Assembly: GCF_026571515.1 (NCBI RefSeq)
Contig: NW_026862116.1
Coordinates: 124,001 to 188,000, forward strand
Source of the DNA: Ruditapes philippinarum
Taxonomy: Eukaryota
Length of the DNA stretch: 64,000 nt
Direction of reading: 5' to 3'
Shown: positions 1 through 64,000 of the stretch, in pieces
How positions within the stretch are numbered: the stretch's first letter is position 1
How the letters are laid out: every line of letters starts with the position of its first letter
Translations under genes and position numbers: made by a program
Notes under the pieces: model-generated
The model's database searches: none
The model's input: only the letters and a program-made list of their open reading frames with translations
Told to the model about the DNA's origin: nothing

Positions 1-251
1 GATGTCAATAAAATGATTGATTATGTGTCTTAAGTGCAGAAGGAAAGCTTATTTTCAATTATTTTGGTACCAAATTATATCGCTTCGTGCGAATTACTAT
101 CGCTGAATGTGCAGTTTTCACACAATTCAAACAATGTTCTCAAAAACCACAAAACATAGGATAATGCACTTTATATTTTCATTTGAAGAAAGTTACCGCG
201 CATATGATACACTAGGTTTTGTTCTGATTTAAGAAACGTTTGTCACCCTAA
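1..251. mobile_element. Right end of a putative TTAA-flanked (Kolobok-like) non-autonomous DNA transposon
   Basis: Segment ends ...TGTCACCC followed by TTAA; the partner terminus is not in the window, so the call is weak. Confidence 0.25.
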
Positions 252-3200
252 TTTAACGTAATAAGGTACTTACCGGGGCTCAGCAGTCGCCATTTTCTCA
301 TGGGTATTACTATACAAAGTCACGTGATTCCCCCCCCCACCACCCCGTGGGTAAGTACACATTGCAGCTGAGCTCTAACCTACACACGGTAGTCAATTCA
401 ATACACAACCAAATATTTTGTCCGATGTTGCCATCCCGTATTTTTCAATGCCGACCTCTGGTTCTCCGCGTCGCAATGTGTATATTCAACATAGAACTAG
501 TGTCGTGAGTTTCTTACCGTTATAAAATATCAATACATTATCAGCAGTTGATGAAAACTACGATTATCTTATGTTTAATTCAAATGAAACAATAGCAATT
601 GTTTGATTAAGTCAGACTGCTCCTGTATATAAAATATTAATATTAAAGTCAATCATAATACCCCCTCCCCTTCCCCAAAAATTATAATAAAATAAAAAGA
701 TAAAAATGATTTTTTTGTTCATGAAGTTAAAATAAACAAAATCTGCATTTCATTGCATTATCTAGGCAACATATGCTAAAGAAAGATAATACATTTTCTA
801 ATTTTCTTTTCGGTTGCTTAGAATGTTAATCTCAGGGTCAGTTCTGAGAGATAAATATAGAGACTAAGTAAATAAATCCTTTAGATTGCATAATGTCGAA
901 GTTAGACACTTCATTTAGATTTATGTCACTTGTAATTTGGTATATATTCTCTCAGCTCTATATTTTATTCAAGAACATGAAACAATATTCTAATATTTTA
1001 GTTATTTTCATGGTAAGTTTACTTGTCTGGGATAAAGTCAGGCAATGATGAACTGTTAACTTTAATAATGATTCGGCAGATTTTTTGTAATACAAAACCA
1101 GCACTTTTAATGATGGTAATCGTTATAAAGTGCAGACATTTGATAACAATGCAACATAATTATTTTTAATGTAGTCTAGGAAGTTTTGGAGTACTTGACC
1201 AAAGTGTACAAATAAAGCAAGAAAACACTTCAGAAGAAGGTAATTTGAATCCAAATAATGAATGGAATCGCGGAACATGTATGAGGCGGTTCATATGTAT
1301 GTTATTCATATGTATTTTCATACAAGCTTCATCATCGGAATATGAAAGACGTCACGACATCGACATGAATGCATTTTTCAAGGCGTCGACGTAAAACTTC
1401 ATGAATTGAAACGAATTAAAAAATTAAGCTGATTAGTGTTAGACATTCCGAAACAATGCATATTTTAAGGGATGACTAATCAAATATATGATTTATTGTA
1501 ATTCATTTGTATATCTGTCAATTTTTCATCAAGACTTTTTGACAACACTTATTGGTTTGACATTTTGATTCCTAATTTATTGAAATCAATATAGACACTT
1601 CTAAACAATTGGTAGCCAAAATTTTTGTTTACACATTAGCTCAGCACAATGTTGATAAACTATGTCGAAAGTAAAGAGATGTTTTTGTTTGGCAAAGTAA
1701 GTGTTTGAAGAAAACAATTTCTTACTGGACCAGACACATTTGATTATCATTATTGAAAACAATGAAATTTATAATGTTGCTTTTGCTTTGTCCCGGATAC
1801 AACAGACATATTGTGTTCAGCAATAAAAATATATGTGTATATAATGAGCTGGAATAAATGTTATCATATAGATTATTAGTTTTTTTATCTGATAAAAATT
1901 TGTTTTATTTAGGCTTCAAATTAGATAGTTTAAACAATTATATTTTTAATGAATATTTTCCGACATATACACATTTTAGATTATTTTATAAGTAACTCTA
2001 TGTAATTGTAATTTGTACACGTTCATATACATTGTACCAAAATAATTCACGCAAAACTTATAAGTAATGTGGTATTTATTATTTGTTTAGTACAAATAAT
2101 GAAACGTACACAAGTATGTATATGCATTGATCATCATGCTGCAATATTCACCATCATTCACCATTAACGTAGAGCACACAGATTGCCATCAGAAAATAAG
2201 ACGAATATTTGCAGAAATGTTTCCCATGTCTTGTTGATTAAAATATGTATTCAAGTTCAACATAAGAGATATTTATAACGTTTTAACAGGTTGCTTAAAA
2301 TTGTGTTATATTATTTAGCCTGACATTATGACAAAGTCATGAATGGGTACCGGTAATAAATTTCATTAAATCTTGTGAAAGTTTCTCTAAAAATTAATTA
2401 TAGTCAGATTGTATATTAAATACATGTTCTTATTTTGTTCTTTGTTTTTATCATTTCCAAATAATGACGTAACAGCCATTACCCAAATGGACAATTTTTA
2501 TTAAAATTTATAACTGTAATCTTCAAAATGCAAGCATTCGTTGGCATAAAAAAATAATTAACTACTATTGCTGAAGATTAATGTTTGTTCATACGCAAGA
2601 TTTCGCTTTGCACGGCACCATTTTAGTGTATATAGGCTAAAAATGCATATTATCGGATGACATATTTATTGTTTCGCCTGCAAGCAAGATGACCTTTACA
2701 GATACATGTATTGACAGAATGATAAACTGTGAAATGTTTAGATTCTTTAGATAATAGCATGCATAGCGGAGATATAAATATTGAAATATCTTAGTATTTG
2801 TAAAGATTTAGAAAAATCCTGACAAGCGATTTGTGCAAAATATTTTAATACATAATCAGCGAGCCTACGACATTTTCTTATTATGGTGAAACAAGTTTGA
2901 AGTAAATGAAATAAGAACAAGTTGAATTTTAATTACATTTTGTTTTAAATGTTTAATATGTATCTTATAACTAAAGATATACTATGCTTATTTTTAGTAA
3001 AATACTGGATATGACTTATTTAAATAAGAGTCTTTGGCAAGATACTTTACTTTATTACTAGTCAGTTGTTTTTTTTGTTTTATTGAGGGTTGCATCTGTA
3101 TGTGGATTCAAAATTCTTTCAATTATAAAGAGACTGTCAAGCAATTGATTGTATTTTCAATTATCTTTGAGCAAAATATATCCTTAAACAGCATCCTACA

Positions 3201-5560
3201 TTTTTATATAATTATAATGACAGAAATATTTTTATTAATTTGGATAGGCATTAGATTTATGGACATGTGTGTTTATTGACCTCTTAATATCGCAACTTTT
3301 AATATAAAATATTTGCATTATACATCTAGCATTTTAACATTTAATTAAGGTTATTTAAATTATATTATAAACAAACAAATATGTCCATGATTCATGATGT
3401 ATAATAATACACGGTCGGTATTCAATATGCAACATGCGACTATAAAGCCGTATGATGATAATTTATTATAACTGTCATTAACTGCATCATCATATAGATT
3501 TATTTACCTATCTAACACTCTCATTTACATTTAAGTAAAATCATTATGATTAACAACTTGCAAATGTCCAAAGAGCATTGTGTCTTGATATTTCACGTTG
3601 ATTAACGATACTGAATTTAAACTATATTAAAAATAAAATGTGAAATAAAGGACGATTTTTAGCGATTAATCATTTTTTTTCCATCATTGACTGAACTAGT
3701 AAATATTAACTAAATAATCGGGTTCACAAAACAAAAACAGTTTAAATGAACACTTTGCACATCTATTTGCTTTGTTCATCATAATTATAAGTGGCAACCA
3801 TTGCGTCGAATGTTACCGCCCTCCATAAGCAGAGGGTGAAACGGTGTAAGAATCTTACAAGAAATATAATTACAAAATAAAAACAAATAGTCATGGAATA
3901 TCACAAGTTTGCTACGTTAAAGTAAGTCTAAGGTTTTTTACAGAGATACATTATCGCTTCAATCTTTATGGGGGAAAAAACAATTGGCTTAATTACTGGA
4001 AATTATCTATCAGCACAAATTAAATGAAGGAACAAAATGCACACAATGAATTTGATAAGCATGTTTTGAATAATGTGGCATGTGCTTCCCAAAGATTGAT
4101 AACACTATTTCTATTTCAGATAATTGTGAAATTTCTTCAACACTTTTATTCAGGCAGTGAATTTAACATACGCATGAATACTAGTATGCAATTGCCACTG
4201 TCGTAGTGAACCTTAAAGTTGTGTCTGTATAACATGAAATTTCTACTCTTATCAATCCAACAATCTTAATGCTCTTAAGAATATATTGTTAAATTGTTTG
4301 AGATGAAGATGCCATTTGATTGTTGTCAGACAAAGATTGATTGATTTAAATGAAGATATTTAAATCAAATAAGATGTTTTTTTGTTATATTTTTTGTTTC
4401 GTTTATTGACATTTTCTTTGAATCAATGTTGCTTATATTTGATTTGATTTGTATTTAGACGTTTTCTGAGACAAAACGACTCTGATGAATGACGCGCATT
4501 AGTTATTCCAATATGTGTCTGTCTTAAGACATATGTCAAACATATGTACAGTTTAGAACATTTGGAAGATGCGTTCGAGTATCATTTAAAACAACGTGAG
4601 ATGAAACCGGAGCAAAAGTCGTTATCGTGACATTGATCGTCCATTACATTTGACCTTTAACGCAATTCTAGTGTACATCTCCAAAATCAGAGTTTAAAAT
4701 ACTGTTATGTAAATAACAAATCATATGATAACAAGATAAAATCATAATAACAATAATAATAATATACAAATATAACATTGATATTATCATTAATTGAAAT
4801 TAAGTAATACTGCAATTTTTAGAAGCAATGTATCACCATCATGGTATTGAACACTTTTATTTGCATTAGGTTTGCACTCCCTAACTCTATTTTGGATAGG
4901 GAAATTGTATACAGCATAGACTTAGACAACCATTATACTTTTATATCACATTCCAAGAGAGTATATTGCATGTGCAGACACTTTAAGTATCAATTCCTGA
5001 TTTTTACCACAATGTAGTTCTCTTTCAAAAATATTTGCATTCAGACGTCAATTATCGTGACGCAAGCAACGGAAATTCTTGTCATTTGTTTGCAAATTGC
5101 ATGCTTTCAATACATAAAGCTACACTCAGCGCACTTTTATAACGCTGATTCAATTAAGCGTTTTAAGTTTCGTTCAATAAAATATATAAAGTCAATTTAT
5201 AATTTGCATTCTGTACTTTTCATATATCTTACAAAGACACTTTCGGTATCAGAACTAGTTACATTTTCCCCAAGATAATGAATATACTTATCACTTTTCT
5301 TCATAGACATTTGGTGAAAAACGCAATATCTGGATTAAAAAAAATCTAAATGGATGTATTGTATTATGTAAAAATGGTTAAAATTTAAGGTAACCACATT
5401 TTATAACGATGGATGAATTATCCTCTTCTGAATAATTTTCATTTTGAAAAATGTCATTCCATTTCTTTTTTTACTTTAATAACACCTCCAACACAAACAA
5501 GACATATAGCATACTGACATTTGTCTTGTTAAAATTATCTTAAGCGAAATAACCGTTTAA

Positions 5561-5913
5561 AGATCCTGTAACTCATTTCTTCTTCTTTTTTTCTTCCTCA
5601 TAAATGTGATGCTAAAATGAAGATTTATCAATATTGTAAGTTCCAAAAGTATTATTTGTAAAGATATTACTGAATTTACATTTCATTTAAATAAAGGGAG
5701 GTAATAAGAAATTAGTTTCGATAAAGTCTAAGCCAATTGTTTCAATAGGAAATGAATGCACATATTTAAAACATTACCTATAATACGTATAAACATTTAC
5801 AGGACTGTTTAACATATTCTTGGATGTTTAAAAATTGTTTTAGAAGAATAATTATATACATATAAATTTTCACTTCAGTGTTGATACATCCTTAATTACA
5901 AGATACAGGATCT
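5561..5913. mobile_element. MITE with AGATCCTGTA terminal inverted repeats (Kolobok-like), copy 1
   Basis: AGATCCTGTA 5561-5570 and TACAGGATCT 5904-5913; left end preceded by TTAA; internal AAATAAAGGGAGGTAATAA is shared in opposite orientation with the 11824-12127 copy. Confidence 0.65.
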
Positions 5914-6913
5914 AGGTATTAATCAAACGTAATATTGGGACGGTTATGTAAAAGGACTCCACCTTTAGATATGGTGGGACTGCAAATATTTCGGGGTGGA
6001 GGGGGATGTTCAACTTGATAGGGGTAACGTATGTTCAAAATTTGAGATCATTTGCCTACTCTATTTTCCTCAATATTTTTTATAGCGCAAAATGACCCAA
6101 AACTTGAAAAACTTTGCAACGTTTTTAACTAAAATTCCTTTATTTCTGTTAAAGATGCTATTTTTTCATCGAGTGACTTCAAATAATGTATTTACCAGAA
6201 GCTTGATAGTTGCCCTCAATTTCAAACATTTTTTTATTAATACCAGAAGTCGTGTGATTATGAAATAAGTTAAAAATTAACGTTAAATCGCGATGATATT
6301 ATTTATTTTCAAACACAAAATGTGAAAATTCGCTTGTTTAAATAATTAAAACAAACAGTTCTGGAAGATGAAAAAGTTATACCATGCCGATATTAGATCC
6401 CCCAAATGGCGGAAGTACATAGTAAGCCATTATTAGTCATGTAAGCAGTTGATATTTTGAAAGTTGTTTATTTCAGGGGACGAAAGTATAAAATGATGGT
6501 GAATCACTTTGCTCAAATGAACAAGACGCTTTTCACATGTGATAGATAATGGACGTAAGGTTAAATTAGATAAAATACATGCACCTCTCATCAACCAATC
6601 CAACCAAAATTTGCTACAACTACTATACCTTGTTTAAGTGAGCGCATGTACCATCAATGATCAGTACTGCTGCCCCTGTCAATTATACCGACAGACAGTC
6701 GCTAGCACAGTTGCCCATCAACACCCACATCCGAAGTGAACAACGAACAATCCCTGATCAATATAAGAAAAATCAAATAACCTCAACCCCATCTAACTTT
6801 GGCCGGTTATGAATACCTATGACCATTGGGGCATAATTACACTATGGTCATACCTTTTTATTACTGGTAACACCTTCAATTTCCCTGTGATTTTGTTTAA
6901 CAGAAGTCATATT

Positions 6914-7046
6914 ATAGGGTTAACGCAGGGTTTTCCGTGTTATAACGTCTGCATAGTCCCGAGGAACAGTACCGGGCGTGGGCTTCAACAGTTCTGTGGG
7001 ACTCTGCAGTTCTTATAACACGAAAATAAACCTGCATTGACGCTAT
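6914..7046. repeat. Long imperfect palindrome, probably a small non-autonomous DNA element
   Basis: CGTGTTATAA (6936)/TTATAACACG (7013) and CTGCATAGTCCCGAGGAAC (6949)/GTTCTGTGGGACTCTGCAG (6991) pair as nested arms. Confidence 0.6.
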
Positions 7047-10000
7047 TATAGCATAAAATTATAAATGAGATTCCTGCTGTGTATTTATTACAAAACAAGT
7101 ACATGGATTCCTTATTGGAACGGTTTACGCGTAAACGTTATTTATCCACCTCAACATGTTTTACGAAAACGTTATATATTTCTGTAGCCATCAACTTGTG
7201 AAATACAAATCATCAAAAGATCAGAGCCGAACGAAATGTCGAATTTTAATTGATTTAGCAAAGATTTATTAACTAAAAATAAATAAATAAATAAATTATT
7301 CTACCCAAGACAAAACATGGCATTCAGAAATCTTGAAAATTATTTCAGATTGACAGTTATCGTTTTATTTTAAAGCACACAAGGTTATAAAATGCGTATT
7401 AAATAATAATACCGGTCACTGTATAATGCATTGCAGAGATAAAGGAGGGCTATAACAAAAGCGCGTGGCTCCACATGATTTTGGCCCCGTTAAAACATGG
7501 GCAGAAGAGAGGAAAATAGCCAATTTAAAACTACAAAATCAATTATCAGACTGCCTTGTTAACTATTTGTCAGCCATTAGCGAGCGAAACTATGCACGGT
7601 AATTCCCAAGAAAAATTGTCCGAGGCGATGAAAACATATTGGTAGTTTAAGAAACTCAGACATTGATTGGTTTTGCAAAATAAAATAATGAGATAGATAA
7701 AAAGATTATGACAGGTGGGGAAACGTAAATAATACAAAACATTTGTTGGCGTTAAATTGTCTATTGAACCGCGTCACATCATTGGATAATTAAAATAAAA
7801 ATGCGTTCTGAACATTTTTTTGCGCTGCAAGCGATATGCTTTAATGATACTATTATCTTTGTTTTTCGTCAAAAACATGAATTTATTTTCAATTAACATG
7901 ATGCAATTCTATATAGTTTATTATGTTTCGTAAACACATATTCTATAATATTCACAAAGGTTAATATTCGTATGGCGATGTAAATATCAAAATGCGTGTC
8001 CTATTTATTAACGGTTATTAAACATTGAAAATACATGTATTCATTTTCTATCACTTGCCTAAACCGTAAATTACCCTTCACAATAATTATACTTTACTTG
8101 TAATAAAAAACTTTACAAAGGAATGACTAAGAGAAAAAATAGAAATAAATACTCTATGCTATGCATGTAATGAATAGAATTTTGTTCCTGAATATAAACC
8201 CGAAGGAAGTTTGTACAATGCAAACAATTTAACAAAAAACTTACGATAATTATAAACATAAATCAAGAACAAACCAGGCGAACGAACAAACACACCTGTG
8301 TTACTTGTTTCCTAACACTTTCTGTATCATTAACAGCCCTGTTTCCTTCGTGTTTATTCAGGGGGTTTTTTTGCAAGAAAAAAGATATACAGATGTATTG
8401 ATATGCAGTATTTCACACACATCAGTTAGAGGCATTAACATTTGCTATTTTCCTAGAAACCTGTCGTAATTGATATAAACGGAAATTACATAACTATTTT
8501 TTTTTACATTTTACAATATGAAAGTAAATGAATTAACTAAAAATCTAATTTAAATCACATGGTATGTAAAAAGTGGTTAATAGACGGCAGAGTATTGTCA
8601 ACAGGTGAAAATCGACCCCGAAAGCATTATTTATTTCAGGACAGATTACCTCTTCCCGGCCTCTGACGTCTATTTATGTCTGTAATTAATATACTTTATA
8701 TATTTTATGTGTGTTTTTTTTCTTAATTGTAAAATATGCGACCTTAATTTATATTTCAAAATGCTTGTTATAACGATGTATCTATGTGTGTACAAGTTAT
8801 GAAATAAACTCTTTTCTGTTCTGTTCTATCTAATAACAGCACCATTTTCATTGCGTTCAACTTGATATTTTGTTGTTAATATTTTTTTGTCTCTGTACAT
8901 TTAATTTACATAAATGGTTCCCTTATGTGTATACAAAGACCGTTAGAAATAAAAAGCACATTATTTGTTTTTGTTTTTTTTGCACGTGCTTGTGATCAGT
9001 GGCCAATTATGATTATGAATCTCGGTCGACGGGCCGCATATACATTATCGGTGATTTTACACTCATTATCAGTTGATATCATAGGAAATTGTATTACTAT
9101 ATATTACTTTATATAGTAGCACGTTTAATCCAAAGACACGCCATATATCATGATCTTAACTTCAGAGTTAGTATATCAACATGAAAACAACCCTATAATA
9201 AAGTAATTTACGATGAAAAACATTAAACTGTACCAAAATAGGACGATAAAGATGTACTGAAAATCAAATATAAATGTTTTTGAATAACCTCTGACATACT
9301 AAATCTACAAGTAAATTTATATTATCAGATAGCATATTTATTGTATTGCTTTAAGTTTATTTCAAAGCAAACTGATATTTGCAGATATCGACAATATAAT
9401 AAAGTGTTCGGGAAACAGAAACTATAGATATTATCTTGCACGACGGAAATATAAATATTGAAATGTCATGCTTTAAAAAGTTATTTAAAAACATAACATT
9501 GTCAATATCCCGACACACTGTATTGATAATTGGTAATGGAACATTATGAGGGAACAATAATGTACTTCTGTCTGATTTATATTCATTTGCCCATACATCA
9601 TGTTGGAACAAGAATCAAATAAATTCAATAATACAATTTTGTTAAAAGACTATTTATTTCTTTATGACTTTTGCAGACGTTAATCCACAACACTCTTATT
9701 ACGTACACACTTGTTACGTATGCGGTTTATATTTGAGGTCTATGATATAAATGTAAAAATAAATCCAAATATTTTGTAGTCAGTATAAAACAGACGTAAG
9801 GCAAAAGGTTCGTTCGTTTGGCCATTTGATTTGATTCTATGAAAGTACTCGAATTTCAAGTTATATTATTATGATAAAGTATTTGAATGGGACAGTTTAC
9901 TGGATTTATTTAGTAGATAAGTTAACAATTTAATATTCAAGCGACGATGAATAATGCACCGTTAATATTCGCAACTATACAACCTAACAATGGTATTTTA

Positions 10001-10437
10001 TTACAACATCCAATGACTGCATCTTCGCAGGGCCACACATATCTTTCGCAACACTATTAATACGCATTCTAAACAAAAATGTACTAATTATGGTTCACTC
10101 TGAAGTTTTGAAGTATCCTTTAATTGTTCGTATGCAACCATATATCACTTCAATTGGTATTGTACATTGATTAAGAGAATAATGATATCAGTGTTGAATG
10201 TTTTAATGTTGTCTGACATGAGAGCTCAATTAACAAACATCGCATTCAACAACGCGTCTAGTGTTTGCTATCACGTGACATGGTATGCCAGATAAGGTTT
10301 AATGATATCTAGGTTTATAATTGATCTCTTACGGTCCAATAATTCCATAATAGATTTTTTCTAGGATGTGCATAACAAATTGACGCAGTGTTCATCTTAA
10401 TAGAATTTGATTTTAGCGAATATCACCTTATCAAGAT

Positions 10438-10642
10438 GAGGGAAGCAATGGCCTAGAGGGTAAGTTGTCTGTCGTTTAACCCAGTATTCATGAGTTCGAG
10501 CCCTAATCGGGTACGACCATTTTTTTTTTTCACATGGCACCAGTACTGGTTTGTTCCAGGAAACAGACTCGAAAGTAATTAATATAAGTTGATTAAAGAA
10601 CTTGTTTCGCAATATATCTTAAATAAATATGTTTAAACCAAT
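10438..10642 (+). mobile_element. tRNA-derived SINE with 12-bp target site duplication
   Basis: A-box-like TGGCCTAGAGGG and B-box-like GAGTTCGAGCC; exact TSD CCTTATCAAGAT at 10426-10437 and 10643-10654. Confidence 0.85.
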
Positions 10643-11823
10643 CCTTATCAAGATAACATTTTTATTATTAATTATAACTTGGGATATACTGGAGTAAACT
10701 GGTTTTTTTTCCCCAAATATTCATAAACTTTGTTTCTTGTTATTTCAATCCTGTATATCTCTTGGATAATTGATAATTAATTCAAAATATATAAGGGTTA
10801 GAGAGAAGCAAACAACTGAACCATACAAATGATAACGTTCTCAAAACAAACGCAAGTGCAATTGCATAAACACGTTAAATATTTAAAATGCTAAATTAGG
10901 GTTGATTTATCATTAATCTATCAAAAGTATGTTAATGTGCCGCATTTAAATTAAATACTTTTGTATTTCTAATCTATAATGAGGCAGAGGGTTTGTCTTT
11001 AAAGGCTGGGGCATCAGAATTGCAGCTACTGTTTATTAGATCTCAGGTAAGTTGGTTTTGACCGCTGGAGTTGCTTTAAGTTTGAAACACCTGAGGTTTC
11101 GCAAATTCAAAGTCACAAAGCAATCTTTAAATGTTCAATTATCATAGAATATGATCAGGGAAAAGAACAAAAACAACAATGGGAAATCAAAAATAGTTTG
11201 AGTTATCTGTAATTGCATTTGACAATGTACTAATTCCAAGGGTTGATAATTCACAAACAAGTAAGAAAGGTCTTATTATTCTCTATGTTCCATGTCTCTT
11301 ATGTCTTGATTAGTGATTTTGAAAGGTTTCATCAATACGGAAAGCAAAGTTTGTTTGTCTTCTTTACCTTAAGCAATGCCAATTAGTCTAAGAATATTTT
11401 TTATAAGAAACTTCAGTCTCAAGAATGAAACGTAATAATGAAACAATTGTTCAATTTCTGTCTATTTAACAATATAATGAGAACTAATGAACCAATGTTT
11501 AAAATAAATTGTTTAGACTAGTGCATAACATATCAAAACATAAAATGACCTTAATAGGAAACCATTCAAAATCAAGGGCATATAACCAGAGCACGAGTTC
11601 GGTGACCCATAGAAGTATTATTATTTATTTTTACACACAAAAAATTGATTCTTTTGTCAAATTCTCGTGCACCATTACGTGATTTTTGCTTGTTATATAG
11701 TTTTATATCGTATACAGGTAAGCTTTAAAAGTTGTTCGAGCCGTCGAACGATGGTAATATTGCAAGCAAGCGTTATATACGGTCATATAACCTGTGAAAA
11801 TACTTATTACAAATTGGTCTTAA

Positions 11824-12127
11824 AGATCCTGTATGTTGTATACCACACTTTATGTATATAATAATGCTGATAAAACAATTTTCAAACATAGAAGAATATG
11901 TAAAATATGTACTGCGAATATTTGTACATATAATATATAATCATTACAATATATGCATTCGTATCTTATTGAACAATTTGACTTTTATTACCTCCCTTTA
12001 TTTATATGAAATGTTACATTCGGTTATAACTTTATAAATAATGCTTTACGGAACTTACAAAATTGATAAATCTGAATTTGAGCATCATATTTATGATATA
12101 AAACCATAAAAATGTGTTACAGGATCT
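11824..12127. mobile_element. MITE with AGATCCTGTA TIRs and TTAA TSD (Kolobok-like), copy 2
   Basis: TTAA-AGATCCTGTA ... TACAGGATCT-TTAA. Confidence 0.8.
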
Positions 12128-12960
12128 TTAAATATAAAATACAAATATCCTAAATGTTTGAAGAACATAACACACCATTTTTTCGGACTTGAGCATAGCT
12201 CCTCTGTAGCGTATAGCTTTACTGACGAATACTATATTAAGTATTGTCATATTAACATAATTATAAAAGAAAACATGCCAAATTATTTAATGGTCGGCTA
12301 TTTTAAAGGGACTATATTAAGGCTTTATAACATCATTGGACTTGAAATAATTTTTCTAGATTAACGTTCCATTTGATGTAGGTCTAGACAAATAGCTTGA
12401 CTGCAAAATTTCCGATAATTAGCTTACTATGATTTACCAAAACAATTGTTCTTATTGTGAAAACAAACCTAAGTATGTCTCATATTGTGGCATTTTCTAT
12501 GAAGAATTGGTATTTTTGCAGTCTGTCTATTTGATTTGATATGTATATAAAGGATAATTGAGATAAACTACTCGATACAATGACGCGTAAGTGTTCAGTT
12601 CTACCAATATCGACTGTCTTAAGATGTATTTTCAAAATACAGACATGGTATGGGCAAAGAATTAAGATTAATATGTAGGAAATTTGAAACCTGAGTTCGA
12701 AACAAAATCAACTGAGACAAAGTGAAATAATACGTACGCAGATATCTTTATTATAGTTTAAATCTGGACATTTCATGTTGATCCTAAACTAAAATTTGCA
12801 TCAGAGTTTATAATGTTGTACAAGTCAACGCAGTTGAAAACAAAAGACTCTCATAACAATGATATACTAATACAAAAATTGCCGTAAAAGTTAGTCACCG
12901 CCGTATTTATACATCTGCGAATGTTTCTAAATTAAAAATGCCACTATTTTGTTGTTTAAC

Positions 12961-13075
12961 TGTTGAATTCTGCTTAAGCGGTGCTATTGGGGGCGTGGGC
13001 GGTAACTTGCACTTTCCAGTACCGTCCATGTAGAGGCTCAATCAAACCGAGCATGCAACAGTTACAATTTAGCCA
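12961..13075 (+). repeat. Solo fragment of structured unit B (pseudoknot core)
   Basis: Close match to 24691-24803: GGGGCGTGGGCGGTAACTTGCACTTTCCAGTACCGTCCATG...GGCTCAATCAAACCGAG. Confidence 0.85.
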
Positions 13076-16000
13076 TCTTGGATTTTCTTTCGATATTTTT
13101 TTCTCATTTTTTTTTATATTGAGCACTTCAATATGTACTAATTTTGTACTTCATCGACTACAGTTTAGAAAATGAAATTGTATACATATAATCTTAGACA
13201 ACTATTAAAATTTCATATTACATTCCGAGAGAATGTATTACATGTTTAACATACTTAAAATTATGAATTTCTGTTATACAACAATTAATGTTTATCATCA
13301 AAAATAATTTATATTCAGACCTCGATTATCGTGACACAAACAACTAAGCACACCCCTGTCATTTTGACTGAATAGTACATTCTATAGTTGCCTAAAGGAA
13401 GGAACTGCGCAATGCTATTACGTTGAGTCAACTGAAATTTTATAGGTGCGTTACACGCAATGCCTTAAACCAATTACTTCTTGACATGCATTACTTTTTT
13501 GTAGATCTAATACAGATACAGTTTACATGAAAGGCAAATCGGCATCAAAACATAAAGCCCGAACTAACAAATATATACATACTCGTTTCTACATAGAGGT
13601 TATATGATGTAACCACATTATTTCTGATAATTCAAAGGCAAAAAGAATTGAATCAATAATTAAAATATTATTTGTTTTTAAATTTAAGGTTACCAGATTT
13701 TATAACTAAACATTTATTTGTCTTTTTTATATAAAAAACACATTGATGCCATTTTATTGTATGTTTTATTTTAAAATGTATTAGTTAAAATTTACTTCAT
13801 GAGAATACAGTGGAATAGTTGTCTGGTCTTGTAAACATAAATGAATGTTCATAAATGAGTGTGGGGGATACTTTCTTGATTGACGCCCAACATTGTTTAT
13901 CATTGTTTTCTTATTTCATACAAACTTATTGTTTTGTCATTTTAAAATAAACATTACTGCTGTGTTTATTATTTCACTGAGATGCTGATATATGCGCATT
14001 TATTTTTTACAACATAGTGAACACCAGTTTAAATATTTCACAAAAGTTTTCGTTTTTATATATATATAACAACGACTATAATATCCAAAGATGAGAAGTA
14101 ATACTAACAAAGAATTGATCTAAAAGAAGTAAACGTATCACATGTTTCTAAGGCCAAGCAACAAAACCGTATATTTTTATTAATCTTTTATCCCAATAAA
14201 CAATAAATCAACAACTTATTGCGATTCTTGATTTAATATGTTATCACCGTTGGTAACGTTCACAGAAAATGATAGGAAATTGCTCGCTAGAAATTACTTC
14301 ATATTATAATATATATCAATGTCTGCCAAGATACTTGTTTTAAAATCTATGTTTAAAACACAGTAAATAGTCAGCTGATTTTCCTGTTGACTTCTGAGAA
14401 AGATCAATTTTGAAAACAATTTGTGAACAATAAAGAATAGAAAAATCAAACTGCCATAGCTCTGATGATTTACGTCTATCATCTGTACGTTCCAACTCTT
14501 TGTTATGTATCATTTCATTATGTGATTGAAGACAATATTAAAAAATAATCCCGATAAAATTTAACCATCTCTGTCTCTCCTCAAACAGTGATATTTACTA
14601 TTTTTCAACTTAAACAGGAAATGATTATTCAGTTCTGTAGCTTACAATATATATTTCACTGTAAAACATTCTTACTTTTAGTGTCATTGCTTTTCACTGG
14701 TTCGTTATAAATGTTGTCGTTTAAATTCACTTAATAACATTTTACATCATTTTCGTTTCGTCAAAACCCTGATCAATAAAATAAATGAAATAAACGTACC
14801 TTACTCATTATATTTACCCATTTTTCTCTTCTTCAAGGAAGGCCATTTTTGGGAGACTGTTCATACTTAAACTATTAATAAATAAATAACAAAAAATAGT
14901 TATATTCTCAATATCGGAACATTTTGAAAACTAAATCGTTTAACATATACGATTTCTCAGTTGATTTAATTGTACCTTTTAAATAACTAATTCTAGTTTC
15001 GTAATGTCGATAAAATTTATGAGGAAATATTGCAAAGACGTTTGTCTCGTTCGAATTGGCAAGATATCATAAAAAAATGTCTACGTATTACACAATAAGA
15101 TCATAGCAACTTGTTCTGTCAAACATTTATTATTTCATCTGTATAAATTTGTCTCATTTTGCATTTATTTTGATTACAAAGAAATACCGTAACCGTATAA
15201 TTTACTTTGTTGTATTGTATGTTGTAAGCTAAATTATATTTTATAAAATTGTATTTATTTTAATAATTTACGCATAAAACATTATTTTAGCTTTAAAAAA
15301 TGCTCTAACCATAAGGTTCCTGTCAAGTATTATTTTTGATAACTGAAATTTTGTTCAGGTGTTGTTTTTGTGTGTTTCGTTCTTAATTCAGTAAATTGAA
15401 TACTAGTATTGTACATCTAAAATCTACATTATTCTGAGTTAATGACAAAAGCATACGATGACGATACAAAAATAAATACAAACTTTATTTTGCGATCTAA
15501 TTTATACATCTATGATTTATTTTTAGGGCATTGCTAGATTGTAAAAACAAAAAGTCATCATAATAAAACGACTTTCAAAATGTGGTTTAATTAGAAATAT
15601 AGGAAAGAAAATAAATTAATGAAATCATTCACCAATGTATCCGCCATAAACATGTACATACAATTATACTGACGAAACTAAATTACGACTATAGATTTAT
15701 GACTATTAGTTATTAAAATTTGTCATGTTAAACATACACATGTAATATCTTATGAAATAACAGACTAAAATTTGCCACAGAAAGAAAGTTTTATTAAAGA
15801 GTATGATTTCATATATTTGCTATAACGTTTTTGAAATATAAACAAATAAAAACTAATAAAAGGCCAATCATAACGACTAAGGTGTAATACAAAGGAAAAT
15901 GCATGACGACATTTCCTTGATATATGTATCTATCATGTACATTTTATGAACATGTATTACTTATAATCTTATCTAAATACGAATAGGAAAAAGAAACAAA

Positions 16001-17924
16001 ACAGAAAAATTGTATAATATATGATGATGTATTGACGCACATTTTATTTCAGAAATTTCTGTTGTTTTTTTTTAGTTTGAATTTACCACTTAACACGAAG
16101 ACTAATTATGAAAAACAAGATTACCAATCAAAAGAGTGCAACACTGAGACTTTGATTTAACACAAACAAGTTGGTTGCATTGAGATATCAGTAAGGATTC
16201 GCGTTAAATTTGTATATTATTTGCTTAAATGCAGGCTATGTGTTTTTGTGTGTTAAAAAACTATGATCAGTTTATAAGCATGATTCTTTATGCATTCATT
16301 TAGGGAGGTCACGCACATATATATGCATATGATTTTAGACAGCTCGTTGTGGTAACTGTATGAAATAAACAAGTAACACACGAGATATTTGTTATAGAAC
16401 TGCAAAATAACTAATGAAGAAAGTCGAAAAAAAATATAAGAGTGCTAAGTAAGAAAATAAGGAAACAATTAAAGGTTAATGTTTATACGTTGGTGCCAAG
16501 ATAACACATCAATTATTAACTGCAGAGCATGCGGGTCCCTAATGGAGATTGAATCGCTAACGTTATAGTTACAAGATTTAGTAAAATGAGTATCAACCAA
16601 TCGTAATTCGACAGATTTTATATCTCTTTTCGGTTACTAACCAACTATGTTCAACATAATCACTAAATTGATATACATACATGTAATTGACAAACTTTCC
16701 TGACCTTCGCAGGCGTTAAAAACTATATTTCTACTAAGAGAAATATTCTTAAAACAATATAAAAGTACAAAATCTATTTCAGAAAACAAAACATAGAAAC
16801 CTTTGTATTTCGGCCAAGGACGCCCCAAAATCGTGCATTATAAAGAAACAAAATTAATATACTTGAACTATCTAGAAAGGAAAAAACATAAGAGATTCCT
16901 TTGAAATGGCGCTCTCAGAAAAAATTTAATCATAAATGTCGGAGGATATCAAACTATTTCACTAATTTAGTAGAAAAAGAAACCAATTTCCGGGAGTTGT
17001 CATATAAATAACATAGTGATATTTTGTTTTCCAATAATACCAAACGAGTGTTTACCTCTGCTTGTTTTTATTATTCTTTAGAGTATATCGTAACATTTGT
17101 CGGATCACATTGTATTTTGAGCTGTCTATCTTTAGCGCGTTTGGTAAATTTTTTTTATCTTCCATAACCACATTCGTGTCCCGTTCGAATTTGATAATTT
17201 GTATCAATTCAAAATTGCACATTTTTTACACTCAAATCCACGCACCAGACATGCGTATAACCTTTTTCAAAGAATACACATATTGTTTGAGTAATTGAAC
17301 AGACTACAGTTTTGGATTATTTGAAAGAAAATACTTCCAAGCCCGTTCGCAGTAAATTCATTCATCATACACGAATATTTATCTGTATCATACTTAATCT
17401 GTATCTTGAAATGACTCTAAAAGTAATCGGATGAGACATTCATCATATGCCGACCTTGAAAATAAGCCGTCTTCTATAAAAATACCAATGGTAGAAAAAA
17501 TGAGCCGCGCCTTATTATCAATTTTGAGGGTATTTGGAAACATTTAATTACATTTCCGTTTTATTAATTGAAAGCATAAAAGGAAACATATTCTCTGTGG
17601 GTCAAGAAATTATTTATAAATATCTAGTGCGTGTATATTTAACTAATCACAACACAGAAGAAAGTGTTTATCAGATTCAACAAGTCTTTATGCTAATAAT
17701 TTACATAACTTGTTTACCCGTGTTGCGCCATTCTATCTACCGGTCTCAATTTCTAACGTTTGTGATCCTAAAGCGCATTACGTAATTTACCGTTTGAGAT
17801 AATATGTAAATGAATTTCATAACATAAAGACATCTTACATTTTTGTGTTTTGATTCATTTCCGACATGCTATTTATTGTTTCTAGTGTGTTTAAGCAACA
17901 GTTCAGGGCTTTTTCATTCAAATC

Positions 17925-18300
17925 TCTGAATACTACTTAGTTCTTCATATACAGCCAAATTTTGTGTTTGCTTCCGCACTCCCAGAATAAACTTGCAAAT
18001 CTGATATCCAGCCTGTCGACTTTTTTATTTAATAAGCACCCCATACTCCAGAGCCATATATTAATACTGGAGCAACAGCAAACAAATACATTCAATTAAG
18101 TGTTGATATCTTAATTGATTCTGTCAAATAACGATGGTAATGATGAGCCCTTAACGCTTGGTCAGACAAAGCTTTTACTGCAGCTGAAAAAATACCAGTA
18201 TATGTAAATCTAACACCTAGATAAGTAAATTTGACTGCCCGATCAATTTTAATTTTATTTGCAATAAACATGCAATTAATTTTACTGTTTACGGTTGGCA
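17925..18300 (-). mobile_element. Decayed L2/CR1-group LINE, RT C-terminal fragment
   Basis: Minus-strand pieces KFTYLGVRFTYTGIFSAAVKALSDQALRA, VAPVLIYGSGVWG and CKFILGVRKQTQNLAVYEELS match the usual FxYLG / PxLxYGxEVWG / FCKxxLGV..xxYGELG succession; frameshifted. Confidence 0.8.
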
Positions 18301-18904
18301 AAATATCTAAACGTTCACAAGCCTGACGTCAGAGCAGAGTAAACTTAAAATTAAAAGTCGTGTTTAAATTTTCTACTTCGCGAAATATGTAATTCAAAAC
18401 AAACGACAGAAAAAAAATACCATAGAAAACATGCCTCATTTAATGTCTTATTTGTTGTATGATTTTGAAAATACTGACTGCAAATGCCTAAATGGTATGT
18501 AATGATTGATAAACTGTTAAAGTTTTTGTTATAACATACAGTAAATTTAGTAAATTGAGTTACAAATGCTTATAAATACTATCAATACATTTAAAAGTGC
18601 AATATCTATATTATCCCGTTTGTAAGGAAATTTGTGATAGAGTTTAGATTAGTTTACATGACTGATGTAAGCTTTACAGCTTTAAATGCAATTGATGAAC
18701 AAAGCAAACAGGAATCAACAATGACAATATAGTTGTGATAACTGAAGGTCCGTTGTATAAACTGTACGTTCGTTATAAAAATGAACAGTAGTGCAATATT
18801 CATATATTCCTTTACTATTTTCATGGCTGAACTTATTTGATCTTTTTCTCAGGGATTGAAATTTGCAAATATTATTACAGTATTCTGGTAATTGAATGTA
18901 GTTT

Positions 18905-18974
18905 TTGCTGGGTCGGGTGGGGGCTGCGTTCATTGAACGCCGCCTTTCCTTGTCGATCTTGTTTATCATATTTT
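18905..18974 (+). mobile_element. 3' tip of the Penelope-like pseudo-LTR (module A), 5'-truncated
   Basis: GGGTCGGGTGGGGGCTGCGTTCATTGAACGCCGCCTTTCCTTGTCGATCTTGTTTATCATATTTT, near-identical to the reverse complement of 26136-26205. Confidence 0.85.
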
Positions 18975-20157
18975 GTAATTGATTTTACCTTTTGTCACTG
19001 ATTGTGCAATGAATATCATCTGCACGATTTGTCACAGTGGTATTTTAAATGTACGAACAACAACATGTCAAATTAAATATATTCCACGCATCACAGATCC
19101 AGATTACATTTGTTTTATTTTGAAGAAAAAAATAAAAAAAAACGAAACTTTTTATTATTGTTCTATCTTCAACGAAAAAGCTGTGTTTACATGTTGAAAC
19201 AAGGATATCTATCTGATTATATTTGTAAAGCAGACTATGACATTTCTAAGAACACTATGAATTGTAAAAATTTACATATGCTATACCAACATCACAATAC
19301 ATTTTCAAAACCAACAAGCAAATGCTGGGAATACTACCCATAAACAGGCCAAATCAAATCTAGTCTGCAACAATTTCAAATTTACTGTTTAAGGCCTTCT
19401 TCGTGTTTTATTCTATTTTTTATCATTTTTTACGTTTCTGCTGCAAGTTAAGTTTGAAAAGGGGCATTACCCCTGATTCTAGATGTAGTAACGGTATACT
19501 GATCTTAATAAAAAACAACATAACATTGTTTATAGTACAAAAAAACAGGAACATAAGAGGGAGATCAAAAGGTTTATTTTGATCATGCAATTAAAAAATA
19601 ACAGACTCATTGAAGGGGAATTGATTGATAATGTAATGTCTGTTATGGGTAATTCTAAGATAAGCGTATATTTAGTGTCCCTCAGCTATTTTAACCTGAA
19701 TTCATTTCTTTTAAAGCATTTCAACGTCTTCTTGTATCATTAATAAAAATCAATAACCAGACATATAAATTTCATATAAAAATATGTTTTTTCTAAACAT
19801 GTTTTGTTGCCATGGATACTGAAAATATGATAAGCAATTGAAATATTGTATGTCCCTATCCCACTTTGCTTAATTTTTTGCATTAAATTGATTTTAAAAG
19901 ACAAAGTGTCTCTTTCTTTGATAAAAATCGTTAATAGTATCACATAAAAGAATTCCTTTTAAAGTTATTCTGGCCTAAATTTTGTTTATATTATATAAAT
20001 TATAGTCACGAAAATAATGTCCCCATGAATCGTGTTCACTACCGTAACAAAAACATCTTGGATCCGTATAGTACCCAAAAAATAAACTTTGTCGATATAT
20101 TATTTGTTTGCGTCATAATTTTGAAGTCACCAAATAAGCATTTTGCGTTACACTGTC

Positions 20158-23129
20158 ATGGAGGACCAGCTCAATGTTAAAGATAAATGTAAAGGTGAGT
20201 ATTGTTTGCGTATGCTTATTGTTTTCCTTACCGTTTATGCTCTAGAAAAGTAAAAATATTGTTATTTTGTACTTTGACATGTTTATATAGTTGTACCGCC
20301 TTGAATGCATAGAGCTTGAAACGATTTAATTCGATTATATATCCAATATGGCGACATTTACCATTTCAATTTACAACCGTTACAGGTCGTTACCGTTATG
20401 CTGAAAATATAACGGTAGTGAACCAACTGTAACGGTAGTGAACTTAAAACAATTCTAATTATTTTATATCATATTGTATTGAAAGTAATGCATTTTCACA
20501 GATACAAATACGACTTAATAAGAAATAATAATACGATGTTTTCGTTTTCAAGTCTGAAATATGGAATATCTTTTCACGAAACATTATAAAATTCCACATA
20601 TTTTCACGAACCGGAACGGCGAATGAAATATAGCTCTTTTGAATTTTATCATATTATTAGTTAAGTGAAAATATATAGATCTACCATATTTCACAAAAAA
20701 TAAAAAAAAATAACATTTTAATTTAATTTTACCTTCGAGAAAAAAAAAATAAGAAAAAAAAACCCTTTCATTTGTAAGGCAGTTGCAATTGTACAGCAAG
20801 CAGTTATACATTGATTGTTTAAAGGTGCGGGATGCAGTTCAATACACAATTCATCACAGCCATATTAAACTGTCTTGAGAAAACATAAACAGCTATTTGC
20901 TGATAATGAAATGAGTAGATCTAGCTGAAGCTACAGACTGCCACAGAAAATCCTCCGAGAAAGTAGTCCCAAAAATATGTATGATTTTTGTCTCTGCCTA
21001 CTTTCATATTTACTTTTCAAAAACTCTGCCTACTTTCATTTTTACTTTTCAAAAACTCTGCCTATTTTCATATATACTTTTCATACAAATTTGATTTTTA
21101 ACAAATTTGATATATATTTGACTGATATAGAATAATATTTCATGGGTAAATTTAAATAATTATATTAACGTTAAAATAATAAACAATAAAAAATATATAT
21201 TCTAATGACATAATAGTTTTATAAATATATTTTAGTAAAATTATGTGTTAGAATTTCAAACAAGTAAGTATAAAATGACAAACAAATTAATTAACTGGTG
21301 GACCGTAAACTTTTCAGACATGTAAAAAGGTGATCATTTTTTTTACCTCTTGTCTAAAAATAGATTTAAAGTTAGTGATTCTATAGTTGCCGGCATATTA
21401 TTATCATAAAAATAAGCATATTTACCTTTCAGAGGCTCTAAATCTTTGGCGTCTGATTTTAAAGATTAATATTGAATACATCATGTGGTAAGTTTCAACG
21501 AAGCATATGTTACAACAAAAAACCTGTAATTGTCTTAGGTAATAATTCATCAATTGAACTATTGAACACATGCTGTTGTTTTTAATTTCCAGAAACACTT
21601 TCTGAATTGATACTTATGACAGATGCTACAGAGAAAAAATTAGAATTATTAGATGGGATTTTAAAAATATTTGAATTATATTCCAACAGGAGAAGACCAA
21701 GACCTGTGGTTCAATGAAAAAGTCAAAATAGAAACCAAAGCTCCAGAATCTCTTTCAACCAAACCCAGGACGACCGAACCCAGGATATCTGAAACCATAA
21801 TGTCCGAACCCAGGACAACTGAACTCGAGACATCTTCAAGCTACACAAGGTAAAGCTTTCCAGCAGTTCATTTATTTAAAATTTGAATAAATTCTTTTCA
21901 GTTCATGCGAAAAGAACAACACAGTATGAATAGGAAATAAGAGAAATTGCCCTAATAATTCATGCTTAATTTGCAGATCATTATACATTATGTTATTTAT
22001 TTTGCATTTTTAGCAGGACTGAACCAGAACAAAAGACATCTAAACCCAGGACGATTGAACTCGAACTCAGAATGGCCGAACCAGGTACAAATGAAGCCAG
22101 GATGTCCGAACCCAGGACAACTGAACTCAATCAATCTTCTAGAAATGCCATCAGTTCATTTATATAAGGTTTGAATCAATTAATTTCCTAGTTCTTGCTA
22201 AAAGAACGAAAGAGTATTATTAGCAAATCGGAAAAATTGCCCTTATGATTCATGGTTAATTTACTGATCATTATATATTCTGTTATTCATTTTGCATTTA
22301 TTCAAATAAAAATTCTTATTGAATTTTAAATAATATTTCTTTTCCAATCGTGAACAGTTTGTTTTAATGGATTGCGAAAATTCTGTTTTACAAAAAATAG
22401 TTTCCTAGTGGGTCATAATTTCTGTATTTTGTAAATTTTTTATTGAAAGGATTCTTGTACAAAACAATAACTGTGAACAAACTGAAAAAAAAGAAGAACT
22501 TAATTTTTTTTCTTAAGAATTGTTTTTACAATTTATTGGTTGCTTTTAGAGACTATAAAAAGTCAAGCCCCTCCCGCCACCCTCCTCAAAATTTACATGA
22601 TTATTACACTTACATGATCACATTACAAGGCCATAACAAATACTTGGTTGTATTTGACTGTATTTTTTTCAGTAACAAAAATGAAATTTCTGAAATGGAG
22701 GATGACATTGCCTACTTGAAAACAAAAGTTAGAAGACTAAAGCGTAAAATGAACAAATTAGATACTGTAGGGGTAGAGTGGGATTGGGACCACAGTAAAA
22801 TTCAGAAAACCATGACAAAGAAAATGAAAAGAAAAATGAAAAAGAGACTGATAAAATATTGGATTTTGAATCCCTTGTAATGGGAAATAAATGTCTGAGT
22901 CAGAGCATCGCAGTTTTTGCAATGAACTTATTTTATTGCAAGAGTTAAAACAAACTGTTTTATAACCGGTAAAACGTCTCCAAAAAGTGTCGGCAGCGAC
23001 AGGCCGGCTCTGGACCAGGAGAAAGTTACTCAAATGTTTAATTTTATTTTGAAAAAAAATCCAGGAACAGAGTTAAAGATCATAGTTGAAAAAGGACAAA
23101 ATATGCAAAAAGTTTTACGCAGACATTGA
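20158..23129 (+). pseudogene. Multi-exon coiled-coil + BEN-domain gene, frameshifted (probably transposon-borne)
   Basis: Exon 1 ATG 20158-20194 (MEDQLNVKDKCK) ending at GTGAGT. AG/GT-bounded exons at 21433-21487 and 21593-21849 (EPRT repeats), plus a duplicated exon at ~22014-22140. Last exon from 22673 encodes a coiled coil (NEISEMEDDIAYLKTKVRRLKRKM) then, across frameshifts, AVFAMNLF/LQELK/NCFITGKTSPKSVGSDRPALDQEKVTQMFNFILKKNPGTELKIIVEKGQNMQKVLRRH*, which fits the BEN pattern LF..EEL...S.TG......RPALD..KV. Confidence 0.75.
20993..21082. repeat. 32-bp minisatellite, about 3 copies
   Basis: CTCTGCCTACTTTCATATTTACTTTTCAAAAA repeated in tandem. Confidence 0.9.
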
Positions 23130-24147
23130 AACTTCAAGAGCGAGTAAATAATGATTAGTCATATGTTGAATTCATTACATAATATACAGTGGTTTTTATG
23201 CTCCCACCATAAAATTATGGAGCAGAACTTGTGTATTTATTCATTGTTTATCTTTCAATTTATCTAATTTATATACGTATTCATTAAATTCTTATCTATA
23301 ATCATATAAATTTTAATTGATTTAAACAAGTTAAATTGCTACTTTTTAATTGACAGTTAAACATTTGTTTTTTGATAATGCAGAATGAAGGATCAATTGT
23401 TTCTACTTCTTATTTAAACTACGTGATTAGATATTATGTTGCATACTTCTTCCTTTTCAATTTGAATTATTTAGATTTAACTTATGATCTGGAATGTACT
23501 TTTTTTAAGAATACAAAGTGGGTTACTGAACACTGAAATAAAATCTATACAAATGCACCTAGACGAATACGAACTGCAATAACACGAATACGAAATTACA
23601 TTTCATTTTTTTTTTACATCTGGCCGGGAACCAATATTTCCGTACAAGTCCGTAATTTCTGACGGTAACCGTTGAAATATTCTCTTCAAAAAAATCCACG
23701 AAATACAGGGTAGCACTCCACAGTTAATTTCAAGTTCCTGCCGTCAATATCCTACAAGCAATACGTCTAATAATTCTGATACCAAACTACACAACCTGGA
23801 AAGAGAAAACACATTTTGTTGGGAACATATATGACAAGATTGCAAATCTACAAAAAAACATCCCATCTGCAATAGGCAGGCACTCAAAAAAGTTGCAATT
23901 CATTCCGTTGAAGCCAAAAAGAGACCCAAAACAACACATTTCGTCCCTCTGACAAAAGATACCTGCAAATATACAGGTTAAAGGAACACCGTCTCTGCTT
24001 TAGCAACTCCCTATACATGCAAAATATCACAAAGAAACTGGTGCTCAACCTTGTAGATTTTTTGCTACAGCTAAAAGTTTGTACTCCCCTGTACAATGAC
24101 TTGTTTTTACCGTGCATGCTGTTAAAAAGCAATGTTTACAAAAAACG

Positions 24148-24843
24148 CGAGCCTGCAACATTTTCAATTTTGTCGTGTTGGGCTTTCTTTAGGGATTCTG
24201 TATTTATCTATTTTATGATCACATCCGTGTTATATGTGCCGTGTGGCGGCTGTAAAAAGTCTCCCCGTACATTTAATCAATGATGTTATATTTTCGATCC
24301 TTGAAGATCGTTCAGCACGATATTATTGTTGTGCTTGTAGTATTTTTAGTTTCAACTTTTCGGCATTTTCTAGTTGGGTGGTTCCAATATTCCTACTTGA
24401 ATAATGTTGAATCACCCTTAGGATATGTTGCCTGCTTTTTAAATTTGTCTTTTGACCTCTTATCTGTGATACGCAGGCTTTATAACCTCTGATCCCCTTT
24501 CAAAATTCTATTTTATTTAGTTCCGCCCATTGTTTTCTCGTTTAGGGCACACGCTTTTTATCACTTGGGGACCATACGCCGCTTTTCATGGAATGGCACG
24601 GAAGTGTCACATTGAAGGTTCCATGATAACCGCCGTATGAACACATCTGCGGATGTTTCTAAATTCAAAATTTTACCAGTTCATGTTAAATGTTGAATTC
24701 TGCTTCAGCCGGTGCTAGGGGGCGTGGACGGTAACTTGCACTTTCCAATACCGTCCATGAACAGGCTCAATCAAACCGAGTCTGCAACATTTTCAATTTT
24801 GCCGTGTTGGGCTTTCTTTAGGGATTCTGTATTTATCTATTTT
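24148..24843 (+). repeat. Structured non-coding unit B: one 629-bp monomer plus 67-bp terminal redundancy
   Basis: 24148-24214 repeats at 24777-24843; several hairpins; homologous pieces at 12961, 25556-25668, 26243-26772 and 27396-27878. Confidence 0.85.
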
Positions 24844-24849
24844 AACTAC

Positions 24850-25202
24850 CACTGACCGTTCCAAAGCGGTACCCCTTTGTGTTCCTTCACTTGTTTTTCT
24901 TGTCTGCATTGTTACTTGTTTTTGGATGTTTACATGTTTTGTGATGTCTGTCTTGTTGGATTTTCGTTGACGGTAGGTATTTTCACTTCCCCTCCCCTCC
25001 ACCTTTTCACCCGTACAGCCCTTATCCCCTTATGGACCCGTTTTTGTTTATATTATTTCACATTACGTGTCCCACTCCTTTCGCCCTTGTGTCCACTCCG
25101 GGTTTGTGTTTGGTGCCTTCTGGGTGCTCTACTTGGGTCCGTCCGGGGGCAGCGTCCTGTGAACGTTGCATTTGCCTTGTTGATCTTTATTCTTGTTATT
25201 TG
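24850..25202 (+). mobile_element. Penelope-like pseudo-LTR, diverged subfamily (A'), starting inside the twister motif
   Basis: Shares ACTGACCGTTCCAA(A/G)GCGG, CGGTA(A/G)GTAT and the 3' ...GAACG..GC.TTT.CCTTGT.GATCTT end with module A. Confidence 0.75.
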
Positions 25203-25668
25203 ATGAAAAAAAAATCTATGCAAAATAGTGATTTTTCGCAATTTTGAGACGTCCCCCGTTGCCATTGTAACAGATTTGCAGGGTAACTTCAAATTTTGAG
25301 TTATGAAAAAAAAAAGAAATTTTCAGTTTCAGCCCATTATCTCCCCAACTGTTGTACATAATTTGATATATGGATATAAAAAAGGAATGATCAGGTCTGA
25401 TTCGTTCAATTTTGTGATGGTTCAATAATGTTTATCAGAGCTATGCCCCTTTAACGTAAAGACTTTCCGTATCTATTGGTTTTCTCCCCGACAGTTGTAC
25501 ATATTTAACTCAAATATGATAAATGGATATGTCATACGTATATGCAGGTCAAAATAATATAGAGTAGAGAAATACAGAATCCCTAAAGAAAGCCCAACAC
25601 GGCAAAATTGTAAAATGTTGCAGGCTCGGTTTGATTGAGCCTGTTCATAGACGGTACTGGAAAGTGCA

Positions 25669-26138
25669 AAAAATATGATAAACAAGATCCTTCAATGAAC
25701 GCAGCTCCCACCCGACCCAGCAACAAGAGCCAGTGGCAAGGAGCCCAGAAGGACCCCAAACAAAAACAGGAAAGGGCACAAGGCAAACAACGGGCAGGCT
25801 AACCACTACCTAAGAATAAAAAATAATAAGAAACTGATAAGGAAATAAAAGAAAACAAATAAATGATTGAACACCAGACCCATAAAGTCAAAAGGCACAG
25901 GGGAAGGGGACACGAGACCCGGGGAGGGGGGAGGGGATAAATAGAATATAATAAAAACTAGGGGCAAAGGGCAAGATACTTACCGTAGACGAGAAAACAA
26001 CAACAGACACAAAAGTGTCACCGAAACAGTATGAAACAACATAGACAAACATCTGAGGAACACAGAGGGGCGCCGCCTTGGAACGGTCAGCAGCATAAAT
26101 ACTATTGGGGAGTTTAAACCGGTTATTGGTGCACCAAA
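25669..26138 (-). mobile_element. Penelope-like pseudo-LTR (module A)
   Basis: Runs from the 3' half of the twister motif to the common 3' end GATCTTGTTTATCATATTT; a tandem partial copy lies at 26139-26243. Confidence 0.8.
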
Positions 26139-26793
26139 TATGATAAACAAGATCATCAAGGAAAGGCGGCGTTCAATGAACGCAGCCCCCACCCGACCCA
26201 GTAACAAGAGCCAGTGGCAAGGAGCTCAGGAGGACTCCAAAAAATAGATAAATACAGAATCCCTAAAGAAAGCCCAACACGGCAAAATTGAAAATGTTGC
26301 AGTGTCGGTCTTATTGAGCCTGTTCATGGACGGTACTGAAAAGTGCAAGTTACGTCCAAGCCTCCCTCCCCAACCCCGGCTTAAGCAGAATTCAAGATTT
26401 AAATATGAAAAGGTAAAATTTGGAATTTTGAAACATCCGCAGATGTGTTTATATAGCGATTATCATGGAACCTTCAATGTGACACGGTAGTGCCATTCCA
26501 TAAAAAGCGGCATATGGTCCCCAAGTAAAAAAAAGCGTGTGCCCTAAACGAGAAAACAATGGGCGGAACTAAATAAAATGGAATTTTGAAAGGGGATCTG
26601 AGGTTATGAAGCCTGCGTATCACAGATAGGACGTCAAAAGACAAATTTAAAAAGCAGGCAACATATCCTAAGGGTGATTCAACATTATTCAAGTAGGAAT
26701 ATTGGAACCACCCAACTAGAAAGTGCCAAAAAGTTGAAACTAAAAATACCACAAGCACAACAATAATGTCATCCAAACCTCACTCTTAGCCCC
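26067..26793 (-). ncRNA. Putative type-P5 twister ribozyme, split in two (5' half 26793-26773, 3' half 26138-26067)
   Basis: Joined halves read GGGGC UAA GAGU GAGG UUUGG ugcaccaauaa CCGG UU UAA ACUC CC C-AAUAGUA uuua UGCUGCU-G A CCG UUCCAAGG CGG C GCCCC. Stems P1-P5 and both pseudoknots can be paired by hand. Confidence 0.7.
26243..26772 (-). repeat. Unit B copy, inverted relative to 24320-24843
   Basis: High-identity reverse complement; the supplied ORFs 24280-24492 and 26474-26776 show the same spurious translation. Confidence 0.9.
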
Positions 26794-26816
26794 ACCATGT
26801 TCCTATAAACGAGACA

Positions 26817-26871
26817 GTGTAAATAAAATGAATCCCCGCCAAGTGAAATTCTAACAGTTGTCATCGTTACA
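26817..26871 (-). promoter_or_regulatory. Degenerate SECIS-like hairpin in the PLE 3'UTR
   Basis: AUGA-CAACUGUUAG-AA-UUUCAC-UUGGCGG-GGAU with lower UGUAA/UUACA pairing; the upper helix is short and GU-rich. Confidence 0.3.
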
Positions 26872-27025
26872 AAAGGTGAAATAAGTAAAACATCGAAATG
26901 GTCATGTAGAAACATACAAAAGAAACCCCAATGACCATAACAAAAGTACTCAATGTCTTAAAGGAAGACAGAGTAACAAGAAGATCACCTACAAGGGCCC
27001 GACGAAGCAAGACAGAAGAAGGGCT

Positions 27026-27365
27026 TTAAGAACTGTCCATCATAGTCTCCCACTTAGTCCGTCAGATGTTATCAAAAGACGAAAGCGTTGCGTCCAACTG
27101 TAAGCGTTGCGTCCAACTGTACATGGGTTGAACACTAAGCATGCGGTATGTCTTAAAATAAAAGGATCATACTCCCTTTTAGTAAAGACAACAGAAAAAT
27201 TACAATGACCCAAGATCTTACGAAGTTTGTAAACAACATCCCCGTAAAATTCAGGCTGGCTAATCCCTTGTCGCAGAAGAGTTTTCAGATCACTATTGAA
27301 TTTTGAAATTAAATCAAAGTTACGATTGTAAATTTTGTAAAATATTTACGTTAATTATAATAGCG
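27026..27365 (-). mobile_element. Penelope-like element (Naiad-type) reverse transcriptase C-terminal fragment
   Basis: Translation YNRNFDLISKFNSDLKTLLRQGISQPEFYGDVVYKLRKILGHCNFSVVFTKREYDPFILRHTACLVFNPCTVGRNA resembles the C-terminus of molluscan PLE RTs (recognised from memory, not searched). The frame ends with no downstream GIY-YIG, as expected for N-terminal-EN PLEs. This frame is absent from the ORF track. Confidence 0.8.
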
Positions 27366-27395
27366 AAGCATTTATCACAACAAAATTACAAGAGA

Positions 27396-27878
27396 ATTGC
27401 AAACTCGGTTTGATTGAGGATAATGGATAAGTGCAACATCCCTCACGCACCTTAGCACCGGCTTGAGCGGTGCTCAATTCACAACACCTAATAGTGCTGG
27501 CATCAATGATACCGAAGGACCAGACAATATAACAACACTGAAGTAAAGTACGGGGCAACTTTTTACAGCTACCACACGGCACTTGACACCCTCATAAGAT
27601 CCCTTATGAAAGCCCAACACGGCCAAATTGAAAATGTTGCGGGCTCGGTTTGATTAAGCCTGTTCATGGACGGTAATGTCAAGTGCAAACTACCGTCCAC
27701 GCCCCCTAACACCAACTTCCCGGCCCCTTAGCACCGGCATAATTCAACATTTACCATGATCTGGTAAAATTTAGAATTTTGAAACATCCGCAGATGTGAT
27801 CATATGGCGGTTATCATGGAACCTTCAATGGGACACGTTAGTGCCATTCCATGAAAAGCGGCATATGGTCCCCAAGTA
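27396..27878 (-). repeat. Unit B fragment followed in tandem by a short (240-bp period) B variant
   Basis: CTCGGTTTGATT at 27404 and 27644; the conserved B blocks recur in the same order. Confidence 0.8.
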
Positions 27879-29399
27879 AACTCATATAGATATGTTGATA
27901 TTATGGAATAACAAACCACGAATAAAGTATATATGTTATTACTGCAGAATCTAGGTAATAAAGCTGTACCAGACAGAACTACCGGTAAATAAAACATTTT
28001 ATTCCAAGAATTATTTCATAACAATTTTGAAATGATACATTTTCATTGTTTTATCAAAAGTTAAGTCTTCAAGAACATGTGACCAGAATAGGCTAATTCT
28101 CTTTAAGTTGACTAACAATATACATACACAGGTCGCCAATGTAAATTTAGTAATCCTGACTGTGAATCACTTAATAACATAATATTACATTAATTACAGC
28201 ATCGGGTGTGTCTAACTGATTAAATTATAGTTATAAACATATTATATGATACCGCCATTGAAATGGAATTGACTACAAGAAGTCGGTAAAATCGGTATAA
28301 ATTTATTTCCATAGCCAGCACGCCGTTTGCAAAACTGATACAATCAAATGTTTACAGTGTTTTATTAACATGACATTTAATTAATATAAATATCACATGA
28401 TAATGTCAAGTCACCAAGCTTGAACCAAAAATCATGCTTTATCTGCGTAAATGATTAATGATTAAAGCTAGTCGTCGTTCTTTACAAAAAAACATGGTAT
28501 AATCATTTAACATCACTGTGATTATTTAACATTTTTTGTCATTTATTCGAAAAAAAGATATCTTAAAATGCATTCAGTTTGATTTGTTTATCTTAAACGT
28601 ATCTTCCAACAGTGTTTAACAAATAGCTTATATATCTTTGAGAATTTGTTGAGAAATGAGAAGATTTTATCAAAAAGCAAGTTCAAGTTTATTGTTATGA
28701 AGTTCTAGGCCATCGGCCCATATACACAATATAATAACAGAAAGATACATGTACATCTGTTTGTGTCGCAAATTACAGAATGCAAAATAGAAGCATATTC
28801 TATTATATTGAACATTGAACAAGAAGGTAGAAAATAATACATATTACAAAGACTTTAATGTTAAACACGTAGTGTCAAGTTCAGAAAATGGAGAACTGTA
28901 CAAAAAAGACATTAATACATGAAAAATATTTTGTTTACATTATATCAAGTCTTCACACAGATATTATTGTCTTATACTATCAAATTTAGGCAAAATAAAA
29001 AGACATTTTCAATAACTATACGGTTATTATTAATAACGCAGTATGGACATATTCTGTCTCTCAATGCTATAATGTCGCCTAATTCCTATGTTTTAGCTAT
29101 CATTTGAACATATGAAACGCGCAAGTGATTTCCTAAAAAGAAAGAAATAGCAAATTCATATTTAGATATTGTTCAACGTCCAATAAAGATTTAAATGTAG
29201 TATATGTGTCATATCTCGTAGAGGAATGAATGTCTTCAGACCAATTTTGTACCAAACAGTCGGCAATACTTTGTTTAAACGAATATAAACAAATTAAAAT
29301 CTAAACATAACCATATATATATAAAAGTTCGCGGACATGTGTAGCCCCCCCCCCCCTTTTTTTTCTTCCAATATCACCCTGCAACCTTAACATATTGTA

Positions 29400-31900
29400 A
29401 CAGCTTCTTGGATAACGCATTACCGGCATCTGTAAAAGTTTACCCCGATATTTGATGCATTTAATGTAATAAATTGTAAATTAAGCATAACGGAAGACGT
29501 GCACATTCACCCGATGACATACTATTTTTCACGGAATAGTTTACACCTAAAAAGTTTCTACAGAAGTCACTTTGCATGGATATTTTCTATTTCGGATGCA
29601 TACAAATTTCTGCTCCGAATGTCAATATCAGAACTATCATGGAAACGGATAACTTAAACATATCTTGTGATGATGTGAGAAATGATTGCAAATACGGCTT
29701 TTCTAGCTAGCCTACATATTGCGGTAGTCCAAATTAATGTTGGGGTAAATAAAAGACCCATGCGCTTATATATCAAAGCTAACTTTACCTTAATGCCATT
29801 GTATGACCATTTGCCAGAATGTTCACCGTCATTCCGGAACGATTACTAACTCGGATACGGCGTTTAGCTGTAATGGCAAGTTATGTACGATATCCGTCCC
29901 ACAAGCAACATCGTCCGCAAAATGTAAACATGAAGTATCTGATGTATCACTCGTCATAAAAATACCGTTACACGTTTCCCCAAGTGGAATATTAAGTCGT
30001 TAATCTATAAGTTGAACTTTGGCTAAAAATATGATCAACAAGGAAAGGCGGTGTTCAATGAACGCAACCCCCACACGATCAAGCAACAAGAGCCAGTGGC
30101 AAGGAGACCAGAAATACCCCAAACAAAAAAGTACAGGGCACAAGGCAGAGCATTGGCAGGTTAATCACTAAAATTATACATTAGAAGAAATAATTAGTAA
30201 CTGATAAGGAATTCAAAGAAGACAAATAAATGATTGATCAAAAGGCTTATAAAGTCAAAGGGCACTTGGGAAGGGGACAGGAGATCCGGAGAAGGGGGTG
30301 TAAATAAAACAAAAATAAAAACTAAGTGCAAAGAAGAAGATACTTACCGTAGACGAGAAAAGAATAAGGGACACAAAAGTGTCACCAATATAATATAGAC
30401 CATAATTGTCTACACATGTCTAGTTGCCTACTTTATCATTCCCACATCTTCCATTCGTTATGTGTATGTTATATGTACAACATTTTTCAAGTAAAAAATT
30501 AACATTACATTATCGAGAATTATCCTTATTGCTACTATGTTAATCAAAACAATCCGATTCAAAGTCGACTGTTTAATGTTAAAAGTAATCTAGTTTATCA
30601 AAAGGAATATAATCACAAAATCTACTGTTCTGGCATTAAAATCGCCAGCAAGAAATAAATTGCAATTAGGAAAATCATGTTTAAGATCAAAAAAATGTAC
30701 ATATATAGTGCAAAGCCAGTATTTTAAGTATTATTACGATAAGCTGTTCACCCTTCAGTGGAAATATACATTATATATTCAATAATATATTCCATTACTC
30801 TAAACAAGCTACCTTGCAATAGTAGAACCACATATTCATTAAATTAAATTCATGCTTAATTCGTGATATCTGTTTTGAAAAAACATGATCTTCCTAGACA
30901 AATACACTTATTCCAGCACTATTTCCTAAAGCACAATATTGTTTTTTTTTCACAATGACAAAACCCAGGCAAAGGCAAAGACGTATCAAATTCACCAATG
31001 TTTTTAATAAACCAACAATGTCGAAATCATTTAAATAATTGATCAATGTTATATCGTGTATATGTTTATTTAGACCTGTCAATATAATTATATGTTTATA
31101 GATAGTTACTGGATCTGTTCTTTTGGCTGGGCCTTATACCAAAGTTACAGTTTGCGTTTCGATGCCGTCGTCTGTTTGTTGATAACAAGCGCCTGTAATT
31201 ACCCGTTTCCGTCGTCTCTGATGACTTTTGTTCCCGGGTGTCTACGTGCATGAACTATGATATAATTGTCTTTTTTTCTTCGTCATATATGTGCACTGTG
31301 TTTTCAATAATACGTTTATCATAGCACATCGAAGCGAACTGTCCGTTTTACTTAGCATGTAGGAGGCGTTTACCTAGTTATCATCGATGTAGTTTTACAC
31401 GGTCCGTAAAATCCTCAGTATCTAACACTTATCTAGACTGATTGAGTATAGTTTCCATGTCTTTGAGAATTTAACAATATCAGTACTTTTATTTTCGTAA
31501 CGTGACTCCATACGACGTGCTTCAATCTCGGCTTGTTCCATATAAGGCATATTTAGATCGGATGTAAAGAAATGTATCACTTTTCACTTTACGCGTGTAT
31601 TGTTCCTTCTAGAAGTGTCTTCTCATTTGTCCGTTTTCTTCATGATTATATCAAATCCTTACCATAGTCTTTTTTTCCCTTCTTTAAGCGATTCATTTCT
31701 GCTTTTACTTGATTCATACTAATTCTAATTTACTAGTTCTAATTTCTTGTAAATATTCAAGTACTTCTGCAATATTGCTAGCATTATTACTGGGTGGGGT
31801 TCCAGGTTCAGATGAAAGGTTTTTATTTGTGTTGGGTTCTCGTTCTTGGTTCATTTACAGAAGGTAATGCTTAAGAAAATGTAATATGTGTCTGTCTGTT
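29400..31900 (-). mobile_element. Decayed, internally deleted L2/CR1-group LINE (ORF1, APE endonuclease, RT)
   Basis: ORF1-like EDFTDRVKLHR..LGKRLLHAK.NGQFASMCYDKRII (~31300-31420); APE motifs YLNDFDIVGL, GISVFV and LFLAGDFNART (~30630-31080); RT CLHFADDVA (~29905-29930) and FCRNFLGV...GECARLPL (~29490-29570). Confidence 0.85.
30026..30386 (-). mobile_element. Module A (PLE pseudo-LTR) copy nested in the LINE
   Basis: Colinear with 25669-26022; lies between the APE and RT remnants. Confidence 0.85.
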
Positions 31901-32107
31901 CTGTAAGCGGTGATGCTTCTACTAGTTCTTGTTACCGGACCAAGATTTCTTTTCAATATCCGCACATTCAACTAGTAATAATCCAGTCAGAACAAATAAC
32001 CTTAAACTTAAGTTACATATCCCACTTTATATCCATGTATCACTATTCGAAATTTATTTGGGATATAAATGTACGAATCCGAGCGCGCTAGACACTTATT
32101 TACTAGA

Positions 32108-32198
32108 TGGATAGCATACTCACATGAACTAATCCCGATTTCTTTACTGGATTCAAACCCACAGCGCTAGCGATAAGGGGCAAGTGGTTTGAAGTCAA
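32108..32198 (-). mobile_element. Fragment of the tRNA-derived SINE head (same family as 62654)
   Basis: Reverse complement of TTGA.TTCAAACCACTTGCCCC...GCTGTGGGTTTGAATCC...CATGTGAG.A.GCTATCC. Confidence 0.75.
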
Positions 32199-33870
32199 AG
32201 CAATTTTTCCCATAAATTATGCAATAAATTTTTGCTCAATACGTGATGTTTTAAGACTCTTAATGTCAAACCACACAATAATTTTAAATATAGATGCGTT
32301 ACACTTAGACAAATGTTCATCAGCTTCATTCTAAAAATGGGTCTAATTTCAGTATGACAGAATTCTGATCCTAGATAGTTTATTCCCGAAACAAGTTTTG
32401 TAAATCTTGTCTGGTGAAATAAAACATCCAGACATATGGTATTGCAAAAAATTGTTATTAATGTGCAAATTGCCTTGTCAAAATGTCTAATAGTTAACAA
32501 GAAATCAATTATAAACGAAAAATAAGAACTATTCGGCAGACTGTGCAATGGCAGTAACCAGATATGAGACAGTTAACTTGTCATATACAAAGAACCATCC
32601 CCTTACCACTTAAATGTAATTGTCAATCAATTTATAACTGACGACATTATATCTTCGAACGATTTTTATCCTTGATATGTTCACATTAAAAACATGATCA
32701 TGATTGATAAGTGTAAGTTTTTTAAGTTGGTAACGCCTTCGATTTCTTACAAGTTTTAATTGATTCCCAAGTCATTTGACCCTTTTTGAAAGTTAAACTT
32801 AAGATAAGACAATGTATGTCATTATCGGTGTAAGACTGTCGTACAACACTTATTTAGTTCTTACTAGACTAGAACTAACACACGAGGCCATGAAAACACG
32901 AATCGTGATTTCAATATTAAAAACAAAAGGAGGTTACAATTAATTCATTCCTGAATATATGTTTTTAAATTTGAGACTGTATAATTTTCAAACCGACTAT
33001 ATTTAACGACCACGAAGGTTTACTGTGAGAGAATAAGTATGTTTACGTGAAACATAACCAGATAATTAGAGAAACATCCAAAGTTAAATACAAAAAAACA
33101 CGTTCAAGATGTACACGACTTTTCACAATAACTAAAGTTACAAAAAGAAATTAAAAAAAAAATGAAATCTCAATTATTTAAACACCGTTGAGATTTGCTA
33201 AGCATCATGAAAAGGTATGAAATATATTCAAGGAAATATTGAAAGGAACTCCTTCTCTAGATATTATACCATCAGACGAAAAAAAGAAAGAAATACAATC
33301 AATATTAATATGTATGTTTGTAATCGACAAATAAAGAATATGTTTATTAAGAAAACTGATATGTAATCGAATAACATTTTTATTGTCTATTATACATGTC
33401 AAAGGTAGATTGCATAGAGTATTTATGACTATAGACAGCAGAATATTATAAGCAGATCAAACAATAATCTAAGATCTTATCATTTATAAATCGAATATAA
33501 ATAATGCAGTATCTTGACATTTATTATACCAATGCTATGTTTTAGTACTTAAAACATAATGAAATGCATGTGTGCAATTTTATTAATGTCCAAGAATGAC
33601 AAAATAGAAATATGGTATGTTCCGCTTGAAATAAGTTAAATATCAATACATGTATTAGGACACGAACAAATTTATTTTGTTGGCCTGAACGTCCGCAAAA
33701 ACTCGAAATTTCTTACAAATTAGAATCTTAAAGAATAACTTTGCATAATTTAGTTTTCTTTTTATAAGTACATGTATATGCATGTACGCAATTCGTAAGC
33801 TTTTTGAACAGAAACATGTGCCATGAATACTTCTGGAAAAGCAAAGCTCAACCAAGTTTATATATTATTA

Positions 33871-36273
33871 TTATTATACCACCGCACAACAAAGTTGTAA
33901 GGGGGGTATACTGGAATCAGCTTGTCCGTCCGGCTGTCCTTCCGTCCGGCCGTCCGTCGGTTTTTTCTTGTCCGCCCAATAACTTAACATTCCTTTGACC
34001 CACAGTCTCCATATTTTGCATGCAGGTTAGTCATGACAAGTAGATGACACCTATTTATTTTGAGGACACCAGGTCAAAGGTAAAGGTCACAGGGGCCTTG
34101 ACTTCAAAAAGCTTGTCCGCCCAATAACGTATGATTCCTTTGACCCACAGTCTTCATATTTGGCATGCAGGTTAGTCATGTTGAGCAGATGACCCCTATT
34201 GATTTTGAGGTCACCAGGTCAAAGGTCACAGGGGCTTTGACTTCAAAAAGCTTGTCCGCCCAATAACTTCAGATTCCTTTGACCCACAGTCTTCATATTT
34301 GGCACGCAGGTTAGTCATGTTGAGTAGATGACCCCAATTGATTTTGAGGTCACCAGGTCAAAGGTCAAGGTCACAGGGGCCTTGACTTCAAAAAGCTTGT
34401 ATGCCCAATAACTTAAAGATTCCTTTGACCAACAGTATACATATTTGGCATGCAGGTTAGTCATGACAAGTAGATGACCCCTTTTTGATTTTGAGGTGAA
34501 AGGTCAAGGTCACAGGGACCTTGACTTCAAAAAGATTGTCTGCCCAATAACTTAAGATTCCTTTGACCCACAGTCATCATATTTGGCATGGAGGTTAGTC
34601 ATGACGTGTAGATGACCCCTATTGATTTTGAGGTCAAAGGTTAAGGTCACAGGGGCCTTGACTTCAAAAAGCTTGTCCGCCCAATAACTTAAGATTCCTT
34701 TGACCCACAGTCTTCATATTAGGTATGGAGGTTAGTCATGTTTAGTAGATGACTCCTGTTGACTTTGAGGTCACCAGGTCAAAGGTCAAGGTCACAGGGG
34801 CCTTGACTTCAAAAAGCTTGTCCGCCCAATAACTTAAGATTCCATTGACCCACAGTCATCATATTTGGCATGGAGGTTAGTCATGACGTGTAGATGACCC
34901 CTATTGATTTTGAGGTCAAAGGTTAAGGTCACAGGGGCCTTGACTTCAAAAAAGCTTGTCCGCCCAATAACTTAAGATTCCATTGATCCACAGTCTTCAT
35001 ATTTCGCATGGAGGTTAGTCATGACAAGTAGATGACCCCTATTGATATTGAGGTCACCAGGTCAAAGGTCAATGTCACAGGGGCCTTGACTTCAAAAAGC
35101 TTGTCCGCCCAATTACTAGATTTCTTTTACCCACAGTCTTCATATTTGGCTTGGAGGTTAGTCATGTTGAGTAGATGACCCCTTATGATTTAGAGGTCAC
35201 CAGGTCAAGGTCACAGCAGCCTTGAATTCAAAAAGCTTGTCCGCCCAATAACTTAAGAATCCTTTGACCCACAGTCTTCATATATGGCATGGAGGTTAGT
35301 CATGATAAGTAGATGACACCTTATGATTTTGAGGTCACCAGGTCAAGGTCACAGGGACTTTGACTTCAAAAAGTTTGTCAGCCCAATAAATTAAGAAACC
35401 TTTGACCCAAAGTCTTTTAATTTGGCATGGAGGTTAGTCATGATTAGTTGATGTCCCCTATTGATTTTTTTTGGACACTGGGTCAAAGGTCAAGGTCACA
35501 GGGCCTTGACCATAAAAAGCTTGTCCGCCCAATAACTTAAGATTCCTTTGATCAACAGTCTTCATATTTGGCATGCAGGTTAGTCATGACGAGTAGATGA
35601 CCCCTATGATTTTGAGGTCACCAGGTCAAAGGTCAATGGTCACAGGGGCTTTGACTTCAAAGAGCTTGTCCGCCCAATAACTTAAGATTCCTTTGACCCA
35701 CAGTCTTCATATTTGGCATGCAGGTTAGTCATGACGAGTAGATGACCCCTATTGATTTTGAGGTCACCAGGTCAAGGTCACGGGGGATCTTGACTTCAAA
35801 AAGCTTGTCCGCCCAATAAATTAAGAAACCTTTGACCCACAGTTTTCATATTTGGCATGGAGGTAAGTCATGATTAGTAGATGTCCCCTATTGATTTGTT
35901 TTGGACACTGGGTCAAAGGTCAAGGTCACAGGAGCATTGACTATAATAAGCTTGTCCGCCCAATTACTTAAGATTCCTTTGACCCACTGTCTTCATATTT
36001 GGCATGGAGGTTAGTCATGATTACCCCTTTTGATTTTGAGGGTACTGGGTCAAAGGTCAACTAAAAAAAAATTTCCCCTCAATTACTTAAGAATGCCTGT
36101 CCACAGTGTATTGATTTTGACATTTTCACATTTGAAGCATGTAGAATACATAACTTAGAATGCACTGGCTTAGATTTGGCAGGGACATTGTCCTTGAGCT
36201 CTAAATGGCCACTGTTGATTCTGACACAGTGGTATGCGGGGGTATTCACGCCATGACAGTGGCAGTTCTAGTT
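33871..36273 (+). mobile_element. Non-autonomous Helentron-type element (HINE) with internal satellite array
   Basis: Subterminal IR ATACCACCGCA (33876)/TGCGGGGGTAT (36235); 5' hairpin; (GTCC)n-like microsatellite ~33923-33960; 3' hairpin GCCATGACAGTGGC then TTCTAGTT; (TTA)n on both flanks. Confidence 0.85.
33965..36090. repeat. ~141-bp satellite, about 15 monomers
   Basis: Anchor TTGTCCGCCCAATAAC (or close variant) recurs from ~33969 to ~35952 at roughly 136-146 bp spacing. Confidence 0.97.
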
Positions 36274-39200
36274 GTTATTATTATTATTATTCGTTCATAT
36301 CACAATTAATACATGCAGAACTTGTAGTTTTATCAAAGTTATGTAAGTTCACTACGAATATAGAACTGTTACAGTACATAAATATTTATTACAACGATTT
36401 ACCGGATAATATACATTTCCCACTCTGCGGCAGTATTTGTATCGTTGACATTGTCATTAAAGTGATAAAGGCTGTTTCGCACGAGAGCTCAATTAAGAAA
36501 CATGCACTCACAACTTGATGAAATATTTATAACGTGTTTTCATATTAGTTTAGATTCTGGTATAATGGTGTCTTGAATTACAAAATAAAACGTGAAGAAT
36601 AGGTGCCAAGAAACAAATCCTTTTCGTCCAGAGATTTGTGGTAAAATCTAGCCATTTAAATCATTATACCCTGGTTAAATAAACTTCTATTAAAATGCAT
36701 ATACCTTTTAATTTCTAAGCACACACCTGGAGCATTTAAGAATGATAGTTCATTAGAAATTGATAGATGTTTTCCTTAAATAAGAATACGAATTTTATTA
36801 AGCATAAAGCATAATATACATTTGCTGATAGTCACATAACAATGATACACATGTACAGTGAAAAAAATAACAGTTTACAATAAACAGTTTTCAGAAGTAT
36901 TCAAATTACGATAGGAACAAATAAGACTAGTACTTATCAATAATATAGTTATATAGAAAAATAGATTAAGAGATACGTTAATGATTTGCCCAATACAAAT
37001 TGAGCTTTGGCAAATATCGTTTTTTTATGACAAAAGACTGCCAAGTTTATTTATAGTCGGCATATGACAGCAGTATGGTTAAACATATTTTGTTCAAAGA
37101 TCTCGGTCGTGGGGAAATACAAAAAGAAAGTGATATTTACTCCTAAGTACCTCATATTGCACGATAATCATATTCGCTGCTATTATCTAGATGTATTTTC
37201 ATAATTATTCATCTACATTATCAAGTCGCGTATTTATTCCACAGTGACTTTGTTTTAAAACAATATTTAAAGTCGATCAATTTTGAGTTTTGTTGATCAA
37301 TCAAGCAAGTAAGTTATTGAGAAACATAATGTAAAGCTTATAATTATAGATGCTATCAATTTCAAAATTCTGTTGAAATTGATTTCTGATGAAATTGGAA
37401 ATGATTGTATATTTACCCATGAGACTCTGTTGTCAAATTAATTATAAATTTTATCTTAATTTCTTACGTCATAAATAATACGTAAATAGCGAATTGTTGC
37501 TTTGTCATGGAAATGTAATATTTCTTATTTATAGTTTCATAAAAAAGTACTAAGTTTGCGTTCTCAAATTGACCTTGTCATTATTATTGTATGTTTAATA
37601 TACATTGTTTCTAGTAAATCACTTAACATGAGTTTACGGTCTTTATCTAGTAAATCAATCAACATATGTTTAAGGTCATTAGGATATACAAACCAAACAA
37701 TTTATTTTGTATTTATGTCTATAAATGTAAAAAAATAATAATAAAATAAATGTCAATATAAAAATGAACAAAAATTGTTTTACAAGCCATTTAGGTGGAT
37801 ATAATGAACTTTGTTGGTTAACTTTAGTTATATATATGCAGGCAAATAAATAAAACATAAACTGCTACCACAGACGAAAATATGTGTCTTAAATAAGTAA
37901 CCTCCAGCCATAGATTTCGTTTGACCGGAATACGTAGCAGCGGTGCAAAATTCTTTTATTAGCCATCTTTTGATATAAATAACGCAATACCACGGCAGAA
38001 AAGATCAAGTTTGTAATGCACAGAGTCTATAGTGCTTTGGCAGGGATTCCCGGGATTTATTACTTCTGTTTAACCCTGAATTGTGAAAACTGATAAGCAA
38101 TAAAATTGTTTCCGCAAACTATCTGTCTGAAGGCATTTTATCTGAACAAGTTCTTGTAAGATATAGGGTGCAAAAACATGGAATTGATAAACGTGTTGCT
38201 CAAAACTATGCAACTGTAATACATTGCCATAAATATTTTTATAGGCAATTAAGAAATTGTTTAATTATATTTGATGTACTTCGCTTTTTTGTGAATAGAA
38301 TATTTAAAGCACTGTATTATTATCCATACTTAAATATATGTATCTGCTAAACATCATGTTTATATATATATATATCTCCGAGTAAGATATCTTGTGAACG
38401 ATGTTTTACTTTATAACGTTGACATTTGTTTGTCGCTTAAAACAAAATCAAAAGTTAGCTACCTTACGCACACGACTACAGAGCCCTATTTATTTAAAAG
38501 TGATAAAGTGACGACCTTGTTTATTTCGATAATTTGTTTTATATAATAACACGTTGTAGTTAGAAATAGCCATAATAGTCGCGGAGGATTATATCATGAT
38601 AAGGATTTTTTAAACTGCATTTAAGATGCAAAATGCATTCCCAAAATGTGTTATGTACATATAATAAATGAAATAAATATTATACAACAAAATAAATTCA
38701 CAATAATGAATTTTAAAATATAACTGCAGGAAGTAACATATATACCACATTACTTTACAAAAGGTTAAAATATACTGCTATCTGCACAATATTCAAGAAA
38801 AGATTTAAATGAGGACATATCATCATCTTGAGCTCGTAATCACTCATTTACTCTGTTTTAAAGGAAAAAAGTCACACAGAAAGATAAGAGTTCAATTGTA
38901 TTTTTATATTTGGAGATGATATATGTGCAGACGTTTCAAGTATCAATTGCTTTTATCATCTTCTCATCCTCAATTATATACATTCACATTTCAATTATCG
39001 TGACACAAACAACGGAAATCCATGTTGTTTTGAATAGAAATTACATGCTTTTATCACATTAAGCTAGAAACCGCACACTTTTAATTACATTTACTTTATT
39101 TCGATTTTATGAAGCGTTCAATCACAATGTTTGAAATCAAATACATATCTGGCACTAATTATTTTTATTGTATCCAATACAGAAACGTCTGATATAAAAT

Positions 39201-40757
39201 ACATATTGGTCTCTACCTAGACGTCGGTTTTGAGGCATTAATACGAAAACAATGGAAACTAAAACTTAATAATTGCTGTGATGATATAAGAAATACGGTA
39301 ACCAGATGCTATTACGAATGGATGACTGACCTATTTCTAAACATAATTGCAATAACAATTTTGGAAAACTATGACATACATGTGTCTTTATTTTAATAAG
39401 TAAAGTGTATGATTTTGATATGTCTCCATGATCCGTTGTTTATTTCAATAAATTGATTTTATTTTATTTTTGAATATGTTAATTGTTTTTTGTTTTAAAA
39501 CATTTTCCAATGTTTTTACGAATATCCTGACATTATCTATGCATCAATGCCGTTTGAAAGCATTTGTTTTATACATACATAGACGAAAAAACAGACAAAA
39601 TGTCTCAATGGTTGAAGCTTAATTGGCCAGTGTCTTCGTCATAGACTGTATTAAGACATTTTATAAGCAGGTTTGTATAATATAACTAACAAATTGCAAG
39701 TGGTAGTAAGAAATGGGCGCAATTGTCCCAGAGGATTTTATCATAATACGGATATTAACAAGCTGATTTTAAAATGCAAAATGCATTCCCAAATACATTC
39801 ATTTGTTGTTGTTGATATCTTTAGTTAAGATTATTATAGTTTCTTATGTCGTAGTATTTCGTAAGTTTCGACAGAAAAGGTGTATATTCAAAACATAAAG
39901 AAATGGTAAATCAAAACTACGTTGACAGAAGAATGGTTCAAACACTGGAACCGACAACAAAAGTATGGACGAAGAAAGTATTGTTTTACCGTCAGGAGTA
40001 GAGGCGATATGATTCGATATGTAAATCTTTCTCGTCAAATAGAATAGCAAAACATAATCCGATATATTTTTGCAAGAGACTGAATCAAAATGTTGTTTAT
40101 TCGATCAATAAAATGGGATTTATATTTAATAAACGTCAAGTCTTAAATGATACTTAAACTGTGGTAAACGCAGCATTAGAAGATAAATTAAAACAGAAAT
40201 TAGGTCGCCAAGGACGGCAGAACAAAAATTACGGCATGTTTTGTTAAAAAAGGCCGATTTATAGACGACAGTTGTACCAGCAAGTACCTGTCCGTCGCAA
40301 TACAACTTTTAAGAAAATAACACATCTTTTTTAGACGTTAAATGTATTGAAACATTTGGTAATATAAACATAACTATATGGAAGTTTAAAACTTGAAATT
40401 GTGGGCTTATGTAATTTTGCCGTTTTTAATCTTTCCAAAGGATCACTTTTATTTTACGAGATATGTATTACAAGTTAGGATTTTACTGTCATCAATAAAT
40501 ACTTTAAGTAAATTCAGATGCACTCAGCCTTCAAAATTAATTTTCCTTGACTACTTCGTTGACTTCTTTTAAAAAACCATTATTAAACTGTACATAATTT
40601 CCTACATTTAATGCACGAGTTACACACACGAATACGACCAGAAAAAAACACCTTGTCATATTCGAGCGCCATATGACGTAGAAGAATAACAATTGACGCT
40701 TTACCATTGTATACTAAGTTTCAATTCGACAAGGTTTATTACAACAAAGGCTAATTA

Positions 40758-42011
40758 AGAGGATATTTAGATGTATTGCCTGTTTTCGGTCCTCATGTTA
40801 CTGTCCCTTGTATAATGGTATCCTAGTACACACTTATACTCTTTTATTTTATTCTTTTCAGTGGATTACTGATTTATCCGTGAAAATTATATTTGATAAT
40901 TTCACAGTGAAAATTATCAAAATATAATTTCACACTTTTCAATGACGCAACTACTTTTTTAAGATTTTCCCCATGTGGTACCTCAATTTTATTTTTGCTG
41001 ACAATTCTGACAATGTCAGGCTGTTTGAAGAAAAAGCAAAGCTGAAATTGATAAATAACTTAATTGTCAAAAGTAATAAAAAGAAGAAAACTTACATCCA
41101 TTCATTCAAATTCCAATCACCAAATTTCGTCTCTAAATTCTTTTTGTTTTATTTTAGTCTGAAAAATTCCTTCCTTCCACATGCAAAACTGCTCTTGATG
41201 ACATTTGGGCATATTAAAGTATCCTACGAGCAATAACTGCCGTATGCTTTATAAAAAATTGAAATGCAATGACAGCCATCACTCGAAGAATAAGTAAATC
41301 AACCCAGCGTTCAAGTTTTCCATTTTCCTAGCTGTTTTTTTTTAATGTTTACCCATCTGTCAATTCTTATTTTTTGTCTGTTACAATCCTCAAATAAGTT
41401 TTCTTTCTTTTAAAAAGGTGTATGACTAACAAATCCAAATGATATCCCTCTGAATCAAACACAATTATTTTTCTCCCGTGAAGTACACAACTTTAAAAAA
41501 TGGCTGCCGCTTAAAATTTAACAAAGCCAGGTCTAATATAAATTCGCAGTCAGTAACAGAAATATGGATGGATGGTTGGACTTTTTCTCCTACAAGAATT
41601 GTTTGTTTTTAATATTATTAAAACAAGCTATCATTCATAATTTTTTGATAAAATGAACAATATCGCCGTCATTTAACGTTGATCGTCGGACTTATTTTTT
41701 AGCCCAAGACTTCTTGTTTTTAATGAGAAATTCCGACTAAATGGGCTCTCAATGGGGAAAACAGATTTTAATATTAACGTTAATATTATGGAAATTTCGT
41801 TTTAACTTGTTTTTATGCATAAAATAAAAAGAAAAATGTGTTTGTTGTGTAAAGATGTTATTTTATTTCATCATCGGTGAACTTTAAAAAACAGGTTTAT
41901 TTTTTTTTTTTCACCCCCGTGTCTACGCCACTCGTGAGAATACTGTTTTTAAAAGGCCACTACGAATGAAATAAAATTTTCGTCTTACTCACAAACAAAC
42001 AAATATCCTCT
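40758..42011. mobile_element. Non-autonomous DNA element with AGAGGATATTT termini (Crypton-like, tentative)
   Basis: AGAGGATATTT 40758-40768 and AAATATCCTCT 42001-42011; internal palindromes such as GTGAAAATTAT...ATAATTTCAC and a CCACTCGTGA motif near the right end. Confidence 0.55.
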
Positions 42012-43494
42012 ATATATTCGACCTTGTTGGATTGCGACATTGTAAAATTACATTTTTTTTTTTTGTAAAACATAATTATACTCACTTGTTTCAACTTTGG
42101 TTGCATTTAATGCAAATTTATCTCTGCTTTTGACGTTCATTTCAGGAAAAGAAGAAAATTTAATTATATTTTTTTATTTATTTGTTTTTATTTTATTTTC
42201 CGTTATTATTTAAAACACATGTTGTAAGAAGAAGTATTAATAACACATTTCATTTACGGCTTTGTTGATAATTTACGACAATAAGCTTTTTTATTTTAAC
42301 GAAATTAGTTAATGTTCAATGTAACAAAAACATAATGGTGAACGTGTTTGGTTTTGAAATTAAAAAATTTTTGGCATTCAATGTTCAAGAAATCACATTA
42401 TCTTAACAACTTGCATTTGTGGTAAAATATTCGGGGTTCCGCTCTACTTGTCGGAAAAAGACAACAAAATGAGAAACATTTTGTGAATGAAATGAATGAA
42501 TAATTACAAAACCACGTAATAAATTTAGGCTTCCAAAATGGCTAGCATTGTAAAGACAAAAAATAATTAATATAACTTTGAAATAAATACAATTATAAAC
42601 CAATTTACTCACTGTGTAAATCAAATTATTTTTTCTATTCTGCAAAAACTTGCTTAAAACAACAACGACAACAAATTATTAGGTTGAGGTCGTTGTTATT
42701 TGACAGAAATATGCACATTTCAAGAAACAACAAATTTTTTTTTGTTCCTATTGTAAAACAAAACTTCTGCCTGGAATGAGGGCTGTGCCGAATTTTCGGC
42801 GGAGTCATGATGAAAATCAACTGAAAATACATCCTGGGAAAACTAAGAAAAGAACTTTTTTTTTAAAAATTTGGAATTTTAAAAGGGGGGGGATGGGAAA
42901 AAAAAGGAAATTGTTGGGTTTTTCCGTTTTTGGGGAAAATTTGAAATTTCAACGAGGAGGTTTTCAAATAACTCCCTTTTTTCTTAACCAAAATTGGAAA
43001 AAAGGGTTTGTTAAAGGTTTTTCCGAAAATCCTAAATTTGCAAAAAAAGAAAACCCAAAATGGTAAAATTTTTGAAAAGAAAAATAACTTTAAAATTACA
43101 AAAGTTTAAAATTAGGGCCCCTTTCCAAAAAATTTTTCCAAGAAGATAAATTTAAAACAACCCTTAAACAACATTTTTGGCTTTATTTTAAATAAGGTTT
43201 TATTTTTTTTCTAAAACCGTGAAAAAAGGGGCCCCCCCCAAATTTTTTTTTTTACTTTTTGGGAAAAAAAAAAAATTTTTCTAAAACAAACAAAAGATAA
43301 AGTAAGTGATAAAAAATTGGGGCCCAAAAACCAAAGCTTGCCTCCAAAAATTGATACCGTGCGGCTTGCTGGGGTTCAATTGACGGGAAATTAAGAATTA
43401 ATTTGTTGTCGGCTTTGATTGAAAATAGTTGTGCCCTTTTTTTTAACTGAAAAATAGGGGCAAGTATAAGTTATTTCTTTGATTAACTTTGATT

Positions 43495-43775
43495 CCACCG
43501 CCCCTTCCCCCGGGTCTCCTGTCCCCTTCCTTTTTGTGGGGCCTATTATTATTTTCTTTGGAATTCCTAGTCAGTTTACAAATTATTTAATCATTTAATG
43601 ATTAACCTGTCCGTGCTCTGTCTTTGCCCTGTCCTTTTTTTTTTGTTTTGGGGTCCGTGCGCCTGGGCTCCCCTTGCTCCCCATTTGGTTCCCTTGTTTT
43701 GCTGGGTCCAATATGGGGGTTTTTGGCCCGTTTCATTGAACGCCGCCTTTCCTTGTTGATCTTGTTTATCATATT
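43495..43775 (+). mobile_element. Module A (PLE pseudo-LTR) copy, sequence quality poor
   Basis: Ends in CATTGAACGCCGCCTTTCCTTGTTGATCTTGTTTATCATATT; upstream part is distorted by homopolymer errors. Confidence 0.8.
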
Positions 43776-46700
43776 GTATATACAAACAAGTAAAATAGTG
43801 TCTCTGATGTGCTTGTCAAAAGGCTTCATCTCTAAATCCGTATTTTTTTTAAATTTTACTCTAAATGTCTGATTTGTAGAGTTATGACAGTTTGTTTTTG
43901 TTTTGGTCAAATACTGCCAACAAATTTTAATGTAAGTATGCGGTAACACGGAAAAAAAAATTGGTAAAATTTGAAAAACATCTTATTATAAAATGTCTGA
44001 CTGACACTTTGATTTATTTACCCTATCACATAACTGCACTTTTGTTTTCGTGGGCAGTTAATGCATTAGTGTTGTTACTTAGCCGTTTTTTATTTATGTC
44101 TGTTTATGTGAGAAATGCCGCGAACTGTATAGTAAAAAATGAGAAATATATATGATCAATTTATTTGTGGTACAATGCCATATTACTACATATATTACAG
44201 TTAGAGGCATTGAATGTTTGGACTAGCAATAAATGAGAGGTGATAATAAGCAAATCGTTGTGTCTTTATATGCAGTATTTCTACCATACAGATGGCACAG
44301 GCACGATATTTGTTTTTTTTATTGTTGTGTGTGTTGTTTATATAAGTTACAAGCCTCTGAATAACATACATTTAGGATACTTGCTTTTTGCTGTAAGTGA
44401 TCCAACTTTTTTATAAGGGCAAGTATTCACAAAAATGGAAACATTCTTTCACAACTAACAATTTTGGGTTCTGAAACATGTTGTTTCTAAAACTTTTTTT
44501 GTTAAACCGGGCCTCAAAAATATTAATTTTTTTGACTTATAAAGTTAACGACCAAGGATTCGCACAGATTTATTACAGTAGATTAACTTCTATTTCCAAA
44601 AAGTAGTGCATGAAATGGCATACAATATCTTGTTTATTCATTTACGGATAGGTTTGAAGCATACGATAATTCTGTTTAAATGTCTTGATTATGCTCTTAC
44701 AAAGGATTCTGGAATAAATTAGCATTGCTCGTCCTGATTGATTACCTAGCTGTAAGTGTGCTTTCAGTTTCGTTGGCTTGTTAAGATAAATGTGTAAATA
44801 AGCGTAAAGGTCTTGACATGAACTGCACACAAATATAAAGGGCATTTTTGTCGCAAGCAAATAATCAATAATCAAAATATATTTGGTAAATACGTTTCTA
44901 TAGAAAATATTATCAAATTCACTTTGCTTCCTCTCTTTTCAAGATTGTTGATTAAATATGTGGATGTAGATATTTACAGAAGCATTAAAATATGACCTAC
45001 AAACAATCGGAGTTTGTATAAAATGACACTTTAGATTAAGAAACCCTCTGACGGAAATGCGGCAAGTTTGAGATACATGATATGACATATATTCAGATAT
45101 TTGTTTGAACATTTTTAAAACATGACTTTTTGAAAAACTGCAGATTACAGGAGCGCGCCGCGCCGCCTTTTACAGGGCTCGACGGAAAAGCTTATTGTAA
45201 CTCAACCAGGCGTCGCGGGTCTGCCAATCGGCCCCGGTCAAAACTTTGCGCGCAATGTTGGTAATGTACCCAAATACCAAACTGAAGGGATTCTTTTGAA
45301 AACTATTACACACCAAATAACTAGAATTTTTAATGGATTTTGACAGAAGTTATTTACAATAATTCTACAATAATTCAGACTCTTGGGTTTTACTAATCAA
45401 ACACTGAGTATAGTAGTGCCTACTGGTACTACTTGTCCTTTTCTTTCTTACAACAAATAACAGTTTGAATGAAGTTTTGTTGAATAGGCCGAACATTAAA
45501 TTACTTACTTAGTCAAACATTTAAAAAATAGCGATAACATGTTTAAATTAAATCAATGGATTTAACCAGTATTTGGAACATAATTATTTAAATACGCTGT
45601 TTGTAAAAAAACCCAAGTATCGTTGTCATGGTATCAAAAATTAAAACTAGAGAATTCAAACAGACAAAAATGGGGAATTAAAATAAATGAAAATTCAACA
45701 ATTATTTTTTTTAGTAAATCAGCAATTGAAACAGAAAAATTAGTAACGAACTTGAAATTTTTTTCCTAAAACATAATATTTTAGTTACAGAATATTTATT
45801 GTGTTTAACTGTATCCTATTTATTTCAAATAGACTGTTTTTCGTTTTGTTTTTTTAAATACCTGTAAAACAGTTAGTCTTTCGATACATTTGCACCTTAA
45901 GATTCTTGTTGAGAACCTCGATTATGTTTTAAGAATTAAAAAATGAAAAAAAAAAAAAAAAAGCAGAGAACAACCACCACATATAACACTTTCTATGACA
46001 TAATTATCGGAATAATGTATATTACGTCTCGTATATATACTCTACCAGTCAGCGAAAAGTATGCTCTCAATAAGAAAGAGAACAATACTCTTATCACGGC
46101 TAGTGTTATGCAATGATGAACCACCTAGTTTATTATATCACGGCGATGTCAAAATGGTGCCTTAAATGGCCGTCTCGCTAGAACACCCTGCTCCTGAAGA
46201 CGGTTTCTTACTTTTAAGAGGAGATTTCTGATTGTGGGATTGTTCTTATTTCTTTAGAATTCTAAAGACTTTCACCTTGTTATGTTGTAACATTTTCCGA
46301 CCGTTTAATTGGAACTTTTGCTCCGTATATAAGATACCGGTCATGTAAGGTTCGTGAAATATACACAAGTTTATACATATAACGTATACATATACTAAAC
46401 ATTAGTGTCAGTGCATAAAATTCAAGCTTTAAATGACAGTATGGTAAGTAGTTTGCATTTAGCAGCATTATTGTCTGAAACGTAAAGATAAATTCTTGTT
46501 ATTGCACACTGTTGTAATTTGTAATCTCAACATTTCTAAAAAAGCTGGATTGCAACTTAGGAAAATTATGATAAAATCTTTCTTTAATAAAAATAGATGG
46601 TTAGTTTTTGATGTTTATTATCAGGAACATGCAGAGATAACCTAGTTTCAACAATAGTTGAGTTGTTATAGAGCTACAGTATAGAAATGCATTGTGTCTT

Positions 46701-46846
46701 AGTCTTGTCCTTGAAAACCCATACTGATTTTGGTTTTTTTTTTTATTTTGAGAAACGATCTGTTAAGCTCATCTTCAGGAAAAAAGATGCCAAAATAGCG
46801 TTTATGATCGGTTACATTTTGTCCAAGGTCTAGTGCCAATTGTTGT

Positions 46847-46849
<3 letters not shown>

Positions 46850-46878
<29 letters not shown>
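46850..46878. repeat. (TA)n microsatellite
   Basis: Direct inspection. Confidence 0.95.
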
Positions 46879-46881
<3 letters not shown>

Positions 46882-49800
46882 TTATAAATTGACCCCGAAT
46901 TAGCAAACTGCATTACATTTATTTAAAATACAGATTGTGACAGCGGTACGGAGTGGAACTGCATAAGTAAAATTGTTGTTTTTGTTGTTGTTTTTGCTTT
47001 GTTTACTTAAATAATATAAAATATAAACAGACCACACATGAAAACTTGTTTTGCGAGCCTTTTTTCTAACAGTTACTAAAAACTTTAGCGGTTAGATCTT
47101 AGGTGTGAAACAAAATGATTATTTATATTCTTCTGTTTTACTTCCTGATGAAGGTTCGATAGAAATCTAAACAAGCTCTGGTGTTGACATGTTGTTCGTA
47201 CTTCTCCATTTTTCTTCTTATTTTGATTTCTATTTTAGAGATATCTAAAATTGCACGATACTGATTAATTCGTTTTTAAAATCAACCAAGCATTGAGGTT
47301 GAATAATATTCGCAATTAATTTATAATCTTGTTTATACTGAAACTCCAAATATGTCAAACTTTGAAACACCAACTGATTAAATCAAATGCAAATGCAAGC
47401 AATCAAGGCGACACACAGAACATTTTATACTGGTAATTAGTTAAAAATGAGATAGTAAAACAATAATATTTAAAAAAACAAAATGGTTTTGGGGGTTTTG
47501 GTTTTTTAATAGTTTTTGAAAAAAAATATACGATGTTAAAAATTATGTGTGCTTATTATTTCCTCAACTAAACGTATTAATTCTTTAACTCCGGATTTTT
47601 AAATAAAACAAAATGCTTCGACTTTAGAAAATATGTTTTATATGTTTGCATGTGTGATATAAGAAGTAGCAATAATCGAATAATTTTATTTATTTTCCTC
47701 TTTTATGCCAAAAAGAAAAGTTTCTCTAACCAACCTTTTATGCAGACAGTGGAAGGTTTCTGTTGTAGATGAGAAATTGTAGACGTTTCTCGGGGTAATG
47801 CTTTACAATTGGCATATCAATTCCGTTAGATACATGTATGGTTTCTACTGAAAACATAATTTTAACCATTCTTTGTTCTTCAAAATGTTATTAAAAGACT
47901 TGCATTATATTTACATGTGCAACCATAAATATATTTTAGGTGAGTACTTTTGAGGCATTTTTCTTTATCGTTATTTCAGTTTCCTGTCGCAACTTATAAA
48001 TCCTTTCCGGATTAAGACTAGTTCTATATCATCATACATGCTAGTAACTTATATTTACTAGTAGATCGTAAATCCGTGTTGTCCTATAGGGTCTTTGAAT
48101 ATTCATAACATTGCATAACAGTAAATTGAAACGAACAGACTTAATATTAAATCAGGTATTTTACTTAATGATAAATCAAAAAGGTTGTATAACTTTAAAT
48201 AGCAATTTGTTTTCATACTTCTCAACAAATTTGTCAATAAAATATCTAAGAATATATATTTCTAAATTGTGCTCAAAGCACATCTTATCAGTACTCTATC
48301 CCATGTTGCTTTTAAGACTGTTTCATATATCAAACGAAGAAAAGCAAACATTACGTTGTCTGAAACTTATTTATATTAGGAATATCGAGATAGATTACGC
48401 ATAAAATTGCTTCAATAAACCTGTCCAAAATCTAGATTAATGCCGGCAATGCAGACAAGGCTTAGTTCGCAAAAGAAACCCGGCCAGCAAATTACAAAGT
48501 ATTACCTGCTACATAGAGGTTCAACATCATTAAGTAAAAATGACTTTATTGAAGATTTTATCTTTGAAATTGTGTACATTATTTCAATATTCCATTAAGG
48601 TGTACCTTCTGTCACAGACGAAATGCACTGAGTATTTCATTGTGTTAATTTGATAAAGAAATATTATCTTAGCTTATTTGAAGTAGAACAAAAGGATTTC
48701 ATTTGATACCGTGGTAGCTTTCTAAAAACACACATCATGCTATCACGGTAGTATTTAGACGAAATCTAAAATTAAGACTGTTGATGCTGTTGCTTTTTGT
48801 CTTGTTTATTTTTCTTCATCTCTTGACATGCTTTTATAAATAGCAACATTAAAATACTTCAGTACTTATTTTTGTACAATTATACTGTCACACAAAATAA
48901 TACCGCTTTTGCAAATTTAACAATTATCTTTTACATCTATATACATGTAGGTGTATTTCTTTTGATATTGTTTCCTACTAATGATAAGTTTACTATTGTT
49001 ACTGTCAATAATTACAAGTTGATGTAGCATACCGAAATAAATGTTTCATTAAGATAGATTGCATTATCCTTGAACAACCATATTCATATGGATGATTATC
49101 TATAAAAAAAAACTTGAATCATTATAATTGATTTCGACGAAATCATGTGTGTCTTTTGTATCAGAAAATGACGCACCTAAAATTATTTGATTAAAAACAC
49201 CTTTATGCCTGTTTGACAGGAATCTTATAACATGAACGTGTGCTAATTTATTCATTTATAAAATATCTGGCATTACAGCTATTTTTGACTTCAATAATTT
49301 ATTTATATTAAAATTTATTCCATTCCATCCACCTACGTTTAAATGTAAATGACACCATTATTCATTGCACTTGATAATTTCTGTTTTTAATGTATCCTAT
49401 ATTTGAAACAAATTTTGTTTTGCTCACATTTCAGAACTAATAACTTATCACATAATATTGTCCTTTTTTCAATAAAATGTATATTGTACACATAACAAAT
49501 ATTATTTTGTGTTTTTTATGCTGGTCAGGATCAATTTGGACACAATTCTTGTTTCATGTAATCATATTGTACTGTCTAAATTTATTATCACTGTCAAGAC
49601 ATTGTTTTTAAATGTTTCATGAATAATACAAAATATCTTTTACACACGCCATTGTGAATACTTTCACAGTGAATAACATGCTTTAATATAGGTTTCTAAA
49701 ATGATGTATAAACAATAATTAAATGCCCACTTATAAACATTTTTAAAATTGAATTTCATTATAAATAATGCGATAAAATTTGTCAAAAGAATTTACTCAC

Positions 49801-52800
49801 ATAAACATTGTTGTAAAATTGTTGTTAGAATAAAAAATAAAGAAAACCTCCTTGTTTTGCTCTTTGTTGAAATTTATTCAAAGCAAATCTTTTCAAATAG
49901 TATTTTATATTTATTCAATCAATATATAAACAAATGACTATATGTCAAATCGTATTAAAAATTGGCTATTTTTTGTTACTGTAAAAAAATAATAATCAAA
50001 TGTAATTCTAGTTATCACATGGCTTAATGTCGCCTATGTTAATGAAAAAAGACGCTTGTGTAAAACAAACAATTCTAATTTTCATTGTCTTTGCCATAAA
50101 ACATTATGCATTATTGTTTAGACTATAATTATATAGTCATGATATAATTATATAATGTCGACATTCTAGTAAGGACATTTAAATAGAAATAACTACATGA
50201 AATCGAACAATTTGCATTTAAAGTAGTTCATAAAGCATAAATGACTCCGAAATAATGTAAGCAATTATAAAAATTACATATTAGTTATAGTGTTTTTACA
50301 TTTGAGATTTATACAATAATATAATTGCATAGCTATGTGTAATGGTATGCAATCATTACTTTGTTACAGCCTTTGTGTCTATCTTATTACTTAAAAACTA
50401 CTTTGTAATTATTTGTTAATCAATCTTTAAAAACAACATTATAATAATTAAAGTGTAAAAGTTCGAATCACAAAAAAATTAACTCAGATTTAATACCAGA
50501 ACATTATCGGTAAATACCCATTTCACAAAAATACTTGTTTTAGCAACAACAAGCTAGATTGAGGTTTGCACTACTTTTATGTCTATTTTTATTCTATTCT
50601 CCTAACATGTCCTTTGTGTCATGTGGCATTAGTACTTCCAAGTTATGAACGCAGACGTAACTTGTCCAACAACTAGGCACCCATCATAACCAATTTAAGG
50701 GAAGAAAAACGAGAATGGACACAAAGAGCGAAGTCAGTATTATGACACTTGCTTCAGATATTTTAGAAAACATTAAACTCAAACGCGTTACATTTAAGTA
50801 TTGTTATCTACAAAAAATTGACATCCAAAATACACATTTAATTAGCTAGCATGACGTATGAAAAACACATGAATGCAAATGACATCTAAACAGTTGGACC
50901 GCACATCCTGCAATCTGTAATGTGTTTCAGCACTCGCCAATTATTAGACAGACAATTTGGATTGCATGCTTGTAAATGATTTTACCATTATTAGTAGTTT
51001 TGCAACAGATGTATGTTGAGATGAATTATGTTTGTCTCGCCAGTTTCAGTTGATATAAGTAATTGAAAGTGGTAGGCAGTAAGTGTACAATAAGATTATG
51101 TTCATGTGAAGTTATTGTGTACACATCACAAGCTTTCAAATCCCGTCTAAAATTTGGGCTCTAGAAACTAAGGGTCACATTTCCATATACATATGCAACT
51201 TGCACAAGTTAACAGTAATTCATAACTTTAATAGACATAATTATTTAGTTAAACTTATTTGCATACGTTCTTTCTCTAGAACATAATGAACTGCTTTATT
51301 TTATTTAAATTGTTAAACTATAGGTCATGCATACATGTTTTTCGAGACTACTTAGTTAACAAAAGTATTGTAACCATCTTCTTATATAATGATTTAAAGG
51401 GAATGATAGCCATTAATTCCATCAGTTGTTAATTCAATTTTGTTGTGTTGTCTTTGTGTTTTTTATCGTTTATGCTAGCTGTTGTATGTTTTTTTTTCGT
51501 TTTTTTTATTTCATTTTATTTTGTTATCGAAACAGAACTGGTAACAGACAGAACGGACTGTAGGGACTTCTTAAAACATATTCATATACTTACTGTAAAC
51601 GTTCTCAAACTTTAAAAACACGTCAAATTCGACTACATGATTTATAAGATAAAACACATATTTATATCCTTCTTTTAATACACATTGCCTTAAATATATG
51701 CCCTTGAGTGACCTTCATTTGAAATTTACCTCATACAGAAACATTCAAAGCTATGACAACAAGAACTATACTTGTTCATCGCATTTTCAACCTTGTAAGA
51801 AAAACTTCAATCTTTCCCGATTTTAGCCATTTTAACGTGGACTTAAATATGTTGAACTACCGGATAAATATATTTGTTTATTAAATTTTCTCTTCTATCA
51901 ACTAGTTTCTTTAGTAATTGGCACTGCAACTCGTTATACATTTATTTTATGTAACAAAGAATATTATATAATTAATTATATATATAGCATTCTAAAACAC
52001 AATATAAGAAAGCAAATGAATAGCTTACTGAAGAAGATTCTGAGTATTATAATCAGCTGTTGGTATAATTGATTACAGTACCTAAATTCAATACTTCTAT
52101 ATTGCAATTCAATTTAAATAAAGTACATGCAAAACTTGAAATTTTCTTAGCAGCATAAACAATACATGACAATAAATCCCTCGACTTATTGCATAAATTG
52201 CATACATCGGCTTGCTTCAGCGTTAGCGTTAATAGCAAATATATTATGTGTACATGTAATATTAATATCATCATTAAATGCATAAACGTATGTTATTAAC
52301 GAGAGCTCAATTAAGAAACATGTATTCAAGTACGACTTTAAGAGATATTTATTTGGTTTTTACCAGGCAGTTTAACAGTGAACTATAAAAGAGCATTGGA
52401 TGAATCAGTACTTTAAAAGTCATCCTGCTAAGCAAGACATATTTATTATATCAAGTTTTTTATATCTGGTAAGAATAAAATAAATGCAAACTATAGTTAA
52501 TTTCGTATGCTACATACATATAGACAGAATAATACTTGTATAATAAACTTGTTATTGTGCATGAACTTAGAATATATGACAAATGAAACACTTTAAGCTG
52601 AGAATAGTACAGGATCAATTCGCTCGTTTGCAAGCTCTCTCCGTTGTAATTGACAAGTATGCTTATTTTAAGGGCAGATAATTAAAAGGACTCTTCTAGC
52701 TCGCTCGAGTGTCCCTTATGTAGTTTACCAATTTTGAAATAAATACCTACCACTTCTATACATGTACCATGTACCATGTAAAAAAAAGAGTTAATATTTA

Positions 52801-54007
52801 TTTTTCAAAAATGTCATGTTACAGGAGAGTAAGCTTTGTAAGCTTTATATTTCCAGGTATATATCAAGTTTGATATTGTTCTTGCTAAAACAATTTTGTA
52901 ACCAAGTCTGTAAACTTTAATTCTTTTAGAACTATGACAAAACACATGTTGTTGCTTCTAACTGACAATTTTGTTTCAATGTTTAAATAACTTTATACTT
53001 TTTTCATAACCCATCGCGAACAGTCTAAATCAAACCGAGTCTGTTTTTTTTTTCATATATTTTTGTTGCGATAAACTTCCGGGGGATAGCACTTTATTCA
53101 GATTTTTATAGTATCTTGGAACAATTGCTAAAATAAATGAGCATGTTGCGTGTTTTATTATATTTCAACTACTTATATGTCAGTACCTAAATTCATGCCT
53201 TCTTTATCACTTATTCACAAATAAAGAGCTATCTTAACTATTATTTGAAATGTGTGTTTATCTAAAATATGCAATGTCTCCTTGTAAATCTGTCTGAAGG
53301 GCAATAATAAGTAGACGCCCTATCTATTATTAAATGACTTGAACAAAAACACTTTCGTAACGAACAATGTATCTTTTATGATACATAAACGCTATAAAAA
53401 TACTTTTGTTAGATATAAGATATATGTAGTAATACACTTTTATTTTCGTTGCACAGATGATGATACACAGGTTTATATGACTACGTACCTTTTATGAGCA
53501 GTGCAAATACGTTAAAGATAATTCACGAAGTATTCCGGAGAATGTAGAAAACGCTCTGAATGTATCATTTTTAAACTGTCATGTATATTTACTTTGTTTA
53601 TTTCATTATTTATAGTGTATTGATCAGTGTCAATGTTGACTCAAAGCCGTGATCTGCAAAATGTAAGTGTAATGTTATGCATTATATTTCAATGTACTTG
53701 AGCCTAAGCCTGAATGTATAACACAAAGGTTAATTTCCGAGGCATGAGGTACCTTCGAACAGCAAATCATATTATACATAATATGTATTTTTGGAAAAAA
53801 TACTTAAATTAAATACTTAATTATTTTTTCGTATTTTTTTATATGACAAACATATACTTTTCTTCCCTGGTCATACTTCAAACAAATAAAAACAGACGCT
53901 GTGCTTACATCTTGTTCTGTAATAAAATGGTTAAAAACTGACAGGAAAAAATCAAAATCAATAGTGTTAAATACGGAAGCACAGAGGGGACATTTTCCGA
54001 TTTTATT

Positions 54008-54360
54008 TTATAACTCAGAAAAAAACAAAAAACAAAAATTCTCTATCTTGTTCCCACGAGATATAACTTAGAAAAAAAACAAAATTTGCTATCTCGTGGC
54101 CACGAGTTATAACTCAGAAAAAAACAAAAATTCGCTATCTCGTTCCCACGAGATATAACTCAGGAAAAAACAAAAAACAAAAAATCGCTATCTCGTGGCC
54201 ACGAGTTATAACTCAGAAAAAAACAAAAAACAAAATTTGCTATCTCGTGGCCACGAGTTATAACACAGCAAAAAACAAAAAACAAAATTTGCTATCTCGT
54301 GGCCACGAGTTAGCCGACCAATCAGATGCACCCACCTATGTCGTGGTAACGAGTTAGCTG
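54008..54360. repeat. ~50-60-bp tandem repeat with palindromic CTCGTGGCCACGAG core, 5-6 copies (transposon subterminal-type)
   Basis: TATAACTCAGAAAAAAACAAAA...TTTGCTATCTCGTGGCCACGAG repeated. Confidence 0.9.
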
Positions 54361-54499
54361 ACCAATAAAATCAATCTTGCGTTCGCAAGAGTTGCCCCCC
54401 TTTTCAAAGTACGCGCCATTTTCTGAGAAGGACGATGTCAGAAGATAACTTGATAGACTTTCTGCGAAAGAAAGGCGTAGAACAGATACATTTTGACCA

Positions 54500-55560
54500 A
54501 CTTATATAATTGCCATTGACTTATGCAAATTTGCAATTTTCAACTTGTGTCGCACGTAACTCAAGAAGTATTTGACCTAAATTTATGAAACTTTACAGCA
54601 ATGTTGCTCATCATGTAAAGTTGTGCACCCGAGGTTTCGCTTGTGGATTAATTCTGTTTTTGAAAAATATTGCCGTTGAAGTAGTAAAAATTTGCAATTT
54701 ATATATGGTGTCGCACTTGGCACAAAAAGTATTTGTCCTAGGGTCATGGAACTTCACAGGAATGCTAATCAGCATGTAAAGTTATGCGCCTGGGGTTTTG
54801 CTTATGGATTTATTTTGTTTTGTAAACGTTATTGCCGTTGACTTAGTAAAAAATTGCAATGTTCAACTTGTGTCACACATAGCTCAAAATGTATTTGACA
54901 TAGTGTCATAAAGCTTAACAGGAATGTTGATCAATATGTGAAATTGTGCACCTGGGGTTTCGTTTGTGAATTTATTTTTAGTTATTGCCCTTGACTGAGT
55001 GAGAATTTGCAATTTTTAATTTGTGTCGTGCATAGCTCAAAATGTATTGATCTATAGTCATGAAACTAAACAGGAATGTTGGTTAGCATGTGTAGGTGTG
55101 CATCTTGGGTTTCGCTTCTGGATTATCCAGCATTGTTAGAGCTATTGCCCTTGACTTAGTAAAACCCGTTCCGTTGTGTTATTTGTTCCTTGAGTGCTTG
55201 ACTAAGAATCAACCAACTTTACAGGGAAAATGATCAACATCACTGTGAAGCTTTGCACCTTGGGTTTTGCTTGTAGATTTTTGTTCAGTTTTGTTAGACT
55301 TATTGCCCTTTACATACTTTAAATTTGCAATTTTCAACTTGTTCATGCATAGCTCAAAAGGTTTTCGACCTATATGCTATAATGTTTACAAGAATGTTGG
55401 TTAGCATGTGTACTTATGCACCTTGGGGTTCGCTTGTTGATATATTCATTTATGTAAAGTGTTTGCCATATAATAAGTAAAAGATTTTAGTTGTCAAGAT
55501 GTAGCATAATTATGTAGCCCAAAAATATTTGATCTGGAGTCATAAGATTGACAAAACAGT
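54500..55560. repeat. Diverged ~160-bp satellite, about 6 monomers, HINE-type internal array
   Basis: Recurring TTGCAATTTTCAACTTGTGTC...GGAATGTTG.TCAGCATGTG.AGTTGTGCACCTGGGGTTTCGCTTG...TTATTGCC.TTGACTTAGT; termini not resolved. Confidence 0.85.
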
Positions 55561-58500
55561 GGAGTGTGTTGGAACTTATGTCCTATGTACACATTATCAG
55601 TTTACTAAGATGCGCGAATATTAACAAAGTAGCACAACGTTTACCTTCTTATTAAACATGACAAAACGAAGATTGTACAAGAAATGCGAACTTTGAGTTG
55701 TTTTACAACAATAGAATAGACAAAGCAGAATCTCTTTAGAACGCACATAACGGCAAATATTAAGAAATTGTAGGCTCGGTTTGATTGAGTTTGCTCATGT
55801 AATTCAAGTTTTATACACGGTTTTATACCAGTAAAAGCTTATATTTCACACTGTTACAGAAAGACATCGTAAAATTCAGATGCATAATTATAAAAGTAAT
55901 CAATCACATTTATGTAGTCTAGCATGGTTGTGAGTTACAAGAAATATTCAAAGCTATTAAAGCTACATCATCTTCTTTCTTACACATTTTCTAATTACAT
56001 ATATAAGTATATAATATGTAAGCTCTATACCCACTAGCAAACTTGCGGCATCAAATAGATTTATAAAAGATAAGCCTGGAAGGATAATTGGAAATTACAG
56101 AAATAAAATAATACAAAGATATTTTAGTCGGTCAAGCACTATTTGTTATTATTATGACGCAACCATATTGCACTATGTTAAGAAACCAATACGTTTTGTT
56201 AGCAAAGTTAACAAAGCATCAAGGAACCAAATCAGGTACGTACATAGCAGATTTGTGTTGATGCAAATATATAAAGTGCCGCGAAAAGAAAACATACATT
56301 TTGTTCAGAAGGAAAGACAGTAAGCACTATTTCTGAAAAATGATCAAGAACATAACTCACACTAATATAGATGATTAGTTTTTCACCGACTTACAAAATT
56401 GATGATGTTTTAATCCTAATTTGATTAATGTGTTTGATTATTTGTCAGCAATACTACATTTTGTTTCTGTTCTTGAAATAATTACCGCTTTGGAGGCATA
56501 ACCTACGTTTTTACTGCTTAGTATTTTGTTCTAATTTCTGTTGTTGTGAAAAAAGTGTGTAATGTTTGCTCGAATATAACAAAGATTTGGATCTGAATTG
56601 CAACATTCTTGTAATTTATTGATTCGTTTCATATTACTTTTGTTATTAGATCAAACAATAATGGGTTTTGCAAAAACGGAAGTTTGGTGCAGAGATTTGT
56701 TCATTATTGTCTTAGAAAATATAAAGTAAATTGGTCTCGAATTATAGAAGGTTTATAATAACCATCTTGATAATATCAAATATCGCACAACATCATACCA
56801 ACAACAAGCTGCTAATAAATTGTACATGGGTGTTATTATAAGTTTGAGATTCATAATTCAATACATTGTATTACATATTAGTATATAGCAGATAAGGAAA
56901 ATACTGACTAGATTAAATCTGTTTATCAAAATATATATCTTTTAAGATATTATGGAATGTAGACTGGATGAATTGCAACAATACGTATGTGATCTTTTTT
57001 AAAGCTTTCCTTGGAAAATATATATGAATTTCTCACTGCTTAGTATGAATAACACATAACAAGAAAATAGTCGGAACGAACAGGTATAAATAATTCAAAC
57101 TATTATTTGATGCTTATAAAGTAGAATGACCGTAGAGGTTTCATTAGCTATTGGAATCTTAGCAAATACATATATATTTTTTTCATATTGCCATGTATTT
57201 ATTTTGCATTTACATGAATACTTAATAAATGTCCAGGCTAAAATTTCATTTTTTAGGTCCCAACTGGGTAGACCCGTTTATTCGCCCCGCAATAAGTATG
57301 AGAGGGTCGTGGTTATCCCCTCATACCTTACATTATTTATACATGTATATTACATTGTAGTATTAACAAACAAAATATCCATAATAATTATACCTTAAAT
57401 TTTATCATATAAACATTATAATTAGAAAATACAAATAATCTATTTTACACATGTATGTAAGTTATTTAAAAAAGCAAAAAAACAAAACAAAAGAGAACCT
57501 CACATATATTTCATAATGGCGAATAGATATGATGAAAAACCATTAAGACAGTAATAGATTAAAATTAGCCTTTTTATTATGCAGTATGACTGATATATGA
57601 ACCTTGAAGGTACACCATCTATTTGCAGTATCATCTGGTTTTATTTTATAAAGATTATTACCATCGTACCGGTAATTATAAAGGCCACTGTATGAATAAT
57701 CCAAAACCATATGAACACAGATAACCAAACTCATGTATGTCAATCCACCACTAATGCCCATAACTGTAACTCGGTCGCCCTTTTAAATAAAATAATTTTA
57801 TATCGATTGACGATACAGGCCAAAACATTTTACGTAGGAAAACTATTCTTTCCAATAAGCTTTTTTCTTTTTCTAACTGCAGCGTATCAATTTACATCTT
57901 CATTCATGTCGGAATTCATTCATTAAACAGCGTCTTCGAGTAACATCATTTAAGTCTTACAAGGGGGATGTGAGTTTTTTTTATTTAATACAAAGACGGG
58001 TCAATTATACATTGCAATAACACATTTAGATATAGTAATACTAAAACAATTAGCAGTACTAGTCTGACAAATTGTTAAAGACCTGGGACCGCTTTCACGT
58101 AAAAGTGTTATGATACAATTGTTCCTTCTTGGTGATCGTTGTATCAATATATCTTGCAAACGTGACTGAACAATTATTTCTTTCGTGTTCGAAAGTTACA
58201 AACATGTACTAAAATATGTTTATTCAAAACTTACTCACTGTGTATATTTGTCGCGTAAAAAGACAACATTGACATAAATAACTTCACTATTCACGTATTG
58301 CCAGAAGAGTTATGAAGTAAGACGCTGCTAAATTCTATACAAAATGACCCATTTTTGAACGAAGAGAAACAGCAATATTGTCTCGAAGTGTTATTATACA
58401 TTTTGATTTATTGAATGTAGAAATATTAATATGAATATCTATGTGCGGTTTCCTGCCATAGCTACTGAGAGAATAATGATATATTATCTTCAGGGAGTCA

Positions 58501-58608
58501 GTGATCTTTGGCTTTGTTTATAGTTTTTATGTTTTCTTTCTGGAAATTACGCATATTTAATTTCCTTTACAAGGTACATGGATACATCTTCATTGAACCT
58601 TTAATCAA

Positions 58609-58789
58609 NNNNNNNNNNNNNNNNNNNNNNNNNNNNNNNNNNNNNNNNNNNNNNNNNNNNNNNNNNNNNNNNNNNNNNNNNNNNNNNNNNNNNNNNNNNN
58701 NNNNNNNNNNNNNNNNNNNNNNNNNNNNNNNNNNNNNNNNNNNNNNNNNNNNNNNNNNNNNNNNNNNNNNNNNNNNNNNNNNNNNNNNN
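58609..58789. other. Assembly gap (N run)
   Basis: Run of N. Confidence 1.
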
Positions 58790-60765
58790 ACACGCTTATA
58801 TACGCCTCAAATCAACACGCGAAAACATTTTGAAATCATAAGGTATTAACCTAATTTGAATAAAAGAATAGGAGATGGAGCAGGCGCAAAATAATGGTTA
58901 TTCGTTTGTGTGTTTAAATAACGGTAAATCTCGTTCGAGGCATAACTGTAATAATATTTAAACTTGTTGCGTGGTTGGCAAGGAGCACAGTTTCCCGTAT
59001 TTCACAGGATTATTATCATTATGATAAAGTACACTAGACAAATCAAATCAAATCACATAAGAACTGTGATGATATTTTACATTATATTAAATAAAAATGT
59101 ATAAAACAAAAACATGTCAGAAACATACTATAAAAAAATGCCTAGCTTAAACACGCATTTAAATGCAATATACACAATTATCAAAATAATCCGTTTCTCC
59201 CTTTTAATACATGTTTTAAAAGACTGTCATTATAGATCAATACAATTTTCCATCACGTTTACAAGTTATTATTTTCAAAACATAAAAAGGTTTATATGAT
59301 CAATGATAGAATGTGACACTTGACAATGACTTCATACATTCAATAATCAATACCAATTGCATTGACAATTATAAATCATTTATAGAAATTGTATTGTCCC
59401 CGGGAAACTCATAATAATTACCAATAAATGTTGAGCCATCCCCAGAGCTGTGTACAAAGTTAGGAATATGTATTGAGTTTAAATTTCACTTTGTGCAGAG
59501 ATTATTTAATCAGAGTAAAAGAAATGATTTTAAAATGATTGTCATATTAAATTGTTATTTTTTCAAAGATAAATGGAAATAAAACTTGGTTGTCGTACAT
59601 AGTTACAATCAATTAGTCTTTGTTATAACTGAACAGGCTATTGTACTTGCATTACTATCATAAATATGGTTCCATACTAAGTCTTCTCATATAGCGTGTG
59701 TTTCGAAACACCGAAATATTTTAGTTAAATTGTCACATCACTTGTGTTTTTTTATAAAAAAATGAACTGAAAGTTGAAAGTTCACTAATTTATTACCCAC
59801 ATGCGCATATGAATACACAGCTGTTTCAGTTCATGCACATGATTTAACAAAAATGCCCGTTCGTTTGGACAAGTGCCTTTTAATGTGTTTAACATTTCAT
59901 ACGCCTCCGTTAAAGGTATATGTTTTGACAAAAGTAATACGTTTTAAGGACGAGACTATCATTTCATAAAGTATGAGAAATGAAATAAACATATTTAATT
60001 CAACGTCCTGAACAAGCTCTTTTTAACATAAAATGAGCTGTGCAGTTAGAAAATGATTTAATTTCATTTATTCACGATAATTTAATTAAAGCAATTTTCT
60101 TTCGTCTTGTTTAATTGTTTTATCACCTTCACTTCTCATTAATACAAATTACTACGATTGCTTGTAAATGGCTTTGTTTTAATGTAACTTTCATCAATTA
60201 AGACACAAATCTTTATATTGTAATTAAATATGCGCGTTGAGTTTGTTTTTTCGTAAATGAAATGGAATTCCGTTGTCTAAATTTCTAAGGAGATGATGAA
60301 AATGGGACCAATGCCAAAGCATCGCTACATAACAGGCAGGAGAGTGTTAAATCTAAGTAATTCAAAAGCATAAACAAGTAAACAAAGTTATGAATACAAT
60401 AATGACAACCCGAAATATTTATCATTATAACAATAGTTAAATGTATCGCGAACATCACATAAGTTCATGTATTTTGTAAAAGAGATATATATTGTTATTT
60501 TTCTCTAATGATATACTTATCTTTGAAAGGCATGCACCAATTCATTAATTGATACTGTGTTTGCCCTTTGTTCCGGGGGGGGGGGGGTTCCTTTAATAGA
60601 TAAGGCATAAGAATTGCAGCCAGCGTTTATCCCTGCGTGATGTTAAGAGGCGAAAAAATAGGTTCCATGTACTGGAGCATATGCATCTCTAGAATGTGAG
60701 GTTTGACCACTGGTGTTGCTTTGAAGTTAGTAACACACATGGTTATTCAAAATCATCTTGTCTGC

Positions 60766-60834
60766 TTCGTCGCCATATGACCTACACTGTGTTAGTGCGC
60801 CGTAAATTTAAACTTAACAAACAAACAAACAAAA
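60766..60834 (+). mobile_element. 3' tail fragment of the 62654 SINE family
   Basis: TCGCCATATGACCTACACTGTGT...(CAAA)n matches 62858-62912. Confidence 0.8.
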
Positions 60835-62176
60835 TACTATGTGTAAATGTTTACAACTACGCATATTTAACTTCAATTTGAATAACAACACATTTTTCAG
60901 AAAAGAGAAAATGAACAAAATATTTTCTGTCTCGGTGAGAGAACCGTTTATTGTATATGGCAGATTCAACGTAAAACACTAAGTGTTAATGGAACATACT
61001 GTCATTATTCTAATCACGCACTTGTTAAAATGTCAGGACAACGTATTATAGTAAATGAAAAGTGTTTCTGACACATTGTAGTTCGTGCTCAAAACTTCTT
61101 AAATATTACATTCCTTTTGGTCGGGTTATCTGGTAATTCTAGTAAACACGATTTTATTGTATGTTTAATGTCTGTATGTCAATTTATGAAGGATTTGTTC
61201 GTTGAAGGAAATATTTAATTTTATTTATTTATTCTTACAATGACGTGCTTTTGTATTATATTACTGTAAAGTATATAGGTATTCTTAAATACAGAAGGTA
61301 AACCATTACTCGTCCTTGTTTTGAAACTAAGTTTAATCCCAATTATCAGCACATTTTTGAACATTACTTTTAAAAAGGATCTATAAAATGAACACGCTCA
61401 TGCAAAAATATGAAACATGAAAATTCAAACTAGAAACAATAACTGCCCGATGAGACTCAATCGAAACTAATAACCAAAGGATCGAAAGTTGGTGGGGTTA
61501 TTTGAGATCAAAACACTTACAGTTTTGGATAGAATTAATGAAATTTCTTCAAGATTCTGGGTACTTTTGCGGCGGCTTCCTGGACAAAAATCTGGTGCTA
61601 TTCTGTTTTACAGCTTTGCTGCAGGTAAATAGGAACTTTCATTGCGACCAAGAGACACCCGGCCGCTTAACTTTAAGGGTGGTTAATCAGATTTTGGTCA
61701 AGTTATCTATTCGTTTACCAACTTACTAGTATTCATTAAGCTTTAACTAAACATTAGATTTCTTTTGCAACCATTTTTAAACATTGATTTCCTTTTCCAT
61801 GTTGTCTAACCGAGATAACATATCAGACTAGCATATCTTGAGTAAAAATTTGATAAGCACAATATTCGCCATGAATGCTATGGAAATAAGCACTGCTGTA
61901 TTGAACATTTCAACAATATTTGCATTAACAACAAACTATTTTACGTAAATTCATGAGAAATCAAAGTTTACAAAATTATAATTGGCTCTAATCCTGTCTA
62001 TCCTGGTTACGTAACTAAGCTAGAATGAAAATAATGAAATTCCAAAGATTTAAAATTTTACTTCCAAAGAATTAAGATTATTTTGTTCCAAAGCAATAAA
62101 TTGTTTTAAAACTTCTTTTGTTTGATCTACTTGAAATATTTCATTTTTAAATATTAATAGAGAACATTCAAGTTTT

Positions 62177-62276
62177 TTTCTATAAATATAGGATTTATAT
62201 TCATCGAGTGGTATGAAAATAAATATTTCACGAGTGGCGGTATCGCAAGGTAAAATAAATCCTGTATTTATAGAAA
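62177..62276. repeat. Palindromic DNA-element remnant (Crypton-like, tentative)
   Basis: TTTCTATAAATATAGGATTTAT / ATAAATCCTGTATTTATAGAAA arms around TTCACGAGTGGCG, related to the right end of 40758-42011. Confidence 0.55.
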
Positions 62277-62653
62277 AGAACATGAATTTTCTATTTATTA
62301 TATGCCTTTTTGATCTTACAATTCTTAAGACTTCTTCTTTATTTTTGTGTATTAAAAAATTTTGATGAATTAAGAAGAAAGTAGTCCGGAGAGACACCAG
62401 TGAAAAATATTTTTAACAGTCATAATACGGAAAATGAAAATACGCATTTTATTTCATAAATATTTCTCAATATTTCATTTACAAGTATATAATAAAGTAT
62501 AAATTCGACTGAAATTGAAAGAAATAGTTAATTCGTGTCAAAGGGAGATTCTAACATATAATCTTAAAATGTAATCAATCTGTCATCTCAAAAAGAGATC
62601 TAACGATAAAACGGTTCTTTTTGTTTGCTTAATAAATTTTTAACAGAACATTT

Positions 62654-62912
62654 GTCCGTGGCCGAGTGGTTAAGGTCGTTGATTTCAAACCACTTGCCCC
62701 CTCATCGCTGTGGGTTCGAATCCCGACAGGGACTTTGGATTCTTTCATGTGAGGAAGCTATCCAGCTAGCTTACGGAACGTCGGTGGTTCTACTCAGGTG
62801 CCCGTTCGTGCCTGAAATAATGCACAGAAGGGCACTCCACCAGTAAAGCTGGAACTTTCGCCGAATGACCTATACTGTGTCGGTGTGACGTAAAACCCAA
62901 ACAAACAAACAA
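62654..62912 (+). mobile_element. Near full-length tRNA-derived SINE (probably V-SINE superfamily)
   Basis: A box TGGCCGAGTGG 62659-62669, B box GGTTCGAATCC 62713-62723, GTCGGTGGTTCT-type core, (CAAA)n tail. Confidence 0.88.
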
Positions 62913-63960
62913 TTGGATATCAACTTTGTATGTGGATATATGCACTCGTTCTTCCGCGGATAGTATTGCGTAAAGTCGTGCAATATTACCACTGCAGAAC
63001 TCGTGCATATATCCACATACAAAGTAAATAACCAATAATTATTCAAGGAATAGTTCACCCTTTCGTCGGCATTCCCGTAAAGCGTTTGTCCAAGTGTGCG
63101 TTTAAGTCCATTGATTTCCAAACTTGTTTACAATAATGTCTTTTACCAAAAGACAGCAGTAAGTAACTCTGTCGAGCTTTATATTAGGCATATGGTAACC
63201 CCTTTGTCATAAGATTTATTCAGTCTGAATAGGAATGAAATACCTAAAAAAAAATAAGAAATTAAGAATTATTGTAAAATAGAATTTGGGTAGGGTTGGC
63301 CAGGCTTGGTATTTCGTTTTAAAGTATATTCAATAAATTACCCCTATAACAACTGAATATGTTGCAGTGAAATCTTAACATACATCAACGAGATCAATAA
63401 ATTTAAGACACACATCAATACCCTTAACTGGCTTCCATTTTCGTTTCAACTTTTGCGTGCATTGGCATTTCCATTTTCTTTTCAAGTTTTGCGTGCAATG
63501 GCATATCTCCACAATAATTGAAGACATTCAAGTGAAACTTCAAGGGGTAAAATATTTGGGCACACAAGTCTCATAACTCTGGCTTACAATTTAACCGAAT
63601 TATGCCCCCTTTTTGACTTAAAAATTGCGTTCAAGGGCATTTCTCAATACTTATGAAATACAGAATTTCATGGTCAGCTCAGGGCACACTTTATGCCCCA
63701 TTATAAGTCAAGCTTGTCCTATTTCATAATAGTTCTTGTTGGTCAGACACCGAGAACGGAGAATCATCAGTCTAGCGCGCTGTCTACGGATAGCTCTTAT
63801 ATTAAATGGTAGTGTTTTGCGTTATCATCAAAAAGTACACTGTAACAAGTTATCTAAGGTACAGTTACATTGAAAAAAAGAAACTAATAAGAAGAGTGAA
63901 ATGATTGCATTTTTTATTTTTTAAAAATACCTACAAATACATGTATTTCCGTATTTCAGG

Positions 63961-64000
63961 ATGAAACTTGATACAGCCATGGAAATGTGGAATGCTCATA
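63961..64000 (+). CDS. Possible first coding exon of a downstream gene (MKLDTAMEMWNAH...), truncated by the window edge
   Basis: Acceptor GTATTTCCGTATTTCAG|G directly followed by ATG; only this frame stays open to the window end. Confidence 0.4.
   Translation, partial: MKLDTAMEMWNAH

What the first reader, a model, noticed from the sequence alone, without database searches (positions are those of the whole stretch)
24148..24843. Unit B: tandem, terminally redundant, highly structured non-coding unit travelling with the PLE (retrozyme-like)
Seen: a 629-bp monomer with head-to-tail redundancy and no credible ORF; four of its five larger fragments abut PLE pieces in the same sense. Hairpins include CATACG..TCATGGAA-GGCAC(NNNN)GTGTC-TTCCATGA..CGTATG, whose tetraloop differs among three copies (GGAA, TAAC, TACC) while the stem is kept. 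G-U wobbles favour the PLE-sense strand. Established: non-autonomous tandem retrozymes yielding small circular RNAs exist in invertebrates and are thought to use PLE machinery. Inference: B is such a parasite RNA, but without a recognisable hammerhead.
Basis: partly seen in the sequence, partly recalled or inferred. Interest (0 to 1): 0.74.

Follow-up and report, generated by a model that had tools for sequence, protein, structure and literature searches.

The report
Hammerhead-free parasite of Naiad retroelements
A 630-base protein-less repeat with thousands of copies in this animal genome begins with the same sequence as a "Naiad" jumping gene and is likely copied by that gene's enzyme, which would grip a predicted RNA fold shared across the repeat junction, since the self-cutting hammerhead RNA of known parasites of this kind is missing.

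Summary
Unit B is real: a 630-bp non-coding unit with about 10,000 copies, mostly 5'-truncated, some in head-to-tail arrays of up to 7.6 units with a fixed 3' end (TATCTATTTT). Its first 87 nt are 92% identical to the start of this genome's UGA-bearing Naiad Penelope-like element (PLE); its body is not a Naiad UTR. A second unit (283 bp) has the same design. B, the 283-bp unit and two Naiad families share a predicted junction-spanning RNA domain: a long end-to-end stem around a U-rich tail and a 5' hairpin (19 of 37 pairs with double changes, from only about four lineages). By eye, published Naiad_Scon has it too. No hammerhead core words occur on the sense strand. Two RNA libraries show no abundant B RNA and circles are unproven, so 'retrozyme' is not established. 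B clusters with Naiad pieces but mostly stands alone (104 of 137 ends). Verdict: non-autonomous Naiad partner, a new variant of a known kind (retrozymes, MRC1). The scan noted Naiad-linked tandem units in other genomes, but those carried scrambled hammerheads.

The parts
24143..24214 (+). 5'-truncated upstream partial unit (last 72 nt of B): the pseudo-LTR-like terminal redundancy
24215..24843 (+). Full B monomer, 629 nt, 98% identical to the 630-nt genome consensus
24215..24301 (+). 5' segment homologous to the first 87 nt of the autonomous Naiad (consensus B 92% identical to L173)
24221..24286 (+). Predicted 5' hairpin with GUAAAA tip and near-invariant GUGC CGUGUGG / CCCC GUAC core, shared with Naiad and the 283-bp unit
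   Evidence: 4,886 exact matches to the core pattern in G000, control 0
24296..24319 (+). 5' arm of the predicted long-range stem (pairs with 24803-24826, or with 24174-24197 of the upstream partial unit across the junction)
24573..24639 (+).
24689..24791 (+). Predicted multi-hairpin module shared by B and the 283-bp unit, not detectably homologous to Naiad
   Evidence: 21,877 exact matches to its last hairpin in G000
24803..24826 (+). 3' arm of the predicted long-range stem
24827..24843 (+). U-rich unpaired tail ending TATCTATTTT: the fixed 3' end of insertions, inferred start site of reverse transcription
24841..25201 (+). 5'-truncated 3' UTR end of a second Naiad family (NB), joined to B's 3' end through a 3-nt TTT overlap
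25565..25669 (-). B 3' fragment (unit nt 523-626) directly after a Naiad 3' end
25670..27365 (-). Naiad family NA: RT C-terminus and 3' UTR, interrupted at 26137-26772 by a B fragment plus a 108-nt Naiad 3' end
26241..26770 (-). B fragment, unit nt 105-630, 93% to consensus, nested in the Naiad 3' UTR
27365..27590 (-). Fragment of the related 283-bp unit (nt 17-255)
27599..27879 (-). Older B fragment, unit nt 347-612, 85%
12897..13090 (+). Solitary older B 3' fragment, unit nt 415-606, 87%

Best explanation
Unit B is a protein-less 630-bp repeat with a fixed 3' end and ragged 5' ends that shares its first 87 nt with the resident Naiad Penelope-like element and is likely copied by the Naiad reverse transcriptase/endonuclease, which would load on a predicted RNA domain conserved across the unit junction. 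Steps: (1, inferred) an RNA that is continuous across the junction is made, probably by read-through from an upstream partial unit. (2, predicted, covariation-supported) the last ~40 nt pair with nt ~82-105 and enclose the U-rich tail plus the 5' hairpin, as in the Naiad's own RNA. (3, inferred by analogy with the anole PLE) the Naiad protein nicks AT-rich DNA and starts cDNA inside that tail, so no ribozyme cut is needed to fix the 3' end. (4, shown as pattern) synthesis mostly stops early, giving truncated and sometimes inverted pieces. (5, inferred) sometimes it goes round the same unit several times, by end-to-end transfer on one stem-closed template or on a circle, giving near-identical arrays.
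For: Fixed 3' end: 35 of 38 arrays, 171 of 238 B pieces overall and 40 of 55 in loci chosen for Naiad, not B; 5' ends scattered; no consistent target-site duplication, flank starts with A in 25 of 35. 3' hairpin 21,877 exact hits versus 5' motif 4,886-5,753, as expected from 5' truncation. B nt 1-87 are 92% identical to the sequence right after the tandem junction of a full Naiad with N-terminal GIY-YIG, RT and in-frame UGA codons; its protein matches Naiad_Mmer by eye (supplement of PMC8557442) and RT-like Atlas clusters at 0.93-0.97. RNAalifold on a plain MAFFT alignment of 13 junctions: 37 pairs, 19 with double changes, 96% of cells paired versus 35-53% when slid. End-to-end duplexes are family-matched (B-B -31.8, C-C -30.3, NA-NA -25.4 kcal/mol; B-NA -13.8) and the best partner of the Naiad 5' arm along 4,266 nt is its last 60 nt. 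Of 212 5'-motif sites, 181 follow their own family's 3' end, 29 follow no family end and 2 mixed cases keep a short own-family tail. Units differ by a median 0.6% within arrays and 2.1% between; 10 of 17 arrays share a variant seen in no other locus. Internal initiation without need of hammerhead cleavage is shown for a Poseidon PLE (PMC11167929, parts 1-2 read).
Against: No test of RT binding or transposition. The 13 rows represent about four independent lineages (B, 283-bp unit, NA, NB) and were picked by me from 171 junctions, so the shuffle counts are not probabilities. The Naiad duplexes are only modestly better than shuffles (16 and 28 of 500). B's 3' ~500 nt have no BLAST match to the Naiad UTRs held, so its origin is unexplained. 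Multi-unit arrays are a minority (38 of 40 unbiased 3'-intact pieces are under one unit) and their homogeneity could also come from copying a homogeneous source array or from DNA-level homogenisation. B RNA is scarce and unstranded in X23 and X24, with 2 and 10 junction reads. Pfam and PDB sequence searches gave no hit for the Naiad proteins, so the Naiad label rests on the supplement and the Atlas.
Confidence: 0.75

Rival explanations
1. B is a retrozyme-like covalent circular RNA, cut and closed by an unrecognised ribozyme or host enzyme, and arrays are rolling-circle cDNA made by the Naiad RT.
For: Arrays up to 7.6 near-identical units; homotypic junctions; 5' ends show no clear pile-up at nt 1 (17 of 238 at nt 8 or less, close to my estimate of about 16 from the 35-nt hit filter); compact folds (z -4.8 and -6.6 for B and the 283-bp unit); a second structured module shared by the two parasites (9 of 33 pairs with double changes).
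Against: No CUGAnGA and no GAAA on the sense strand of B or the 283-bp unit, dimers included; no Rfam match in 12000-31000 overlapping B at E up to 10; no abundant RNA in two libraries, depth falls at the junction, though library selection and tissue are unknown and poly(A) selection would lose circles.
Confidence: 0.15
2. B is the terminal region (pLTR/UTR) of another, unfound autonomous PLE and the pieces are just its truncated 3' ends.
For: Most copies are 3' fragments; B's body is not explained by the Naiads found; genome searches score only the best candidates.
Against: Upstream flanks of 38 arrays share no common sequence; 107 of 120 B starts follow a B end; whole units repeat up to 7.6 times with no ORF; B/283-bp 3' motif outnumbers the Naiad UTR motif about 9-fold.
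Confidence: 0.05
3. B is a DNA-level repeat: a Helitron/Helentron-borne or unequal-crossover satellite that arose once from a Naiad end.
For: Tandem arrays, no target-site duplication, little RNA; Helentron-borne tandem repeats in oyster are in print (reference title seen).
Against: Thousands of dispersed insertions with one fixed end, ragged other end and 5' inversions; conserved pairing includes many G-U pairs on the Naiad-sense strand and is shared with the retroelement; no CTRR 3' end (Helitron definition recalled).
Confidence: 0.05

Closest known systems
Non-LTR retrozymes of animals (Cervera and de la Pena 2020, PMC7229834, passages; Li et al. 2026, 10.64898/2026.07.22.740005, parts 1-3 of 5)
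   Same: Non-coding units of a few hundred bp in short dispersed tandem arrays, related to PLE ends, thought to use PLE enzymes.
   Different: Defined by a type I hammerhead in each unit and, in mussel, coral and axolotl, cloned as circRNA. B has no hammerhead core words and no abundant RNA was seen; its partner is a Naiad.
MRC1 and other putatively non-autonomous Chlamys PLEs (Craig et al. 2021, PMC8557442, passages and section 8)
   Same: Non-autonomous PLE partners with pLTRs and multicopy head-to-tail insertions in a clade mostly lacking hammerheads.
   Different: Green alga, Chlamys clade, similarity to the autonomous family at the 3' end. B keeps the Naiad 5' end by sequence and the 3' end mainly by pairing. 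The passages seen name no non-autonomous Naiad and no shared junction fold.
Selenoprotein Naiads Naiad_Scon and Naiad_Mmer (PMC8557442, section 8 and supplement excerpts)
   Same: The host element has UGA at the matching cysteine positions. Naiad_Scon starts with the same 5' hairpin and, by eye, a 13-bp end-to-end stem; 8 other bivalve Naiad consensuses show a related TGCTGGTGGA..CCCCGAGG word near their starts.
   Different: They are autonomous 3.9-4.2 kb elements; B has no ORF and no match to the SECIS-bearing 3' UTR.
PAc Poseidon PLE of Anolis (Frangieh et al. 2024, PMC11167929, parts 1-2 of 4)
   Same: Internal start of reverse transcription on junction-spanning RNA, AT-rich target, hammerhead cleavage dispensable in vitro.
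   Different: Autonomous, C-terminal endonuclease, has a hammerhead, starts in an AC-rich stem-loop and leaves an optional tail; B ends in a U-rich tail with one dominant end.

Membership tests
Non-LTR retrozyme | Type I hammerhead in each unit | tested here: not met
   0 CUGAnGA and 0 GAAA on the sense strand of the B dimer; no Rfam hit on B
Non-LTR retrozyme | Non-coding unit in dispersed tandem arrays | tested here: met
Non-LTR retrozyme | Abundant circular RNA | tested here: inconclusive
   Low, unstranded RNA signal in X23 and X24; library selection and tissue unknown
Non-LTR retrozyme | Self-cleavage in vitro | not testable with these tools
   needs bench assay
Non-circularly permuted hammerhead (types SGC, CSG, GCS; PMC10085705, passages) | Blocks C (CUGAnGA) and G (GAAA) present in any order on one strand | tested here: not met
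   Neither word on the sense strand of B, the 283-bp unit or the UTRs of Naiad L173; no CUGAnGA on B's antisense strand
Non-autonomous PLE (Naiad partner) | Fixed 3' end, 5' truncation, partial tandem forming a pLTR | tested here: met
Non-autonomous PLE (Naiad partner) | Inverted 5'-truncated copy next to some insertions | tested here: met
   L034 and L240 among others
Non-autonomous PLE (Naiad partner) | Terminal sequence or structure shared with a resident autonomous element | tested here: met
   87 nt at 92%; shared junction fold
Non-autonomous PLE (Naiad partner) | Optional 30-40 bp tail | tested here: not met
   No 3' end in unit nt 1-30 and 2 in nt 31-60 of 238 pieces; hits under 35 nt were filtered, so short tails could be missed; the feature is optional
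Non-autonomous PLE (Naiad partner) | Mobilisation in trans by the Naiad protein | not testable with these tools
   inferred only
tRNA-derived SINE | tRNA-related head | tested here: not met
   ARAGORN 0 genes in the window; no Rfam hit on B; degenerate heads could escape both
Helitron/Helentron | 5' TC and 3' CTRR ends, or subterminal inverted repeats (definition recalled) | tested here: not met
   One end TATTTT, other end ragged in 38 arrays

The most novel reading that the evidence does not exclude
The junction domain is the long-sought cis-acting RNA element of hammerhead-less Naiads: an end-to-end stem that closes the RNA into a pseudo-circle (or real circle) and presents a U-rich template loop to a telomerase-related RT, which can go round repeatedly. 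B and the 283-bp unit are minimal ribozyme-free replicons built on it, and the same element sits unnoticed at the ends of published bivalve Naiads.
Probability: 0.35. Interest if true: 0.8.

Novelty: new variant of a known kind. Interest (0 to 1): 0.56.

Why it matters
[quoted passage not shown] Two natural parasites of 630 and 283 nt that outnumber their host about 9-fold show what can be deleted and what cannot: they keep a 5' hairpin, a U-rich tail and an end-to-end stem whose sequence has been rewritten in each family. That gives a short template and ready compensatory mutations for an in vitro assay like the one published for the anole PLE. It also shows that hammerhead-based screens for retrozymes miss a class of abundant PLE parasites. 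Seven literature searches listed no paper on non-autonomous Naiads or this fold; subscription journals and Repbase were not searchable.

Tried and rejected
Rfam E-value scan of 12000-31000: 5 weak hits, none on B. Regex for hammerhead, twister, pistol and HDV words: only one twister-like 5' word without its 3' partner in B. An antisense hammerhead reading near 24290-24320 was rejected: no CUGAnGA, and the matching words are absent in the 283-bp unit and Naiad. Idea that the B/283-bp internal module is a permuted copy of a structured module in the Naiad 3' UTR: rotated local alignments did not beat shuffles (24 vs null mean 24.9; 34 vs null max 36), rejected as unsupported. Target-site duplications: none consistent in 38 arrays. 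The oyster/mussel-type Naiad 5' word has 0 exact matches in G000. Run search: no RNA holder listed on record. X21 and X22 are labelled RNA-Seq but have loose ends at GATC sites and even strand depth, so I treated them as Hi-C DNA; X1 contigs were laid but not interpreted. Pfam and PDB gave no hit for the Naiad proteins. One search had one row on the wrong strand and was redone. The binomial test printed used a wrong null and is not used; one search gives 37 of 60 common variants at unpaired positions (41% of sites), p 0.0015. Own-scan look-ups by place, by sequence and by a second word set returned nothing.

Full report
Observation. The window holds one 629-nt unit at 24215-24843 preceded by the last 72 nt of the same unit at 24143-24214, plus fragments at 12897-13090, 25565-25669, 26241-26770 and 27599-27879. 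The hairpin and its three loop variants are as described. There is no ORF over 71 codons. The + strand folds better than 20 of 20 shuffles (z -4.6) and better than the - strand (z -2.6).

Genome-wide pattern. A DNA search of the 1.41-Gb own genome gave 3,336 candidates, 40 scored, with 630-bp periodic arrays on many contigs. In 38 fetched 7-10 kb loci the arrays were 1.1-7.6 units long; 35 ended at unit nt 627-629 and three at 240, 581 and 620, while 5' ends were scattered. These loci were chosen as best matches, so I repeated the count: 171 of 238 distinct B pieces end within the last 6 nt, and 40 of 55 in loci chosen for Naiad; 38 of those 40 are shorter than one unit. Exact motif counts are 21,877 for a 3' hairpin shared with a second family and 4,886-5,753 for the 5' motif, controls 0. 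Depth in run X21, which I read as Hi-C DNA, gives roughly 7,000-12,700 copies per position. Units differ by a median 0.6% within arrays (75 pairs) and 2.1% between (2,700 pairs); no consistent target-site duplication was found. This is the signature of a PLE-type retroposon.

The partner. The window's neighbouring pieces translate to an RT C-terminus. Following it gave long elements with an N-terminal GIY-YIG domain, an RT and in-frame UGA codons, matching by eye the selenoprotein Naiad_Mmer in the supplement of PMC8557442 (section 8). The Atlas gave RT-like eukaryotic clusters at 0.93-0.97; Pfam and PDB gave nothing. At the tandem junction of Naiad copy L173 the first 87 nt are 92% identical to B nt 1-87. 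The rest of B has no BLAST match to the Naiad UTRs held. A second non-coding family of 283 bp has the same tandem habit and fixed 3' end (66 of 85 pieces), and shares B nt 22-88 and 480-574 at about 80%. A 244-bp direct deletion derivative of the Naiad also forms an array (L214). The Naiad UTR motif has 2,392 exact hits, so the parasites outnumber the host about 9-fold.

Shared RNA domain. Junctions of each main cluster (B n=87, 283-bp n=40 and n=4, Naiad-type n=4, older B n=2, of 171 junctions) fold on their own into the same shape: a long outer stem, a U-rich loop holding the insertion end, and a 5' hairpin; many of the singletons, often rearranged, do not. On 13 representatives that I chose, aligned by MAFFT without structure, RNAalifold predicts 37 pairs, 19 with double changes, covariation term -6.2; 96% of cells pair against 35-53% when the partners are slid. 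The rows stand for about four lineages, so this is support, not a significance test. End arms pair best within a family (B -31.8, 283-bp -30.3, NA -25.4, NB -22.3 kcal/mol; shuffles as good: 0, 0, 16 and 28 of 500), and the best partner of the Naiad 5' arm along 4,266 nt is the terminal window. By eye, Naiad_Scon has the same hairpin and a 13-bp end-to-end stem in a different sequence, and 8 other bivalve Naiad consensuses among the 26 records shown carry a related word near their start. B and the 283-bp unit share a second module with 9 of 33 pairs doubly changed, essentially one lineage split. Within B, 37 of 60 common variants lie at unpaired sites, 13 keep and 10 break a predicted pair, so the central part of the predicted fold is less secure.

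Ribozyme. Rfam finds nothing on B. Earlier AI notes of this scan report scrambled hammerheads in Naiad-linked units of other genomes. After reading the block definitions in PMC10085705 (passages) I found neither CUGAnGA nor GAAA on the sense strand of B, the 283-bp unit or the UTRs of Naiad L173. An unknown ribozyme is not excluded.

Template continuity. Of 212 5'-motif sites, 181 follow their own family's 3' end, 29 follow no family end, and the 2 mixed cases keep a short own-family tail. Seventeen of 238 pieces start at nt 8 or less, near what the 35-nt hit filter would give by my estimate. Ten of 17 multi-unit arrays share a variant seen in no other locus. The template therefore runs through the junction and arrays derive from one unit lineage. 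Circle, end-to-end transfer and copying of a homogeneous array all fit.

Co-location. Seven of 30 Naiad-centred 3-kb loci hold a B/283-bp motif (1.4 matches expected; 6 same sense, 5 opposite), 0 of 30 B/283-bp-centred loci hold the Naiad motif (0.15 expected), and 7 of 38 young arrays have it within about 10 kb (0.6 expected). Of 137 terminal B 3' ends, 104 abut unrelated DNA, 11 abut Naiad in sense and 2 in antisense, 14 and 3 abut internal B, 1 and 2 the 283-bp unit. Clustering is real but minor; the sense bias may reflect template switching or a T-rich target strand.

Expression. In the two real RNA runs B has 45 and 71 reads per million against about 8,060 in DNA; reads lie on both strands, are mostly 90-99% alike, and about three quarters run on into unrelated sequence, as expected for copies embedded in host transcripts. 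The RNA/DNA ratio is 0.003 for B in both runs and 0.0006 and 0.003 for the Naiad ORF; junction reads number 2 and 10. Tissue and selection are unknown, so circles are neither shown nor excluded.

Mechanism and comparison. In the anole PLE, reverse transcription starts at an internal site of junction-spanning RNA, at AT-rich DNA, and does not need hammerhead cleavage (PMC11167929). That accounts for a fixed 3' end without a ribozyme, and I infer the shared junction domain is the loading and start site for the Naiad enzyme. B works like a non-LTR retrozyme (PMC7229834, passages; 10.64898/2026.07.22.740005, parts 1-3) but fails the defining hammerhead test. It is closest in kind to the non-autonomous Chlamys elements such as MRC1 (PMC8557442). 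Seven searches and a look into a bivalve transposon survey (PMC10294476, passages) showed no account of non-autonomous Naiads or of this fold; the bioRxiv preprint's supplements were not seen and Repbase was not available. Verdict: new variant of a known kind, interest 0.56.

Noticed in passing
L173 (minus strand), L174:1785-5049, L176:3153-5003: Abundant Naiad family with in-frame UGA at conserved cysteine positions, like Naiad_Mmer, and a SECIS-like hairpin just after the ORF by eye. A second family (NB; L179, L182, L265) differs in its 3' UTR.
   Followed up: partly
window 26040-26140 (minus strand); L173, L176, L182 3' UTRs: A structured multi-hairpin module in the Naiad 3' UTR (z -3.1 to -5.1) has a hairpin tip that is a palindrome in each family but with different letters (TGGTGCACCA, GGCGCGCC; GGAGCGCTCC in Naiad_Scon): a possible RNA dimerisation signal or degenerate ribozyme.
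   Followed up: partly
L040:3231-4351; window 27365-27590: 283-bp non-coding tandem family, a second Naiad parasite with fixed end CCAGAATTTT, 1,634 candidates in G000.
   Followed up: yes
L214:1484-2500: 244-bp tandem array made of the Naiad's own 5' and 3' ends (simple deletion derivative).
   Followed up: partly
runs X21, X22: Labelled RNA-Seq but loose ends fall at GATC sites with GATCGATC joints: they look like Hi-C DNA libraries.
   Followed up: partly
window 33967-36021, 54008-54312, 54509-55487: Unrelated tandem arrays with periods 145, 52 and 161 bp; possibly the cores of Helentron-type elements (recalled).
   Followed up: no
window 4845-5862, 11851-12132, 13117-13344, 38923-39083: Other dispersed repeats at 72-75% identity, not matching B, the 283-bp unit or the Naiads.
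   Followed up: no
G000 contigs C2 (L237-L245), C132 (L226), L170: Dense nests of B, 283-bp and Naiad fragments in both orientations within a few kb.
   Followed up: partly

Follow-up and report, generated by a model that had tools for sequence, protein, structure and literature searches.

The window, a 64,000-nt stretch of a Ruditapes philippinarum contig (NW_026862116.1), carries on its minus strand the two halves of a type-P5 twister-like motif, at 26793–26773 and 26133–26067. Read on this strand, the 5′ half is GGGGC-UAA-GAGU-GAGG-UUUGG, and the 3′ half is UGCACCA-AU-AACCGGUU-UAA-ACUC-CC, followed by a hairpin, A, CCG-UUCCAAGG-CGG, C and GCCCC. An earlier note on this DNA had read P5, P2, L1, P3 and P4/L4 elements into these minus-strand positions, and all of them were located there. 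The features of the motif and its surroundings are collected in Table 1.

Table 1. Parts of the twister-like motif and neighbouring Naiad-derived features in the window.
Feature	Position	Strand	Remark
P5, 5′ strand (GGGGC)	26789–26793	−	partner 26071–26067; P5 covaries across families
Junction UAA	26788–26786	−	read from the window sequence
P2, 3′-side strand (GAGU)	26785–26782	−	P2 pairs covary; partner ACUC, 26113–26110
L1, 3′ strand (GAGGU)	26777–26781	−	hand-aligned to the Rfam twister-P1 consensus
First G of GAGG, putative counterpart of the twister general base	26781	−	by consensus alignment
T1 partners GG	26779–26778	−	T1 covariation
639-nt insertion, splitting the ribozyme within palindrome 1	26134–26772	−	intact copies read ...GAGGTTTGGTGCACC...
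Rest of palindrome 1 (UGCACCA)	26133–26127	−	followed by a linker; region 26117–26133 is the P1 replacement
Palindrome 2 (AACCGGUU)	26124–26117	−	occupies the place of P1 together with palindrome 1
L1, 5′ strand (UAA)	26114–26116	−	predicted scissile bond U 26116 / A 26115, by homology to the twister consensus
P2, 5′-side strand (ACUC)	26113–26110	−	covaries
T2 dinucleotide CC	26109–26108	−	covaries (T2 helix)
P3 hairpin, an optional twister stem	26088–26107	−	covaries; CAAUAG here vs CAGCAG
P4 (CCG/CGG) closing L4 (UUCCAAGG)	26073–26086	−	97.5% paired in the cross-family alignment
T1: CC of L4 with GG of GAGG		−	pairing
T2: terminal GG of L4 with CC 26109–26108		−	pairing
P5, 3′ strand (GCCCC)	26067–26071	−	covaries
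Remaining 3′ UTR to the 3′ end of the Naiad copy (...TCATATTT)	25671–26066	−	loose ends at L050 6116–6119 are the family 3′ terminus
Remnant of the C-terminal end of the Naiad RT ORF	27040–27213	−	resembles the C-terminus of the intact 474-aa RT ORF
Inverted, truncated second copy; L4 is UUCCAAAG	24850–24875	+	14.9 bits, E = 0.11

TTTGG stands on both flanks of the insertion as a 5-nt duplication, and the break lies between TTTGG and TGCACC. The window copy also carries two substitutions that weaken P3. Because it is split by a later insertion and damaged in P3, it is a dead, inactive ribozyme. The diverged A′ copy of the earlier note exists as a fragment at about 24850–24875, but it is inverted on the plus strand, and only P4, L4 and the P5 3′ strand are left of it.

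The last ~80 nt of the insertion match the 3′ terminus of the Naiad family described below. A similar ‘unit B’ at 24148–24843 shares this ~80-nt tail, which is by far the deepest-covered part in the read layouts. Since both the insert and ‘unit B’ end in the Naiad tail, short non-autonomous elements with a borrowed Naiad 3′ end are suggested.

A 101-nt query over the 3′ half gave at least 1,489 candidates in the genome, 40 of which were scored; at least 30 of the candidates are uninterrupted copies of 88–91 nt. Of the 29 other copies retrieved, 28 have the two halves joined without a gap as an 88-nt unit, and a sister subfamily has a 91-nt unit in which the P3 loop is the sole difference. The two halves in the window therefore belong together as one motif, as had been proposed from the split copy. 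Within the genome, the copies are 92–100% identical. Most of them carry GAGC, which leaves an A·C mismatch at the P2 pair adjoining the active site, so that the GAGU/ACUC pairing put forward in the earlier note holds for the window and about one third of the copies but not for the majority. The third T1 pair is U·U in the R. philippinarum family (positions 25 and 49 are both U).

The copies share a common 3′ end ~390 nt past the motif and have variable 5′ ends, as expected of elements that insert by target-primed reverse transcription and are truncated at the 5′ end. Measured from the predicted cut, they end ~440 nt downstream. The 3′ end of inserted copies is thus not set by the cut, which does not bear out the earlier proposal that cleavage defines the RNA end.

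The host of the motif is a selenoprotein-type Naiad Penelope-like element. Upstream of the motif lies an RT reading frame, intact at 474 aa in many copies. Direct reading of the DNA further upstream reveals DKA and GPKY (the GxKF/Y motif), and at the CxC position the frame gives TGA-D-C. A GIY-YIG motif (..IQYVGQTGRS..REH) is found upstream of the RT ORF in L052 and again in the next tandem unit of L050. In-frame TGA codons stand at cysteine positions (L052:2400–4100): one eight residues past DKA, others ahead of the GIY-YIG motif and within the zinc-finger region. Directly after the RT stop, intact copies have a SECIS_1 match of 33 bits (Rfam cut-off 35), which starts 22 nt past the stop codon (L050:5353–5414 and L096:945–1005). 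This host agrees point by point with the clam selenoprotein Naiads, in which an in-frame UGA at a conserved Cys is combined with a SECIS just after the stop (PMC8557442); GIY-YIG, DKA, the in-frame TGA codons and SECIS together uphold the Naiad assignment made in the earlier note.

The SECIS was also considered as the identity of the motif itself and rejected, being a separate element ~220 nt upstream. In the window copy, of which only the remnant of the RT C-terminus is left on the RT side, no SECIS was detected by an Rfam scan of positions 24000–28000 at E ≤ 10. The next unit in L050 begins directly at the 3′ end of the previous one, which is the tandem layout typical of Penelope-like elements. 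No hammerhead family matched at E ≤ 10 in window positions 24000–28000 or in the L050 3′ UTR. This agrees with the report that Naiads are without canonical hammerheads, a paper that questions the importance of the ribozyme (PMC8557442) and that bears out, for Naiads, the earlier statement that Penelope-like elements with an N-terminal EN lack them.

For a comparison across families, RT homologues were aligned, yielding 98 related loci from metagenome contigs and host contamination in bacterial assemblies, with RT identities of 28–79%. A hand-made descriptor placed the motif after the RT in many of the 98 loci before any covariance model was made. The covariance model R1 was built from five sequences with the nested helices P5, P2, P3 and P4 only, T1 and T2 being left out. 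It gave 48 matches in the 98 Naiad RT loci, all on the RT strand, with the same architecture seen behind the RT gene in 37 independent Naiad loci. Among those loci whose sequence extends far enough downstream, 21 of 23 have the motif at an RT identity of at least 60%, 12 of 12 at 50–59%, and 4 of 16 below 50%. It mostly lies 292–382 nt after the RT stop. In L148 and L080, which show tandem units, it stands on each side of the ORF, 3.8–4.2 kb apart.

Pairing was analysed on the R1 alignment with T1 and T2 added by us; an alignment fitted with R1 favours the nested helices, whereas T1 and T2 are free of such bias. Overall, 91.9% of the pair cells are paired, compared with 68.4% in shuffles. The covariation score is 0.541 versus 0.157 in shuffles (0 of 500 reach it) and 0.05–0.085 for slid partners, and in 18 of 22 pairs both partners change. 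For P2, pairing reaches 94.6% and each of the four pairs has changes on both sides, and P4 (3 bp plus the G-C closing pair) is 97.5% paired.

Both pseudoknots covary as the earlier note had assigned them, even though they are absent from the search model. T1 pair 27–47 is GC in 33 sequences, AU in 6 and other in 1; C27–G47 changes to U-A in six sequences, in which GAAGG occurs together with UCCUAAGU. Pair 26–48 is GC in 38 sequences, and pair 25–49 is GC in 14, AU in 3, UA in 3, UG in 3 and unpaired (U·U) in 17, so many families have T1 with two Watson-Crick pairs only. In T2, pair 13–31 is CG in 19 sequences, AU in 13, GU in 5, UG in 1 and other in 2 (the Rfam consensus is G-C), and pair 14–30 is CG in 37. 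Recurrence in 37 loci and covariation are the comparative evidence for the P5-open twister fold that had been proposed from the window.

Some families depart from this scheme in P2. Those at 67–71% RT identity have lost one base from the P2 5′ strand: L071, L073, L074, L078, L079, L082 and L108 read ACCC where others have ACUC or GCCC, giving a bulge or internal mismatch in a helix that is said to be length-critical. Among distant loci, L155:1418–1530 and L143:1711–1760 show GAGUGAGGG and then a palindrome, with no L4 that could be recognised; these could be decayed copies or another variant.

The twister hit that the earlier note had expected from Rfam was not obtained. There was no twister match in the window at gathering thresholds, in the 4-kb region 24000–28000 at E ≤ 10, or in the intact copies L002, L010 and L050 even at E ≤ 10. 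Searched genome-wide, RF02684 gave no match among the 80 scored of ~14,700 candidates, and the controls were silent too. The gathering threshold was reached by none for RF02684, RF03160 and RF03154. The best Rfam twister score for the motif was 24.1 bits, a partial match of RF03160 (twister-P1) to the relative L092 in the expected register; canonical P1-type twisters in the same genome score 64.4 bits.

Individual residues were compared with the Rfam twister consensus, as displayed in the alignment of one of these canonical P1-type twisters, and with the structural description in PMC5408937. The scissile UAA, the A that follows it, and the G-A-G-G strand are all kept, as are G23, U24, C26, C27, A28, A29, G30 and C32 of L4 (core G-U-x-C-C-A-A-G-x-C). 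These conserved L1 and L4 nucleotides are held in the window copy, in the genomic copies and in 41 distinct sequences, and P2, P3, P4 and P5 follow each other in the order expected for the P5-open permutation. The motif differs from the consensus at positions 13 (C) and 31 (G), where the exchange leaves T2 intact, and its junction ahead of P2 has one base less.

The bases after GAGGN are not complementary to those before U^AA, and there is no canonical P1. The segments UUGG, UGCA and CCAA, which the earlier note had taken for P1, do not form one. A conventional P1 of UUGG with CCGG was likewise rejected, as it fails in the L101 group. In tested twisters, P1 is dispensable, the base before the cut is free, and compensated pseudoknot pairs work; high-throughput data on natural and mutant twisters show that P2 and P4 tolerate mismatches, bulges and deletions and that the pseudoknots are the sensitive parts (PMC11662667, PMC5113685). 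The deviations of the Naiad motif fall mostly in these tolerated classes. From the comparative pairing and covariation, together with the partial match of L092, we conclude that the double-pseudoknot twister fold is present and under selection.

The place of P1, between GAGGN and the predicted scissile U, is taken by two self-complementary segments of 20–26 nt in total. Palindrome 1 is GC-rich, perfect and 6–10 nt long, with more than a dozen sequences across families; it measures at least 6 nt in 95% of the sequences versus 18% of shuffles. Palindrome 2 follows the pattern AAAC..GUUU, and the predicted scissile U is either contained in it or marks its end. In two lineages, palindrome 2 is self-complementary only via G·U pairs, which speaks for RNA and not DNA. 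As each segment is complementary through its centre, a hairpin fits poorly and pairing between two copies fits better. Cofold energies, in a calculation that ignores pseudoknots, are likewise suggestive of dimers (−12.8 kcal/mol, versus −7.1 kcal/mol for shuffles). In Penelope hammerheads, helix III is palindromic and dimer action is assumed (PMC4209133), and by analogy the palindromes replacing P1 suggest dimer action in Naiads. In a topologically consistent layout, the outgoing strands of two ribozymes would pair together and the returning strands likewise.

We regard it as quite probable that the window holds a decayed copy of a P5-open twister and that this ribozyme is a standard part of the 3′ UTR in a large Naiad subclade. 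The motif lies ~300 nt past the RT stop, behind the SECIS in selenoprotein families, and ~440 nt ahead of the 3′ end of the element. As predicted from sequence, the transcribed RNA would cut itself between the U and A of the UAA that follows palindrome 2. Read-through transcripts of tandem or partial-tandem (pseudo-LTR) insertions would thereby be processed to unit length, as has been proposed for the hammerheads of other Penelope clades, and this processing may here be gated by dimer formation. With the P1 hairpin replaced by two self-complementary segments, most likely pairing between two ribozyme copies, cleavage would depend on a dimer or tandem. Transcript processing of the Penelope-hammerhead type would be the most economical reading of the function.

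It is possible, if doubtful, that Naiad twisters are obligate dimers, in which a two-helix bridge between two active sites replaces hairpin P1 and cleavage takes place only in tandem or dimeric RNA. In this new architecture, both the strand that exits the core behind GAGG and the one that comes back to the scissile U would be paired with their equivalents in a second ribozyme copy. If this were true, the solution would be convergent with that of the Penelope hammerheads, and ribozyme-gated processing of dimers or tandems would be a general requirement of Penelope-like retrotransposition.

In the RNA runs X23 and X24, read ends do not pile up at the predicted cut, at a depth of only ~10–20 reads. 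Two further public runs labelled as transcriptomic RNA-Seq, X21 and X22, contain thousands of chimeric reads joined at each GATC and cover both strands equally (L050:5527–6199); they behave like Hi-C DNA libraries.

This lack of a pile-up can also be read as a sign that the fold, derived from a twister, has a non-catalytic job in the 3′ UTR, as a handle for RT/EN in target-primed reverse transcription or as a dimerisation element, and does not self-cleave in vivo. Cleavage is a prediction from sequence, P1 has been lost, T1 and P2 are weakened in several families, and both palindromes look like signals for dimerisation; even Penelope hammerheads show poor cleavage in vitro (PMC4209133). However, all residues of twister catalysis, namely the A that follows the scissile bond, G and A within GAGG, and the core of L4, are kept across RT divergence down to ~40%. 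A purely structural role does not need the invariant UAA/GAGG loop, and the imperfections seen are of tolerated kinds (PMC11662667). We therefore consider such a non-catalytic role rather improbable.

We think it very unlikely that Naiads merely host the ribozyme of a separate non-autonomous element, retrozyme-like or related to the ‘unit B’ repeats, that inserts into them or travels with them. The region is indeed a mosaic of nested and inverted repeats, the insertion with its Naiad 3′ tail indicates that non-autonomous relatives exist, and Craig et al. raise the idea of hammerheads parasitising Penelope elements. Yet the motif lies at a fixed distance after the RT stop and on the RT strand, in 33 of 35 loci at an RT identity of at least 50%, and in intact copies it is continuous with the SECIS-bearing 3′ UTR. 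This fixed place and strand and this continuity indicate that the motif evolves with the RT lineage and not as a separate insert. To a chance resemblance to twisters, conserved merely through the youth of the copies, we attach almost no probability: the Rfam models give the motif no score and the near-identity of copies within the genome is on its own uninformative on structure, but families at 40–79% RT identity keep the architecture while most pairs change on both sides, pseudoknot pairs outside the search model change as well, and slid and shuffled controls score far lower.

The Naiad motif has a close counterpart in twister type P5 (RF02684, clan CL00120; Roth et al., 2014). The order is the same: P5, junction, P2 strand, GAGG, P1 position, U^AA, P2 strand, T2 dinucleotide, P3, P4/L4 and P5. 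The L4 core G-U-N-C-C-A-A-G-N-C, the two pseudoknots and the predicted cleavage dinucleotide are likewise shared. Unlike type P5, the Naiad motif has two self-complementary segments instead of a P1 hairpin, its T1 often consists of two Watson-Crick pairs, its pre-P2 junction is one base shorter, and it is missed by the Rfam models. In most families T2 is C-G or A-U, unlike the G-C of the twister consensus.

The minimal hammerheads of Penelope-like elements are similar in setting (Cervera and de la Pena, 2014, PMC4209133; Lunse et al., 2017). They too lie in the terminal repeat or 3′ region and, in tandem insertions, on both sides of the ORF; a palindrome replaces the helix adjoining the cleavage site, which implies a dimer, and copy numbers are very high (PMC4209133). 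In contrast to them, the Naiad motif would belong to another ribozyme class, its fold and active site being unrelated to theirs, and it occurs in the clade where hammerhead searches failed (PMC8557442). Retrotransposons with twister variants are known among the RTE/Perere-3 non-LTR elements, which have them at the 5′ end (Liu et al., 2021, PMC8501958; PMC7761336), and these variants share the twister class and a reduced or unconventional P1 (PMC8501958). Whereas the RTE/Perere-3 twisters are of P1 type, occupy the very 5′ end, free the element from upstream transcripts and form P1 partly from the target-site duplication, the Naiad motif is of P5 type and lies within the 3′ UTR of a Penelope-like, not a non-LTR, element, ~440 nt before the 3′ terminus. 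No paper linking twisters to Penelope-like elements was found in the literature searched, which is consistent with the novelty suggested in the earlier note.

In many marine invertebrates, Naiads outnumber all other Penelope-like elements. They have been singled out as the clade that thrives without a hammerhead, which cast doubt on the importance of the ribozyme (PMC8557442). With a twister conserved at the equivalent place, the requirement for a ribozyme would have been kept while the ribozyme class was swapped, and the apparent Naiad exception would then count as evidence of function. Tens of thousands of twister copies that current Rfam models miss would be added as well. The variant, P1-less and palindrome-bearing, would be suited to the study of dimer-dependent cleavage and could serve as a marker for annotating Naiad 3′ ends.

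The canonical twisters of the same genome mentioned above are found at L060:1024–1566 (G000:C102, ~237743–238280), where RF03160 scores up to 64.4 bits (cut-off 67.2). They are spaced 235–239 nt apart within a tandem array of 235-nt units (2.3 copies, 90% identity), apparently a satellite or a retrozyme-like twister repeat that has no relation to the Naiad motif.
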